Source of the DNA: Candidatus Omnitrophota bacterium
GTDB taxonomy: Bacteria; Omnitrophota; Gorgyraeia; B26-G9
Assembly (NCBI GenBank): GCA_043805415.1
Contig: JAZDHZ010000033.1
Coordinates: 153,600 to 217,599, forward strand
Reading direction: 5' to 3'
DNA: 64,000 nt
The notes below the pieces were generated by a model. That model did no database searches. It was given only the letters and a program-made list of their open reading frames with translations, and had not been told where the DNA came from. This document shows, piece by piece, positions 1 through 64,000 of this stretch (positions are counted from its first letter, which is position 1; each line of letters opens with the position of its first letter). The position numbers and the translations under genes are program-made.

Positions 1-1
1 A

Positions 2-433
2 TGGATGTATGTTGAGGTATTGCCGATTTGGTTGACTGATCCTTACACTTATAGCGCGTATAATAAAGCTAAACAATTGGCAGCTGACCTTGATAAAGCC
101 TTAACCCTGTACTCAAAAAATTACGGAATGGCTAATAATTTTTCTGATTTTACAACTATTTATGATACTGAAAAAAAGGAAAATTCATATATGTATAGTT
201 TTGAGCCTTTGCGGGTTAGGGGAGTGGAAGTTGGAACAGTGGAAAAAGATACTCTGAAATTTAATAATCGGGATCTTGATGGCGAAGAAATCGAAGTCCA
301 TTGGGTATGCCAAAATGTAACCGCAACTTATAAACTGCGCGGCAACACTGTGAGCACTCATATCAGAGCTATATTTAATATGGGTGAAGTTATTGAACAA
401 GACATTATTAATGATCCTGGCTTTTTGTTCTGA
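2..433 (+). CDS. hypothetical protein, probably C-terminal part of a gene that begins upstream of the window
   Basis: Open frame runs to window edge (frame 2); no recognisable motifs. Confidence 0.3.
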   Translation, partial: WMYVEVLPIWLTDPYTYSAYNKAKQLAADLDKALTLYSKNYGMANNFSDFTTIYDTEKKENSYMYSFEPLRVRGVEVGTVEKDTLKFNNRDLDGEEIEVHWVCQNVTATYKLRGNTVSTHIRAIFNMGEVIEQDIINDPGFLF

Positions 434-463
434 TGGTTAAGCCATTGACTGTTCTTATCAATT

Positions 464-1354
464 CTATTCGCGCGCGATCTTTCCATAAACATTCTTTTTC
501 GGTGGTTTATCTCTTTGGATCTGTGAGATTTTCAATTCTTTAAGACTCGGTTTTGTGTCGCGGGCAAAAGAAATCAACAAATGCACAATTTGCTTATTTA
601 ACCTTTTTTGCGCAACGTTTTCTAGAAGTAAATCAAGGGCAGCTCTTAAAGAAAAAGCGGTTTTGCGATATGGTCTGCTGGCAATAAGAGCATCAAACAC
701 ATCAACCACAGCAATTACTTGAGAGTATTTATTTATTTTTTTTGCCTGGCGCGGATATCCCGATCCATCTAGTCGTTCATGATGTTCATATGAGGCATAA
801 TCATAAAAGTGGTGGTTTTTTCCGCAATAGTGATGGAGTAATACATATCCGATAAGTGCGTGAGTTTTTAGTATTTCGTGTTCTAGTTTAGTTAAGGGTG
901 TTGATTTTTGGAGAATCTCTGGGGGAATTCGGGATTTTCCAATGTCATGAACCAGTCCCAACCGGGCAATTTTAGTCGGGTTATATTTACCTTTTAGTTG
1001 CTTGTCTAGCGATATCTTTGTGGCCAGGATTGCGGTGACAAGGATATGGCGATATGTATAGGGCATTGTTTTTTTAATTTCTTTAAGTTCAGAGATTATT
1101 TGTTTCGGCATGATAAGCTTTTTCATTATATTGATTATTTTTTTATTTATCGATTCCGGCGAAAATATAACGGAATAGCTTTTATCTTTAAGCGCAGCTC
1201 GAATATCGTTTAAAATAACCGTATTCCCAATTTTTATATAATCAATTTTTTTATTAACTTGGGCTATTTGATTAAGCCGAACTTTGGTTAATTTTTGTTG
1301 AGCTTTAACCAATAATTTTTTATCAAGTGAATATAAATCATAAATAAGTTGCAT
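464..1354 (-). CDS. HD-GYP domain phosphohydrolase (putative c-di-GMP phosphodiesterase)
   Basis: HDIGK ... HHERLDGSGYP motifs in translated ORF. Confidence 0.75.
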   Translation of the reverse strand: MQLIYDLYSLDKKLLVKAQQKLTKVRLNQIAQVNKKIDYIKIGNTVILNDIRAALKDKSYSVIFSPESINKKIINIMKKLIMPKQIISELKEIKKTMPYTYRHILVTAILATKISLDKQLKGKYNPTKIARLGLVHDIGKSRIPPEILQKSTPLTKLEHEILKTHALIGYVLLHHYCGKNHHFYDYASYEHHERLDGSGYPRQAKKINKYSQVIAVVDVFDALIASRPYRKTAFSLRAALDLLLENVAQKRLNKQIVHLLISFARDTKPSLKELKISQIQRDKPPKKNVYGKIARE

Positions 1355-1606
1355 CTTTTTCCTCCATAAGCTTTTTATTGCTTACTGTGTATTATAATAG
1401 AAATAACAATAGTTGACAATTTTTTTCTAAAAATAGGGTTACTTTTAATTGGATTAAGGTTTATTTTGCTTGCCAAAACAAACTAGCAGAGTTTATAATA
1501 ATAAAAAGTATAGTCCTATTTTTTAAATTTGGTAAAATAGCGCAGGGTAAAAGCTGTTTGTGTTTGGTTTAAAAGCGAAAAAACAGGCATAAGGATAAAA
1601 TTAATA

Positions 1607-2452
1607 ATGATTAATAAAATTGGTGTGATTTTTGATTTTGATGAAACCCTTGCGCCTGATAGCACAAGTTGTTTTTTAGAAAGCTTAGGGCTGGATGTCC
1701 AGGAGTTTTGGGAAAAAGAAGTTAATCCTTTATATCAAAAGCAGGGGTGGGATCCTATTCCTGCTTATTTATATAAAATGATTGAGTTTTCCAATAAATC
1801 AAATGCTGTTGGCCGGATAACCCAAGATAAACTAAAGGAATTTGGCAGGAAGATTAAATTTTTTAATGGGGTCCAGAATATATTTCGGCAGTTAGAACAA
1901 AGGGCTAAAGAAGTTAATCCTACGGTGCAAGTCGAGTTCTTTCTTATAAGCAGCGGAATAAGGGAGATATTAATCAATACGAAAATTGCTAAATATTTTA
2001 AAGATATCTGGGCTTGTGACTTTAATTATAATCCTAAAGGAGAGATTGTTTTTCCTAAAAATATTGTTAGTTTTACTGATAAAACCAGATATTTATTTCA
2101 GATATCTAAAGGTATTTTTGGCCCTGAATCAAGATTAAATCCGTTTGAGGTTAATAAAAAAGTTTCGCAGTTGTATATACCGTTTAATCAGATGATAGTA
2201 GTGGGAGATGGTTATACGGATATCCCATTGTTTTCGTTAATTACAAAAAATGGCGGCAAAGCTATTGCGGTTTATAATCCTGAGGATAAGAGAAAATGGA
2301 CTAAAGCCTGGGGCTTTATTGAAGATAAGCGGGTATCTAATTTAGTTCCAGCTGATTACGGTAAGAAACACGCATTGAATCATACCTTGATGATGGTTGT
2401 CCAAAACATAGCCGAAAAGCTGCTGGTTGATAATACGGTATATCAGCGTTAA
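1607..2452 (+). CDS. HAD-superfamily hydrolase (phosphoserine-phosphatase-like, HAD-IB)
   Basis: N-terminal DFDETL (DxDxT) motif and C-terminal VGDGYTD motif. Confidence 0.6.
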   Translation: MINKIGVIFDFDETLAPDSTSCFLESLGLDVQEFWEKEVNPLYQKQGWDPIPAYLYKMIEFSNKSNAVGRITQDKLKEFGRKIKFFNGVQNIFRQLEQRAKEVNPTVQVEFFLISSGIREILINTKIAKYFKDIWACDFNYNPKGEIVFPKNIVSFTDKTRYLFQISKGIFGPESRLNPFEVNKKVSQLYIPFNQMIVVGDGYTDIPLFSLITKNGGKAIAVYNPEDKRKWTKAWGFIEDKRVSNLVPADYGKKHALNHTLMMVVQNIAEKLLVDNTVYQR

Positions 2453-2472
2453 GCGGATTGAAAAAAGGATAT

Positions 2473-2814
2473 ATGCACAGCCGAAAAATAAAAAGAAGAC
2501 ATTTAATTTATTATTTAAGGGTTTATGACGCGGCTAAGGGGCCGCTTCTTGGGCATATCGCTGATATATCTACTGATGGGGTAATGATAATAAGTGAACT
2601 TTCGATTCCAATAGCCACTGATTTTACGCTTAAAATGATTATGCCCAGAGAACTTGAAGGAACCAAAGAGCTTATATTCCAAGCGCGAAGTCTTTGGTCA
2701 AAAAAAGATGTTAATCCTGATTTCTACGCAAATGGTTTTAAAATACAGGCGATTAATAGTGCTGACGCTGAACTGATTGAATATCTTATAGATGAATTCG
2801 GATTCCGTGATTGA
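2473..2814 (+). CDS. PilZ domain protein (c-di-GMP receptor type)
   Basis: RKIKRRH (RxxxR) followed by DISTDG (DxSxxG) motif; AAGGA RBS before ATG 2473; ORF alternatively starts at TTG 2458. Confidence 0.55.
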   Translation: MHSRKIKRRHLIYYLRVYDAAKGPLLGHIADISTDGVMIISELSIPIATDFTLKMIMPRELEGTKELIFQARSLWSKKDVNPDFYANGFKIQAINSADAELIEYLIDEFGFRD

Positions 2815-2833
2815 TGTATTATCTAAGGGCATA

Positions 2834-3340
2834 ATGAATATTACTTTAATTGGCATGCCGGGAGTAGGTAAAAGTAGTATTGGTAAACAGCTAGCAAAAA
2901 GTTTACAATTTACCTTTCTTGATTCAGATCATATTATTGAAAAAACTGCTAAAATGTCATTGCAGCAGATAATTGATTTGGATGGAGAAGCGGCTTTTCT
3001 TGATTTAGAAAAAAAAACGATTATTAATCTCGGGGACATTGATAATTATGTGCTTTGTCCCGGAGGGAGTGTTGTTTATTCTGATGAAGCTATGCTTTTT
3101 TTAAAAAAACACTCGCTCATAGTTTTTTTAGATAAAAAACTAGAAAATATTAAAGCGCAAATCCCTGATATAGCTATGCGAGGGATTATTGGTTTAAAAG
3201 GCATGAGTTTGCAAGATCTTTATATTCAGCGAAGGCCATTATATGAAAAATATGCGGACATTAGCTTAAAACTCTCTAGCAATTCAGATGTTTTGGTTCA
3301 CAGTAAAGAAATTATTGCTGCGATTTTAAAGCATAATTAG
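2834..3340 (+). CDS. aroK: shikimate kinase
   Basis: MNITLIGMPGVGKSSIGKQLA Walker A plus LDSD and shikimate kinase length. Confidence 0.8.
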   Translation: MNITLIGMPGVGKSSIGKQLAKSLQFTFLDSDHIIEKTAKMSLQQIIDLDGEAAFLDLEKKTIINLGDIDNYVLCPGGSVVYSDEAMLFLKKHSLIVFLDKKLENIKAQIPDIAMRGIIGLKGMSLQDLYIQRRPLYEKYADISLKLSSNSDVLVHSKEIIAAILKHN

Positions 3341-3401
3341 TTTTGTTAACTATCTGGATAATATTAGTAATTTGAGGAAAAATATCAGGTAATAAATTTT
3401 T

Positions 3402-3587
3402 ATGGCTGAAATCCAATGTCCTCATTGCAATCAAACTATCTATGATGAAGATGCTCTGAATTGTTTATATTGCGGGGGGAGTTTAAATCAAACAACAGGT
3501 TTTATGAGTTTTATCCAATCTAAAGCAGTTATTGGTTTAGTCGCTTTAGTTGTACTTTTAGGTTTTGTTTTACTTGTTTTGCGCTAA
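3402..3587 (+). CDS. small zinc-ribbon membrane protein
   Basis: CPHC...CLYCGG zinc ribbon then C-terminal hydrophobic helix. Confidence 0.4.
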   Translation: MAEIQCPHCNQTIYDEDALNCLYCGGSLNQTTGFMSFIQSKAVIGLVALVVLLGFVLLVLR

Positions 3588-3672
3588 AAGTTTTTTGATA
3601 GTTAATTTAAGATCCGATATGTATGGTATAATATTATTAATCTAATCATTCTCAAAAAAAGCGATATAATAA

Positions 3673-4533
3673 ATGAAAATAAGTGAAATTCTTAAACAGC
3701 AAGAAAAAGGAGTATCTTTCGAATTTTTCCCTCCTAAAACTGAAAAAGGCAGACAATCTCTGAGCAGAACTGTGGAGATGTTAAAGCAATATAAACCTTT
3801 ATATGTTTCCATGACTTATGGTGCTGGGGGCGGGTCTCAAGAACAGACAAAAGAAGCGGTATCAATGCTGCTTGATTCAAGAAGTCTCGAGGTTATGCCG
3901 CATTTAACTTGTATTGGTTCTTGTGAAAGTGAGATTAAAAAAATACTGGATAATTATAAGTCCCAGGGGATTGAGAATATTATGGCTTTAAGAGGCGATC
4001 CTCCTGTGGGAGAAAAGGATTTTAATTTTAAGGTTAAAGATTATTCATATGCCTCTGATTTGGTCAAGACTTTAAAGCAATATAACCATTTTTGTATCGG
4101 AGTTGCTGTCTATCCTGAGGGGCATATTGAAACAAAATCTTTAGACCAGGATATGGAATTTACCAAGAAAAAAGTAGAGGCAGGAGCTGATTTTGCTGTT
4201 ACTCAAATGTTTTTTGATAATAAGTATTACTATGCTTTATTGGATAGAATGCAAAAAAAGGGGATTACGTTTCCTGTTTTACCCGGAATTTTACCTCTGA
4301 CGGATGTTGAAAAAGTTAAACAATTCGCGGTAATCTGCCGGACTACGATTCCTTCAGATATTACAATGAAAATGGAAAAGTTTAGACATGACCCGAAGGA
4401 AATGGAAAAAATTGGGATTGATTATACGATCAGGCAATGTTTAGATCTTATGAAAAATGGGGTTAAGAAAATACATTTTTTTACTTTAAATAAGCCGGAA
4501 ATAATCACTTCAATAGTTGATGCGATACAATAA
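3673..4533 (+). CDS. metF: 5,10-methylenetetrahydrofolate reductase
   Basis: SFEFFPPKT, MTYGAGGGS motifs and MTHFR length; TGGTATAAT extended -10 about 40 nt upstream. Confidence 0.85.
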   Translation: MKISEILKQQEKGVSFEFFPPKTEKGRQSLSRTVEMLKQYKPLYVSMTYGAGGGSQEQTKEAVSMLLDSRSLEVMPHLTCIGSCESEIKKILDNYKSQGIENIMALRGDPPVGEKDFNFKVKDYSYASDLVKTLKQYNHFCIGVAVYPEGHIETKSLDQDMEFTKKKVEAGADFAVTQMFFDNKYYYALLDRMQKKGITFPVLPGILPLTDVEKVKQFAVICRTTIPSDITMKMEKFRHDPKEMEKIGIDYTIRQCLDLMKNGVKKIHFFTLNKPEIITSIVDAIQ

Positions 4534-4705
4534 AGCTAAGGGCATAAAGAGTTTTGAGGAATAATCCTTTTTTTGTAGAACCGGAAATGTCAAACAGAGC
4601 TTATAAGAAATATTTCTTGGCAATACCTTTAAAAAATGTTAAACTTTTATTTTAAAAGCAAGTTCGATTAATATATTTAAATAGTTATCGGAAAGGAGTT
4701 TAAAA

Positions 4706-5206
4706 ATGATTTGTCCGGTTTGTAAAGCTGATATGGTATTAGAAAATTTTGGCGAATTGAGCGTTGATGTGTGTAAAAATGGTTGTAAGGGCATGTGGTT
4801 TGACTGGATGGAGCTGGGCAAGCTTGATGAACAAAATGAAGGCTTGGGTAATGCTTTGCAGGAAGCTTTAAGCTTTGAGCGTGTAAATGAAGCGGATAGA
4901 GGAAAAATTAATTGTCCTAAATGTAAGCTTCCCATGCATATTCATGTGTATGCGTCGGCAAAAGAAATCAATGTTGATGAATGTTATCAGTGTGGAGGGT
5001 TTTTTCTTGATTCTGGAGAATTAAAGGCTATTCGTGAATCTTTTATGACTGAAGCTGAGCGGGAAGCATACGCGGCTAAGCTATTAAAAGACATTCCCGG
5101 ACTGGCTGAGGCTAAAGATAATCTGGAAAAAGAAAAAGCCAGAACCAAGGCTATTGGCAGATTAACCAAGTTTATTAGAGTTAGTTATTACGCTACAGGA
5201 AAATAA
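4706..5206 (+). CDS. zinc-ribbon protein with two TFIIB-type Zn-ribbon repeats and a coiled-coil tail
   Basis: Two CPxCK...C(x)C...GxWFD/FFLDxGEL modules; GGAAAGGAG RBS. Confidence 0.5.
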   Translation: MICPVCKADMVLENFGELSVDVCKNGCKGMWFDWMELGKLDEQNEGLGNALQEALSFERVNEADRGKINCPKCKLPMHIHVYASAKEINVDECYQCGGFFLDSGELKAIRESFMTEAEREAYAAKLLKDIPGLAEAKDNLEKEKARTKAIGRLTKFIRVSYYATGK

Positions 5207-5383
5207 GCAGAGGTTTGAGGATAAGAAACTATATAAATAAAAATATTTATATAGTTCTTTCCTGGACTTTTTAAAAGTTTTACGCGTTAAAAACAGTATG
5301 AAATATAGAATCATATCAAACCTCATAATCGTAACATATTTAATAGTAATACGTTACGCAAATTGAATTGTTTTGCCCCTGCC

Positions 5384-5412
5384 TTGACAGAACCATCTTC
5401 ATATGATATACT
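5384..5412 (+). promoter_or_regulatory. sigma70-like promoter TTGACA-17-TATACT preceding a ~280-nt AT-rich leader
   Basis: Consensus -35 and near-consensus -10 with 17-nt spacer read directly. Confidence 0.5.
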
Positions 5413-5694
5413 TTGAATAAGTTAAAAATATAATAAATTATTTATATAACAATTAAAGCTTTTTGCGTAAGTACTTAATAATAAATGAGTTATGTATTTT
5501 TGAGTAATATGCTTAAAGTTTGTTTTTTGTAAAAATAAGCATATTATTGCAAAATAATTGAGTATGGGCTGATTAAATATTTTGTAATAGCAAATTATCG
5601 GTATGGTTTAGCTTGAGGGATTTTATCTCTCTTTTTTAATTTTAAAAATATATATAATGAAATTCGCGACCAGAGGTCTTAGAAAAGAGGGACT

Positions 5695-6651
5695 GTGAAG
5701 CTGAAAAAACTATATGATTTAGTTATAGCAAATGGAATGCGAAAGGATCCTCGCGGTAGCTCGATAGTTGCAAAAGAACTTAAAGCTCTTAAAGTTAAAT
5801 ATGCTGCTTTGTCCAAAAAGCAAGCAGAAGAATTTGATATTGAAAGACTTAAAAATCCTTATAGCGATACGAGAATTCTGCATGGCTCGGGCAATGAAAC
5901 TATTCGCAATGTTCTTATTGGAATTGACATTGATGTTGGAGAGGTCTTACTTGCGGATCGGTTGATTCAAAAAGGCAAGAAAATAGATTTGATTATAGCA
6001 CATCATCCGGAAGGCAGCGCGCTAGCTGCATTACACCAGGTAATGTACATGCAAGCTGATATTGTTCATTTGCACGGAGTTCCGATAACCATTGCTGAAG
6101 ATTTAATAAAAAATCGTATTTCTGAAGTCGAAAGACGTTTATTGCCGGTAAATCATACAAAAACGCAAGACGCGGCTAGGTTATTAAATATACCCTTACT
6201 TTGTGTGCACACTCCAGCAGATAATCATGTGGTATGCTTTTTAGAACAGTTGTTTGAAAAGAAAAACCCGGAAACTTTAGAGCAAATAATCGATATCCTA
6301 AAGAGTATTCCTGAATATCAGCACGCGATAAAGAATAATTCAGGGCCAAAAGTTGTTAATGGGTCTGATGATTCTCGGCCAGGTAAGATTTTTGTGGATA
6401 TGACTGGTGGTACTGAGGGTTCGAAAGATATTTTTAAAAATCTGGCTCAGGCTGGCATCGGCACTATAGTTGGGATGCACTTAAGTGAAGAACACATAAA
6501 AAAAGCAAAAAAAGAACATATAAATGTTATTATTGCCGGACATATTTCTTCAGACAATTTGGGGCTAAACCTAATTTTGGACTCAATAGAAACAGTTCAG
6601 AAACTTGATGTTATTGCTTGTTCTGGATTTGTGAGAGTAAAAAGGAAATGA
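5695..6651 (+). CDS. NIF3-family dinuclear-metal-centre protein (YqfO/YbgI-like)
   Basis: DLIIAHHPEG, MTGGTEGS...G.IVGMH and AGHISSD motifs resembling NIF3; GTG start with AAGAGGGA RBS. Confidence 0.55.
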   Translation: MKLKKLYDLVIANGMRKDPRGSSIVAKELKALKVKYAALSKKQAEEFDIERLKNPYSDTRILHGSGNETIRNVLIGIDIDVGEVLLADRLIQKGKKIDLIIAHHPEGSALAALHQVMYMQADIVHLHGVPITIAEDLIKNRISEVERRLLPVNHTKTQDAARLLNIPLLCVHTPADNHVVCFLEQLFEKKNPETLEQIIDILKSIPEYQHAIKNNSGPKVVNGSDDSRPGKIFVDMTGGTEGSKDIFKNLAQAGIGTIVGMHLSEEHIKKAKKEHINVIIAGHISSDNLGLNLILDSIETVQKLDVIACSGFVRVKRK

Positions 6652-8468
6652 GTAAAATTTCCGATAAAATTTTAGACGAAATACAACAACGCTGTGATAT
6701 TACTGAGATAATTTCAGGATATATTCCGCTGAAAAAGGCGGGGAGAAATTTTAAAGCTAACTGTCCTTTTCATCATGAGAAGACACCTTCTTTCGTGGTT
6801 AGTCCAGATAAGCAGATATTTCATTGTTTTGGTTGTGGTTCAGGCGGAGATGTTTTTAGTTTTATTATGAAACAAGAGCGCATGGATTTTCCTGAAGCAG
6901 TGCGGTTTTTAGGAGATAAAGTTGGACTTAAAGTTGAAACTGAAGCTGAAGCTGAAGACAAAGCTAATTATTCTCAGGCTGGTTCATTTACCGGATCGCT
7001 ATATAGAGTAAATGAGTTAGCGGAAAAATATTTTCAACAAAATCTTTTAAATCCAAATGATCAGCAAGCTCAATTGGCACTAAGTTATTTGCAGAAACGC
7101 GGGTTGGAGCAGTCTGCGATTGAAAATTTTCATATTGGATTCGCGGTTGATAAATGGGATGGATTGCTTAATTTCTTAAGAAAAAGCGGTATAAGCATAG
7201 AGTTAATGCTTAAATCAGGACTGATTGTAAAAAATTCAACTGGAAAAACATACGATTGCTTTAGAAATCGGATAATGTTCCCAATTTGCAATAGCCAAGG
7301 CAAAAGGATCGGGTTTGGTGGTAGAATCTGGAACTCTTTACCAGGGGCAAATTTGGCTAATCAGCCTAAGTATATAAATTCGCCGGAAACTGAAGTTTAT
7401 AAAAAAAGTAAAAATCTTTTTGGTTTTAATCAAAGTAAAAAATTCATCATTGATAAAGATTATTGTATAGTAGTTGAAGGTTATTTGGATGTTATTGTTC
7501 CTTTTGAAGCCGGGATAAAAAATATTGCGGCTTCATGCGGAACAGCTTTTACTAGTGATCACGCGCGGATAGTAAAACGATACACGCAGAATGTGGTTAT
7601 TGTATTTGACGCTGATGATGCGGGTCAGGAAGCGACATTAAGAAGTCTTGATTTGTTAATAGAAGAAGGCTTAAATGTGCGAATTGCCAGACTTGAACCG
7701 GGGTTTGATCCGGATTCTTTTGTGCGTAAATATGGCGCTGAGAAATTTCAAAATTTAGTTGATCAAGCGAACAGTTTGTTTGACTATAAACTTAATTTGC
7801 TTTGTTTAAAGTTAAACAAAGCTGTTCCGGAGGAAAAAGCAAGAATTGCCGCGAGCATGCTTGAGACTATAGATAAGATAAAAAATGCTATTTTGCGCAG
7901 CACATATATCAAGAAATTGTCGGAAAGTTTGTCAGTCAAAGAAGAAATTTTATTTTCCGAGCTTAAAAAAATTAAATCATTTTCAACTGTTTCCAGTGAT
8001 CTTAGCAAAGTTAATAATCTTAAAACTTATAAAATGAGTAAGATCGCTGAGAAGATGCTTATGTCCTTGATGTTTGAAGATGGAAAATTTATCAAAGATC
8101 TGAAACAGGTTATAGGCTATGATGAATTTAGCGACCCGATCGCTAAGAAAATTGTTAAACATCTCTATGAGCAAGATTTGTCAGAATGTAAACCCGCGGA
8201 GTTGTTTAAGGAAATAGGCGATAATCAAATAAACTCTTTTATTTGTAATCTGCTTGTTTCGGATATGGGTATAGATAATAAGAAAAAAAGTTTTGAGGAT
8301 TGTGTTCGGAAAATAAAAAAAGACAAAATACAATTGGAGCTTGATTGTTTACAGCAGCGGATTAATAGGCTAAAACAATCAGAGTCTCAAGAGTTACTGA
8401 GTTTATTAAAAAAATACAATGAATTAAAAAAGGAGCAAGGCAGATATGAACCAGGCAATAAAAAATAA
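6648..8468 (+). CDS. dnaG: DNA primase
   Basis: CHC2 zinc finger [11 protein letters not shown]...[20 protein letters not shown]...DADDAG; ATGA overlap with upstream gene. Confidence 0.9.
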
Positions 8469-10275
8469 GGCTAAAAAAGCTGTAAAAGAAATTGCCAAAA
8501 AACTAAATTTGGTAAAAAAAATTGTAAGAAAGAAAACTGCAACTGAAAAAAACATTAAAAAAGGTAGCGATAAAATAGTGAGAAATGTTGAGAAAAATAT
8601 GGATGCTAAAAATAAGAAAAAAATATTAAAAAAATCCGCGAAAGAAGCGGCAAAACAAATAGCGGATGAATCAACGACAAAGACAAAAATCGATTCGGCT
8701 AAAACACTTAAACAACTTGCTAAGAAGACAAAAACCTTGGGAAAGTTAATTGCTCAAGGTAAGAAAAAAGGATATTTGACTTTTGAAGAATTAAATCATG
8801 CTTTACCTGATGATGTTGTTACCTCAGAAGAAATCGAAGAGATTCTGATAGTGCTTGATAGTGAAAATATCGAAGTTGTTGATTCAGAAGAAGATGTTGT
8901 AAAAGATAAACAAGATGTGGAAGAAGAATCTGATGATGCAAAGGTGTCGGCTGCTTCAGAAAGCATGCCAACATATATTGAAGATCCGGTTAGGATGTAT
9001 TTAAGGCAAATGGGACAGATTTCTTTGCTTACACGTGAAGAAGAGTTGGCTTTAGCTATAGAGATTGAGGCAGCGGAGCTGACTTTACGCAAAGCTGTGT
9101 TGAGTTGTCCCTCTTCTCGTTATTATGTTCTCAAGGTAGCAAATCAAATCATTAATAAAGAGGTCAATGCCGAGGATGTTATAAGGGATGAGTTTAAGCT
9201 TAGCCATGCTAAGCTATTGAAGCGGGTTGAAAAGCTGACTGCTAGTTTGCGCTCTGTTCGTAAGCCGGAAGCGACATTGGATCTTTTATTAGAGTTTAAT
9301 CTTACGACAGCGGTAATTGAGGATATCGCGGAGCAGGTGCAAAATAGTGCTGAAAGCATATCGGTAATTGAGCGAGAAATTTCCAAGCAAAGGCAGAAAA
9401 AAGTTCGCGGTCAAATTCAAAAGCTGCAGGTTAAAAAAGCAAAATTATTTCGGGAATTTGGCGGAACAATAGGCGATATTAGAAAGGCACTGCGCAATAT
9501 TAAGCGTTGTCAGCATGAATTTACCTGTGTTAAGCGATCATTGGTTGAGGCAAATTTGCGTCTAGTTGTGAGTATTGCTAAAAAATATACTAACCGAGGG
9601 TTGTCCTTCCTTGATCTTATTCAAGAAGGAAATATCGGATTGATGAAAGCTGTGGATAAATTTGAATATAAAAGAGGTTATAAGTTCAGCACTTACGCGA
9701 CTTGGTGGATTAGGCAGGCGATTACTCGATCGATAGCTGATCAGTCCCGGACGATCAGAATCCCTGTTCATATGACTGAAACGATTAACAAATTAATCAG
9801 AGCTTCCCGCTTTCTTGTGCAGGAAAATGGAAGAGAGCCCACTCCCGAAGAATTGAGCAAAATGATGCAAATTTCTGTAGATAAGATAAGGGGAATAATA
9901 AAAATAGCTCAGGAACCGATTTCTTTACAAACTCCAATCGGGGAAGAAGGCGACACTCATTTTGGTGATTTTATCGAAGATAAAAGAGTGGTCAGCCCGG
10001 CAACCGCAACAGCGCATTCTATGCTTAAAGAGCAGATGGAACAAGTAATGGAAACTCTTTCCGATCGGGAAAAGAAAGTGCTTGTTCTGCGTTTTGGGAT
10101 TAAAGACGGATATCCCCGGACACTAGAAGAAGTAGGAAAGATATTCAGTGTTACTCGAGAAAGAGTGCGACAGATTGAAGCTAAGGCATTAAGAAAATTA
10201 AGACATCCGACGCGAAGTAAAAAACTGCGTGATTTTTTGGAAATAACCATGACTGAACATATGGATTTTCTCTAA
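8446..10275 (+). CDS. rpoD: RNA polymerase sigma-70 (RpoD) with a Lys-rich N-terminal extension
   Basis: Regions 2-4 conserved ([46 protein letters not shown]); AAAAAGGAG RBS. Confidence 0.9.
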
Positions 10276-10300
10276 AAAATAATGGTTTAAATGTTTGAAT

Positions 10301-10335
10301 AATAGCGGAGCTTAAACGGCTTCGCTATTATTTTA
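10301..10335 (+). terminator. intrinsic terminator after rpoD
   Basis: AATAGCGGAGC/GGCTTCGCTATT 11-bp stem, 6-nt loop, followed by ATTTT. Confidence 0.55.
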
Positions 10336-10424
10336 ATTAAGAACACAAGAAATTATCCCGCAGCTGCTAAGCATTACTGCTTTTTCTAATCGCTAAACGC
10401 TATACGCTGATTTTCTACAATTTC

Positions 10425-10453
10425 TTGACTTCTTCGTCCAATTCTGCTATATT
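10425..10453 (+). promoter_or_regulatory. tRNA-Val promoter TTGACT-17-TATATT
   Basis: Consensus-like hexamers 17 nt apart, about 17 nt upstream of tRNA 5' end. Confidence 0.55.
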
Positions 10454-10469
10454 TTATATTACTTTTCCT

Positions 10470-10546
10470 GGGCGATTAGCTCAGTTGGTTAGAGCGTTGC
10501 GTTCACATCGCAAATGTCGGAGGTTCGAGTCCTCTATCGCCCACCA
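10470..10546 (+). tRNA. tRNA-Val (anticodon CAC)
   Basis: Cloverleaf folds: acceptor GGGCGAT/ATCGCCC, anticodon loop TTCACAT, TTCGAGT T-loop, encoded CCA. Confidence 0.85.
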
Positions 10547-10614
10547 AATTTAGTAAGCTATGAGCCCGCACCATTGCTTTTTCCGGTCGCTATGCGCTGT
10601 TTTTTTACAATTCC

Positions 10615-10643
10615 TTGACTTCCTCCTCTAATTCTGCTATATT
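10615..10643 (+). promoter_or_regulatory. tRNA-Met promoter TTGACT-17-TATATT (duplicate of upstream module)
   Basis: Near-identical ~75-bp promoter block repeated before each tRNA. Confidence 0.55.
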
Positions 10644-10661
10644 TTATATTACTGTTTTTTA

Positions 10662-10738
10662 GGGCCCATAGCTCAGTTGGTTAGAGCAGGAGACTCATAA
10701 TCTCTTGGTCCGAGGTTCGAGTCCTCGTGGGCCCACCA
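10662..10738 (+). tRNA. tRNA-Met elongator or tRNA-Ile2 (anticodon CAT)
   Basis: Acceptor GGGCCCA/TGGGCCC (G1-C72 paired, so not initiator), anticodon loop CTCATAA, encoded CCA. Confidence 0.85.
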
Positions 10739-10935
10739 GTAAAAACTGGCAAAAGGCTTGGAATCAGCAAAACATACTAACTCTGGCTTTTTCTGATGAT
10801 TTGAGTAGCGTTTTGATCATTAATCAGGATAGAATCTGTCGGAAGTTAATCATCTGCGCTCGCCATCAAAAAAAGATAATTGATATCCTGTTTTAATGTG
10901 CGTTGTTTGTTCTTCAACCAAGAAAGATTTTTATT

Positions 10936-11643
10936 ATGAAAGCAATAGAAATACTTAAAGAACTACAAAAGATTGATTCCCAGGTTTTTAAAACTAAAGA
11001 AGCGCTGGAAGATAAACCAAGGCAAATAGCTATTTTAGAAGAAGAATTTGCCGAACGTTCCAGCTTATTAAAGCGATTAGAAGACGAATTAAAAAAAGTG
11101 CAGATTGGACATAAAGAGAAAGATCTTGAACTTCAGTCGAAGGAAGCATCAGTAGATAAACACAAAAACCAGTTGTCTCAAATTAAAACAAATAAAGAAT
11201 ACAATGCTTTGCAAGTAGAGATTGAAAAAATGAAGGCGGATAATTCTCTGTTGGAAGAGCAGATAATTATGCTGCTGGATAAAATAGATACATTAAAAGC
11301 TTCGATTAATAAAGAAAAAGAACTTTTGGCTCAGGAAGAAAAAAAGTTAAAGACTGCTAAGGCAGCGGTTGAACTTGAGATTAGAGAATTGCAAGAAACA
11401 ATTAACAAATTAAATCTTCAAAGAAAAATAGCGATTACTGCGGATTTAAAACCAGAAGTTTTAGATTTGTATGAGCGGATTAGAGAAAATAGAGGTGAAA
11501 TAGCAATTGTCCCTGTTCGAGATGGTTCTTGCTCAGGCTGTTTTATGAACTTAAGGGCTCAAGTGCTTAATGAATTGAGCTTGGGTAAACTTCTTACTTG
11601 TGATACTTGTTCGAGAATATTATATGTCGAATCTGAAAATTAA
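10936..11643 (+). CDS. coiled-coil protein with C-terminal C4 zinc ribbon (DUF164/COG1579 family)
   Basis: Long heptad-rich region then CSGCFMNL...CDTCSRILY; ORF could start at TTG 10903. Confidence 0.6.
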   Translation: MKAIEILKELQKIDSQVFKTKEALEDKPRQIAILEEEFAERSSLLKRLEDELKKVQIGHKEKDLELQSKEASVDKHKNQLSQIKTNKEYNALQVEIEKMKADNSLLEEQIIMLLDKIDTLKASINKEKELLAQEEKKLKTAKAAVELEIRELQETINKLNLQRKIAITADLKPEVLDLYERIRENRGEIAIVPVRDGSCSGCFMNLRAQVLNELSLGKLLTCDTCSRILYVESEN

Positions 11644-12088
11644 ACAAACTGCGGTTACGGTTCATGTTGACGGCGCTTGTTCCGGAAATCCAGGCGATAC
11701 AGGACTGGGTATAGTTATTGAAAATAAGGATACTGGTTTTAAAGAAAATATTTCTCAGTATGCTGGGGTGGGAACAAATAATTATGCCGAATATCAAGCT
11801 TTAATTGTTGCGCTTGAAAGAATTCTTGAGCTGGGGATTGCAAACGTGCAAATTAAAAGTGATAGTGAACTTTTAGTTAAGCAGCTTAAAGGTATTTACA
11901 AAGTAAAAAAAGAACATCTTAAAGTGTTATATGATAAAACGCTATTACTGGCAAGTAAACTCGCTGTTTTTGAAATAGAACATGTGCGCAGAGAGTTTAA
12001 CGCGGAAGCAGATTTATTGGCAAAAAAAGCCATAACAGAATATCGGAGAACAAACCGGATGGTCGCTGCCCAGCAAAAAGCTGTGTAG
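11624..12088 (+). CDS. rnhA: ribonuclease HI
   Basis: VHVDGACSGNPG...NNYAEYQALIVAL...DSELLVKQL RNase H fold motifs; 3' end overlaps rnpB. Confidence 0.8.
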   Translation: MSNLKIKQTAVTVHVDGACSGNPGDTGLGIVIENKDTGFKENISQYAGVGTNNYAEYQALIVALERILELGIANVQIKSDSELLVKQLKGIYKVKKEHLKVLYDKTLLLASKLAVFEIEHVRREFNAEADLLAKKAITEYRRTNRMVAAQQKAV

Positions 12089-12366
12089 AGGAAAGTCCGA
12101 GCTCCATAGGACAGCGCAGTGGGTAATACCCACCCTTACATACTTTTGTATGTGGGCGGATTAGAGCAGCAGTGACGATGCCCCTTTTTTGGGGAGTGAA
12201 ACGTGGCAATCTCTGCGCGGAGCAAGACCAAATAGGAGGAGGGCTGTCCGCCTGTTATTTCTCGGGTTAGGTCGCAAGGATCCTGTAGAGTAATTTACAG
12301 GACAAGATGAATGATCATCGTCTCGTTTTACGAGATACAGAACTCGGCTTATAGGTTTGTTCTCTC
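12046..12366 (+). ncRNA. rnpB: RNase P RNA (bacterial type A, compact)
   Basis: AGGAAAGTCCGAGCTCCATAGG (P4 5'), AGCAAGACCAAATAGG, GATGAATGATCATCG...ACAGAACTCGGCTTATAGG (P4 3'); P1 pairing GAGAACAAACC/GGTTTGTTCTC. Confidence 0.85.
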
Positions 12367-12386
12367 TACTTTAGTATATTTCTATT

Positions 12387-13481
12387 ATGAAAAAAAATTC
12401 CCTTTGGAAGAAACTAGCAGTATTTTTATTCTCCATTTTTTTAATGGTTTTATTTTTGGAGAAAATCGCTAAATTTAAAGAAAATAAATTTTGTTTTGAT
12501 ACTCGTGTCTATGTGCAAACAGCTAAACCTAATCTGCATAGAATCTCAAATATTCCCGGCTTATCTTATGAATTAATTCCCAATGCGGCAACCGAGGATG
12601 GGTTTTTTAAAATAAATTCTCATGGCATAAGAGATAGGGAATATGCAATACCTAAACCAAAAAATGTTTATCGGATCATTATTTTAGGGGATTCAGTTAC
12701 TTTTGGAACAGAGTATCCTATTGAGCTCACATATCCCAAATTGCTTGAAAAAAAACTTAACAGTAATCTAGGCTCTGAAGTTAAATTTGAAGTACTTAAT
12801 GCCGGGGTTTGCGCGTATAATGTTATTCAAAAATTTATTTTGCTAAAGAATAAGCTGCTTGATTATCAGCCGGATCTAGTTATTTTTCAGTTTATAAAAG
12901 ATGATTATTATCGCAATGCAGTTATTTTGCCTGGTTGTCCTAATCAAGATAACCATATTTTTATAAATATGGGCGAATATTTTGCCTTAAATTTTCCTAG
13001 AATAATTCCTCTGCCTGAAAATATTGATAAATCACTAAAAAACCATTCGGCTGTTTATCGGTTTATTAATAAAAGTATTTATGACTGGCTGAGCTTGAAA
13101 AATCCTGATAAATATATTCCCCAGGGGTACAGATATGCTGCTTTGGGTGATTTGTCAGAATCAATGAAAGAAAATAAAAAAGTGTTTCAGGATTTTAAGA
13201 GTTTGTCTGAGGCTGAGAATTTTCAGTTTGTGCTTATGCTTGTGCCAGAATTGAAAAATACTGATAGTATGGATGGGTGGATAAGAAAGTCTGGACCTGA
13301 AAAATTTAATTTTAAAACCCTGGATTTATTTGATCAATTTATGTTTATGGGGGTAGATTTAGTTAGTTTACGAATTATTCCTCAGGGGATATGTCATTTT
13401 AACCAAATCGGTCATCAGCTTAACTCTGAAATTTTGTATTCTTGGCTAAGCGCAAATGTAGAGTTAAGGCCGGCGAGATAA
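12387..13481 (+). CDS. membrane-anchored SGNH/GDSL-family hydrolase
   Basis: N-terminal TM helix; IILGDSVTFG (GDS block I); C-terminal H-containing block. Confidence 0.5.
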   Translation: MKKNSLWKKLAVFLFSIFLMVLFLEKIAKFKENKFCFDTRVYVQTAKPNLHRISNIPGLSYELIPNAATEDGFFKINSHGIRDREYAIPKPKNVYRIIILGDSVTFGTEYPIELTYPKLLEKKLNSNLGSEVKFEVLNAGVCAYNVIQKFILLKNKLLDYQPDLVIFQFIKDDYYRNAVILPGCPNQDNHIFINMGEYFALNFPRIIPLPENIDKSLKNHSAVYRFINKSIYDWLSLKNPDKYIPQGYRYAALGDLSESMKENKKVFQDFKSLSEAENFQFVLMLVPELKNTDSMDGWIRKSGPEKFNFKTLDLFDQFMFMGVDLVSLRIIPQGICHFNQIGHQLNSEILYSWLSANVELRPAR

Positions 13482-13529
13482 GGGGCAGAAGCTGTTTATA
13501 GAGAATTTAATATTTAAATTTAATTTTTT

Positions 13530-13559
13530 ATTGACATAACCTATGTAAAAACAATATAA
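13530..13559 (+). promoter_or_regulatory. candidate promoter TTGACA-N17/18-ATATAAT for the efflux operon
   Basis: TTGACATAACC...AACAATATAATAACAATATAAT read upstream of 13623. Confidence 0.4.
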
Positions 13560-13622
13560 TAACAATATAATAACACCATAAAGAATTATATTATTAGAGG
13601 ATGATTATCTTGGCAAAAGGAA

Positions 13623-15764
13623 TTGCGTAAGATGCTGCGAATTAACTATCAAAAAACCGCTTTATGTACTATTTTCATTAATTTTTGTCTCTTATTGTTT
13701 ACTTTCTGTTGTTTTGCTGCTGAACCTGCTTCATTAAAAATCTTAAATATTGATAAAAAAGATTATGGCATTGTGCTTAATATCGAGCATTCGCATCCTC
13801 CTGTTTTGTTTACAGTTGATGAGAGCGAGCGGCCTTACCGTCTGACGATTAATATTATTGGATCAATAGTTACTTTTAAGCAATATGAAAATATTCCGAT
13901 AGAGATACCAGTTAGGTATATGGGGATTAATCGGATTATTGTTGCGGAAAAAATAAACTATAATATGAGCCCTAAAGAGTCAGTAAGCATTACTCTTGAT
14001 CTAGACAGAGAGTTTAAATATGATATTGATTCTCAGTTTAACGGACAATATATTAATCTTAAAGTTTTACCTAATGCCGCGCCTGCACCAAAAGAAAGTT
14101 TAGCTACACGAGAAAAAGAATTAGAACCTTCTGAAAAAATAAAAATCGTAAAAGCCTCTAAAGATTTTGAAACAAAAAAAGCCAGAGAAAAACTGGAAGA
14201 GTTTACTCAGAAAAAAAGAATTGAGCTAATTAGAAAAGAAAGTAAAGAAAAGGTATCAATAGTAAGAGACAGAGCTAAAGAGCGGGTTGAGTCAGGGACA
14301 ACTATCAAAGAGGCTCAGCAGAAATTGCAAGCCCAAGCTGAATTAAGCACTTTGCCCGCGGCAAGAGACCAGCTGGCTGAAACAAATCTTTATCAAGATA
14401 TCAATATGCCTTCTCAGCTAAAACCAATGCTGCGTAGAAGTACCGGTACTAGTGTGACAAGTTATCAAGATTGTATTAATATCGCTCTTGCTGCCCACCT
14501 ACCTATCCAAATTGCCCAAGAACAGGAAAAACTGGCCAAACTGCGTGTTCGTGAAGCTAGGCGTGCTTTTTATCCGGCATTTCTCGGCGAGTGGAATGAA
14601 TCTGATGGTAACACTGTTACAGAGCCTTACCGAGGTCGTTCTTATGGGTTTCAGGCAGAACAGCAGATTTTTACTGGTGGGAAATTAATGTCAACTTTAC
14701 GAAAAGAGCAATTAGGTTTAACGATTTCAAAAGGTAATTCTGATCGAATTAAACAGGATTTAATGTTTCAAGTAAGCAAGGCGTATTATGAATTGGTATT
14801 GGCTAAGATAACTTGCGATATGATGATTCGGCTAAAAGATGAAACAAGCAAAATTTTAGAGCGGGTTGAGGCTGAGTTTGCGATTCAGTCTGCTACTCCA
14901 GCTGAATTATTAGGTGCTCAGGCTTCGTTTAATCGGGTTTGTTATCAAGTAGCTAATGCTGATCGAGGTTTGGCCATGGCAAAGCTTGCTTTGGAAAAAG
15001 AGATGTTTACTGAAGAACTTAATGTTGATCAGCTTGACTATCATTTGGGAAGAAATAAAATTGATGTTAATTTAGACGAATGTTTAGAGCTAGCGTTTAG
15101 ACATAGACCGGAAATTAAGGTATTGGAACAAACCATGCAAGCGGCTAAATATAGTCAAGATATAATTAAAAGCGAAGAGCTTCCCAATGTTTCTTTAGTT
15201 GGTTCTTATGGGAGAAGCGGTGAATCTTTTAGCCAGAGAGATTTAAATCTTGCTACGGAGTGGAGCCTTATGGGTAAAGTTAAATGGTTTTTAGGCGGGA
15301 ATACAGTTGAAACATATTATAAAAAAGATAAAGTTAGCCCTTTTAAAATAACTAAAACAGATACTAATGTGGATTCGCAGGCTTTAAATGCTAAATTTTC
15401 TTTTTGGGACAATTTGGCGCATTTCTCGCAAAAGAAAGAAGCGCAAATTACCCGTAAACAAGCTTTAAAAGATTATGAAGAGATGAAGAATAAGATTCGG
15501 CAAGAGACTGAAGATTCATATTATTCTTATCAAAAATATAGTGTGCAATTATCTTTGGCAATTAATGAAATCGGATATCGCCGGAAGCAACTGGAAATAG
15601 CAAAAACCAGAAAAGGAATGAACGAAGCAAGTGGAGGAGATGTTATTGATGCCGAAACTCAGCTGGTAGACGCGAATTCGAATATGCAGCAGGCATTGGC
15701 TGGAATCAATTTGTCCATAGCTAGTTTAAACCGGGCTATAGGCGTGATAAATTATTTCCACTAA
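13623..15764 (+). CDS. TolC-family outer membrane efflux protein with ~280-aa N-terminal extension (AMIN-like beta domain plus K/E-rich linker)
   Basis: C-terminal ~430 aa is typical OMF two-repeat domain; N-terminus has signal/TM plus RLTINIIG...ITLDLD AMIN-like pattern. Confidence 0.75.
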   Translation: MRKMLRINYQKTALCTIFINFCLLLFTFCCFAAEPASLKILNIDKKDYGIVLNIEHSHPPVLFTVDESERPYRLTINIIGSIVTFKQYENIPIEIPVRYMGINRIIVAEKINYNMSPKESVSITLDLDREFKYDIDSQFNGQYINLKVLPNAAPAPKESLATREKELEPSEKIKIVKASKDFETKKAREKLEEFTQKKRIELIRKESKEKVSIVRDRAKERVESGTTIKEAQQKLQAQAELSTLPAARDQLAETNLYQDINMPSQLKPMLRRSTGTSVTSYQDCINIALAAHLPIQIAQEQEKLAKLRVREARRAFYPAFLGEWNESDGNTVTEPYRGRSYGFQAEQQIFTGGKLMSTLRKEQLGLTISKGNSDRIKQDLMFQVSKAYYELVLAKITCDMMIRLKDETSKILERVEAEFAIQSATPAELLGAQASFNRVCYQVANADRGLAMAKLALEKEMFTEELNVDQLDYHLGRNKIDVNLDECLELAFRHRPEIKVLEQTMQAAKYSQDIIKSEELPNVSLVGSYGRSGESFSQRDLNLATEWSLMGKVKWFLGGNTVETYYKKDKVSPFKITKTDTNVDSQALNAKFSFWDNLAHFSQKKEAQITRKQALKDYEEMKNKIRQETEDSYYSYQKYSVQLSLAINEIGYRRKQLEIAKTRKGMNEASGGDVIDAETQLVDANSNMQQALAGINLSIASLNRAIGVINYFH

Positions 15765-15821
15765 TTTTTAGTAGGAAGTTTTTAATTTAAGTTCATCATA
15801 AGCTTTTTAGGAGGTACGTAA

Positions 15822-17000
15822 ATGAGAAAATCCACATTCATTTTTATCGCGGTACTAATAATTATAATCGGAATTGTTTGGTGGGGTATTGAAAAAGGCG
15901 GTTGGATAAGTAAGGACAAAGTCGAGGAAGATGAGATAAGAAGGGAAATGTCATTTGATAAAGAAGGCGAAAGCCAAAGATCTCCGATGAAACGCGGTTT
16001 GTCGATAAAGGTCTATAAAATTTCCCGTTCTACATTTGAAGATGTTTTGCCCACAATGGGCTCGATAAAAGCCCTAATAACAACTAAACTTAATTTTGAG
16101 GTTCCCGGGCTGGTTGAATTGATAAATTTTCGGGAAGGAGATTTGGTCAAAGAAGGACAGTTGATCTCCAGATTAAAACAAAACGAGGCATTACTAAAAA
16201 TTGATTATAATCGAGCCAAACTAAAATCAGCTATGGTTAGTTTATCGCAAGTAGAAAAAAAAGTTCAATTACATCAACAGTTATTTGAAATTGGTGCCAT
16301 AAATCGACTGAAACTTTCAGAGGTTGAAGCAGAAGCAGGAACCGCTAAACATCAGGTAGAAGCTTCTCAGGTTGAGATTGATTCAGCTAAACAGGAATTA
16401 AAGAAAACTGAAATGTATGCTCCTATAGATTGTATTATTGGCGAGCGCAATATAGAAGTGGGGGAATTGGTTTCTCCGTATACGCCTAAAGCAATACAAG
16501 TTCTTGATCTTAACACGGTTTATGCTGAAATCGGAGTTGTGGAGAGAGATGTTACAAAAATAAAAATTGGTCAACTGGCTAGAGTATATGTAGACGCGTA
16601 TCCGGATCTGCCTTTTGACGGAATTATTGATAATATCTATCCGGCGCTATCGGATAAGACAAGAACTTTGCCGGTTGAGATAAAGATCGATAACTCACGC
16701 CGAATTCTTATGCCTGGCATGTTTACGCGCGCTGATATAATTCTCTACGAAAAACCAGGGGTAATTAGTATTCCTAGAATTGCTTTAAAAAAGATGCAGG
16801 ATGCTTCTTTAGTATATATTATTGATGAAGCGACGAATTCAGCCCAGGAACGTTTAGTGGAAACGGGTTATGAATCAACAGATTATATTGAAATCATCAG
16901 AGGTTTAAAGGAAGGAGATCTGGTAGCAATTTCGAATGTTGAACAATTAACTTCCGGAACTCCGGTTCAAATCACAGAAATTAAAGTTCGTGAAATGTGA
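15822..17000 (+). CDS. RND efflux periplasmic adaptor (membrane fusion protein, HlyD family)
   Basis: N-terminal TM, coiled-coil hairpin, beta-barrel/lipoyl motifs typical of MFP; AGGAGG RBS. Confidence 0.8.
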   Translation: MRKSTFIFIAVLIIIIGIVWWGIEKGGWISKDKVEEDEIRREMSFDKEGESQRSPMKRGLSIKVYKISRSTFEDVLPTMGSIKALITTKLNFEVPGLVELINFREGDLVKEGQLISRLKQNEALLKIDYNRAKLKSAMVSLSQVEKKVQLHQQLFEIGAINRLKLSEVEAEAGTAKHQVEASQVEIDSAKQELKKTEMYAPIDCIIGERNIEVGELVSPYTPKAIQVLDLNTVYAEIGVVERDVTKIKIGQLARVYVDAYPDLPFDGIIDNIYPALSDKTRTLPVEIKIDNSRRILMPGMFTRADIILYEKPGVISIPRIALKKMQDASLVYIIDEATNSAQERLVETGYESTDYIEIIRGLKEGDLVAISNVEQLTSGTPVQITEIKVREM

Positions 17001-17071
17001 TTATTAACTATAACTTAAGAGAAAATCGCGCAAAATTTCGAGTTTTCTGTCCAAAAAATAAAGAATAAATT

Positions 17072-20000
17072 ATGAGTCTTCCGGAAATTTCAGTTAAAAA
17101 GCCAGTAACAGTATTGATGTTTACTGCCGGGGTTATTCTCCTGGGAGTAATCTCCTGGAGCCGTCTTTCACAGGAGCTTTTTCCTCCGATTACATATCCT
17201 CAGATAACTGTAGTTACTTCTTATGAAAACGCGGCTCCCGAGGAAATAGAAGCCTTAATTACCCGTCCCATAGAAGAATCAGTTAGTGCCGCGGCTAATA
17301 TTCGCAAAGTTAGTTCAACATCAAGAGAAGGAACTAGTATTGTTATTTGTGAATTTAATTGGAATACTAATATGGATTTTGCTGGTTTAAATGTTCGCGA
17401 GAAGGTTGATCTGATTAAAGAAAAACTTCCGCGGGATTCTGAAGAACCGATAGTAATGAAATTTAATCCTTTCGATACTCCAATCATGATATTAAGCGTT
17501 ACTAGTCAGGGTGAAGTATTATCTCCTTATGAATTACGCGAAATCTCGCGCCGGGTTATCAAGGATGAAATCGAAAAAATTGATGGAGTTGCGCAAGTCG
17601 TAATGACCGGCGGCAGAGAAAGAGAGATTCTTGTAGAACTTAATCAGCAGCGTCTGCGCGCGTTTAATGTCTCGATAATGGATGTTATTGAATTAATCAA
17701 ACAGGCTAATTTAAATTACCCCGCGGGAACAATTGAAACAAGTTTTTATGAATATTTGATTAGAACAATTGGTGAATTCACAAAAGTTAGTGAAATGTAT
17801 AAAGTGCCTTTGCTTATTGAGGATAAAACTGATAAGGAGGAGCAGCGTAATCCGGAACAAATAACCGCGGAAGAAAAAGAAAGACAAAAAAGGGTTATTT
17901 ACCTGCGACAATTAGGGGAAGTTAAAGATACTTTAAAAGAGCAGGACAGTATTTCTCGTTATAATGGTTCGGACAATATTTCTTTAAGTGTACAAAAACA
18001 AGCTGATTCTAATACCCTCGCTGTTAATACGAAAATATATGAAAAATTAGAGCTATTAAAACAGACTTTGCCGGATGAGGTCAAAATAAAAGTTGTTTAT
18101 GACCAGTCAGTGTTTATTAGCCAATCAATCAATGAATTACGGGATAATGCTTTGCAAGGCGGAATTCTCGCGTTTTTTATTTTACTGATTTTTTTAAGAA
18201 ATATTCGCAGCGCGGTAGTTGTTACCTTAGGTATTCCGATCGCGATTCTTTTTACTTTTATTTTAATGTTTTTTAATAAGCTATCCTTAAATATGATGTC
18301 CTTAGGAGGTCTGGCTCTGGGAGTCGGGATGCTTGTTGATAATGGGATTGTGGTTATTGAAAATATTTATCGGCATCATCAAATGAAAAAAGATGCTAAA
18401 ACCGCGGCCATGGAAGCCTCTAATGAAGTTTTTAGCGCGGTCATCGGGTCTACCTTAACAACAGTTGCCGTATTTTTGCCATTAGTTTTTGTTGTGGGAA
18501 TCGCCGGACAGTTATTTAAAGAACTGGCGTTAACCGTAACTTTTTCTTTGGTCGCGTCGGTAATAACTGCTATGAGTTTGACGCCGATGTTTATGTCCCG
18601 GGGTAAAATAGGGAAAATATCATTGGGGACTGATGAAAACAAGATTATTGAAATGCAAAAGCTGAAAAGTGGAAAACAGTATAAAGGTATATTTCCGTAT
18701 CTAGTGGTTATAACTATAATTGTAGTTACACTTTTAGTGGCTTTGTTTAGTTTGAAAATTCTTTTTTCTCTAGACCGAGAATTTATGCCTAAATTGGACC
18801 AAAGGCAGTTTGTTGTGAAACTAACCATGCCGGCCGGTACTAATCTTAATGCAACGGATGCAGTAGTCCGGAGAGTAGAGGATACTGTACTGAGTTTTCA
18901 AGCAATTAAAGATGTTACTGTAAATATTGGTTCCAGCAAGGAGGCAAAAAAAACCGGTGCGGTAGAGGTGCTGGGAGCCAATCAAGCCAATATTATTGCT
19001 AACCTTAATTCTCGCCCTGATCGGGGAATAATGAGTATATTTAAACAGGAAAAAACAACTGATCAGGCTTCTAACATTGCCACAGCTGATTTGATTCAAC
19101 AGCTAAAAGCTAAACTGGAAACTGTTGATTTGCAGGATGCGCAACTTGAATATATATTACAGGAAAGTGTTTTTAAATCTGTTTTTGCCGGAAGTGCTCC
19201 TTTGGTAATTGTTCTCCGAGGATTTGACTTTGAGGGAATTCTTATCCCCACAGCTAAAGAAATTAAAAAACAGTTGGAAAAAATAGACGGGGTTTATGGG
19301 ATAAAAGACAGTTTAACTCCGCCCAGTCCAGAAATCAAAATCATTGTTAGAAAAGATAGGGCAGCTTTATATCAGCTTAGTGTAAACCAGATATCCTCGA
19401 TTGCTCAGGCAGCGATTCGGGGATATGTCGCGTCTAAATTTAAAGAAGAAGGCCGGGAAATAGATATTCGGGTTCGCTTAAGAAAAGATGATAGTAAGGA
19501 TTATAATAAAATTAGTAAATTGTTTGTATTTTCCCCTTTGGGAATAAATATTTTCTTAGAACAAGTAGCCTATTTAACTCAAGGGCTGGGACCTACTGAA
19601 ATTAAACGTGAAAGCAAACAAAGAGTAGTTTTTGTCAGCGCCAATATTTATAAGCGTGGGCTTAATGAGATTGTCAAAGATGTGGAAAAAATTATTGAAG
19701 ATATAAAGCTTGAACTGCCGGCTAATTATGCTATTGAACTTGGCGGAGAAAATAAAGAAATGGAAGAGTCTTTTAAGAGCATGCAATTCGCGCTTATTCT
19801 CGCGTTGCTGCTTGTTTATATGATTATGGCATCTGAATTTGAGTCGCTAATTCAGCCGTTTATTATTATGTGTACTGTCCCCTTATCATTAATTGGCGTA
19901 AGCTGGGTGCTTTATTTTACGCATACTCCGCTTAGTGTAGTTGTGGCTTTAGGGTTTATAATGCTCGGAGGAATTGTTGTTAATAATGGAATTCTTTTGA

Positions 20001-20731
20001 TTGATTTTATTAATATCGCCCGGAAACAGGGGTTAGGAATTTTTGAGGCCGCAATTCAGTCAAGTAAAGTTCGGGCGCGTCCAATACTGATGACTTCCCT
20101 GACAACAATTTTTGGTTTAATGCCTTTGGCATTTGCTTTGGGAGAAGGGTCTGAATTAAGAGCTCCTATGGCAAGAACTGTAATGGGTGGTTTAACAACC
20201 GCTGCTTTTTTAACCCTGTTTATCGTTCCGAGCATATACATTCTCTTGGAAACAATAAAAGAATGGTTTAATAGAATTTTTAAATCCGATTCGGAAGCTG
20301 ATGAAGAACAGATTCTTATCAAACCTAAAAATGTAATAATGGCGCAAATTGATCTTACCCACCTATCTCGAGCAAAAAATGAGCAGGTTGATGCTGAGCT
20401 AGAAGAGCAGGACAGCGTAAGAAGCAAAGTCCCTTATCCCGGAGAATCTGATTTTAACCAGGAATCAGATATAGAAGATAAGCCGGAAGATGAATCAACT
20501 GTCTCAGAAAGCGAGAAAGACCAAATCCAGCTAAATATTCGCCAGCAGCAGTTAGTTGATTTTGTGAAGGATTCCGGAAAAATTACTCGACTTGAATATG
20601 TAGTTAAATTCAAGGTGACATTGCCTGTTGCTGATAAAGAGCTGGGTGAATTAGTGGATATGAATATACTGGTTTCTTCTGGAGACGGTCCGCATAAGGT
20701 CTTTAGATTGAAAGAGGAGAATTTAGACTAG
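17072..20731 (+). CDS. RND efflux permease (AcrB/HAE1 family) with charged insert and ~190-aa acidic C-terminal tail
   Basis: MSLPEISVKKPVTVLMFTAGVILLG and 12-TM RND architecture; 1219 aa versus ~1040 typical. Confidence 0.85.
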   Translation: MSLPEISVKKPVTVLMFTAGVILLGVISWSRLSQELFPPITYPQITVVTSYENAAPEEIEALITRPIEESVSAAANIRKVSSTSREGTSIVICEFNWNTNMDFAGLNVREKVDLIKEKLPRDSEEPIVMKFNPFDTPIMILSVTSQGEVLSPYELREISRRVIKDEIEKIDGVAQVVMTGGREREILVELNQQRLRAFNVSIMDVIELIKQANLNYPAGTIETSFYEYLIRTIGEFTKVSEMYKVPLLIEDKTDKEEQRNPEQITAEEKERQKRVIYLRQLGEVKDTLKEQDSISRYNGSDNISLSVQKQADSNTLAVNTKIYEKLELLKQTLPDEVKIKVVYDQSVFISQSINELRDNALQGGILAFFILLIFLRNIRSAVVVTLGIPIAILFTFILMFFNKLSLNMMSLGGLALGVGMLVDNGIVVIENIYRHHQMKKDAKTAAMEASNEVFSAVIGSTLTTVAVFLPLVFVVGIAGQLFKELALTVTFSLVASVITAMSLTPMFMSRGKIGKISLGTDENKIIEMQKLKSGKQYKGIFPYLVVITIIVVTLLVALFSLKILFSLDREFMPKLDQRQFVVKLTMPAGTNLNATDAVVRRVEDTVLSFQAIKDVTVNIGSSKEAKKTGAVEVLGANQANIIANLNSRPDRGIMSIFKQEKTTDQASNIATADLIQQLKAKLETVDLQDAQLEYILQESVFKSVFAGSAPLVIVLRGFDFEGILIPTAKEIKKQLEKIDGVYGIKDSLTPPSPEIKIIVRKDRAALYQLSVNQISSIAQAAIRGYVASKFKEEGREIDIRVRLRKDDSKDYNKISKLFVFSPLGINIFLEQVAYLTQGLGPTEIKRESKQRVVFVSANIYKRGLNEIVKDVEKIIEDIKLELPANYAIELGGENKEMEESFKSMQFALILALLLVYMIMASEFESLIQPFIIMCTVPLSLIGVSWVLYFTHTPLSVVVALGFIMLGGIVVNNGILLIDFINIARKQGLGIFEAAIQSSKVRARPILMTSLTTIFGLMPLAFALGEGSELRAPMARTVMGGLTTAAFLTLFIVPSIYILLETIKEWFNRIFKSDSEADEEQILIKPKNVIMAQIDLTHLSRAKNEQVDAELEEQDSVRSKVPYPGESDFNQESDIEDKPEDESTVSESEKDQIQLNIRQQQLVDFVKDSGKITRLEYVVKFKVTLPVADKELGELVDMNILVSSGDGPHKVFRLKEENLD

Positions 20732-20732
20732 A

Positions 20733-23700
20733 ATGAGTCTTCCCCGCTATTCTGTTAATCGACCGATAACCATCACCATGATTTTTGTGGCAGCATTGAT
20801 CCTGGGGTGGGTCTCGCTGACTAAACTTCCGATAGAGCTTATGCCTAATACCAGCTTTGGTAATGTCACTATCTTTATCAATGTTCGGGGTGGAATTCCT
20901 CCTGTGGAAATTGAAGAACGCATTACCCGTCCGATTGAGGAAGCGGTATCATCTGCCAGTCATATCCGAAGTATTGAATCTACCTCTGAAGAAGCAAGCG
21001 CGACCATTGTTATTAAATTCGAACCAGGCACTAATATGGATTTTGCGGCATTGGAGGTCAGAGAAAAATTTGCCCGCGTTAAAAATGATCTTCCTGAGGA
21101 AATTGAAAAACCTGTTATTGCTAAATACGAATATTCTGATGTTCCGGTAATGATTTTGGCAATGACCGGCGGTAAACGCTATACTCCGGAAATGCTGGGG
21201 AAAATTGTTGATGAAAGCTTGAAGACAAGACTGGAGCGGATCAACGGAGTAGCGGATGTTGAAGTAGGCGGCAGAAGAGAAAGAAAGATACTTGTCGAAA
21301 TTGATCAATCAAAGCTAGATGCATATAATATGCCGATTAATAAAGTTATCAATGTGCTTGGCTCGAATAACTTAAATCTGTTAGCCGGGGATATCGAGAG
21401 AACTAGCGATAAACTTTTAATAAGAATAATCGGAGAATTTACTGATGTTAAAACTATTGAAAATATTGGTATTGCCGCATCGCAGACAGGGGTAATAATC
21501 AGATTAAAGGAACTTGCTAAGGTTAAAGATTCTTATCTTGAAGCAACAAGTTATGCTCGGACTAATTTAGCGCCGACGGTTTCTATTTATGTGCAAAAAG
21601 AAAGTATGGCCAATACGCTAAAGATGACAGATGCTATTGTTAAAGAGCTGGAAGCTTTTAAAAAAGATGAAAACCTTGGGGAAAGAGGAATTAGATTAAT
21701 TCCGGTTTACAACCAGGGTGATTTTATCAGCAAAGCAATACAAGATGTCCAAAGCTCTTTGATTTTTGGCGGTTTTCTGGCAATTTGTGTATTATGGATA
21801 TTCTTGCGTGATATTGGGGCCACATTCACTGTGGGCATCGCGATTCCCACGGCGATTATTTGCACTTTTATTATGATGTTTTTTCAAAATTTAACACTTA
21901 ATATCATGACTTTAAGCGGATTAGCTCTGGGCAGTGGAATGCTGGTCGATAATGCTATTGTTGTGTTGGATAATATTTCTAAAAAAAGAGAAATGGGTTT
22001 TGATCGGAGAGAATCGTCTATAGTTGGCGCGGAAGAAATGTGGTTGGCTATTTTTGCTTCCACTTTAACAACAATTATTGTTTTTTTGCCTTTTATTTTT
22101 GTGAATAAAGAAATCAGGCTGTTGTATGAAGGTCTGGCTATGACAATTGTCTACGCGCTTTGTGCTAGTCTTTTTGTTGCCGTGACATTAGTTCCTGTGT
22201 TATCGACAGCTATGGGAAAACGGAAAACCGAAAAAGAACAGGAAAAGGAAGATAACCAAAAACAGTGGTTTTCGGAGGTTTCCGCTAAACCTAAAGAAGA
22301 TAAATCGCAAATTAGTAAATTTCTGCATGTTCTGCAAATTGCTTATCGAAAAACATTGGGGCGCGCGCTTAGGTTTAGGCTGTATCTGGTTATCGCGGTT
22401 TTTTGTCTTTTTGGCATAGCTTTTTTTGTGTTTTCTGAAAAGCTGGGCATGGAATTTCTCGGTAAAACCGAGGAAAATGAATTTACAATTTTTATTGAAT
22501 TACCTACCGGAGCAAAACTGGATATTTCCGATCAGGTTGTTGGTGAGGTTGAAAAGATTCTTGCTAGTGTGTCTGAGGTTAAAACCGTTTCCAGCCGGAT
22601 TAAGCCATGGTCAAATCGAGTTTTTGTAAAGCTGGTTCCTCTTTCCCAAAGAGAAAGATCAAATAAAGAAGTTATAGATGATCTTAGAGATAAGGTAAAG
22701 GAAATCCCTAATGCCTTTATTTATTTTGAAGAACCGCAAAGTATGGCAGCCAAAGAGCTGCATATTGAAATTTATGGATATGATTATAATACACTTAGAG
22801 AAATTGCCGTAAATATTTCCAAAAGAATTGGGCAAATCCCTGGTTTTGTTGATGTTAAAATTAGAATGCGGGAAAAACGCCCGGAACTATTAGCGGTTGT
22901 GGATAAAGCAAAAGCTGCTAAATGGGGACTTACTGTTTCGAAGATCTCGGATACGATTCACGCGAAAATGCGTGGTTTAGTCGCAACCAGATTCCATTCT
23001 GAGTCCAAACAAGTGGAAACTATTGCTAGGTTGAGAAAAGAAGACAGAAAAACATTTGATGATGTGCATAAACTTAGCATCGTTGGGGAGGATGGCAACC
23101 TTGTGCTTTTTGAACAGGTTGCCAATTTCATGCCTGGAGAGGGACCGACTGAAATATGGCGCAAAAATAAACAAAGAATGATTGAAGTCAGCGCGACAAT
23201 GAGCAAATATGATCTTTCTAAGTCAGTGGAGATAATTAAAGAAGATTTTAAAGATATGAAACTGCCGAAGAACTATTATTATCGTTTTGGCGGCGATTAT
23301 GAAAAAATGATCAAAGGTAAAAGTGAACTTGTCTTTGTTATCTGGGTTACGCTAGCATTGATCTACATGGTATTGGCTTCGCTTTTTGCTTCTTATGTGC
23401 AGCCTTTAGTTATTTTGTCCAGTGTGCCTTTATCTTTAATTGGAGTGACATTAGCGCTGTGGGTTTTTAAAAAGCCTAAAAGTGTGTCTGTTTTTATTGG
23501 GGTTATAATGCTTGCCGGTATTGTAGTTAATAACGCGATTATTCTGGTTGATCGGATCAACTATTTTACCCGCAATAAGAATGCAAATCGTTTTAAAGCG
23601 GCAATGTTGGCGGGGATAGACAGATTAAGACCGATTATGATGACTTCCTGCACAACTTTGTTTGGATTGCTGCCCATGGCCTTAGATCGAACCGAAGGCG

Positions 23701-23891
23701 CGGGATTATGGGCTCCTTTGGCGATTACTGTATTGGGAGGCTTATTAGTTTCGACAATATTAACTCTGTTTATTGTTCCCAGTATATACTTGTTATTTAC
23801 GGATATCCCGCTTTTATTTAAACCAAAGAAAAAAAATGCCTACAATTTTGACTGGAAGGGATTTGAAGAAATCCCGGATTTGCCCAAATGA
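20733..23891 (+). CDS. RND efflux permease (AcrB/HAE1 family), second tandem paralogue (MdtB/MdtC-like arrangement)
   Basis: MSLPRYSVNRPITITMIFVAALILG and RND architecture; start 1 nt after previous stop. Confidence 0.85.
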   Translation: MSLPRYSVNRPITITMIFVAALILGWVSLTKLPIELMPNTSFGNVTIFINVRGGIPPVEIEERITRPIEEAVSSASHIRSIESTSEEASATIVIKFEPGTNMDFAALEVREKFARVKNDLPEEIEKPVIAKYEYSDVPVMILAMTGGKRYTPEMLGKIVDESLKTRLERINGVADVEVGGRRERKILVEIDQSKLDAYNMPINKVINVLGSNNLNLLAGDIERTSDKLLIRIIGEFTDVKTIENIGIAASQTGVIIRLKELAKVKDSYLEATSYARTNLAPTVSIYVQKESMANTLKMTDAIVKELEAFKKDENLGERGIRLIPVYNQGDFISKAIQDVQSSLIFGGFLAICVLWIFLRDIGATFTVGIAIPTAIICTFIMMFFQNLTLNIMTLSGLALGSGMLVDNAIVVLDNISKKREMGFDRRESSIVGAEEMWLAIFASTLTTIIVFLPFIFVNKEIRLLYEGLAMTIVYALCASLFVAVTLVPVLSTAMGKRKTEKEQEKEDNQKQWFSEVSAKPKEDKSQISKFLHVLQIAYRKTLGRALRFRLYLVIAVFCLFGIAFFVFSEKLGMEFLGKTEENEFTIFIELPTGAKLDISDQVVGEVEKILASVSEVKTVSSRIKPWSNRVFVKLVPLSQRERSNKEVIDDLRDKVKEIPNAFIYFEEPQSMAAKELHIEIYGYDYNTLREIAVNISKRIGQIPGFVDVKIRMREKRPELLAVVDKAKAAKWGLTVSKISDTIHAKMRGLVATRFHSESKQVETIARLRKEDRKTFDDVHKLSIVGEDGNLVLFEQVANFMPGEGPTEIWRKNKQRMIEVSATMSKYDLSKSVEIIKEDFKDMKLPKNYYYRFGGDYEKMIKGKSELVFVIWVTLALIYMVLASLFASYVQPLVILSSVPLSLIGVTLALWVFKKPKSVSVFIGVIMLAGIVVNNAIILVDRINYFTRNKNANRFKAAMLAGIDRLRPIMMTSCTTLFGLLPMALDRTEGAGLWAPLAITVLGGLLVSTILTLFIVPSIYLLFTDIPLLFKPKKKNAYNFDWKGFEEIPDLPK

Positions 23892-23952
23892 TTCGGCCTG
23901 AATAAATAATTTTTTTTTGTTTTTTTCCCTCTGAAAGTATATAATATTACTA

Positions 23953-26900
23953 ATGAGTTTATCACAAAATACAAACCCAAAATTAAAATTCCATGAAGTG
24001 AGAATTGTTGAGGCATCAGCCGGTTCAGGAAAAACTTACGAGCTGGCAAAACGTTATATTCAGCTGCTGCTTAACTCCGATTTTTCCCTTGGGCAAAGCC
24101 CTTTGCGCAATATTCTGGCAATTACGTTTACCCACAAGGCAACAAGAGAAATGCGTGAACGCATCCTGGAACAGCTTAAGAAAATCGCTTTAGGTTCATT
24201 TTCTAACACTGGTGAAAAAAAAGATTTATTACAAACTTTAGGCAGGGACGAAGATATCGCAAGTAAACAAGCATTCAAAGTGCTTGATTGCATAATGGCT
24301 AATTACAATTTTTTTCAAATAAAAAATATTGATAGTTTTATTAATCTGATCTTATCCGGCTGTGCTTCAGAATTGAATCTATCAGCAAATTTTAAAATTA
24401 AAGAGAATTATTCCGCGTACGTAGCTTACGCGCTTGATGAATGTATTGATAATGCTTGTAAAGAGGAAAAGGCAGCAAAGGTTTTTCAGAATTTTATAAG
24501 TCAATATCTGTTTCTGGAAAATCGGACAAGTTGGTTACCGAAAAAAGATATATTTGATATTATTAGCGGTATGTTTAGCCAAAGTAATATTTATGGGGGT
24601 AAATTTCAGAAATTTAGTATCGCGGACAATGAACTGATAACCTTAAAGCAAAAAATTATTAAAATTCTTGGGCAAATAAACAAGCAGCCTCCGGAGGGAA
24701 TAAATAAGCAGTTTGTTAATACTACTTTAGCTAATTTTCTTAGCAAGAATAAACATGGTTTTAATATTTCTGATCTGGATAAAAAATCTTTCATGCTGGA
24801 TAATTTGCCGATGAATAAAGGTTTTGAAGCGCCAGAGGAATTAGCGTCGCTGTGGCATGAGTTTAGGATTCTGATCGTTGAGTTAAGTGAAAAAGAGGCA
24901 TTGTCGCTATTTAATTGCTATATTGATATATTTGACGATGTCTATAAATATTTTCGTAATTACGCAACGCGTGATGATGTGGTTTTTATGGAGGAATTAA
25001 ACAAACAAGCTTACTTTTTATTTAAAGAAGCTCATTTGAGTGTTCCGGAGCTTTATTATCGATTAGCTAGCAGATTCAAGCATTTTTTGATTGATGAATT
25101 TCAAGATACAAGCAAATTACAGTGGAAAAATTTATTTCTTATGGTTGAAGACGCGCTATCTTATGGAGGATCACTTTTTTATGTGGGAGATAGAAAACAG
25201 GCAATTTATCGGTTTCGGGGCGGGAATGTTGAGTTATTTGATACTGTAAAAACTGAGTTTAAACATTTTAATATAAATGATAATCTGGTATTAAGAACAA
25301 ACTATCGCTCGGAAAAAGAGATTATTAAATTTAATAATCAGATATTTTTGCGAGAAAATCTAAAACGGTTTTTTAATGAACAGCAGGAAGGTGAAAAAAA
25401 TATTCTCAGAGTTTTATCAGTCAATGAAATTAATGATATTGTGAGCGTTTTTAAGGATTCCCAACAGCTGGATAGGCCGAATAAACCAAATGGCTATGTA
25501 AATGTTGATTACATCGAATATCAGGATCAAGAAAATCGCGATGAGCTTATAAAAGAGTATTTGTTTGCCGCCATGGATAATTTAGAAAAACGTTTTCCTT
25601 TAAAAGCGATCGCTATTTTATGCCGAAGTAATCGCGAAATCGAGTTAGTTACTGGCTGGTTATCGGAGAAGAAAGTAAATGTTGAATCAGAACGCACCCT
25701 AAATATACTCAATAACTCGCTTATTCGGGAACTTATAGCTTTTTTGCGATTTTTAAACTCACCGATTAATACGATCGAATTTTCCGCGTTTATTTTAGGA
25801 GATATCTTTTTAAAAGCCAGCGGCAGGTCAAGAGAAGAAATCGCTGATTTTATTTTTCAATTCAACCGAAAAGACAAGCAGCAAGAATTTAATTCAGGAT
25901 ATTTGTATCGGGCTTTTAGAAAGCAGTATCCTCTGCTTTGGGATGAGAATATTGCTGATTTTTTTAAAAGTGTCGGATTTGTGTCATTATATGAGTTAAT
26001 TGTAAGTATTATTGATAAGTTTAAAATATTTGATAATTTTGGCGCGTATCAAGGGTTTTTTATGCGGTTTCTTGAACTGGTTAAGGAACAAGAAGAAGAA
26101 AATCCGGATATAAGTTTATTTCTCAGCTATCTTAACTTAGCCCCGGAAGCTCATTTGTATGTTAATTTCTCTGATGAAAACGCGGTTAAGGTCATGACGA
26201 TACATAAAGCAAAGGGGTTGGGATTTCCAGTGGTTATTGTTCCCTTTCTGGAAATGAAAATAAGGGAATTAGGCACGCAGATAAAAGGAGCAAAAGCCCC
26301 GTATGTTGTTTATGAGCCTGATATCGGAGATAGCAGTGAAACAGCTTTTAGCCTTTTAAGACTGGATACGAAATACGCAAAGTTTTCCAGCAAAATTAAG
26401 GAGATTTATCGCAAGGAGTATATAAAGGCTTTGATTGATGAGTTAAATGTTATTTATGTCACCTTTACCCGCGCTCAAAATGAACTCTATATTTTTGTGC
26501 CTTATACGAGCTCCAAATCATCTGAATCTAATAATGCGGCATTCTTTCTTATTCCAAAGGAGATAACCTCAAGAGGCACGCAGCTAGATTGTAAAACTGA
26601 GCCTGAAGCGCTTCCCGCGAATATACCGATATCTTTGCCGCGATATCAAAACTGGGTATCTTTGCTAAAGGAAGAATTTACAGAGGTAAGCCAGGTGAGT
26701 AATCGAGATAATATAAAACAAGGAAAAATTTTGCATTCAATGCTTAGTAAAATAGGCAATTTGAATGTCTTGTCACTGGAAGCGGTTTTGACAGAAACGC
26801 GGCAGGAGATTGAACAAGAATACTCAGGGCTGGATAATATCGATACCTATATCAAAATATTAAAGAAGGTATTAACCGCGCAGGAAACAAAGCAGTTTTT

Positions 26901-27156
26901 TTATTTAGACCAGGACGCGAAAATTTACCTGGAAAAAGAGTTTGTTGATCAACAGGGAATAACAAAACGAATCGACCGATTAATTATCAATAAGCAAGAA
27001 GCGATTATTATTGATTATAAAAGTTCTCCGGAAAATAAGGAGAAAAGTTTTGAACAGGTTCTAACTTATAAAAATATTTTACGCGCAGTTTATCCGGATA
27101 AAAAAGTCAGCGCCTATTTGCTATACATGGATCAGGCTAAAGCAGAGCGGGCTTAA
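23953..27156 (+). CDS. addA: AddA-like ATP-dependent helicase-nuclease (UvrD/Rep SF1 helicase plus C-terminal RecB-family nuclease)
   Basis: EASAGSGKT Walker A, FLIDEFQDTS motif II, GDRKQAIYRFRGG motif III, C-terminal IDRL...IIDYKSS PD-(D/E)XK. Confidence 0.7.
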   Translation: MSLSQNTNPKLKFHEVRIVEASAGSGKTYELAKRYIQLLLNSDFSLGQSPLRNILAITFTHKATREMRERILEQLKKIALGSFSNTGEKKDLLQTLGRDEDIASKQAFKVLDCIMANYNFFQIKNIDSFINLILSGCASELNLSANFKIKENYSAYVAYALDECIDNACKEEKAAKVFQNFISQYLFLENRTSWLPKKDIFDIISGMFSQSNIYGGKFQKFSIADNELITLKQKIIKILGQINKQPPEGINKQFVNTTLANFLSKNKHGFNISDLDKKSFMLDNLPMNKGFEAPEELASLWHEFRILIVELSEKEALSLFNCYIDIFDDVYKYFRNYATRDDVVFMEELNKQAYFLFKEAHLSVPELYYRLASRFKHFLIDEFQDTSKLQWKNLFLMVEDALSYGGSLFYVGDRKQAIYRFRGGNVELFDTVKTEFKHFNINDNLVLRTNYRSEKEIIKFNNQIFLRENLKRFFNEQQEGEKNILRVLSVNEINDIVSVFKDSQQLDRPNKPNGYVNVDYIEYQDQENRDELIKEYLFAAMDNLEKRFPLKAIAILCRSNREIELVTGWLSEKKVNVESERTLNILNNSLIRELIAFLRFLNSPINTIEFSAFILGDIFLKASGRSREEIADFIFQFNRKDKQQEFNSGYLYRAFRKQYPLLWDENIADFFKSVGFVSLYELIVSIIDKFKIFDNFGAYQGFFMRFLELVKEQEEENPDISLFLSYLNLAPEAHLYVNFSDENAVKVMTIHKAKGLGFPVVIVPFLEMKIRELGTQIKGAKAPYVVYEPDIGDSSETAFSLLRLDTKYAKFSSKIKEIYRKEYIKALIDELNVIYVTFTRAQNELYIFVPYTSSKSSESNNAAFFLIPKEITSRGTQLDCKTEPEALPANIPISLPRYQNWVSLLKEEFTEVSQVSNRDNIKQGKILHSMLSKIGNLNVLSLEAVLTETRQEIEQEYSGLDNIDTYIKILKKVLTAQETKQFFYLDQDAKIYLEKEFVDQQGITKRIDRLIINKQEAIIIDYKSSPENKEKSFEQVLTYKNILRAVYPDKKVSAYLLYMDQAKAERA

Positions 27157-27194
27157 AAAGCGGAAATAATTGATTATTATAATAGGAGGTTTTA

Positions 27195-27701
27195 ATGAAA
27201 CTTATGCTGCGAATAATCAGAATGTTAATAGTAATAATCGCGATTTCTGGTTGTGCGAAATCCGAACCTGGGCTTAGGATTCTTGGCGAAGATGTATCAA
27301 TGGCGTTGAAAACTAAAAATATTGAAGCTTATCTTAATCTTTGCGTGACGATTAAGGATAAGAAATACTTAATTAATTCGTCGGAGTTAACCTTTGATGA
27401 AAAAAGAGCGCAAACAGCTTTACTCAGCACAACTAAGCGTGATTTGGGCAGAGCCAGAGAAGACCGGAGCGCGAATTTTAATGATATCTCTTGGGTGAAA
27501 GGATGGGATAGGGCGATTGTGCAAAAAGTTGTTTTGGGAAAGCGGATGAATCTGTCCGGGGGGATCATGTGTTATGAAAACATTATTGTCAAATTTAGGA
27601 AAAAAACATTGCCGGATTTAAAAATCGGAAAAGTCGTAAAAGTCCAGGGAATATGGAAGATAATGGATGATCATGCCCTTAGCTTTATGTCAAGGATATG
27701 A
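27195..27701 (+). CDS. lipoprotein, unknown function
   Basis: Signal peptide with lipobox IAISGC; no other motifs. Confidence 0.4.
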   Translation: MKLMLRIIRMLIVIIAISGCAKSEPGLRILGEDVSMALKTKNIEAYLNLCVTIKDKKYLINSSELTFDEKRAQTALLSTTKRDLGRAREDRSANFNDISWVKGWDRAIVQKVVLGKRMNLSGGIMCYENIIVKFRKKTLPDLKIGKVVKVQGIWKIMDDHALSFMSRI

Positions 27702-27733
27702 TTGTTTAGGAAGATAAATCGGAAAATCAAAAA

Positions 27734-30568
27734 ATGCGAAAAATCGAAACATATCATTTTAAAGATGATTTTATCAAAAAACTAGCCGAATATCTAAAAG
27801 CTGATTTTAACGCGAACAATGATTTGAGTAGAACGGCCATAGTTTTTGGAGGTAAGCGTCCGGCATTGTTTTTAAAAAAAGCATTAGCGGATATCTATAA
27901 TAATAGTTTTATTCCGCCGAGGTTTTTTTCAATCAATGAATTTATGCAGTATTTAGCAGCGAAAAATAAAAGAATCAGCAATATTCCTGAGCTAGAAGCA
28001 TATTTTTCTATATATTCATTGGCAAAAGCCCAAGTTCCTAATATCTTAAAATCGTATCAAAGTTTTTCGCAATTTATGCCGTGGGCCAGAGAGATAGTTT
28101 CTTTTATTGACCAATTAGATTTAGAGGATATCTCCAAACAAAGCTTGATGAATATAGAAGAGAACGCGGAAATTGGCTATGAGGTTCCGCTTGCCTTTAA
28201 TAAATTGCTGGAAAATATCGTTATGCTTCGAGACCTTTATCACGCGCAAATGAAAAAAGAAGGTAAGTATTCGCGGGGGCTTATTTATCTGAGTGCCGCG
28301 GATAATTGCCGGAATGTGGATTTGGGAGAATTTGACAAAATCTTATTTTGTAATTTTTTTGATTTGCATAAAACCGAAAAACAGGTCATCAAACATTATT
28401 ATGATCAGGATAAAGCAGTTTTATTTTTCCAGAAAGACAATAAACCCTGGGGAAAGTTTGATGAATTATCTGTTTATTTTCAAGCTGATATCATCCCTGA
28501 AACTTCAGACGATGAAAATAGCAATTTAAAATTATACGCGGGTTTTGACACTCATTCTCAGGTGGGGATAATCAGAGAAATTTTAAATACGATAAAAATA
28601 AAAAATGAAAGTACAGTTATTGTTTTACCTCAGGCCGAAAGCCTTATTCCGCTTTTGTCCGAAATATCATCTTCTTGCCCAGAGTTTAATGTGTCGATGG
28701 GCTATCCTTTAAGGCGCAGTACTGTTTATAATTTAGTGGACATGATTAATCGCGCCCAAAAAACCAGGAAAAAAAATCAATACTATACAAAGGATTATCT
28801 TGCTTTGCTAATGCATCCGCTTGTGAAAAATATGCTGATCGCTGAAGATTCAACTGTTACGCGTGTGCTTGTGCATAAGATTGAAGAAATGCTTTCTGGT
28901 GCGCAGGAATCAGAGATCGCGGGTAGTCTTTTTGTCAGCCTGGATGCTATTATCAAGATGGATAATTTGCATGAAAATGTTTCAGAGCAGCTTAGAAGCA
29001 TGTCAATTTTTGTTAGTCCTGATCAGATAAAACGCGTATTGAATCTTTTACATGAATATGCTTTTATAATCTGGGAAAAAATCAGGACTCTGGCTGATTT
29101 TTCAGAGGCTGTAGACAAGTTTATGGATCTGCTGATAGCTAAAAGCCTAATAGCTATGTATCCTTTGAACCTGAAAATGGTTGAGAAAATAATCAGTTTA
29201 AGCGATCAATTCCGGAATAAGGCAATCAAGGAAGAGCATTTTAGCTCACTGGAAATATTTAAAATTTTTGATGATTTACTTAAGAAGGAAAAGATCGCTT
29301 TCTCGGGCGCGCCTTTAAAAGGTTTACAAATCCTTGGTCTTTTTGAAACGCGGGCTTTAAGTTTTGAAAACGTTATTATTATGGATGTGAATGAATCTGT
29401 TCTGCCGAGACTTAGTACGAATGAGCCGCTTGTGCCAAGGGCAGTATTGATTACTTTGGGATTGGACAGGCTTGAAGAAGAAGAGAGCATTCAACGCTAT
29501 CAGTTTATGCGGCTGATTAAATCCGCTAAAAATGTGCATTTAGTTTACAATGACAGCGCGGATAAACAAAAAAGCCGCTTTATTGAGGAAATAATCTGGG
29601 AACAAGAGAAAAAAATGAAAAAAATAAGTACGGACAATGTTCCGAGAGCGACTTTTAATTGTGATGTAATGATTAAACTGGGTAATGCTAAAAAGAATAG
29701 TAAAATTAAAGAGTTTTTAGATAATTTTACTTTTTCTGCTTCCAGTTTAAATTTGTATCTAAAATGTCCGCTGCAGTTTTACTATAAGTATATTTTAGGC
29801 TTAAGTGAAAAAGAAGATTTGCTTGATGAACTAGAAAGTAAAGAAGTGGGGACATTTATCCATGAATTATTAGAAGACGCATTTTTAAAATTTATCGATA
29901 AGCCGTTAAAAATTGATCTGTTTTTCCGAAAAAGATTTTTTATCGAATTTGATAAACGTTTTGATCAAGAGTTTAAACAGAGAATGAAATCCGACGCGTT
30001 TATGATTAAGCAGATCATGCGTTTTCGTCTTGAGAAATTTCTGGATAATGAGGCAACCAGACAAGTCCAAAGCATTGCCGGATTAGAAACTGATATAAAA
30101 AAAGAGATTAAATCAGGAAAAACTAAAGAACGAAAAATCAGGTTTAAATGCCGGATTGATCGGATCGATCGGATTGATAATAATAAGCTACAGGTTTTGG
30201 ACTACAAGACAGGCAGTAGTGATTCTGTGCCAGCGAGCTTAAAAACTCTGCAAAAAGCACTGGAAACTCCTGAGCGGAAAACAATTCGGAAAGCGATTAA
30301 ATCCTTTCAATTGCCATTATATTTATACTGCGTGGAACAAGAGGATAAAGATTCTATAATTACTGCTGGGCTGTATAACCTGAGAACTTTGAAAATTGAT
30401 GAATTCCCTAGACCCAAGGAGTATGAGCAAAAAGACGAAATTATGCAGTGCTGTTTGGATATGCTGGGGTATATCATCGACGAAATCTATGACCTTGATC
30501 AGGTGTTTGAAGCCGATGATTCGGATGATTCCTGCAAGTATTGTCCTTTTGTAAGTTTGTGCGGATAA
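27734..30568 (+). CDS. addB: AddB-like PD-(D/E)XK nuclease subunit with C-terminal Cys cluster
   Basis: No Walker A; RIDRIDRIDNNKLQVLDYKTG nuclease motif; C-terminal CKYCPFVSLCG Fe-S-type cysteines. Confidence 0.65.
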   Translation: MRKIETYHFKDDFIKKLAEYLKADFNANNDLSRTAIVFGGKRPALFLKKALADIYNNSFIPPRFFSINEFMQYLAAKNKRISNIPELEAYFSIYSLAKAQVPNILKSYQSFSQFMPWAREIVSFIDQLDLEDISKQSLMNIEENAEIGYEVPLAFNKLLENIVMLRDLYHAQMKKEGKYSRGLIYLSAADNCRNVDLGEFDKILFCNFFDLHKTEKQVIKHYYDQDKAVLFFQKDNKPWGKFDELSVYFQADIIPETSDDENSNLKLYAGFDTHSQVGIIREILNTIKIKNESTVIVLPQAESLIPLLSEISSSCPEFNVSMGYPLRRSTVYNLVDMINRAQKTRKKNQYYTKDYLALLMHPLVKNMLIAEDSTVTRVLVHKIEEMLSGAQESEIAGSLFVSLDAIIKMDNLHENVSEQLRSMSIFVSPDQIKRVLNLLHEYAFIIWEKIRTLADFSEAVDKFMDLLIAKSLIAMYPLNLKMVEKIISLSDQFRNKAIKEEHFSSLEIFKIFDDLLKKEKIAFSGAPLKGLQILGLFETRALSFENVIIMDVNESVLPRLSTNEPLVPRAVLITLGLDRLEEEESIQRYQFMRLIKSAKNVHLVYNDSADKQKSRFIEEIIWEQEKKMKKISTDNVPRATFNCDVMIKLGNAKKNSKIKEFLDNFTFSASSLNLYLKCPLQFYYKYILGLSEKEDLLDELESKEVGTFIHELLEDAFLKFIDKPLKIDLFFRKRFFIEFDKRFDQEFKQRMKSDAFMIKQIMRFRLEKFLDNEATRQVQSIAGLETDIKKEIKSGKTKERKIRFKCRIDRIDRIDNNKLQVLDYKTGSSDSVPASLKTLQKALETPERKTIRKAIKSFQLPLYLYCVEQEDKDSIITAGLYNLRTLKIDEFPRPKEYEQKDEIMQCCLDMLGYIIDEIYDLDQVFEADDSDDSCKYCPFVSLCG

Positions 30569-30579
30569 ACAGCAGCGAA
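30489..30579 (+). repeat. direct repeat copy 1 (native 3' end of addB); copy 2 at 42681-42770
   Basis: Identical ~90-bp string atgaccttgatcaggtgtttgaagccgatgattcggatgattcctgcaagtattgtccttttgtaagtttgtgcggataaacagcagcgaa seen at both sites. Confidence 0.85.
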
Positions 30580-30639
30580 CAGCGTTTAGGGAAAACAGAT
30601 AGAGAATATAAGGCAGTGAAAAGAAATAAAAACCTGTAG

Positions 30640-30659
30640 GGACAGGTCGTGACCTGTCC
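30640..30659 (+). terminator. hairpin GGACAGGT-CGTG-ACCTGTCC downstream of addB (weak terminator candidate)
   Basis: Perfect 8-bp stem; downstream tract A/T-rich but not a clean U-run. Confidence 0.3.
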
Positions 30660-30984
30660 GATAAAAAATTATTAAAATTTTGAAAAAATTGAAGTAAAAC
30701 CGTTTCCCAACGCTTTCTCTTTAGGGGTTATGGCCTGTGCCGATTATTTGTATGGAGTAAGTATTACAAGTTTCTTTATAAAAAAATAATCTTATAATAT
30801 GCTTTTATTTAGTTGTTAATTGACTGTATTCTAAATATATGCCATAGAACCTAAGCTGTTTTTTATGAAAGTCTTTTAATGAAAAATAATTATTCCTCAG
30901 GTTTTCTTCCAGTAATATTTCTGTTATCTGTTTCTATTTGTTTGCAAAATTTAAAGTTTTTTCTCTTACGAAAAGGAAGGTTTT

Positions 30985-40604: not shown

Positions 40605-40707
40605 TAAAAATAATTGTCAAGATTGGGCAGAAAGATTGAGAGAAGAGTATTATCGATTAGAAAGTGAAAATAATCTTAATCAATGCAAATAGGAGAAATA
40701 AAACAAG

Positions 40708-41556
40708 GTGAAGAAAAAAACAAGTTTAATTATTTTAGTAATCGTTTTAATTTGCTGGATTTTTTTAAAAAATCCTCAAAAAGCTAAGAATATAGAAGGT
40801 GAATTATATTGTGCATTTTCTAATAAAATTTATAAGATAGATTTGGACAGGTTAAAGAGTAATGTTTTATATGAAGAAGAAGGGAGTTTCATCGATCAAA
40901 TAAGTTTTTTTAAGAAAGATGTTTTTATCTTACAGAAAAAAAATAAAGAAATTTACAAGTTTAATATCTTAGAAAAAGATTCTGATTTTATTTGCGAAGG
41001 TAAGAAGCCAATATATGTTAGAGAAGCTAATAGTATTTTTTATTATAATAAAGAGGCTCTTTATAGAAGAAGCTTTGAAAGTAATGTGGAAGAAAAAATA
41101 ACTGATGATATTTATATTTTTGCTCCTAAAGAATTAAAAAGCATTTATTATGATGAACCGCCAGTGCAGATTTCGTCACAAGAAATAGTTTTCTGTAATA
41201 AAGATCAGAAAATAGTAATATATAACTTTGCAAGTAAAGACAAAAGGATTCTAGATTTTAAAGGGTATCATGTTTGGAGTGGTTATGGTGATATGCTTGT
41301 TTGTAAAAAAAATGATAACTTTTATTTGCTTGATATAGTTACCGGAAACATAAATAGGATTAAAATTACTCCGAGATGGAATGTGATTTTTGTGAAGGGT
41401 TATAATTGTTTAATTTATTCTAGCGTAAGATTTTTTTCTTTGTCGGAAGCTGAAGATTTATTTGTTTATTGGATAGAAGAAAAAAAAGAGGAAAAACTTA
41501 TCTCGAATTGTTATGTTTCTAGTGGAATTTATTTAGGGAAGAAAGAGGGGGAATAG
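40708..41556 (+). CDS. hypothetical protein with N-terminal signal/TM anchor (282 aa), island cargo
   Basis: GTG start, AGGAG RBS; MKKKTSLIILVIVLICWIFL anchor; repetitive beta-rich body; no known motifs. Confidence 0.4.
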   Translation: MKKKTSLIILVIVLICWIFLKNPQKAKNIEGELYCAFSNKIYKIDLDRLKSNVLYEEEGSFIDQISFFKKDVFILQKKNKEIYKFNILEKDSDFICEGKKPIYVREANSIFYYNKEALYRRSFESNVEEKITDDIYIFAPKELKSIYYDEPPVQISSQEIVFCNKDQKIVIYNFASKDKRILDFKGYHVWSGYGDMLVCKKNDNFYLLDIVTGNINRIKITPRWNVIFVKGYNCLIYSSVRFFSLSEAEDLFVYWIEEKKEEKLISNCYVSSGIYLGKKEGE

Positions 41557-41581
41557 GGGGAAATCTACGGGACATATAAAA

Positions 41582-41634
41582 GGGTGATAGGGTCAAAAAG
41601 GGTGATAGAAAAAAAGGTGATAGGAAGGTGATAG
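41582..41634 (+). repeat. short tandem repeat array, unit (g)ggtgatag x4, abutting left TIR of transposase element 2
   Basis: Read directly. Confidence 0.8.
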
Positions 41635-41660
41635 GGTCAGACCCGGAAAACGGAAAAGAT

Positions 41661-41689
41661 TGACGAGTTAAGGTTTTTTTAGTATAATT
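41661..41689 (+). promoter_or_regulatory. element-internal promoter TTGACG-17-TATAAT, 5 nt before transposase ATG (near-leaderless)
   Basis: Hexamers read directly. Confidence 0.5.
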
Positions 41690-41694
41690 TAACA

Positions 41695-42642
41695 ATGGCG
41701 CGACCATATAGATTGCAAGGAGAAAATTGTTTTTATCATATCACCAGCAGGGGAGATGATCGCAAGAGAATCTTCATAAGCGATTATGATTTTGAGAAAT
41801 TTTTAGAGTATTTAGAAAAAGCTAAAGAAAAATATAAGTTTAAATTATATGCATACTGCTTGATGTCAAACCACTATCATTTATTTATCGAAACCCTACA
41901 GCCGAATCTATCTAAAATCATGCAATATCTCAATACTGCCTATACAGTATACTATAATAAAAAACGCAAGAAGACAGGGCATTTGTTCCAAGGTAGGTAT
42001 AAATCGATAATGGTGGATGAAGATAGTTATTTTTTAGAACTAACCCGTTATATCCACCTAAATCCCGTACGGGCAAAAATGGTAGAAAGGCCGGGAGAAT
42101 ATAAGTGGTCAAGCTATAAGGGCTATTTAAAAAATAAAACAGATAAATATATAGATTATGACGCGCTGAACGATTATTTGGGAATGGATAGTGCAAGTTA
42201 TAAAGAATTTGTATCAAACTCAATAAATAGGGAAGATAGTTTATTTAAAGAAGTTTATGCGGGATTTTTCCTAGGAGGGAAGGCGTTTATAGAGGAAAAA
42301 CTAGCGGAATTTAGGCCTGAGATAGAGGAAGGGGATTTTGCTCATAAGCGCAAACTTAGATCTGAAATATCAATAGAAGAAATAATCAAAGCAGTAGGTG
42401 CTGTTTTTAAGGAAAATAATAACGAGGTATTAGGAAAAAAGAATAGCCAATCAAATTTAAGGAAAATAGCAATATATTTAGCCCGCAGAATAACGCAATT
42501 AAGTAATAAAGAAATAGGAGCACATTTTAATATTAGCGATTCAGCAGTAGGAAAGGCAGTCCATAGGGTATCAGAGTTATTGCAAGAGGATCAAGGGTTG
42601 AAAAAGAGAACAAATGAACTGTTTTCCGTTTTCCGGGTCTGA
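41695..42642 (+). CDS. IS200/IS605-family Y1 (HUH) transposase fused to a DnaA domain-IV-like HTH (diverged paralogue of 38179-39129)
   Basis: MARPYRLQGEN..YHITSRG...YCLMSNHYHLFIET; C-terminal LRKIAIYLARRITQLSNKEIGAHFNISDSAV; TGA stop inside right TIR. Confidence 0.75.
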   Translation: MARPYRLQGENCFYHITSRGDDRKRIFISDYDFEKFLEYLEKAKEKYKFKLYAYCLMSNHYHLFIETLQPNLSKIMQYLNTAYTVYYNKKRKKTGHLFQGRYKSIMVDEDSYFLELTRYIHLNPVRAKMVERPGEYKWSSYKGYLKNKTDKYIDYDALNDYLGMDSASYKEFVSNSINREDSLFKEVYAGFFLGGKAFIEEKLAEFRPEIEEGDFAHKRKLRSEISIEEIIKAVGAVFKENNNEVLGKKNSQSNLRKIAIYLARRITQLSNKEIGAHFNISDSAVGKAVHRVSELLQEDQGLKKRTNELFSVFRV

Positions 42643-42645
42643 CCC

Positions 42646-42682
42646 TTTTAGAAAATACGGGTCTGACCCTTTTAGAAAATAT
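42646..42682 (+). repeat. subterminal direct repeat (gggtctgacccttttagaaaata x2) outside right TIR of element 2
   Basis: Read directly; the second unit runs straight into the addB 3'-end repeat copy 2. Confidence 0.75.
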
Positions 42683-42770
42683 GACCTTGATCAGGTGTTT
42701 GAAGCCGATGATTCGGATGATTCCTGCAAGTATTGTCCTTTTGTAAGTTTGTGCGGATAAACAGCAGCGA
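42681..42770 (+). repeat. direct repeat copy 2 of the addB 3' end (last 25 codons plus stop); marks the right island boundary
   Basis: Identical to 30489-30579; followed by ~35 bp of degenerate similarity to 30580-30615. Confidence 0.85.
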
Positions 42771-43001
42771 ATAGCGGTTAGCGGATAGCGTTTAGTGGAC
42801 ACAGAGAACAGAAAACAGGTATTTTTTTTAACTCGTAAACACGTTAACTCGTAACTTGTGACTTTGTATGTGTATTAGGTCTATATTTTTCAATAAAACA
42901 GTAGCATCTTGGACAGAAATGTTATATACTAATTGCGTTTATATAAGTTAAGGTCTTTATAGCCTATAAGTTAGGCGTTTTTTAATCATAAGGAGGAGAA
43001 A

Positions 43002-43334
43002 GTGAATTTTGAGTCATTAGCATATGCTCAGCAAGCAACGGGTGGGGTTCCAGCACAAGGTCAGAGTAGTTTTATGGTCCTGCTGCCCATGTATTTAATA
43101 ATTTTCGCGGTATTTTATTTTTTTCTTATTAGACCGCAGCAGAAACAGCAACAGCAAAAACTGAATATGATCGCGCAGTTAAAAAAGAATGATGAAGTAA
43201 TTACTGTCGGTGGTATTCATGGGACGGTGGTTAATGTAAAAGATACCACTGTTGTTTTGAAAGTCGATGACGGGATTAAAATAGAATTTGATAAAACAGC
43301 AGTTATTGCGATTGAAAAATCAAGACAAGGATAG
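43002..43334 (+). CDS. yajC: preprotein translocase subunit YajC
   Basis: TM helix then LKKNDEVITVGGIHGTVVNVKDTTVVLKV YajC signature; AAGGAGGAG RBS, GTG start. Confidence 0.8.
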   Translation: MNFESLAYAQQATGGVPAQGQSSFMVLLPMYLIIFAVFYFFLIRPQQKQQQQKLNMIAQLKKNDEVITVGGIHGTVVNVKDTTVVLKVDDGIKIEFDKTAVIAIEKSRQG

Positions 43335-43378
43335 TTGATTGACTTTTAGGCGACAAGATTAATCTAGGGAGGAAAAGC

Positions 43379-45553
43379 ATGCCGAAGAATTTAAAAACAA
43401 AATTTATACTAATATCATTATTAATGGGTTTTTGTGTATGGGTAATACACCCGCTTAAAGACAAGATAAATCTCGGGCTTGATTTGCAAGGGGGGATGTT
43501 TCTTACTCTCCAGGTAGATATGTCAAAGCTTCCCGCGAATATTAAGCCTGATGTGCGCAATGATATTGTTGATCGGACGATTGAAATCATCAGAAAAAGA
43601 ATTGATCAATTAGGCGTAAAAGAGCCTTCAATATCCCGCCAAGGCGCGGATAGAATTATTGTTCAATTACCTGGGGTAACTGACCGCTCAAGAGCAAGAA
43701 AACTAATTGGCAGAACTGCTCAGCTTGAATTTCGTTTGGTTAGTAATGACGCGAATAAACTAAAAGAGGCATTAGCTGGTCAAATTCCAGTAGGCTATGA
43801 GCTTAAGCAGGATGAAGATGGAAAGAATTTACTTATTGAGATAACCGCGGTAATGACCGGTGACAGCCTGGCAGACGCAGTATTAAGCCGGGATTCATAT
43901 GGGCGTTCCAGTGTCAAACTTGATTTTACTCCTAAAGGCGCTTTATTGTTTTCCAATATTACGGGAGCAAATATAAACCGTCAGTTAGCAGTTGTGCTGG
44001 ATGGAGAAATTTATTCAGCGCCGAATATACGAGAAAGAATATCAGGCGGCAGCGCGGAAATTACGGGAAATTTTAGTGTTGAAGAAGCTAAAGATCTTTC
44101 TACTGTATTGCGTACTGGCGCATTGCCGGCACCGATTATTTTTGGGGAAGAAAGGACTGTCGGCCCTTTGCTTGGTCAGGATTCAATCAAAAGCGGGGTT
44201 AGTGCAACAATAATCGGCGGTATTGCTGTAGTTCTTTTTATGGCGATTTATTACTTTATCGGAGGACTATTAGCAAACATTGCTTTGGTGCTGAATATTT
44301 TGATTGTCCTGGCGGCACTGGTTATTATGAAAGCGACATTAACCTTGCCCGGTATTGCTGGTATTGGCTTGACTATCGGAATGGCTGTGGACGCGAATGT
44401 GCTGATTAATGAGCGGATCCGGGAGGAATTGGCCCAAGGCAAATCAACCCGAACGGCGATTAATAATGGATATGGAAGGGCTTTTCCCGCAATCTTTGAC
44501 TCTAATGTAACTACGATTATTGCTGCCATACTTTTAGTCTGGTTAGGCTCTGGGCCGATTCGCGGGTTTGGGTTAACGCTGATCATCGGTTTGCTGGCAA
44601 GCATGTTTACGTCTATTGTGGTTACCAAGATGCTGATTGATATGATGTCTTTAAAATGGAAAAATCTTCCGCTGAAGATGATGCAGCTTATTCCTTCAAC
44701 CACAATCGATTTTATTAAAATTCGCTGGATATCTTACTCAGTGTCAATTATTTTTCTTATAGCGGGTCTGACTTTCTTTACGCAGAAAGGGGATAATAAT
44801 TACGGGATTGATTTTACCGGAGGGGCAATCCAGGAATTTAAGTTTGATAAACCGATTGAAATGGATGCTCTGCGCGCGGCGATGCATGAGATTGGTTTAG
44901 GGGATGCGCTTATTCAGCAAGATAAAAAAGATCCGACAATTGTTATTTTAAGAACAGGAGAAAATCAGGCGGATAATATAATGGAAGGATTTGCTAAATC
45001 ATTTCCGGATAATAAAGCCGAGGTTTTAAGTATTGATAGTGTTGGTCCGGTGGTTGGTAATTTGCTGAAGAAAAATGCCAGCATGGCATTGTTATTAGCA
45101 ATGCTCGCGATTTGTATTTATATCTGGATTCGATTCCGTGACTTTGTTTATGGAGCAGCTGGAGTTGTGGCTTTGTTCCACGATGTGCTTGTTGCGGTAG
45201 CAGTATGCGCTTTAACCAATAGGCCGATTGATCTGCTGATGGTTACGGCGTTTATGACCATAGCGGGTTATTCAATAAACGATACGGTGGTTATTTTTGA
45301 CCGGATTAGAGAAAATATTAGGCTAAGGAGAAAAACCTCATTTAAAGATATTATTAACATGAGTATAAATCAGACATTGGGCAGAACTGTATGGACAACA
45401 GTAACAACTCTCTGTATCGTTATTTCATTATTTTTCCTAGGCGGAAAGGTATTGCATAATTTTGCTTTTATTATGATGATCGGTTTTGTCTGCGGGATAT
45501 ATTCAACTATTTTTATCGCCAGTCCATTGGTTTATGCTTGGGAGAAAAAATAA
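43379..45553 (+). CDS. secDF: fused protein-export membrane protein SecDF
   Basis: SecD N-terminus (LGLDLQGGMF...), two 6-TM SSD-type modules in one 724-aa ORF. Confidence 0.85.
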   Translation: MPKNLKTKFILISLLMGFCVWVIHPLKDKINLGLDLQGGMFLTLQVDMSKLPANIKPDVRNDIVDRTIEIIRKRIDQLGVKEPSISRQGADRIIVQLPGVTDRSRARKLIGRTAQLEFRLVSNDANKLKEALAGQIPVGYELKQDEDGKNLLIEITAVMTGDSLADAVLSRDSYGRSSVKLDFTPKGALLFSNITGANINRQLAVVLDGEIYSAPNIRERISGGSAEITGNFSVEEAKDLSTVLRTGALPAPIIFGEERTVGPLLGQDSIKSGVSATIIGGIAVVLFMAIYYFIGGLLANIALVLNILIVLAALVIMKATLTLPGIAGIGLTIGMAVDANVLINERIREELAQGKSTRTAINNGYGRAFPAIFDSNVTTIIAAILLVWLGSGPIRGFGLTLIIGLLASMFTSIVVTKMLIDMMSLKWKNLPLKMMQLIPSTTIDFIKIRWISYSVSIIFLIAGLTFFTQKGDNNYGIDFTGGAIQEFKFDKPIEMDALRAAMHEIGLGDALIQQDKKDPTIVILRTGENQADNIMEGFAKSFPDNKAEVLSIDSVGPVVGNLLKKNASMALLLAMLAICIYIWIRFRDFVYGAAGVVALFHDVLVAVAVCALTNRPIDLLMVTAFMTIAGYSINDTVVIFDRIRENIRLRRKTSFKDIINMSINQTLGRTVWTTVTTLCIVISLFFLGGKVLHNFAFIMMIGFVCGIYSTIFIASPLVYAWEKK

Positions 45554-45582
45554 AACATTTTTTTAAGAATAAGGAATAAACA

Positions 45583-46227
45583 ATGAATGATAAAGCAGAG
45601 TGTTTAAAAAATTGTTTTCTGCAGGGGATTTGTCATGAAAATCCGGTTTTTCGCTTGATGCTTGGACTTTGTCCGACATTGGCGGTTACGGTTAGTTTGA
45701 AAAATGGTCTGGCAATCGGCATAGCCGCGACTTTTGTTTTGCTTGGCTCTAATATTATGGTATCGCTGATTAAGAATTTTGTTCCAGCTCAAGTAAGAAT
45801 TCCCTGTTATATTTTAATTATCGCTTCTTTTGTTACCATAGTTAAACTTGTATTACAAGCTTATTTTTCCCTGGTTTACGCGGAGCTTGGTTTGTTTGTC
45901 GATATCATGGTAGTTAACTGTATAATCTTAGGAAGAGCCGAGGCCTTTGCCAGTAAAAATTCTGTACCAATGTCTATTGCTGATGCTTTGGGCATGGGGA
46001 TTGGTTTCACTCTAGCTGCTGGAGGTATTGGCGCGATAAGAGAGATCCTTGGCTCTGGTAAACTTCTGGGCATACCGATATTAGGCGCTAATTATAACCC
46101 GATAACTGTTATGATCCTGGCTCCCGGGGCGTTTATTACCATTGGAGTTATAATGGCAATAATTAATAAGCTTAATGTTTTAAAACAAAAAAAAGAAGTT
46201 AAAGCCGCGGATTACTGTAAAGTTTAA
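45583..46227 (+). CDS. rnfE: RnfE/NqrD-family electron transport membrane subunit
   Basis: RLMLGLCPTLAVT...VVNCIILGRAEAFA alignable to E. coli RsxE. Confidence 0.75.
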   Translation: MNDKAECLKNCFLQGICHENPVFRLMLGLCPTLAVTVSLKNGLAIGIAATFVLLGSNIMVSLIKNFVPAQVRIPCYILIIASFVTIVKLVLQAYFSLVYAELGLFVDIMVVNCIILGRAEAFASKNSVPMSIADALGMGIGFTLAAGGIGAIREILGSGKLLGIPILGANYNPITVMILAPGAFITIGVIMAIINKLNVLKQKKEVKAADYCKV

Positions 46228-46262
46228 TTTAATACATGAATTTTTAATAAAAATGATAGAGG

Positions 46263-46865
46263 ATGGTTATTGTGGATATAAATCTAGCGAGAATATTCGG
46301 GATAGTTATTTCGGCTGTTTTTGTTAATAACTTTGTGCTGTCAAGATTTCTTGGCTGTTGCCCGTTTATTGGAATTTCCAAGAAACTGGATATTGCTTTA
46401 GGCATGGGAATATCAATGACCTTTGTGGTGACCATGTCTTGTTTGATTACCTGGCCGTTTTATCATTACATTTTAGTGCCTTATCATTTGGAATATCTTA
46501 ATATTATCTCATTTATTTTGATTATCGCTTGTTTTGTGCAGTTAGTCGAAATTTTTGTGCATAAATTTAATCCGATATTGTATAAAGCCTTGGGTATTTA
46601 TTTACCGCTGATAACCTGCAACTGTGTTGTGCTTTTTGTAACATTATTGAATATCCAAAACCAATTAACTTATCTGGAAAGCATTGTTCAGGGCTTTAGT
46701 GCCGGACTGGGTTTTGGTTTAGCGCTTGTTTTAATGACGAGCATCCGAGAACGGCTAGAAATGGCTAAGATCCCAGCTTGTTTAAATGGAGCTCCGATTG
46801 CTTTTATCATTGCCGGGCTCATGTCTTTGGCTTTTTTAGGATTTAGTGGTTTAATTGTGGAATAA
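46263..46865 (+). CDS. rnfA: RnfA/NqrE-family electron transport membrane subunit
   Basis: VFVNNFVLSRFLGCCPFIGISKKLDIALGMG...LPLITCNCVVL...SIRERL...IAGLMSLAFLGFSG alignable to E. coli RsxA. Confidence 0.8.
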   Translation: MVIVDINLARIFGIVISAVFVNNFVLSRFLGCCPFIGISKKLDIALGMGISMTFVVTMSCLITWPFYHYILVPYHLEYLNIISFILIIACFVQLVEIFVHKFNPILYKALGIYLPLITCNCVVLFVTLLNIQNQLTYLESIVQGFSAGLGFGLALVLMTSIRERLEMAKIPACLNGAPIAFIIAGLMSLAFLGFSGLIVE

Positions 46866-46879
46866 TTATTAGGATTATA

Positions 46880-47542
46880 ATGAAAACAAGAATTAGACGT
46901 TACTTTATTGCCGGGATTGTAGTTCTTTTACCGCTTTTTATAACAGTTAATATTTTATCGCTGACAATCAGATTTTTCGATAATTTGCTGGGAAAGTATA
47001 TTAATCCCTATCTGCAGAATGCCTATGGCACATCATTTTTTGGTTTAGGGCTTATTGCCATAGTCCTTTTGATTTTTTTTACTGGTATCTTGGCGACTAA
47101 TGTTTTTATCAAAAAAATCATGCCTTATTTTGAAAACTTTTTTTTACGGATTCCTTTTGTCTATCAGATATATCCCTCGGTCAAGCAGCTTGTAAAATTC
47201 TTATTTTCTGATGATAAACTAGCGTTTAAGAAGGTTGTTTTATTTGAATACCCGCGGGATGATGTTTATACCATGGGCTTTCTTACAAATGAGTTCTTTG
47301 ATCAAACAATCGGCGATAAGACCATGGATACGGTATGCGTGTATATTTCATCAGCGCCGAATCCGATTACTGGCTTTTTTGTCATTGTCCCCAAAAAAGA
47401 TATCATAGTTTTAGACATCTCGGTTGAAGAAGCAATTAAGATTATTATATCAGGCGGTGTGCTGATGAAGGGAAATATCTTGTCTAAAGACAATCAATAT
47501 CAAGCGCAGCAAGATGAAAATAGTGATTCTTCTAAAAAATAA
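46880..47542 (+). CDS. DUF502-family membrane protein
   Basis: N-terminal TM hairpin and the FVYQIYPSVKQ...GFLT block typical of DUF502. Confidence 0.55.
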   Translation: MKTRIRRYFIAGIVVLLPLFITVNILSLTIRFFDNLLGKYINPYLQNAYGTSFFGLGLIAIVLLIFFTGILATNVFIKKIMPYFENFFLRIPFVYQIYPSVKQLVKFLFSDDKLAFKKVVLFEYPRDDVYTMGFLTNEFFDQTIGDKTMDTVCVYISSAPNPITGFFVIVPKKDIIVLDISVEEAIKIIISGGVLMKGNILSKDNQYQAQQDENSDSSKK

Positions 47543-47592
47543 TTAAATATTTTCATGTTTTAACTTCAGCTTAAGAAAGTAAAGAGGTAAAA

Positions 47593-48723
47593 ATGAAGGT
47601 TTTTATTATTCATGCTACTGCAGGAGCAGGGCATAAAAAGGCCGCGGAAGCGCTATATAATTCATTTATCAAATTAAATGTTGCCCAAACCGAAGTTAAA
47701 AATATTGATATATTGGATCATACAAATGTTTTGTTTAAAAAAGCATACCCGGAAGTGTATATATTTTTGGTCAGCTATGTGCCCTGGCTTTGGGGGATAA
47801 TTTTTCATTTGCTTAATTATCCGCTGCTTAAGCCGATAATTAACAGAATCAGATATTTTTTTAATTCCCTGCATGGCGCTCCGATTATAAAGTATGTTAA
47901 AGAACAGCAGCCGGATGTGATTATTTGTGAACATTTTATGGCAGCACAGTTAATGGCGGTTTTGAAAACAAAAGGCTTGATCAAAGGAACTGTTATTTGC
48001 GGTGTAACTGATTTCGGAGTGCATCAATTTTGGGTAAACACGGGTATAGATTATTATCTAGTAGCAAGTCAGAGTACCAAAGAAGAATTGCTGGCAATGG
48101 GAGTCAAAGAAGATAAAATTAGGATTACGGGTATACCAATTGAAGATAAATTCGCGAAAAATACTGATCAAAACCAACTGCGGATTAAACTAGGGCTTGA
48201 ATTGAATAAATTCACTGTTCTGGTTACTAGCGGAGGATTTGGGGTTGGACCAATTAAAAAAATAGTCGATAAATTAGATAATATGGATAGAGATTTACAA
48301 ATAGCAGTTGTCTGCGGGAAAAACGCGGATATGTACGAGTATTTCAAAACCGCAATTTTTAAGAAAAAGGTCCAAGCCAATGGGTTTATAAATAATATGC
48401 ATGAGTTTATGGAATGCGCGGATTTAATAATCACTAAATCCGGAGGGTTGACAGTTTCCGAGTCTCTGGCCAAAGGCTTGCCAATGCTTATTATAAAACC
48501 AATCCCCGGACAGGAAACAAGAAATGCCGAGATAATTGAAAAATATAATATCGGCAAAAGATTAGCTGATGTTAATTCAGTAGCTGCTTATATTGAAGAT
48601 TTGCTTAAAGATGATCAAAAAAAATTAAACCAAATGAAAGAAAACGCGAAAAAACTAGCTCGGCCAAACGCGGCAGAGGAGATTTGTAAATGGATAGCGC
48701 AGGAATTTTTAGCCGCCAATTAA
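47593..48723 (+). CDS. GT28 diacylglycerol glycosyltransferase (MGDG synthase/UgtP-like)
   Basis: MKVFIIHATAGAGHKKAAEAL N-terminal MGDG_synth pattern; GT-B C-terminal half. Confidence 0.7.
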   Translation: MKVFIIHATAGAGHKKAAEALYNSFIKLNVAQTEVKNIDILDHTNVLFKKAYPEVYIFLVSYVPWLWGIIFHLLNYPLLKPIINRIRYFFNSLHGAPIIKYVKEQQPDVIICEHFMAAQLMAVLKTKGLIKGTVICGVTDFGVHQFWVNTGIDYYLVASQSTKEELLAMGVKEDKIRITGIPIEDKFAKNTDQNQLRIKLGLELNKFTVLVTSGGFGVGPIKKIVDKLDNMDRDLQIAVVCGKNADMYEYFKTAIFKKKVQANGFINNMHEFMECADLIITKSGGLTVSESLAKGLPMLIIKPIPGQETRNAEIIEKYNIGKRLADVNSVAAYIEDLLKDDQKKLNQMKENAKKLARPNAAEEICKWIAQEFLAAN

Positions 48724-49454
48724 GCGAAACAGTTCAACAGCTAAAAACCCGGCTTGAGTTTGAGGAATATTTCTCAGAAGATTATTTACCAGGGGCTAAG
48801 TCGCTGGTTGCCGCCCAAGAACTTTTAGCCGCTACTGTAGAGATAAACCCTAAGCCTGAAGTCTCGATAGCTGAGGACAGTAAAAAAATGCTTGCAAATC
48901 CACTCTATCAAAAAGTTCAGACATGTGTTTTATGTGATTTGCATAAAACCCGAACTAATGTTGTGTTTGGCGAGGGCAGCTTAGATGCGGAACTTGTTTT
49001 TATTGGCGAGGCTCCGGGAAGAGATGAGGATCTGCAGGCCAAGCCTTTTGTCGGCTTAGCGGGCGGACTTTTAACGAAAATTATTAACGCGATGAAAATG
49101 AACCGCGCGGATGTTTTTATTACAAACGTGCTGAGATGCCGGCCTCCGCATAACCGGAATCCTTTGCCTGAGGAAGTTATTTATTGCAAACCTTATCTGA
49201 TTGAACTTTTAAACATTATTAAACCAAAAGTTATTTGTACTTTGGGAAAATTTGCCACACATGCTTTGCTTGATGAAACAAGTCCAATATCTCAGTTAAG
49301 AGGAAAACTTTATGATTTTAATGGTATGAAAGTTATACCGACATATCATCCGGCATATCTTTTAAGAAATCCAGAAGATAAGAAACTTGTTTGGGATGAT
49401 ATGAAAAAAATTCTTAATGTTTTAAAAGCAGATGAAGCTAGAGAATTATATTGA
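48690..49454 (+). CDS. uracil-DNA glycosylase, family 4 (Fe-S type)
   Basis: CVLCDLHKTRTNVVFGEGSLDAELVFIGEAPGRDED...NVLRCRPPHNRNP; AGAGGAG RBS before 48690; an internal ATG at 48888 would give a 188-aa core. Confidence 0.8.
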   Translation: MDSAGIFSRQLSETVQQLKTRLEFEEYFSEDYLPGAKSLVAAQELLAATVEINPKPEVSIAEDSKKMLANPLYQKVQTCVLCDLHKTRTNVVFGEGSLDAELVFIGEAPGRDEDLQAKPFVGLAGGLLTKIINAMKMNRADVFITNVLRCRPPHNRNPLPEEVIYCKPYLIELLNIIKPKVICTLGKFATHALLDETSPISQLRGKLYDFNGMKVIPTYHPAYLLRNPEDKKLVWDDMKKILNVLKADEARELY

Positions 49455-50325
49455 TGAATTTTTAGATTACTTGTCTTTGGAAAGAGGCCTTTCCAAAAAC
49501 ACAATTTCATCCTATCGCCGCGATCTTAATAAATTTGCCGCTTTTGCTTTGGTTAATGATGTGGCTAATGTTATGATTCCTAGCCGGGATGACTTTTTAA
49601 ATTATATTTATTCGCTTAAAGATGCTAACTTAAAATCAAGTTCGATAGCGAGAAATATAGTAGCTTTAAAAGTGTTTTATCGCTATCTTGTAAGTCAGCG
49701 CTATATAATGCAAGATCCTACTGAACTTTTAGAGTCTCCAAAGCTGTGGAAGTATTTGCCTGAGGTACTGTCAATCGCGGAAGTAGAAAATTTTCTTCAG
49801 GTTATTCGCGGCGCAAAAGTAAAACATTTAAGAGACAAGGCTTGTTTTGAGATATTATACGCAACCGGGATGCGGGTTTCAGAAGTGGTTAATTTACAAC
49901 TAAGTGATATTGATATGTCCTTGGGGATTTTAAGATGTATTGGAAAGGGGCAAAAAGAAAGAATAGTTCCTATAGGCAGTCTCGCGAGACAAGCACTTAC
50001 CGAGCATCTAGAGCAAGGCCGGCCGCGATTAGTTAAAAAGCAAGATTCTAATCATATTTTTTTGTCTAAAAATGGAACCGGAATTTCGCGGCAAATGATT
50101 TGGAAGCAAATTCAGCAATATGCTTTATTGGCAAATATTAATAAGCATATATCACCCCATACATTAAGGCATTCTTTTGCCACTCATTTGCTTGAAAAGG
50201 GAGCTGATTTACGCATAGTTCAGGAACTTCTAGGGCATAGTAATATTGCTACAACACAGTTATACACTCATCTGAACAAAGATAGACTTAAATCTATCCA
50301 TCATAAATTCCACCCGCGGCCTTGA
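49432..50325 (+). CDS. tyrosine site-specific recombinase XerC/XerD family
   Basis: LSLERGLSKNTISSYRRDL N-terminal domain; catalytic RHSFATHLL...LGHSNIATTQLYTH. Confidence 0.8.
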   Translation: MKLENYIDEFLDYLSLERGLSKNTISSYRRDLNKFAAFALVNDVANVMIPSRDDFLNYIYSLKDANLKSSSIARNIVALKVFYRYLVSQRYIMQDPTELLESPKLWKYLPEVLSIAEVENFLQVIRGAKVKHLRDKACFEILYATGMRVSEVVNLQLSDIDMSLGILRCIGKGQKERIVPIGSLARQALTEHLEQGRPRLVKKQDSNHIFLSKNGTGISRQMIWKQIQQYALLANINKHISPHTLRHSFATHLLEKGADLRIVQELLGHSNIATTQLYTHLNKDRLKSIHHKFHPRP

Positions 50326-50390
50326 CAATAGGTTGGTTTTAGAGTTAAATATATGTCTTATGGCAGGTTAAGCCTTAATTACAAAACTTT

Positions 50391-50465
50391 GCCCCTTTAG
50401 CTTAACGGATAAAGCACAAGCCTCCGGAGCTTGTGATGTGAGTTCGATTCTCGCAGGGGGCACCA
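50391..50465 (+). tRNA. tRNA-Arg (anticodon CCG)
   Basis: Acceptor GCCCCTT/AGGGGGC, anticodon stem-loop CAAGC-CTCCGGA-GCTTG, TTCGATT T-loop, encoded CCA. Confidence 0.85.
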
Positions 50466-50540
50466 TATTTTATTTGAGCAGCTTATGGTTTTTAAGCTTG
50501 TTCTTAGAGTTTGAAATTTTTAAATCTGGAATTTGATACT

Positions 50541-53159
50541 ATGGATGTGATTGTAACGCATGGCAATGCTGATTTTGATGCCTTGGCAAGTTTAGTCGCG
50601 GCTCAAAAGCTATATCCTAAGGCCAAAATTGTTCTGCCTTCTATGCAGGAACGCAGTGTGCGTGATTTTATGAGCATGGTAAAAGATGTATTGCATCTTG
50701 AGCAGGAAAAAGATATTGATTTTAAAAAAATGACTTGCTTGATCATTGTCGATACTCGGCTAAAAAGCCGAATCGGAATGGCTGCGAATTATTTGAATAA
50801 TCCTGATCTGAAAATTCACTGTTATGATCATCATCTGCGCACTCAGAATGATTTAAAAATCGATAATGATGTTTATGCTGCCTGCGGGGCAACGATAACC
50901 TTATTAGTTGAGATAATTAAAAAACGAAACATTAGTTTAACTCCCTTGGAAGCGACAATATTTGCTTTGGGGATTTATGAAGATACTGGTTCTTTGACAT
51001 TTTTGACAACGACGAAAAAAGATATTGATATGGTAAGTTTTTTATTTTCCCAAGGCGCTAATTTAAGTCTGATCGCTGCTTGTTTAAATAGAGAGCTTAC
51101 TGAGTCGGAACTGCATCTTTTATCGCTGATGATCGACGCCACAAAAATATATAGGGTGTGCGGGATTCAAGTCGCGATTTCATCAGTCACGAATGAAATT
51201 GAGTCATGTGATTTAGCCTGGGTTATTCATAAATTACTGGATATTGAAAATTTTAGTCTGATGTTTGCCTTGGTAAAAACAGCGACAAGAATACAGTTAA
51301 TTGCCCGCAGCCGTTTAGCTAATGTTGATGTCGCGAAAATTGCTAATCTGTTTGGCGGCGGAGGTCACGCCAGTGCCGCTTCCGCGACGATCAGAGGAAA
51401 ATCCGCTGCGCAGATAAGCAATGAGTTAATTGAAATTTTGAAGAAAAATATAAAATCAAATTTTAATGCTGAGGATATTATGAGCTATCCAGTCAAAACC
51501 TTGTCTTCTTCGCAAAAAGTCGATAAGGCTTTAGCCATAATTGATGAGTTTAAACTAAAAGCAATTCCTGTAGTTGATGAAAAAGAAAAATTGGTGGGCA
51601 TGATATCACGGGCAGATGCGCAAAGAGCGATAAACAATGGATATGGGCATGCTCCGGTTACCGGGTATATGAAGCGGCAATTAATTAGTGTCAGCCCGAG
51701 AACTTCAGTAGAAGAGCTTAAAGAAATTATTACCAGTAAAAATATCGGGAGAATCCCGGTTTTAAGCAAAGGGAACCTTGTGGGTATGGTTTGCCGAACT
51801 GATGTTTTCAAAGGAACGCATAAAGACATTCTTATGCTAACGGACAAAAGGCATAAAAGCAGCATAAGCCAAAACGCGCAGAAAAAAGATCTGTCTAAAA
51901 AAATAGAAAAAATAGTCCCGGTTGATGTTCAGGCGCTATTAAAAAAAATAGGCAGATTAGCGGATAAACAAAAGATCAACGCGTATGTTGTGGGCGGATT
52001 TGTGCGGGATTTAGTGATGGGTCGGCCTAATTTTGATATGGATATAGTTTTGGAAGGGGACGCGATTAATTTCGCGAAAGCTTTAGCGGAAGTTTTAAAC
52101 GCGAAATTAAAAATTCATCAAAGGTTTAAAACCGCTAAATTAAACCTGGAAAACGGATTGCTTATTGATATCGCTACCGCCCGGACAGAATATTACGAGT
52201 ATCCCGCGGCACTGCCGGTTGTTGAATCAAGTTCTTTGGTTAAAGATTTGTATCGACGCGATTTTACGATCAATACATTAGCCTTGGGGTTAAATAAAAA
52301 AACATTTGGACTATTGATTGATTTTTTTAAATCGAGTAAAGACCTAAAGGCAAAAAGGATTAGAGTTCTCCATGATTTAAGCTTTGTCGAGGATCCGACT
52401 CGGATTTTAAGGGCGGTCCGGTTTGAGCAGCGGCTGGATTTTATAATTGATCGACATACTGAGAATCTTATTTGTGCTGCCGTTGATTTGGAAATGTTTG
52501 GAAAATTGCATAAATTCAGAATAGGCGATGAACTTGTCCTGCTTTTAAATGAGCCGCATCCGATAAAAGTTATTCGCCGGATGCACCAGTTGCATGAACT
52601 AAAATTCATCCATCCCAAGATTAAATTTAATCCGAAGATGCTGAGATTGCTAGAAGCAGTAGAGGAAGTTCTGGGGTGGCATAAAATTAGTTTTGTTGAT
52701 AAAGCGATTAAGCGTTGGATAGTATATTTACTTGTGATTCTTGATGAACTTGGGCCAACTGAATGTCAGCAGATTTTCAACAATTTTAGTTTTAAAAAAA
52801 ATGATCAAGCGCTTATCTTGCAAGCAAAAAAAAGAGGCGATCGGGTTTTGAAAGCTTTACATCGGATGAAGCTGGAAAAACCCAGCAAAGTATATGAATT
52901 GCTATCGGATATATCGGTTGAGGTGTGTTTGTTTTTAATGGCAAAGACAAATCAGCTTAATGCTAAGGAAATGTTTACAAGGTATCTTAGCAAATATGCT
53001 GAAGTGAAACTTGAAATTTCCGGAAATGATTTAAAAAAACAGAATGCAGCCCCAGGGCCGCATTTTAAAGCAGCGCTTAAAAAAACACTTTACGCGAAAC
53101 TTGACGGCAAGCTGTCAACAAAAGAAGAAGAGATAAGGTTTGCGCGTAAATCATTATGA
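50541..53159 (+). CDS. fusion protein: DHH-DHHA1 (NrnA-like) phosphoesterase + CBS pair + class-II poly(A) polymerase/CCA-adding nucleotidyltransferase
   Basis: HGNADFDALAS, CYDHH, GGGGHASAASA; two CBS motifs; YVVGGFVRD...DMD head and RRDFTINT motif; ORF may start at TTG 50511. Confidence 0.75.
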   Translation: MDVIVTHGNADFDALASLVAAQKLYPKAKIVLPSMQERSVRDFMSMVKDVLHLEQEKDIDFKKMTCLIIVDTRLKSRIGMAANYLNNPDLKIHCYDHHLRTQNDLKIDNDVYAACGATITLLVEIIKKRNISLTPLEATIFALGIYEDTGSLTFLTTTKKDIDMVSFLFSQGANLSLIAACLNRELTESELHLLSLMIDATKIYRVCGIQVAISSVTNEIESCDLAWVIHKLLDIENFSLMFALVKTATRIQLIARSRLANVDVAKIANLFGGGGHASAASATIRGKSAAQISNELIEILKKNIKSNFNAEDIMSYPVKTLSSSQKVDKALAIIDEFKLKAIPVVDEKEKLVGMISRADAQRAINNGYGHAPVTGYMKRQLISVSPRTSVEELKEIITSKNIGRIPVLSKGNLVGMVCRTDVFKGTHKDILMLTDKRHKSSISQNAQKKDLSKKIEKIVPVDVQALLKKIGRLADKQKINAYVVGGFVRDLVMGRPNFDMDIVLEGDAINFAKALAEVLNAKLKIHQRFKTAKLNLENGLLIDIATARTEYYEYPAALPVVESSSLVKDLYRRDFTINTLALGLNKKTFGLLIDFFKSSKDLKAKRIRVLHDLSFVEDPTRILRAVRFEQRLDFIIDRHTENLICAAVDLEMFGKLHKFRIGDELVLLLNEPHPIKVIRRMHQLHELKFIHPKIKFNPKMLRLLEAVEEVLGWHKISFVDKAIKRWIVYLLVILDELGPTECQQIFNNFSFKKNDQALILQAKKRGDRVLKALHRMKLEKPSKVYELLSDISVEVCLFLMAKTNQLNAKEMFTRYLSKYAEVKLEISGNDLKKQNAAPGPHFKAALKKTLYAKLDGKLSTKEEEIRFARKSL

Positions 53160-53227
53160 TTGCCATCAATAATTGAATTAAGGATTTAAGCTAATTAATG
53201 AATTGAAACAAAAATGGAGATTTTAAA

Positions 53228-53623
53228 ATGAGTCAAAGAAAACAAAAAGTTGCTCAGAGAATTAAAGAAGATATCAGCCGGATAATTCATGATCAGATCA
53301 AAGATCCGCGAATCGGATTTGTTACTCTGACTAGGGTAGAGCTTACGGATGATTTGCGCTATGCTAAAGTATTTTACAGTGTTTTAGGCGATGAGATTCA
53401 GAAAAAAGCAGCAGTGGAAGGCTTAGAAAGCGCGCATCCATATATCCGCAAGCTTTTAGGCGAGAGTCTTGAGCTGAGGAACACGCCTGATTTTAGTTTT
53501 AAAGTTGATGAATCAATTGACTATGATATTCATATGGCTAAAATTTTTGATAAAATTGAAGAGGAAAGAAAGCAAAGGGAAGGTTCAGCTGATGATCAAG
53601 AAACAGATACTGGAAACGATTAA
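53228..53623 (+). CDS. rbfA: ribosome-binding factor A
   Basis: RIKEDISRIIHDQIKDPRIGFVTLTRVELTDDLRYAKVFYSVLG. Confidence 0.85.
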   Translation: MSQRKQKVAQRIKEDISRIIHDQIKDPRIGFVTLTRVELTDDLRYAKVFYSVLGDEIQKKAAVEGLESAHPYIRKLLGESLELRNTPDFSFKVDESIDYDIHMAKIFDKIEEERKQREGSADDQETDTGND

Positions 53624-54596
53624 ACAATACAAACGTTTTTTAATTGTCGCGCATATTAATCCAGAAGGGGATTCTATCGGCAGTCAGTTAGCGATGGCAA
53701 ATTTATTAAGAACCATGGGCAAATCCGTAAGAATAATAAACGCGGATAATGTGCCAAAGAACCTGATGTTTTTACCTGGAGCGGAGCAGATTGAATCGCT
53801 GATTGATAAAGATCTAAAAGAGATTAAGTTTGATGTCGCGATTATTCTCGATTGCCCAAATCTTGAACGGATTGGTCAGATTCGGCAGCTGCTGAATAAA
53901 CAATATGTTATCTGCATAGATCATCATATCAGTAATGAGCCGTTTGGGGATATAAATTGGAATGACCATAAAGCTTCATCTGCCGGAGAAATGGTTTATG
54001 GTTTGTTTAAAACCGGAAATATTCCTTTAGATGAGGCTAGCGCCTTGTGTCTTTATGTGGCAATTATGACAGATACTGGTTCTTTTCGTTATTCTAATAC
54101 TACAGTAAAAACGCATCATATTATTGCTGATTTATTAAGTTTTAATTTAAACCCGACAAAAGTTTATGAGCATATTTATGAAACAAAGTCTTTTGAAGTT
54201 ATGAAGCTGCTGGCCGAGGTGCTGAATAATCTCCAAAGATCAAAAGATGGTACATATGTTTGGTTTAGAGTTACAGATGAGATGTTAAAAAGAAATCATT
54301 TAAAAGCCGAGTCGACGGAAGATTTTATTGCCTTTGTTAGAATGATTGAAGGCGCGGAGGTAGTGGCTTATTTGCGGGAAATTGACTCGGGGTCTAAAGT
54401 AAAAATTAGTTTGCGTTCGAAAACTGATATTGATGTAAATAAAATTGCCGGACATTTTGGCGGCGGCGGACACCAAGCCGCGAGCGGCTGTGTTATTGAG
54501 AAAAATATTGATCAGGCCGAAAAGCTGCTTTTAAGACAAATTAAGAAATCAATCAAAGAGCATAATAACAATTTAATTAATAAACAGAATATATAA
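53592..54596 (+). CDS. nrnA: DHH-DHHA1 bifunctional oligoribonuclease/pAp phosphatase NrnA
   Basis: FLIVAHINPEGDSIGS, IDHH, HFGGGGHQAASG; overlaps rbfA 3' end (ORF track starts at 53505). Confidence 0.75.
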   Translation: MIKKQILETIKQYKRFLIVAHINPEGDSIGSQLAMANLLRTMGKSVRIINADNVPKNLMFLPGAEQIESLIDKDLKEIKFDVAIILDCPNLERIGQIRQLLNKQYVICIDHHISNEPFGDINWNDHKASSAGEMVYGLFKTGNIPLDEASALCLYVAIMTDTGSFRYSNTTVKTHHIIADLLSFNLNPTKVYEHIYETKSFEVMKLLAEVLNNLQRSKDGTYVWFRVTDEMLKRNHLKAESTEDFIAFVRMIEGAEVVAYLREIDSGSKVKISLRSKTDIDVNKIAGHFGGGGHQAASGCVIEKNIDQAEKLLLRQIKKSIKEHNNNLINKQNI

Positions 54597-54600
54597 TATA

Positions 54601-55287
54601 ATGGATATAAGCGGTTTGTTATTGGTGGATAAGCCTTTGGATATGACTTCGCATGACGTGGTTAGTATTCTGAGGAGAAAACTAAATATTAAAAAAATCG
54701 GTCATGCCGGGACATTGGATCCGCAGGCAACAGGATTATTACTGATGCTGATTAGCCGGCAAGCGACTAAATCCGCGGATTGTTTTTCCGGCATGGATAA
54801 ATCATATCAAGCTAGGCTAACTCTGGGGATTAAAACCGATACCGCGGATCATACCGGGAAAATTATTAGCCAGCAGCAAGTACCGCTATTTTCGCCTTTA
54901 GCGATACAACAGGTATTTGACTGTTTTAAAGGCAAAACAATTCAGATCCCGCCCATGGTCTCAGCGAAAAAAATTAATGGTAAAAAGTTATACGCATTGG
55001 CCCGCAAAGGAATCACTGTAGAGCGTAAGCCGGTTGAACTGAATATATCGGAATTAAAAATTCTGGCTGTTGATTTACCGAATGTAGATTTTCAGATCAA
55101 GTGTTCCAAAGGAACATATGTGCGGACTTTATGCGAGGATATTGGCGATAAACTCGGCTGCGGCGGACACATGAATGGACTGCGCAGGTTAACTGTCGGC
55201 AAGTATGATGTTAAAAACGCGATATCAGTTGATAAAATAAACCAAGCAACTGTAAATGAGATTGCTCAGGCAATTATAAAGATATAA
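54601..55287 (+). CDS. truB: tRNA pseudouridine(55) synthase
   Basis: LLVDKPLDMTSHDVVSILRRKL..IGHAGTLDPQATGLL. Confidence 0.85.
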   Translation: MDISGLLLVDKPLDMTSHDVVSILRRKLNIKKIGHAGTLDPQATGLLLMLISRQATKSADCFSGMDKSYQARLTLGIKTDTADHTGKIISQQQVPLFSPLAIQQVFDCFKGKTIQIPPMVSAKKINGKKLYALARKGITVERKPVELNISELKILAVDLPNVDFQIKCSKGTYVRTLCEDIGDKLGCGGHMNGLRRLTVGKYDVKNAISVDKINQATVNEIAQAIIKI

Positions 55288-55292
55288 ATGAT

Positions 55293-56249
55293 ATGAAAAT
55301 TATTTTAGGATTAGAAAAATTTGATATTGCTGATGTTAAAACGCCGATTATTGTGGCTATCGGCACTTTTGATGGAGTGCATTTAGCGCATCAGGCGATA
55401 ATAAAAAAAACAGTTATAACCGCAAAAAGATTAAAAGGCGTATCAATTATTTTAACATTTTATCCTCATCCGATGCAAATTACTAATCCCCAAAAAACTC
55501 CGGCATTATTGACCAGCCTTGAACACCGGATGGATTTGATGGCTAAGCTTAGTCCGGATATTTGTTTGGTGGCTGCTTTTAAAAAACGTTTTGCCAAGAT
55601 GAGCGCGGAAAAATTCATTCAGGACATCCTGATCGCAAAACTGAATGTGCACAGCGTGGTTATCGGTGATAATTTTGCTTTTGGCAAACAAAAAAGCGGG
55701 GATATTGATTTCCTGAAAGCTTACGCGAAAAAGGCAGGGTTTCAGGTTCAGGTTGTTTCAGCTTTAAAAAAATCCGGAAAAATAATCAGCAGTTCCTTAA
55801 TTCGGAGTTTAATTGAATTGGGAAAACTTGATCAGGCGGCTGAATTGTTAGGGAGAAGATTCAGTGTTTTGGGAACTGTGGTAAAAGGCGACAGCCGGGG
55901 CAGGGTTTTGGGGTATCCCACGGCGAATATTGATCCGCACCAGGAAGCATTGCCGCCTGAAGGTGTTTACGCCGTAAAAGCAAAACTGAACAGGCGCTGG
56001 TATGGAGGCATGCTTTATATCGGCAAACGTCCGACTTTCTATCAAACAGCCGATAAACTGGCGATAGAGGCAAATATATTTGATTTCAATAAATATATTT
56101 ACGGGCAAGTGATTGAGCTTGTGTTTATAAAAAGGATGAGAAATGAAAGAAAATTCAACTCAGGGGAATTACTGAAAAAACAACTGCAAAGGGATAGAAT
56201 CCGCATTGCGGCAGTTATAAAAAAAGAGTTTGATTACTGCCATTGTTAA
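55293..56249 (+). CDS. ribF: bifunctional riboflavin kinase / FMN adenylyltransferase
   Basis: VAIGTFDGVHLAHQAII plus C-terminal riboflavin kinase block. Confidence 0.85.
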   Translation: MKIILGLEKFDIADVKTPIIVAIGTFDGVHLAHQAIIKKTVITAKRLKGVSIILTFYPHPMQITNPQKTPALLTSLEHRMDLMAKLSPDICLVAAFKKRFAKMSAEKFIQDILIAKLNVHSVVIGDNFAFGKQKSGDIDFLKAYAKKAGFQVQVVSALKKSGKIISSSLIRSLIELGKLDQAAELLGRRFSVLGTVVKGDSRGRVLGYPTANIDPHQEALPPEGVYAVKAKLNRRWYGGMLYIGKRPTFYQTADKLAIEANIFDFNKYIYGQVIELVFIKRMRNERKFNSGELLKKQLQRDRIRIAAVIKKEFDYCHC

Positions 56250-56267
56250 CTGGTTTTAACGCAAATA

Positions 56268-56296
56268 TTGACGTCGCATTGGTTTTAAGGTAAAAT
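56268..56296 (+). promoter_or_regulatory. candidate promoter TTGACG-17-TAAAAT upstream of lysC
   Basis: Hexamers read directly, 12 nt before ATG 56309. Confidence 0.45.
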
Positions 56297-56308
56297 CATA
56301 TATCAATT

Positions 56309-57547
56309 ATGGAAAAAATAATCGTTCAAAAATATGGCGGCACTTCGGTCGCCAACCCAAAAAGAATAAAACGTGTTGCTGAGAGGGTAGTTGCTACCAA
56401 AAAGCAGGGCTATCAAGTTGTCGTGGTTGTTTCTGCCTTAGGGGATACTACGGATCGGCTTATTGAGCTTTCCAAACAGATCACGGATAATCCTTCGGAG
56501 CGGGAATATGATATGCTGCTGGCTACGGGTGAGCAGGTATCAGTCGCGCTTTTAGCAATGGCTATTCATCGCTTAGGACATGAGGCCATATCTTTTACCG
56601 GAGCTCAGGTGGGAATTATTACTGATACTTCTTTTTCCAAGGCAAAGCTGATTAATGTCAGCAGTGAAAAAATTGAGCAGGAACTTGCTAAAGGCAAGAT
56701 TGTAATTGTCGCCGGATTCCAGGGCATGACTGAAGATCAGGAAATTACTACCTTAGGCCGCGGCGGCTCAAACTTAACGGCAGTGGCGCTGAGTAAATGT
56801 CTGGGCGGATGTATGTGTGAAATGAATACTGATGTGGAAGGCGTTTTTACCGCTGATCCGCGGATAGTTAAAAAAGCCCAAAAGCTGGATTATCTTAGTT
56901 ATGATGAAATGCTGGAAATGGCGTCTTTAGGCTCCCAGGTATTACAGGCGCGTTCGGTTATATTCGCGAAAAAATTTAATGTTCCGATTCATGTGCGTTC
57001 AAGCTTTAGTAATAAAAAAGGCACAATAATACTGAAGGAGGCAAAGCCAATGTGGGAGGGTGTTGTAATTTCGGGAGTTACCCTTGATAAAAAGGAAGCT
57101 AAAATGACTATTTGTGACGTGCCTGATAAGCCAGGCATGGCAGCGCAGATATTTAAACATCTCGCTGAAGCTGAGATAAATGTGGATATGATTATTCAAA
57201 ATATAAGCCGAACAAGACGGACAGACGTATCTTTTACTGTCCCCCAATCTGAATTGCAGCGAACAATGAAAACAGCCAAACAAATAGTTAAGGATATAAA
57301 GGCGGAAAAAGTTACCTGTGATGATGATATTGCCAAAGTTTCGATTGTGGGAGTGGGGATGAAAAGCCATCCCGGAGTCGCGGCAAAAATGTTTGATGTT
57401 TTAGCTAAAAAGAAAATTAATATTGAAATGATCTCAACCTCTGAAATCAGTATATCCTGTGTTATCGGTAAAAAATACGCGGAGTCAGCGGTGAAAGCAT
57501 TGCATACTGCTTTTGGTCTTGATAAACCAGAACCGGCTAAAGAATAA
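56309..57547 (+). CDS. lysC: aspartate kinase (with tandem ACT domains)
   Basis: IVQKYGGTSVANPKRIKRVA; C-terminal ACT repeats. Confidence 0.85.
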   Translation: MEKIIVQKYGGTSVANPKRIKRVAERVVATKKQGYQVVVVVSALGDTTDRLIELSKQITDNPSEREYDMLLATGEQVSVALLAMAIHRLGHEAISFTGAQVGIITDTSFSKAKLINVSSEKIEQELAKGKIVIVAGFQGMTEDQEITTLGRGGSNLTAVALSKCLGGCMCEMNTDVEGVFTADPRIVKKAQKLDYLSYDEMLEMASLGSQVLQARSVIFAKKFNVPIHVRSSFSNKKGTIILKEAKPMWEGVVISGVTLDKKEAKMTICDVPDKPGMAAQIFKHLAEAEINVDMIIQNISRTRRTDVSFTVPQSELQRTMKTAKQIVKDIKAEKVTCDDDIAKVSIVGVGMKSHPGVAAKMFDVLAKKKINIEMISTSEISISCVIGKKYAESAVKALHTAFGLDKPEPAKE

Positions 57548-57557
57548 GGAGTTTTTA

Positions 57558-59132
57558 ATGCGTAAAGTTACAATTTATGACACTACGCTACGTGACGGTG
57601 CCCAGACAGAAGGGGTGTCTTATTCAGTTAATGATAAAATGCTTATTGCTAAAAAACTGGATTCTTTAGGAGTGGATTTTATTGAAGGCGGCTGGCCAGG
57701 ATCCAATCCCAAGGACTTGGAATTTTTTAAAGCAATTAAAAATATTAAATTCGCTTATGCTAAATTTGTCGCTTTTGGCAGTACTTGCCGTAAAGATAAT
57801 AAGGCTGCGCAAGACCCGATTTTAAAAGCACTGGTTAGCTCGGGTGTAAACTATATTACGATATTCGGCAAGTCATGGGATTTGCATGTCAAAGATGTGT
57901 TAAAAACATCTTTGGAGGAAAATCTGCGGATGATTACGGATACGATTAAGTTTATCCGTTCAAAAAAAATCACGGCATTTTATGACGCGGAACATTTTTT
58001 TGACGGTTATAAGCATAATCCGGAATACGCGCTTAAAACTCTGAAAGCGGCACAGAATGCCGGAGCCGAGTGTATTATTTTATGTGATACAAACGGCGGA
58101 ACAATCACTTCGGAGTTAATCCGAATAATCAGCGAAATTAAAAATGAGATTAAAGTGGATTTAGGCATTCATGTGCATAATGATAATGGCATGGCTGTGG
58201 CTAATAGTATAGCGGCTGTTCAAGCCGGTTGTTCTCAAGTTCAGGGAACAATCAATGGCTATGGTGAACGCTGCGGCAATGCGGATCTCTGCGCGATTAT
58301 CGCTTGTCTTGAGCTTAAGCTTAATATGCAGGCTGTTGGACATAAAAAACTAAAAGAGTTGACTGATGCTTCGCATTATATCAGCGAAGTAAGCAATATG
58401 AAACAGCAGGATAATCAGCCGTTTGTCGGCACTTCGGCTTTTGCTCATAAAGCGGGTGTGCATATCAACGCGATGGTGAAAAACGCGCTTAGTTATGAGC
58501 AAGTATTGCCTGAAAGTGTAGGCAATAAACGGAGATTTTTGGCATCAGAACTTGCCGGAAAAACCAGTATCTTATTTAAAGCCAAAGAACTATCAATTGA
58601 TTTAGGGAAAAATGATAGTGATACTAAAAAACTGCATAAGCTTATTCAGCAGCTTGAATATCAGGGTTATCAGTTTGAAGCCGCGGAAGCTTCTTTTGAG
58701 TTATTGATTAAAAAGGCATTAAAAAAATATAATAAATTTTTTGAGCTTGATGGTTTTCGGGTAATTGTGGAAAAAAGGCCGGATATCGGCATGATATCTG
58801 AAGCTACGGTAAAAATCAAAGTGGGTAAAGTTAAAGTTCATGCTGCTTGCGAAGGCGATGGTCCGGTTAACGCGTTAGATGGAGCATTGCGTAAGGCATT
58901 GTCTGATTTCTATCCGGAATTAGCTAAGATGCATTTATCGGATTTTAAAGTCCGGGTTTTAGATAGTAAAGCCGGGACCGCGGCAAAAGTCCGCGTGTTT
59001 ATTGAATCTCAGGATGAAAAGAACTCCTGGTGGACTGTGGGAGTTTCGGAAAATATAATTGAAGCAAGCTGGCAGGCTCTGGTAGATAGTATTGAATATA
59101 AGTTGCTTAAGGAAAAGGAAAAAAATAAGTAA
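57558..59132 (+). CDS. cimA: (R)-citramalate synthase (LeuA/CimA family)
   Basis: VTIYDTTLRDGAQTEGVSYSVNDKMLIAKKLDSLGVDFIEGGWPGSNPKD; ~525 aa; AAGGAG RBS. Confidence 0.7.
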   Translation: MRKVTIYDTTLRDGAQTEGVSYSVNDKMLIAKKLDSLGVDFIEGGWPGSNPKDLEFFKAIKNIKFAYAKFVAFGSTCRKDNKAAQDPILKALVSSGVNYITIFGKSWDLHVKDVLKTSLEENLRMITDTIKFIRSKKITAFYDAEHFFDGYKHNPEYALKTLKAAQNAGAECIILCDTNGGTITSELIRIISEIKNEIKVDLGIHVHNDNGMAVANSIAAVQAGCSQVQGTINGYGERCGNADLCAIIACLELKLNMQAVGHKKLKELTDASHYISEVSNMKQQDNQPFVGTSAFAHKAGVHINAMVKNALSYEQVLPESVGNKRRFLASELAGKTSILFKAKELSIDLGKNDSDTKKLHKLIQQLEYQGYQFEAAEASFELLIKKALKKYNKFFELDGFRVIVEKRPDIGMISEATVKIKVGKVKVHAACEGDGPVNALDGALRKALSDFYPELAKMHLSDFKVRVLDSKAGTAAKVRVFIESQDEKNSWWTVGVSENIIEASWQALVDSIEYKLLKEKEKNK

Positions 59133-59135
59133 TCT

Positions 59136-61814
59136 ATGGAAGAGCTTGCTAAGAAATATGATTTTAAGGATATTGAGGAAAAACAGTATCAAGCATGTGA
59201 GAAAAATTTATTTTTTCACGGAAAAGTTGACCCTGCGAAAAAACCTTTTTCAATTGTAATTCCGCCGCCGAATGTAACCGGAATTCTGCATATGGGCCAC
59301 GCGCTGAATAATACGATTCAGGATATCCTGATTCGCTATAAAAAAATGGCTGGGTTTGAAACTCTCTGGATGCCGGGAACTGATCATGCCGGGATTGCTA
59401 CCCAGAATGTGGTTGAGCGAAAATTAGCCAAAGACAATCTGACGCGGGATGATATTGGCCGGGAAAAGTTTCTGGAACAGGTATGGGATTGGAAACAGGA
59501 ATACGGCTCGACAATAATCAAGCAGTTAAGAAGTCTGGCTTGTGCTTGTGATTGGCAAAGAACAAGATTTACCATGGATCAAGGGTATAGCGATGCTGTG
59601 CTTGAAGTGTTTATCCGCTTGTATGACAAAGGACTTATCTATCGGGGTAATCGGATAATTAACTGGTGTCCTCGCTGCCAGACCGCGCTTTCTGATGAAG
59701 AAGCTCCGCATAAGGATATGGAAGGATTTCTCTATTATATAAAATATCCGCTTAAAGATTCTAAACAATTTCTTACTGTGGCAACTACCCGCCCGGAGAC
59801 AATGCTCGGAGATACAGCGGTCGCGGTTAATCCTGAAGATGAGCGGTATAAACAGCTTATTGGTAAAACCATAATCCTGCCTTTGATGCAAAGAGAAATT
59901 AAAATAATTGCTGATGAGTTTGTTGATCCGATATTCGGCACCGGCGCGGTTAAAGTTACTCCTGCCCATGATCCCAATGACTATGCCATGGGCAAAAGAC
60001 ATAATCTGGAATTTATTAATATATTACATCCTGATGGAACCTGTAATGAAAATGCCGGTGAATATAGCGGAATAGACCGATTTGAGGCTCGCCAAGCAAT
60101 AATTGAAGATTTAAAGCAACTAAAACTTTTAGAAAAAATTGAAGCTCACGCGCATGCTGTGGGACATTGTTACCGTTGTCATACGGTGATCGAGCCTTAT
60201 TATTCCAAACAATGGTTTGTGAGCATGAAACCCCTGTCTATCCCGGCGACTGAGGCGGTCCAAGACGGAAGAATTAAATTTCATCCCGATAGATGGACAA
60301 AGGTTTATTTAAACTGGATGGAAAATATTCAGGATTGGTGTATTTCTCGCCAGATTTGGTGGGGGCATAGGCTGCCGGTTTATTATTGTCCGGTTTGTGA
60401 GGATGAGAATGATTATAAAAAAGGGGTTTATGTTTCCAGAAAAAAACTGAAAAAATGCCCTGATTGCGGATCAGAAGCAATAATCCAGGATCCGGATGTT
60501 TTGGATACCTGGTTTTCCAGCTGGCTGTGGCCGTTTGCTACTTTTGGCTGGCCGTTTTTAGATTCAGAACAAGCTGATATCCAAAAAAAAGAACTAGCTT
60601 ATTTTTATCCCACAGCCGTGCTGGTGACCGCGCCGGAGATTATTTTTTTCTGGGTGGCGCGAATGATTATGGCGGGGTTTGAATTTATCAAAGATATTCC
60701 GTTTAAAGATGTTTATATCCATGGAACCGTGCGTGATGATTCCGGCAAAAAAATGTCAAAATCATTGGGTAATAGTATTGATCCTCTGGAAATTATTGCT
60801 GATTATGGAACTGATGCCTTGCGCTTCAGCTTAATCTCAATTGCCTCGATGGGGCAGGATGTATATCTGGCCAAAGAAAAGTTTGAATTCGGCAGGAATT
60901 TCTGCAATAAAATATGGAACGCGTCGCGGTTTATTTTGATGAATTTTAACGGCTTTGATGCTTCTCAAGAAAAACTTCCGGCTAAGCCGGAGCTTAATCT
61001 GGCTGATGCCTGGATTTTGAGCCGGTTTAATTCAACCCTGAACAAACTTAATAGTTCGCTTAGCCAATACAAACTGAATGAAGCGGTAAATATTGTCTAT
61101 GAATTTTTTTGGCATCAGTTTTGCGATTGGTATATTGAATTTTCTAAATTAAATATTGAGAGTATCGCGACCAAAACAGTTCTGTATAATGTTCTGGAAA
61201 AAAGTTTGCGGATAATGCATCCGTTTATGCCGCTGATTACTGATGAGATCTGGCAAAAGGTTACCGGCAATAATATATCAATATTATCCCAGTCTTGGCC
61301 TCTAGTCGCTGAGAATTATATCGATGAGAACCTGGAAAAAGAAATGCGGCTGGTTATGGATGTTTGCGTGAAAATAAGAAATCTAAGGAGTGAAAATGAT
61401 ATTAAACCAAAAGATAAGGTTGATATCTGTATTTATCCTGAAAATAAGCAAGCCGCGAATATTCTGCGGAAAAATTCAGTATATTTAATCAATCTGGCTA
61501 AAGTCGAAAAGCTAAGTTTTGCCCAGAAAGAGGATCTTTCAACATCAATAAATCCAACTGCCTCAGCTGAAGGTTGTGTGGTTATGATGAGCGCCCAGAC
61601 AGATGAGACTTTTGATCCGGAAAAAGAAAAGCAGAAAATTGAGACTCAGATAAAAGAGTTGAATCAGTATATAATCCGTAAACATAAACTTCTTGGTAAT
61701 GAGAATTATTTAAAAAAAGCACCAGTGGATGTTGTGGAGAAAGAAAAGCAAAGTGTCCTGGAATTAAAACAGGAAATAGAAAAATTAGAGAAAATTAAAA
61801 GTGCGCTCAATTAA
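59136..61814 (+). CDS. valS: valine--tRNA ligase
   Basis: PPPNVTGILHMGHALN (HIGH), KMSKS, C-terminal coiled coil; 892 aa. Confidence 0.9.
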   Translation: MEELAKKYDFKDIEEKQYQACEKNLFFHGKVDPAKKPFSIVIPPPNVTGILHMGHALNNTIQDILIRYKKMAGFETLWMPGTDHAGIATQNVVERKLAKDNLTRDDIGREKFLEQVWDWKQEYGSTIIKQLRSLACACDWQRTRFTMDQGYSDAVLEVFIRLYDKGLIYRGNRIINWCPRCQTALSDEEAPHKDMEGFLYYIKYPLKDSKQFLTVATTRPETMLGDTAVAVNPEDERYKQLIGKTIILPLMQREIKIIADEFVDPIFGTGAVKVTPAHDPNDYAMGKRHNLEFINILHPDGTCNENAGEYSGIDRFEARQAIIEDLKQLKLLEKIEAHAHAVGHCYRCHTVIEPYYSKQWFVSMKPLSIPATEAVQDGRIKFHPDRWTKVYLNWMENIQDWCISRQIWWGHRLPVYYCPVCEDENDYKKGVYVSRKKLKKCPDCGSEAIIQDPDVLDTWFSSWLWPFATFGWPFLDSEQADIQKKELAYFYPTAVLVTAPEIIFFWVARMIMAGFEFIKDIPFKDVYIHGTVRDDSGKKMSKSLGNSIDPLEIIADYGTDALRFSLISIASMGQDVYLAKEKFEFGRNFCNKIWNASRFILMNFNGFDASQEKLPAKPELNLADAWILSRFNSTLNKLNSSLSQYKLNEAVNIVYEFFWHQFCDWYIEFSKLNIESIATKTVLYNVLEKSLRIMHPFMPLITDEIWQKVTGNNISILSQSWPLVAENYIDENLEKEMRLVMDVCVKIRNLRSENDIKPKDKVDICIYPENKQAANILRKNSVYLINLAKVEKLSFAQKEDLSTSINPTASAEGCVVMMSAQTDETFDPEKEKQKIETQIKELNQYIIRKHKLLGNENYLKKAPVDVVEKEKQSVLELKQEIEKLEKIKSALN

Positions 61815-62685
61815 AAGAAAACCTCAAGTAGTATCAGATATTTCAATGATTGTCAGTAATGCTTTATCCGAGGATATCGGTGCCGGCGATATTACCTGTT
61901 ACGCGGTTATTGATAATGATCTGATCATCAAGGCAGATATTTTTGCCAAAGAAAAAGAGATTGTTGTTTGCGGGCTTGAGATTGTTAAAGAAGTATTTGC
62001 CCAAATTGATCGAAAAGTGAAAATTAAGTTTAATGTTTTGGAAGGCAGTTTTTTAACCGCGAAAAAATCAATCTGTACGATAACCGGTCCGGCCGCGAGT
62101 ATTTTAAAAGGGGAAAGAACAGCGCTTAATTTCCTGGGCAGACTATCGGGCATTGCTACTCAAACAAGAAAAATTACTCAAAAGATTAAAAAATATAAAG
62201 CGCGAGTGCTGGATACGAGAAAAACAACTCCGGGTTTGCGGATTCTAGAAAAATACGCGGTTAAAACCGGAGGCGGAGAAAATCACCGGTTTGGTTTATT
62301 TGATCAAGTATTGATTAAAGATAATCATATTCAGATTATGCGAAATGTTGCTCAATCTGCTGATTTATGTGATATTATAAACCAGGTACGCAAAAAAGTA
62401 GCTAAAGGCACAATTATTGAGATTGAAGTCAGCAGCCTTGCAGAGCTAAAAGATGCATTGCGCGGCAAGCCGGATATTATCATGCTGGATAATATGAACG
62501 TAAACTCAATGAAAAATGCTGTAGGTTTTAGGAATAAGCTGAATAAACAGATTAAGCTCGAAGCATCGGGAAATGTTACAGAAAAAACTATTGAAAGTAT
62601 TGCTGGATGCGGGGTTGATTTTATTTCTTTGGGAGCATTAACCCATTCGGTTAAATGTATTGATTTTAGTTTAAAAACAAAATAG
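61801..62685 (+). CDS. nadC: nicotinate-nucleotide pyrophosphorylase (quinolinate phosphoribosyltransferase)
   Basis: GERTALNFLGRLSGIAT...LDTRKTTPGLRILEKYAVKTGGGENHRFGLFD; GTG start overlapping valS (alternative ATG 61846). Confidence 0.85.
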   Translation: MRSIKRKPQVVSDISMIVSNALSEDIGAGDITCYAVIDNDLIIKADIFAKEKEIVVCGLEIVKEVFAQIDRKVKIKFNVLEGSFLTAKKSICTITGPAASILKGERTALNFLGRLSGIATQTRKITQKIKKYKARVLDTRKTTPGLRILEKYAVKTGGGENHRFGLFDQVLIKDNHIQIMRNVAQSADLCDIINQVRKKVAKGTIIEIEVSSLAELKDALRGKPDIIMLDNMNVNSMKNAVGFRNKLNKQIKLEASGNVTEKTIESIAGCGVDFISLGALTHSVKCIDFSLKTK

Positions 62686-62708
62686 AATTTATATATAAGG
62701 AGATCTTT

Positions 62709-63782
62709 ATGGATCTAAGAAAGTTGTTGGAAATAGCGGTGGAAAGCAATGCCTCCGATTTGCATCTTGTGGTCGGATCTCCTCCAACTTTGCGAATTGA
62801 TGGAGAGCTTCTCCCCATGGAAATGGAAGCTTTGACCGGGGAAAAGTCAAAAGAACTGATTTATACCATTCTGAATGAAGTTCAGGTTGAAAAATTTGAA
62901 CAAGATTGGGAGCTTGATTTTTCCATAGCGCTTGTGGGAATTAGTCGTTTTCGAGTGAATATTTATATTTCCAAAGATTGTGTTGAGGCAGCTTTCCGGG
63001 TGGTTGGGTTAAGGATTAGAACTCCTGAGGAATTAGGCTTACCTCCGGTAGTTTTAGAGTTTTGCCGCAAACGCGCCGGCTTAGTGCTGGTTACCGGACC
63101 GACTGGGGTGGGTAAGACAACAACAATGAATTCAATGATTGATATTATAAACCGCGATCGTTCAGACCGGGTAATCATAATTGAAGATCCAATTGAATAT
63201 ATCCATGAACATAAAAAAAGTGTAATTATTCAAAGAGAAGTATATTCTGATACTAAAAGTTTCGGCAACGCGCTTATCCATACTTTAAGACAAGATCCGG
63301 ATGTTATTTGTGTTGGCGAGATGCGCGATCTGGAAACAATTTCAACTGCCTTGACCGCTGCTGAGACCGGACATTTAGTTTTAGCGACATTACATACTCC
63401 AGACGCGACTCAGACTATTGACCGGATTATTGATGTTTTTCCACCCCATGCCCAACAGCAGATCCGAATGGTTTTAGCTAATGCCTTAGAAGGAGTTATA
63501 TCGCAGCAATTGCTTCCGCGGATTGACGGTAAGGGCAGAGTTTGCGCGACCGAGATTTTGGTTGCCTGTCCAGCATTGCGTAATGTAATCCGAGAAGCTA
63601 AAACTGAGCAAATCCCGACAATTATGCAGACTAACGCGGAATTAGGAATGCAGCTTATGGATACATCACTTAAGGATTTATATTGTAAGGGTGTGGTTAG
63701 TTATGAAACCGCATTGAGCCGGGTTAAAGATATTTCTCATTTTAAAACATTATTAGCAAAAACAGGAAAGTCGTTTCGTTAA
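62709..63782 (+). CDS. pilT: type IV pilus retraction ATPase PilT
   Basis: GPTGVGKTTT Walker A, VGEMRDLETI, ATLHT His box. Confidence 0.85.
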   Translation: MDLRKLLEIAVESNASDLHLVVGSPPTLRIDGELLPMEMEALTGEKSKELIYTILNEVQVEKFEQDWELDFSIALVGISRFRVNIYISKDCVEAAFRVVGLRIRTPEELGLPPVVLEFCRKRAGLVLVTGPTGVGKTTTMNSMIDIINRDRSDRVIIIEDPIEYIHEHKKSVIIQREVYSDTKSFGNALIHTLRQDPDVICVGEMRDLETISTALTAAETGHLVLATLHTPDATQTIDRIIDVFPPHAQQQIRMVLANALEGVISQQLLPRIDGKGRVCATEILVACPALRNVIREAKTEQIPTIMQTNAELGMQLMDTSLKDLYCKGVVSYETALSRVKDISHFKTLLAKTGKSFR

Positions 63783-63785
63783 AAA

Positions 63786-64000
63786 ATGCGTGCTTTTGAA
63801 TTAGTCAGTCCGTTTAAGCCTGCCGGTGACCAGCCGCAGGCAATAGCTGAGCTGACTAATGCTATTAAACAAAAAGACAAGTTTACAACTCTCCTGGGAG
63901 TAACCGGCAGCGGTAAGACCTTTACCATGGCCTCGGTGATTGCTGAGCTTAATCGTCCGACCCTGATCATCTCGCATAATAAAACTCTGGCCGCGCAGCT
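63786..64000 (+). CDS. uvrB: excinuclease ABC subunit B (5' partial, runs off window)
   Basis: [11 protein letters not shown]...[14 protein letters not shown]. Confidence 0.85.

Follow-up and report, generated by a model that had tools for sequence, protein, structure and literature searches.

An outer-membrane factor (OMF) gene of a Candidatus Omnitrophota bacterium heads a conserved tripartite RND efflux operon. The TolC-family channel that it encodes is preceded by a β-domain, whose identification as AMIN is supported by the sequence of its relatives, by profile homology and by its AF2 fold. Between the two is a charged α-helix, the length of which is the same in all orthologues. We think it probable, although far from certain, that the protein serves as the exit duct of the RND pump, and that each of its protomers bears an AMIN domain on a spacer arm, by which the duct is fixed or positioned at the peptidoglycan.

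The gene and its operon

The window, that is, the whole stretch of DNA analyzed, is 64,000 nucleotides long, and all the features described below are on its forward (+) strand. The open reading frame extends over 13623..15764 and encodes 713 aa when counted from the first TTG; residue numbers given here refer to this reading. The true start is probably the ATG at 13632, which gives a protein of 710 aa. The sequence AAAGGA is at 13616-13621, 10 nt 5′ of this ATG, and the NCBI protein that is 100% identical to the window protein (P0001, from an Omnitrophota MAG and annotated "TolC family protein") also has 710 aa. Upstream of the operon, at 13531..13560 (+), there is a σ70-type promoter-like site (TTGACA-18 nt-TATAAT). 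It agrees with the consensus at 12 of 12 positions and is the top-scoring site in 12-28 kb, and should be read as a consensus match only.

The OMF gene is followed on the same strand by the other components of a tripartite pump. The gene at 15822..17000 (+) codes for the periplasmic adaptor, or membrane fusion protein (MFP; TIGR01730 RND_mfp at 227 bits against a cut-off of 94.9; Pfam HlyD_D23). Two RND permease genes come next: RND1 at 17072..20731 (+; 1219 aa; Pfam ACR_tran, E 2.6e-230 over residues 5-1059) and RND2 at 20733..23891 (+; 1052 aa; ACR_tran, E 3.5e-230). The two permeases are 35% identical, and RND1 bears a C-terminal extension of ~160 aa. The gene order OMF-MFP-RND-RND is syntenic in 10 GTDB species and is found also in two divergent clades (L012 and L013).

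From the N-terminus, the OMF consists of a signal peptide, the β-domain (residues 34-150), a variable linker, the charged helix (171-239), a conserved segment and the TolC-like core (278-713). There are 29 full-length orthologues, each of ~710 aa, and their sources are all Omnitrophota or PVC MAGs. The first-pass annotation had proposed a survey of homologues for the N-terminal extension, and had allowed that the extension might prove to be of low complexity only. The survey found the extension to be common to all 29 orthologues (48-85% identity), and its conservation at the level of domains, together with its confident fold, rules out the low-complexity reading.

The N-terminal hydrophobic segment, noted earlier as a signal or transmembrane segment, is present and is closed by a conserved small-x-small site. 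The probable start and a Sec-type signal peptide (residues 4-33) occupy 13632..13721 (+), with a predicted SPase I cleavage after C-F-A. The site reads C-F-A followed by A in the window protein, and C-Y-A followed by Q in the consensus; every aligned orthologue has A or S at -1 and one of C, A, S and V at -3. From the look of this site, we infer that the signal peptide would be cleaved. A lipobox of the form [LVI][ASTVI][GAS]C was not found, and the possibility of a lipoprotein OMF was dropped for this reason.

The TolC-family core and the AMIN-like domain

That residues ~280-713 make up an outer-membrane factor, as was noticed at the outset, is clear from both sequence and structure. The core (residues 278-713) and the stop codon are at 14454..15764 (+). 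Pfam OEP (PF02321) matches it at E 2.3e-38 (132.3 bits against a cut-off of 22) in two stretches, the two repeats of the family. The scores for TIGR01844 (TolC; 100.2 bits) and TIGR01845 (NodT; 19.9 bits) are under the respective cut-offs of 225 and 210 bits, and the protein, a divergent OMF, falls in neither of these subfamilies. The core gave no match in a single-sequence phmmer search of the PDB; the A1 profile reaches TolC chains there at E 1e-6 to 1e-7. With the full model, Foldseek retrieved TolC, ST50, OprM, CusC, CmeC and others at prob 1.0 (TMt 0.55-0.64), the identity to solved OMFs being just ~13%. In the monomer, the model of the core is poor over the β-strand regions (pLDDT <50 at 319-350 and 519-596), and the second β-hairpin region exceeds the first by ~40 aa.

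Ahead of this core, the first-pass annotation had pointed to a β-rich segment of ~110 aa and had likened it to AMIN domains, and both the segment and the likeness are borne out. The domain (residues 34-150; 13722..14072, +) is 115-117 aa long in 29/29 orthologues, and AF2 models it with 10 strands at a pLDDT of 90.3. It is all-β, as is AMIN (~8 strands in two sheets in AmiC, 4BIN). A Foldseek comparison, suggested originally for residues 35-160 and made here with the model of residues 34-150, gave as best matches the AMIN domains of PilQ and AmiC at prob 1.0, with TM ~0.6 and modest E-values (2e-3 to 5e-2). The only credible matches were 3jc8_Q, 4bin, 4aqz and 4av2, and the structures so matched are those of M. 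xanthus PilQ, E. coli AmiC and N. meningitidis PilQ.

For the window protein, no match to Pfam AMIN (PF11741) was obtained, whether it was searched as the whole protein (E≤1) or as the isolated domain (E≤10), and AMIN membership therefore rests on transitive homology. Pfam AMIN matches 8 of 25 orthologue N-domains, with a best E of 3.3e-6, and in one of the orthologues (P0026) the score is 23.0 bits, over the gathering cut-off of 20.5 bits. The cut-off is exceeded as well by two homologues of full length, P0039 (24.3 bits) and P0042 (25.9 bits); P0042 and the window protein have 39% identity from end to end. A profile built from the alignment of the β-domain (A2) was also run against 1.84 billion proteins. 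It retrieved P0041 at E 4.6e-5, a Nitrospirota "AMIN domain-containing protein" with three copies of AMIN (E 2.1e-34), and hhalign of A2 with the AMIN domains of P0041 gave a prob of 89% (E 2.3e-6). The hhalign alignment of A2 with the N-domain of P0044, in which Pfam gives a hint of AMIN (E 0.05), is in register and weak (prob 20%), and was given no weight over and above that hint. The matches to A2 numbered just 8 in the 1.84 billion representatives, indicating a very narrow domain family; one of the matches, P0040 (2134 aa), proved to be a protein of Ephrin_rec_like repeats and was set aside as spurious. Against PDB sequences, A2 gave chance-level matches alone (E≥0.5) and nothing significant, so that the AMIN link needed Pfam, hhalign and the comparison of folds. 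A word-index search with the A2 alignment returned nothing, orthologues included, which is a limit of the tool with short alignments and has no evidential weight.

AMIN domains are almost always N-terminal (De Souza et al., 2008, PMC2572700), and the domain here starts at about residue 34, straight after the predicted cleavage site. The Rxxx(D/E) motif, which in AMIN is on the second strand of strand pairs (PMC2572700), is clear in the orthologue consensus as I-K-R-I-I-V-E-E, and many orthologues have it in the form P-R-R-L-x-I-(D/E). It is degenerate in the window protein (YRLTIN), and the first strand pair lacks it. The strand-level motifs PxRLxIxI, IKRIxVEE and VxIxxELD follow the canonical AMIN pattern. 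The most conserved block of the domain (F85, Y88, N90, P92-I93-E94 and P96) lies opposite a gap of canonical AMIN in the hhalign alignment, so that the domain could have a ligand other than that of AmiC or PilQ. We know of no residues of AMIN that have been defined as peptidoglycan-binding.

The fixed-length helix and its flanks

A stretch of 128 residues separates the β-domain from the core and is made up of a 20-aa linker, a 69-residue helix and a 38-aa segment. The linker (residues 151-170; 14073..14132, +) is composed of Pro, Ala and charged residues and is variable: its length ranges from 17 to 30 aa among orthologues, its mean identity is 27%, and its residues 158-168 have a pLDDT <50. 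The helix (residues 171-239; 14133..14339, +), on the other hand, is exactly 69 aa long in 29/29 orthologues. AF2 draws it as a single long α-helix with moderate confidence (pLDDT ~60-76). Charged residues make up 49% of the helix in the window protein and 39-61% across orthologues.

The first-pass annotation had predicted in this region a K/E-rich coiled coil of ~120 aa. A charged helix is predicted there, but no heptad seam was found by our in-house test, a crude one, of hydrophobic occupancy of the heptad a/d positions. In the best 28-residue stretch, the occupancy was 0.50 in the window protein and 0.50-0.75 in the orthologues, as against 0.88 in a genuine coiled coil in the same 64-kb window. 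Shuffle controls gave 0.54±0.10 for the window protein and 0.47-0.61±0.09 across the sequences, and the hydrophobic periodicity of the helix peaks at 3.0, not 3.5. As the a/d occupancy is low and about that of the shuffles, what we have is a charged helix with no sign of a coiled coil. Pairs of opposite charge at i/i+3 and i/i+4 are above shuffles in 29/29 sequences, by a z of +0.4 to +3.0 only, and several conserved hydrophobic positions remain. On the basis of the model, the helix looks like a fixed-length single-helix spacer, possibly of the ER/K type. In the PDB, phmmer with the charged region found noise alone (ribosomal proteins and flagellin, E≥0.15), and the idea of a specific homology for the helix was discarded.

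The helix is joined to the core by a conserved non-helical segment (residues 240-277; 14340..14453, +) with the consensus LPxARQQIxEKNLYKDIxMPSExKP. P263 is invariant in it, and Y257, D259 and P268 are conserved at ≥90%. The segment has a pLDDT <50 in the monomer model, and may act as an arm packed against the trimer once this has assembled.

Proposed role and comparison with known systems

The N-terminus of TolC-family proteins leaves the periplasmic tunnel at its equatorial level. The N-terminal helix of TolC extends from there, starting in the equatorial domain, as far as the membrane, and in E. coli the peptidoglycan is located at the AcrA-TolC interface (PMC13082787). AMIN is known to bind peptidoglycan and to direct localization (PMC5285504; Rocaboy, 2013, as cited in later work). 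Since AMIN binds peptidoglycan in AmiC and PilQ, a wall-binding arm on each protomer is the most likely mechanism, and the most likely function would be to tie the duct to the peptidoglycan, or to target it there. By analogy, the anchoring to the cell wall or septum that was suggested earlier is plausible. The gene product would be the outer-membrane exit duct of the conserved tripartite RND efflux system, and the mature protein a non-lipidated channel of the TolC type. Going outward from the core, there would be the 38-residue arm, the rigid 69-residue charged helix (~100 Å), the short flexible linker and then AMIN. In the presumed trimer, every protomer would carry a peptidoglycan-binding module of its own at the end of a spacer arm, and the modules would fix and position the exit duct at the sacculus, replacing the lipid anchor or the lipoprotein partner of other OMFs.

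The AMIN domain could also be mainly a targeting signal, through which OMF monomers are recruited to nascent septal peptidoglycan so that the wide trans-envelope duct is built into the wall, or "pre-installed," at the future poles. There are analogies for this: the monomers of PilQ reach future division sites by way of their peptidoglycan-binding N-terminal AMIN domains, before oligomerizing (PMC5285504), the AMIN domain of AmiC directs that protein to the septum (PMC2572700), and the placement of the domain after the signal peptide is the same. We nevertheless find targeting as the main role rather unlikely, as transient targeting accounts less readily for a helix held strictly at 69 residues than a geometric role after assembly does; targeting and static anchoring are not mutually exclusive. 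Still more doubtful is a broader proposal, that in this Omnitrophota lineage AMIN-helix-TolC is a principal link between the outer membrane and the wall and that AMIN targeting installs the pump at division sites. The 69-residue helix would then be a ruler that sets the distance of the duct (or of the outer membrane) from the peptidoglycan, which we regard as equally doubtful. If true, one protein would unite the role of Lpp or OmpM with that of TolC.

A protein that is mainly a structural staple between outer membrane and peptidoglycan, in which the helix sets the spacing and efflux comes second, has a slim chance of being correct. The invariant length of the helix and a conserved housekeeping neighborhood in 10 species would suit it, and so would the domain logic of OmpM and SlpA, in which a wall-binding domain, a helical stalk and an outer-membrane barrel follow one another (PMC10628300, PMC9388160). 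The helix, however, has no coiled-coil seam, and from TolC geometry the N-termini would lie outside the tunnel, 120° apart, so that an axial trimeric stalk like that of OmpM would hit the docking site of the adaptor. The shared operon with the pump also argues for a pump-specific role. We consider it very improbable that the β-domain is derived from AMIN with loss of peptidoglycan binding, and contacts the adaptor, the extended RND1 or another partner, or gates or regulates the duct. That the window protein fails Pfam AMIN, that the domain family is so narrow, and that an invariant family-specific motif (F..YEN.PIE.P) occupies the gap of canonical AMIN would be in keeping with such a change. 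Yet the fold and the pattern of strand-level motifs follow canonical AMIN, and no result points to a partner. Finally, we give almost no credence to an uncleaved inner-membrane anchor, which would make a single polypeptide span both membranes and the wall between them. At ~21 residues the hydrophobic stretch is a long one, and AF2 draws a helix at 2-28, but the stretch ends in the cleavage motif that all orthologues conserve, and outer-membrane barrel proteins need to be released from the inner membrane before assembly.

The relation of tripartite efflux pumps to the peptidoglycan layer is still debated, and a lipoprotein partner of TolC (YbjP) was found only recently (PMC13082787). A TolC homologue with its own wall-binding module on an arm of fixed length would offer a simple genetic and biochemical handle on this question. 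Efflux ducts would also join secretins and cyanobacterial TonB-dependent transporters among the outer-membrane machines equipped with AMIN. For practical purposes little follows from this: the organism is uncultured, and the idea of an AMIN-OEP fusion has been in print since 2008.

The first-pass annotation had held that an AMIN-tethered TolC is not a standard architecture. It is indeed rare and unusual, but there is a precedent. De Souza et al. (2008) list a fusion of AMIN and OEP "in at least one instance," in one sentence and with no further analysis (PMC2572700), and the AMIN-OMF is therefore not a new kind of protein; it is a little-known one that has never been studied beyond that listing. 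As in the earlier fusion, AMIN is N-terminal and is followed by the two OEP repeats of a TolC-family channel, and the predicted role is likewise to position a transport structure in the periplasm. That instance came from a genome available by 2008, and so not one of Omnitrophota. Moreover, AMIN with a TolA-like charged helix is a separate architecture (viii) in the same paper (PMC2572700), whereas here the two architectures are combined in one conserved family.

The closest structural matches (3jc8_Q, 4aqz, 4av2) are with the PilQ secretins, whose N-terminal AMIN domains are found in P. aeruginosa, M. xanthus and N. meningitidis (the B2 domain). PilQ too has AMIN at the N-terminus of an outer-membrane channel, where it binds peptidoglycan and directs localization. 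PilQ, however, is a secretin and not an α/β barrel of the TolC type, and its AMIN domains are usually in tandem with flexible linkers and without a rigid 69-residue helix. In the cyanobacterial AMIN-TonB-dependent transporters (CctA), AMIN is similarly between the signal peptide and the outer-membrane transporter, and wall anchoring or localization has been hypothesized for it (bioRxiv 10.64898/2026.07.30.741596). CctA differs in being an importer with a 22-strand barrel and a plug, in being confined to cyanobacteria, and in having no long helical spacer. OmpM of diderm Firmicutes and SlpA of Deinococcus follow the overall logic proposed for our protein: a module that binds the wall is set on a long helical spacer, and the part in the outer membrane is a trimer. 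They have SLH instead of AMIN, and a porin barrel and not an efflux duct. Three chains form a true coiled coil along the symmetry axis in their stalk, whereas in our protein the helix has no heptad seam and the axis holds the duct.

With E. coli TolC, OprM and CusC, the protein shares the fold of the core, the two-repeat organization of OEP and the association with an adaptor and an RND pump. In other OMFs, the anchoring device is also N-terminal: a lipid in OprM, and in TolC the linker of YbjP, which runs along the N-terminal helix (PMC13082787). Unlike OprM and CusC, the present protein has no lipobox, and the anchoring proposed for it is to the wall, not to the outer membrane. The operon resembles pumps of the MdtABC type, where a single adaptor gene likewise precedes a pair of paralogous RND genes. 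The closer named equivalogs include MdtB and MdtC, all scores being far under the equivalog cut-offs. It differs from these pumps in that the OMF is encoded in the operon itself and RND1 has a C-terminal extension.

Gene start and domain layout

The outer-membrane factor (OMF) gene occupies 13623-15764 of the + strand, which gives 713 residues when counted from the first in-frame TTG, the numbering kept here. The true start is most likely the ATG at 13632, since an AAAGGA precedes it by 10 nt and P0001, the 100% identical NCBI protein, has 710 residues. A σ70 consensus (TTGACA-18-TATAAT, 12 of 12 positions matched) is present at 13531-13560. Just 5′ of the OMF start, a mini-ORF of nine codons (MIILAKGIA*, 13601-13630) overlaps the OMF ribosome-binding site. 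A similar peptide, MIIVLAKGIAK, is the annotated N-terminus of the orthologue P0019 but there it is in frame with the OMF; by this comparison the 5′ leader sequence seems conserved. The G+C content of the window is 31-41%, GC skew is strongly positive in every 2-kb bin, and 38 of the 41 ORFs of at least 150 aa in 1-64000 are on the + strand. The strand bias and the skew indicate that the genes are strongly co-oriented with replication.

The identities of the parts, their order and their conservation are computational results, as is the operon. The signal/TM segment noticed in the first-pass annotation has the makings of a signal peptide (residues 4-33): a basic n-region, about 21 hydrophobic residues and a C-F-A/A site. 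In all aligned orthologues the residue at -1 is A or S and that at -3 is C, A, S or V, no lipobox is present, and cleavage by signal peptidase I would be expected. The β-domain that follows (residues 34-150), put at about 110 aa in that annotation, has 115-117 aa in 29/29 orthologues, with a mean identity to the query of 50%. A variable linker (residues 151-170; 17-30 aa, 27% identity, low pLDDT) leads to a single continuous helix (residues 171-239), 69 aa long in all 29 and 49% charged. A conserved non-helical segment (residues 240-277; consensus LPxARQQIxEKNLYKDIxMPSExKP, pLDDT <50 in the monomer model) then joins the OMF core (residues 278-713), which is 436 aa in every orthologue.

The survey of OMF homologues suggested earlier returned about 32 full-length proteins of about 710 aa (47-85% identity), all from Omnitrophota or PVC metagenome bins. 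Every one of them spans the N-terminal extension, which argues that it is a genuine conserved part of the protein and rules out its being a mis-called start or low-complexity filler. In databases the family is called simply "TolC family protein", and most members lack an AMIN annotation. The three-part design predates the orthologue group of the window protein, because P0043 and P0044, distant homologues with only 26-29% identity in the OMF core, share the layout: behind a signal peptide comes an AMIN-patterned domain (Pfam E 0.05), then a still longer K/E-rich helix ahead of the OMF.

The β-domain and the charged helix

Three independent lines (family models, profile searches and fold) make the β-domain, already described as AMIN-like, a divergent AMIN domain by our assessment. 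Pfam AMIN does not match the window sequence itself, whether searched as the whole protein (E≤1) or as the isolated domain (E≤10). PF11741 is matched by 8 of 25 orthologue domains (best E 3.3e-6), and no other family is matched by more than one of the 25. Against the cut-off of 20.5 bits, the orthologue P0026 scores 23.0 (model positions 3-91 of 101), while two Omnitrophota homologues at greater distance, P0039 and P0042, reach 24.3 and 25.9, respectively. P0042 is 39% identical to the window protein and aligns from the signal peptide through the C-terminus.

When 1.84 billion representative proteins were searched with an HMM of the domain, only eight matched at E≤0.001. Six are orthologues, homologues or their fragments, and one is a repeat protein rejected as spurious. 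The remaining one, P0041 (E 4.6e-5), comes from Nitrospirota, is named "AMIN domain-containing protein" and carries three copies of AMIN (E 2e-34). In hhalign the domain alignment matches these three at 89% probability (E 2.3e-6), with the caveat that the most conserved block of the β-domain aligns with a gap in canonical AMIN. The AF2 model of residues 31-165 is all-β (pLDDT 90.3, pTM 0.83). Among PDB structures it is most similar to the AMIN-containing Myxococcus xanthus PilQ model (3jc8_Q), Escherichia coli AmiC (4bin) and Neisseria meningitidis PilQ B2 (4aqz, 4av2), all at prob 1.00 and TM 0.54-0.61; all others within the top 30 have prob ≤0.18 and TM <0.2. The family pattern PxRLxIxI-G, IKRIxVEE, VxIxxELD follows in part the Rxxx(D/E) logic of AMIN strands (De Souza et al., PMC2572700), and is degenerate in the window sequence. 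F85, Y88 and Q138 are invariant, and the block F..YEN.PIE.P nearly so, among aligned orthologues.

The K/E-rich linker does contain a predicted helix, but its reading as a coiled coil did not hold. AF2 gives one 69-residue helix (pLDDT 60-76). In the best heptad register, hydrophobic residues occupy 0.50 of the a/d positions of the window sequence, which does not exceed the value for shuffles (0.54±0.10), whereas the control, a CT398-like coiled-coil protein encoded at 10903-11643, reaches 0.88. Most conserved hydrophobic positions are spaced three residues apart, with Fourier power peaking at period 3.0 and not 3.5. Opposite-charge i/i+3 and i/i+4 pairs exceed shuffles in 29/29 sequences, albeit modestly (z 0.4-3.0). 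Since the N-terminus of TolC-family proteins emerges at the equatorial level, outside the tunnel (PMC13082787), the three N-termini of a trimer should be far apart, the symmetry axis being taken by the duct and adaptor. From the model, the lack of heptad signal, the charge pairs and this geometry, residues 171-239 are probably a single charged α-helix. What stands out is the invariant length of the helix, about 100 Å at 1.5 Å per residue; the adjoining linker varies freely.

The OMF core and its operon

The C-terminal part (residues ~280-713) is an OMF as claimed, although hardly an ordinary one. Pfam OEP matches in two repeats (E 2.3e-38), the TolC subfamily model reaches 100 bits, well below its cut-off, and the NodT lipoprotein model gives next to nothing. 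A single-sequence search found no solved relatives of the core; a profile built from the family does reach TolC chains (E 1e-6 to 1e-7). With a mean pLDDT of 72, the AF2 model of the full-length protein resembles TolC, ST50, OprM, CusC and CmeC (prob 1.0), to which its identity is about 13%. The core is thus a true OMF, though a divergent one. The second OEP match uses 224 residues for 187 model positions. The β-region of this repeat (residues 519-596, 15177-15410) measures about 75 aa, about 40 more than the 35 aa of the first. It is modelled at pLDDT <50, yet nothing else in the protein is as invariant as its motifs WFLGGNT and KxSFWDNLA. This longer β-hairpin region may add a loop or cap to the barrel.

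Downstream are an adaptor (MFP; RND_mfp, 227 bits, cut-off 94.9), two RND permeases, 35% identical to each other, and then helicase-nuclease genes that have no connection with transport. Across 10 GTDB species representatives, all Omnitrophota bar one, the genes keep the order CT398-like, RNase H, GDSL hydrolase, OMF, MFP, RND1, RND2. The exception (L006, CAYTGV010000002.1), labelled "uncultured Planctomycetia bacterium", has the same seven-gene block, with about 60-84% identity to the Omnitrophota OMF, adaptor and RND proteins; the bin is probably mislabelled. In two divergent clades the OMF-MFP-RND-RND block is present as well, with P0042 in an Omnitrophota MAG (L013) and with P0044 in a metagenome (L012).

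One adaptor gene followed by two paralogous RND genes (17072-23891) is an MdtABC-like arrangement, which suggests a heteromeric pump. All NCBIfam equivalogs score far below cut-offs, so none assigns a substrate. RND1 (17072-20731) continues about 160 aa past ACR_tran (20240-20731), presumably in the cytoplasm: an acidic stretch, then about 60 aa (LNIRQQQLVDFVKDSGKITRLEYVV...) that look like a small winged-helix-type domain. Pfam and NCBIfam have no family match to this extension. It is kept in orthologous loci, and the RND1 at the P0042 locus is likewise long (1171 aa).

Elsewhere in the window, a 609-aa ORF (8446-10275) has a σ70 region 2-4 signature, read from the translation, behind a lysine-rich N-terminal extension of about 130 aa. 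A 2200-aa RHS/FG-GAP/PKD-repeat protein (30985-37587), an RHS-repeat fragment (39157-40113) and two ORFs (38179-39129 and 41695-42642), in each of which an IS200-like Y1 transposase domain is joined with the C-terminal HTH of DnaA, make 30985-42642 resemble a toxin-tip replacement or rearrangement zone.

A putative wall-bound duct and known fusions

Once the protein is exported and its signal peptide cleaved, three copies of the 436 C-terminal residues would form a TolC-type duct serving the adaptor and both permeases. From each protomer the N-terminus would extend through the conserved arm, the ~100 Å helix acting as spacer and the flexible linker to an AMIN domain. This extension would stand in for the lipid that OprM-type OMFs carry at their N-terminus, or for YbjP, the partner of TolC. 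Binding to peptidoglycan and localisation of the protein by AMIN domains are described for AmiC (Rocaboy 2013, as cited in bioRxiv 10.64898/2026.07.30.741596) and for PilQ (PMC5285504). In E. coli the wall is at the TolC-adaptor junction (PMC13082787), and a similar position would be within easy reach of the arm. Because of this binding and this reach, an exit duct anchored or targeted to the wall is the best-supported explanation, and we think it rather probable.

The same PilQ precedent would fit targeting to the septum for "pre-installation", which we hold to be unlikely. A primarily structural role, as an OmpM-like staple, would also use a wall-binding arm of fixed length; with the gene in a pump operon, it strikes us as quite improbable. 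That the domain is AMIN-derived and now docks a protein is more doubtful still; its conserved block, which falls in a gap of canonical AMIN, would speak for this, and its fold, that of PilQ and AmiC, against it. An uncleaved inner-membrane anchor, for which the hydrophobic segment would serve, is scarcely credible beside the conserved cleavage-site residues. The AMIN-helix-OMF design is out of the ordinary and offers a mechanistic hint on how pumps deal with peptidoglycan.

The architecture had been called non-standard. Unusual it is, but it has a precedent: in the list of De Souza et al. (2008; PMC2572700), architecture vii joins AMIN to a pair of OEP domains "in at least one instance", and architecture viii joins it to a TolA-like stretch of charged helix. 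A full-text literature search found no other papers discussing an AMIN-OMF. In principle the fusion is unsurprising, since many outer-membrane proteins carry fused wall-binding modules. An analogous cyanobacterial fusion of AMIN to a TonB receptor was considered noteworthy in a 2026 preprint and left untested there (bioRxiv 10.64898/2026.07.30.741596). New here are a conserved Omnitrophota family that unites architectures vii and viii, a spacer helix of invariant length, and the tie of an AMIN-OMF fusion to a two-permease RND operon.

What the first reader, a model, noticed from the sequence alone, without database searches (positions are those of the whole stretch)
30489..42770. ~12-kb accessory island (RHS toxin modules plus Y1 transposase elements) bracketed by an ~90-bp direct repeat of the addB 3' end
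The last ~90 bp of the AddB-like gene (30489-30579) recur verbatim at 42681-42770. They are followed by ~35 bp of degenerate similarity to 30580-30615. Everything between is accessory: the giant rhs, an immunity gene, orphan rhs cassettes, two TIR-flanked transposase elements, a solo element end and a hypothetical gene. A target gene's 3' end regenerated on one side of the cargo is the classic footprint of site-specific island integration, or of a recombination-generated duplication. This has not been described for addB. The copy-2 boundary sits immediately after the second gggtctgacc...agaaaatat subterminal repeat of transposase element 2. That suggests the element end and the island end are mechanistically linked. 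No integrase is inside the island; the only tyrosine recombinase (49432-50325) is 6.7 kb away and looks like housekeeping Xer.
Basis: seen in the sequence. Interest (0 to 1): 0.78.

Follow-up and report, generated by a model that had tools for sequence, protein, structure and literature searches.

The report
Rhs toxin insertion duplicating addB's end
In an uncultured Omnitrophota bacterium, about 12 kb of toxin genes and small transposon-like elements sits between two normally adjacent housekeeping genes and is bracketed by a 92-base duplicate of the first gene's end; this looks like a one-off recombination accident rather than a new kind of site-specific mobile island.

Summary
Window 30488-30579 recurs exactly at 42680-42771 (92 nt; 102 nt at 98%). 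Copy 1 is the last 26 codons plus stop of an AddB-like nuclease gene. Copy 2 is an orphan fragment, not part of a paralogue.

The DNA between the copies is a real insertion. In the closest relatives (AddB 74% identical) addB is followed directly by yajC-secDF, down to the same XerD gene.

The cargo is one large Rhs toxin gene, a candidate immunity gene, orphan Rhs pieces, a hypothetical gene, two complete "TIRtrons" and one solo TIRtron end. A TIRtron is a known element type: a Y1 HUH transposase (TIRYT) with a DnaA-like HTH, flanked by inverted repeats.

Integrase-driven site-specific integration is not supported. The island has no recombinase or RNA gene, and none of 87 other Omnitrophota addB loci carries a second copy of its addB end.

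Copy 2 with its downstream DNA is the native allele. Copy 1's tail is a variant allele. TIRtron 2 appears to sit as a simple, duplication-free insertion at GAAATCTA^TGACC of addB.

My best reading is one homologous plus illegitimate recombination event tied to that TIRtron. This is an ordinary kind of feature with an interesting junction.

The parts
23953..27156 (+). AddA-like helicase-nuclease gene (left flank, native)
   Evidence: Pfam UvrD-helicase 3.2e-37, UvrD_C and PDDEXK_1. Syntenic in L001 and L004.
27734..30568 (+). AddB-like PD-(D/E)XK nuclease gene, intact
   Evidence: Pfam PDDEXK_1 1.4e-30. NCBIfam addB_alphas hit well below cut-off. 100% match to an NCBI Omnitrophota MAG protein, P0001. 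C934, C937 and C943 are invariant in 23 homologues.
30488..30579 (+). Repeat copy 1: last 26 codons plus stop of addB and 11 nt beyond. Homology to copy 2 probably extends to 30482 on the left and about 30590-30610 on the right.
30580..30984 (+). Left end of the inserted DNA: variant spacer tail (CAGCGTTTAG...), one GTAG-headed hairpin at 30636-30659, and the AT-rich region upstream of rhs
   Evidence: No homology to relatives' addB-yajC spacers beyond the first ~20 nt and a similarly placed REP-like hairpin in L001.
30985..37587 (+). Main Rhs/YD-repeat polymorphic toxin gene (2200 aa) with PKD, FG-GAP, YD shell and a C-terminal tip after DPDGL
   Evidence: Pfam RHS_repeat 6.7e-66, FG-GAP_3 and PKD. 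Translation. The N-terminal half has no close homologue; best full-coverage hit is 31% identity.
37602..37982 (+). Candidate immunity gene (126 aa)
   Evidence: Assigned by position only. No Pfam or NCBIfam hit.
37978..38054 (+). 77-nt Rhs core fragment, 94% identical to 39352-39428 in the orphan and 83% to the main gene. It abuts the left end of TIRtron 1.
   Evidence: (D3).
38047..39190 (+). TIRtron 1: TIRYT gene 38179-39129, core TIRs 38112-38138 and 39111-39137, and inverted arrays of 4-5 subterminal units (xxCAACRG-GGTC) at both ends
   Evidence: Pfam Y1_Tnp plus Bac_DnaA_C. NCBIfam REP_Tyr_transpos 83.3 bits, cut-off 80..
39187..40113 (+). Orphan Rhs core-end plus an alternative toxin tip (85% identical to main-gene 36673-37208, then divergent after DPEGL)
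   Evidence: (D1).
40516..40606 (+). Solo right end of a third, truncated TIRtron (last codons of a TIRYT gene, core, and 2 subterminal units)
   Evidence: (D7, 91% to 39069-39142).
40708..41556 (+). Hypothetical gene (282 aa, N-terminal hydrophobic segment)
   Evidence: No Pfam or NCBIfam hit.
41560..41567 (+). GAAATCTA: 8 nt identical to addB 30482-30489, the bases immediately upstream of where copy 2 resumes. Putative left half of the addB target of TIRtron 2.
   Evidence: About 0.003-0.03 by chance, estimated post hoc.
41568..42680 (+). TIRtron 2: TIRYT gene 41695-42642, core TIRs 41633-41657 and 42622-42646 (25 nt, 100%), left array of GGTGATAG units, right array of 2 x (GGGTCTGACCC TTTTAGAAAATAY). 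End coordinates are uncertain by about 3 nt.
   Evidence: (I1).
42680..42771 (+). Repeat copy 2: orphan addB 3' fragment, continuous with the native spacer
   Evidence: Its continuation CAGCAGCGAATAGCG... matches the L008 spacer.
42772..43001 (+). Native addB-yajC spacer / yajC upstream region
   Evidence: Aligns with L004, L008 and L001 (scores 189, 171, 141).
43002..45553 (+). yajC and secDF (right flank, native)
   Evidence: Pfam YajC 2.6e-29. Synteny.
49432..50325 (+). XerD-type housekeeping recombinase (not part of the island)
   Evidence: NCBIfam recomb_XerD 367 bits, cut-off 329.6. Same position in L001 and L004.

Best explanation
The 12.2-kb block is a single-lineage, recombination-generated insertion into the ancestral addB-yajC junction. 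It is not the product of a dedicated integrase.

Shown:
- Relatives have addB directly followed by yajC.
- Copy 2 plus its downstream DNA is the native allele of the addB end and spacer.
- Copy 1 restores a complete addB but continues into a variant spacer tail and then foreign-looking Rhs DNA.
- The cargo holds three TIRtron copies or remnants.

Inferred:
- TIRtron 2 (about 41568-42680) sits as a simple, duplication-free insertion between GAAATCTA and TGACC of an addB 3' end. That is how HUH Y1 (IS200/IS605-type) elements insert.
- On its own, this insertion would remove the last 26 residues of AddB, including three invariant cysteines.
- DNA from a conspecific whose intact addB was followed by an Rhs cluster then recombined in. 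The left side was homologous, within addAB. The right side was illegitimate, through the 8-nt microhomology GAAATCTA at the TIRtron's left junction. This is homology-facilitated illegitimate recombination, or equivalently a Campbell-type crossover of a circle carrying the addB end.
- The result is an intact addB, 11 kb of Rhs cargo, then the TIRtron and the displaced original addB end.

If the 8-mer is coincidental, the same class of event applies, with the illegitimate joint at the TIRtron's right end (microhomology TAT).
For: - Empty site in four related species with full flank synteny.
- Copy 2's continuation matches relatives' spacers: L008 reads AGCAGCGAATAGCG, and the L004 and L008 yajC upstream regions align.
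- Copy 1's tail lacks 14 nt present in copy 2 and carries C for T. Copy 2 therefore cannot derive from copy 1, and a simple tandem duplication is excluded.
- No integrase, tRNA or Rfam hit in 29-44 kb.
- No duplicated addB end in 87 other loci, with the window as positive control.
- Tetranucleotide outlier in the rhs-rich middle of the island, and Rhs without close relatives.
- GAAATCTA at 41560-41567 equals addB 30482-30489, immediately 5' of TGACC where copy 2 resumes. Only 6 near-matches occur on this strand in 64 kb.
- The T2 termini share an outer inverted motif, AAAAGGGT(G/C)A.
- In L088 the outer subterminal units belong to the inserted DNA.
- 49 TIRtrons show no target duplication, consistent with Y1-type insertion.
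- An identical TIRYT occurs in three different contexts, and 1-kb contigs break at TIR ends, which shows mobility.
- The invariant C-terminal cysteines of AddB lie inside the duplicated segment.
Against: - No conspecific genome or read data exist, so neither donor nor recipient allele is observed. The species was not found in the metagenome scan.
- The left-flank evidence for a simple TIRtron insertion is only 8 nt and was noticed post hoc.
- TIRtron termini are not experimentally defined. In L183 versus L184 the contexts diverge right at the core TIR, which would place the T2 left end 65 nt further in.
- The model needs a donor that already had an Rhs cluster next to addB, which pushes the origin back one step.
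- 92 nt of perfect identity between donor and recipient alleles next to a divergent tail needs either very close relatives plus fast slippage in the TAGCG repeats, or later gene conversion.
Confidence: 0.5

Rival explanations
1. Site-specific integration of a genomic island at the addB 3' end. The 92-bp repeats are attL and attR, and the island carries a replacement 3' end, as phages e14 and 21 do at icd. The integrase has been lost or acts in trans, as in a CIME-like integrase-less element. TIRtron 2 inserted later into the redundant copy.
For: A direct repeat that regenerates the target gene's 3' end, a clean empty site in relatives, and atypical composition in the rhs-rich middle of the island. 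The variant tail on the island side of copy 1 is what an island-borne att arm would look like.
Against: No integrase or excisionase in the island. The only recombinase within 20 kb is a syntenic XerD. None of 87 related addB loci has a duplicated 3' end. The cargo has no transfer, replication or phage genes. It requires the TIRtron to lie 8 nt from the repeat edge by coincidence.
Confidence: 0.18
2. TIRYT-catalysed mobilisation. The Y1 HUH transposase of TIRtron 2 cut its right end and a pseudo-end in addB (GAAATCTAT|GACC). That site resembles both its own left flank, GAAATCTAC|GGGAC, and its inter-unit junction, GAAAATAC|GGGTC. It thereby moved the whole 12.2-kb unit (30488/30491 to 42680) as a circle. 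The circle re-inserted 3' of the same target in a naive addB, IS200/IS605-style or IS91-like one-ended.
For: The boundary of copy 2 coincides exactly with the TIRtron right end, and the addB site resembles sequences at TIRtron 2 junctions. A second TIRtron (T1) is also flanked by non-contiguous, overlapping Rhs sequence, 77 nt at 94%.
Against: 49 other TIRtrons show no flank duplications or captured flanks above the permutation null, and six well-flanked relatives show only TIRs. No Y1 element is known to use an end 11 kb away. The motif similarity is short and post hoc.
Confidence: 0.12
3. Assembly ambiguity. The true state is an empty chromosome (addB-yajC) plus a separate 12.2-kb circular molecule carrying the addB end, or two strains merged into one path through the 92-nt repeat.
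For: The source is a metagenome-assembled genome. With k below 92, the integrated form and the 'empty plus circle' form give the same de Bruijn graph. In the sister species, one AddB protein sits in two different downstream contexts in two assemblies, L001 and L002.
Against: The junctions themselves must exist in reads, because 42679|42680 shares only TAT with addB. A 12-kb circle without replication genes would not persist. A circle would still require the same recombination event. Related MAG contigs are k141 assemblies, which span 92 nt (titles).
Confidence: 0.07

Closest known systems
Integrative elements that regenerate a target gene's 3' end (phage 21 / e14 at icd; integrase-less CIME-type islands). 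From my own knowledge.
   Same: Cargo bracketed by a direct repeat that is the 3' end of a housekeeping gene. The gene stays intact and the displaced original end remains as a fragment. The island-side copy has a variant tail.
   Different: No integrase, no excisionase and no recurrence of the site in 87 related genomes. The repeat edge coincides with a transposon-like element end.
Homology-facilitated illegitimate recombination (PMC3240628; also described in Acinetobacter and Streptococcus, from my own knowledge)
   Same: One homologous arm plus one microhomology joint inserts foreign DNA next to the anchor and can duplicate recipient sequence. 8-nt (or 3-nt) microhomology lies at the candidate joint.
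   Different: HFIR is documented for short experimental inserts. Here 11-12 kb would be involved, and neither donor nor recipient is observed.
TIRtrons / TIRYT: Y1 HUH transposases of TnpA-REP subclass 2.1.2 with a Bac_DnaA_C-like C-terminus (PMC3733652, PMC6006769)
   Same: 315-316 aa protein with Y1_Tnp plus Bac_DnaA_C. 25-27 nt TIRs carrying AGGGTCAG (published motif GGGGWSAS). No REP hairpins.
   Different: The published descriptions I read (keyword passages of PMC3733652 and PMC6006769) mention only the TIRs. Here, and in relatives, the ends also carry arrays of short subterminal tandem units. There is also a possible before/after pair for one insertion (addB copy 1 against copy 2).
Rhs/YD polymorphic toxin loci with orphan toxin-immunity modules (from my own knowledge of E. 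coli, Salmonella and Serratia Rhs loci)
   Same: Large core gene, DPxGL boundary, variable tip, small downstream ORF, and downstream orphan core-end plus an alternative tip sharing 85-90% identical core sequence.
   Different: The orphans are interrupted by and associated with TIRtrons rather than ISAs1/H-rpt. The N-terminal half (PKD plus FG-GAP) has no close relatives.

Membership tests
Integrase-mediated site-specific genomic island | Insertion relative to an empty site in related genomes | tested here: met
   addB is directly followed by yajC-secDF in L001/L009, L004/L005, L008 and L018.
Integrase-mediated site-specific genomic island | Flanking direct repeats (attL/attR) that include the target gene end | tested here: met
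   92 nt exact, 102 nt at 98%.
Integrase-mediated site-specific genomic island | Tyrosine or serine recombinase gene in the island, usually next to one att | tested here: not met
   All ORFs of at least 50-60 aa in 30.5-42.8 kb were listed and the largest were scanned. The only enzymes found are Y1 HUH transposases. XerD, 6.7 kb away, is syntenic in relatives.
Integrase-mediated site-specific genomic island | The same att site used repeatedly in other genomes | tested here: not met
   0 of 87 addB loci carry a second copy of their addB end within 10 kb. Islands longer than 10 kb would be missed.
Integrase-mediated site-specific genomic island | Excision to a circle and restoration of the empty site | not testable with these tools
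   Needs reads or an experiment.
TIRtron / TIRYT (TnpA-REP subclass 2.1.2) | Y1 HUH transposase core related to RAYTs | tested here: met
   Pfam Y1_Tnp 1.7e-14 and 1.9e-16. NCBIfam REP_Tyr_transpos 83.3 and 84.2 bits, cut-off 80. NHYHL is visible in the translations.
TIRtron / TIRYT (TnpA-REP subclass 2.1.2) | C-terminal Bac_DnaA_C / HTH extension | tested here: met
   Pfam Bac_DnaA_C 7.3e-11 and 4.4e-10. Described for subclass 2.1.2 in PMC6006769.
TIRtron / TIRYT (TnpA-REP subclass 2.1.2) | Gene flanked by terminal inverted repeats with the GGGGWSAS motif rather than by REP hairpins | tested here: met
   25-nt (100%) and 27-nt (93%) TIRs starting with AGGGTCAG. The same core is present in 50+ relatives. 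The motif comes from PMC3733652.
Rhs/YD polymorphic toxin locus | Large YD-repeat core protein | tested here: met
   RHS_repeat 6.7e-66 with 6 stretches, plus a weak DUF6531 hit.
Rhs/YD polymorphic toxin locus | Conserved DPxGL boundary followed by a variable toxin tip, and orphan tips sharing core sequence | tested here: met
   VDPDGL (main gene) and IDPEGL (orphan) in the translations. 537 nt at 85% between 36673-37208 and 39190-39725, then divergence.
Rhs/YD polymorphic toxin locus | Cognate immunity gene directly downstream | tested here: inconclusive
   Small ORFs at 37602-37982 and 40139-40345 are in the right place but have no family hits.
Homology-facilitated illegitimate recombination product | Illegitimate joint at a 3-10 nt microhomology next to a homologous anchor | tested here: inconclusive
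   Candidate joints are GAAATCTA (8 nt, 41560-41567 against 30482-30489) or TAT (42680-42682). The anchor cannot be seen without donor or recipient genomes.
IS200/IS605-type simple insertion (for TIRtron 2) | Flanks contiguous in the target with no target-site duplication | tested here: inconclusive
   The flanks are GAAATCTA on the left and TGACC plus 87 nt on the right, which are contiguous in addB copy 1. Left-side support is only 8 nt. 49 relatives show no TSD.

The most novel reading that the evidence does not exclude
Copy 1 and copy 2 of the addB end form an in-genome 'before and after' pair for a TIRtron insertion. This would be the first sequence-level evidence I know of for how TIRYT elements move: insertion between GAAATCTA and TGACC, no target duplication, and termini lying outside the published TIR and including the subterminal arrays. 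On this reading, a TIRtron knocked out addB, and the gene was rescued by a recombination event that dragged in an 11-kb Rhs toxin cluster. TIRtron ends would then act as recombination joints that help assemble toxin islands. T1 and the solo end in the same block, and the TIRYT next to a DUF6531 fragment in L092-L096, point the same way.
Probability: 0.3. Interest if true: 0.5.

Novelty: new member of a known kind. Interest (0 to 1): 0.3.

Why it matters
As an island, this is routine. Rhs toxin clusters and IS-like elements commonly sit in variable regions, and flanking duplications from recombination are well known.

Two things give it modest value. First, it is a clean, well-bounded example of accessory-gene gain in Omnitrophota, a phylum known almost only from MAGs, with the ancestral state documented in four relatives. 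Second, the junction gives a testable handle on TIRtrons. That family has thousands of members (6793 hits at E <= 1e-20), yet the two papers I consulted (PMC3733652, PMC6006769) report no demonstration of their mobility, termini or target choice.

If the addB junction is a true TIRtron insertion site, it predicts the cleavage and target sequence for biochemical tests.

Tried and rejected
- **Exact AddB look-up and single-protein locus scan:** nothing close found. The source species is not in genome contigs.
- **Degenerate-pattern scan of JGI metagenomes for the addB end:** 0 hits, so there is no conspecific empty or filled site.
- **Rhs N-terminal half search, to trace a donor locus:** no close homologue and not even a self hit. 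The donor is untraceable.
- **Tandem-duplication (MMBIR) model:** rejected. Copy 2 is followed by the native spacer rather than the start of the cargo, and it contains 14 nt that copy 1 lacks.
- **Long target-site duplication made by TIRtrons in general:** rejected. 49 elements show flank matches no better than the permuted null, and six close relatives show only TIRs. The 18-nt flank repeat in L098 is not significant after multiple testing.
- **The hairpin at 30636-30659 as a member of a REP family:** only one copy in the window, so left as a single REP-like or terminator hairpin.
- **Direct repeats in L092 (4749-4795 / 8721-8768 plus a solo left TIR):** examined, but the geometry differs from the window and no conclusion was drawn.
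- **Empty site for the L088 TIRtron in the window:** only the left flank is homologous.
- **tRNA, tmRNA or Rfam feature as an integration target:** none.
- **Literature search for addB as an integration site:** none of the listed papers mentions addB.

Full report
**1. Observation**

The repeat is as described. Window 30488-30579 is identical to 42680-42771 (92 nt). Gap-free identity stays at 98% over 102 nt.

Copy 1 is the last 26 codons, the stop codon and 11 further bases of ORF 27734-30568. That ORF is a 944-aa PD-(D/E)XK protein (Pfam PDDEXK_1, 1.4e-30). It lies downstream of a UvrD/PD-(D/E)XK AddA-like gene and a conserved 168-aa ORF. NCBIfam AddB models hit it only weakly, so 'AddB-like' is the right label.

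The protein is 100% identical to an NCBI 'Candidatus Omnitrophota' MAG protein on a 234-kb contig. The next relatives are 74% identical.

tblastn of AddB against the window finds only the full gene and residues 919-944 at 42680-42757.

**2. The block is an insertion**

In the closest relatives the gene order is addA, a 167-aa ORF, addB, yajC, secDF, rnf, rnf, DUF502, MGDG synthase, UDG, XerD. This is exactly the order of the window's flanks, with only 224-556 nt between addB and yajC (L001/L009, L004/L005, L008; also L018 at 56% identity).

The DNA after copy 2 (42772-43001) aligns with the addB-yajC spacers of L004, L008 and L001. The first bases after the stop (CAGCAGCGAATAGCG...) match L008. 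Copy 2 plus its downstream DNA is therefore the native allele.

After the identity block, copy 1 reads CAGCGTTTAG. This corresponds to copy 2's TAGCGTTTAG once 14 nt of TAGCG-type repeats are skipped. It then runs into DNA with no counterpart in relatives, apart from a similarly placed GTAG-headed hairpin in L001.

The duplicated native segment is thus about 115-135 nt. Its left edge is sharp and its right edge is fuzzy.

The rhs-rich middle of the island has atypical tetranucleotide usage: r = 0.84-0.87 to the flanks in 4-kb windows spanning 32-40 kb, against at least 0.94 elsewhere. The two edge windows (30-34 kb and 38-42 kb) give 0.92-0.93. GC content is not different.

**3. Contents**

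- 30985-37587 is a 2200-aa Rhs protein with PKD, FG-GAP and YD repeats (RHS_repeat 6.7e-66). It has a DPDGL boundary and a tip with no family hit.
- 37602-37982 is a candidate immunity ORF.
- 37978-38054 is a 77-nt Rhs core fragment.
- 39187-40113 is an orphan core-end with a different tip.
- 40708-41556 is a hypothetical gene.

The two 'Y1 transposase elements' encode 315-316-aa proteins with Y1_Tnp plus Bac_DnaA_C. They pass the NCBIfam REP-associated tyrosine transposase cut-off. They are flanked by 25-27-nt inverted repeats beginning AGGGTCAG.

This is the TIRYT/'TIRtron' class of Di Nocera et al. (PMC3733652; TIR motif GGGGWSAS). It is subclass 2.1.2 of Quentin et al. (PMC6006769).

The family is very large, with 6793 hits at E <= 1e-20. 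Many members lie on 1-3-kb contigs that break at the TIRs. One identical protein occurs in three different contexts. The elements are therefore multicopy and mobile.

A third, truncated copy survives as a solo right end at 40516-40606.

Outside the core TIR, each end carries an array of short tandem units. In L088 these outer units belong to the inserted DNA.

**4. Testing the site-specific-integration reading**

- There is no integrase, excisionase, tRNA, tmRNA or Rfam feature in or at the block.
- The only recombinase nearby is a XerD equivalog at the same syntenic position as in relatives.
- I fetched 80 further Omnitrophota addB loci with 10-kb flanks and searched each, plus seven loci obtained earlier, for a second copy of its own addB end. 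None has one, while the same search recovers the window's repeat.
- The listed results of a literature search did not give addB as an integration target.

The footprint is compatible with site-specific integration, but its defining enzyme and its recurrence are both missing.

**5. What the junctions say**

A plain tandem duplication is excluded. Copy 2 is followed by the native spacer rather than the start of the cargo, and it holds 14 nt that copy 1 lacks. The structure therefore needs two alleles of the addB end: a native one (copy 2) and a variant one attached to the Rhs DNA (copy 1).

The inner junction is notable. Copy 2 begins right after TIRtron 2's right end: ...GGGTCTGACCC TTTTAGAAAATAC GGGTCTGACCC TTTTAGAAAATA|TGACC....

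On the other side of TIRtron 2 lies GAAATCTA (41560-41567), in the ~25 nt between the hypothetical gene's stop and the element's left arrays. These are the same 8 nt that precede TGACC in intact addB (30482-30489).

Only six near-matches to the 10-mer occur on this strand in 64 kb. Chance placement there is roughly 0.003-0.03, with the caveat that I noticed it after the fact.

Read this way, TIRtron 2 (about 41568-42680) is a simple insertion between GAAATCTA and TGACC of an addB 3' end, with no target duplication. This matches the behaviour of HUH Y1 elements (established knowledge of IS200/IS605). It also matches the absence of flank repeats in 49 other TIRtrons.

The T2 termini also share an outer inverted motif, AAAAGGGT(G/C)A.

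Such an insertion would remove AddB residues 919-944, including the invariant C934, C937 and C943.

**6. Most likely history (inferred)**

1. A TIRtron inserted into the addB end.
2. DNA from a conspecific, carrying an intact addB followed by an Rhs cluster, recombined in.
3. The left side was homologous. The right side was illegitimate, through the GAAATCTA microhomology at the TIRtron's left junction.

This is homology-facilitated illegitimate recombination as defined in PMC3240628. Formally, it is equivalent to a single crossover with a circle carrying the addB end.

The event restored addB and left the order: intact addB, 11 kb of cargo, TIRtron 2, the displaced addB end, yajC.

If the 8-mer is coincidental, the same class of event holds, with the illegitimate joint at the TIRtron's right end (TAT).

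Alternatives I cannot exclude:
- The duplication arose first, possibly through an integrase acting in trans, and the TIRtron later landed in the redundant copy.
- The TIRYT itself mobilised the 12.2-kb unit using a pseudo-end in addB.
- The assembler threaded an empty chromosome and a separate circle through the 92-nt repeat.

TIRtron 1 also has non-contiguous, overlapping Rhs flanks (77 nt at 94%), and the third copy is truncated. TIRtron ends have therefore been rearrangement joints more than once in this block.

**7. Comparison with known systems, and verdict**

The block resembles 3'-end-regenerating integrative elements in outcome. It fails the membership tests for an integrase and for site recurrence.

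The transposase elements are members of a described class, and the toxin genes form an ordinary Rhs array with orphan tips. Overall this is a new member of known kinds.

The most novel point that remains possible is the use of the addB copies as a before/after pair that defines TIRtron termini and target. It is worth a modest follow-up with reads, the rest of the MAG, or biochemistry. Interest: 0.3.

Noticed in passing
L001:12830-13030 vs L002:12830-13020: In the sister species, the same AddB protein (P0002) and about 190 nt downstream are identical in an NCBI MAG and an ENA assembly. The contigs then diverge completely right after an inverted pair of GTAG-headed REP-like hairpins: yajC-secDF follows in L001, and radical SAM / desulfoferrodoxin genes follow in L002. 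This is either a real rearrangement hotspot just downstream of addB or a chimeric assembly.
   Followed up: partly
window 38047-38138, 39111-39190, 40570-40606, 41579-41657, 42622-42682; L101:7887-7965 and 8925-8990; L092:5922-5963 and 6928-6975: TIRtron ends carry arrays of 2-5 short tandem units outside the core TIR. Examples are xxCAACRG-GGTC, GGTGATAG and GACCCCGTT..., and in L101 the whole left TIR plus promoter is duplicated. The unit sequence differs between elements, and the arrays are sometimes inverted-symmetric. The passages I read in the two TIRYT papers (keyword searches only) do not mention them.
   Followed up: partly
L092-L096 (TIRYT at 6001-6948 of L092) and L101:8001-11878: Other TIRtrons also sit in accessory or toxin contexts. 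One lies directly after a DUF6531 (Rhs-associated) fragment among small ORFs and an rve_3 transposase. Another lies beside AbiEii/DUF6088 and Polbeta-HepT modules, with Metallophos genes on both sides.
   Followed up: no
L183, L184, L185: One identical TIRYT protein occurs in three different flanking contexts. The left flanks read GAGAAAATACA|GGGTCAG and GGGAAAATCCA|GGGTCAG. These are similar to each other and to the AGAAAATAC|GGGTC unit at the right end of window TIRtron 2. This may be a target preference or a fast-evolving outer end.
   Followed up: partly
window 36337-36399 and 37211-37303: There are in-frame tandem repeats inside the Rhs gene. One is 3 x 21 nt (LSLAYNP). The other is 2 x 48 nt just after the DPDGL boundary (LQSLNVFFIDIAGLG / LQALNVLFVDIAGLG).
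   Followed up: no
window 27195-27701: A 168-aa ORF with no Pfam or NCBIfam hit lies between the addA-like and addB-like genes. It is conserved at the same position in L001 and L004 but absent in L006.
   Followed up: no
window 42598-42760 (frame of copy 2): Reading back from the orphan addB fragment gives an open frame: MNCFPFSGSDPFRKYGSDPFRKY-DLDQVFEADDSDDSCKYCPFVSLCG. It starts inside the 3' end of the TIRYT 2 gene and would fuse TIRtron-end repeats to the AddB C-terminal cysteine motif. It is probably meaningless.
   Followed up: no
window 30985-37587: Searching the protein database with the N-terminal 1200 aa of the Rhs protein returned no 100% self match, although AddB and TIRYT 2 from the same contig are present. 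The gene may be uncalled, split or marked as a pseudogene in the source annotation.
   Followed up: no
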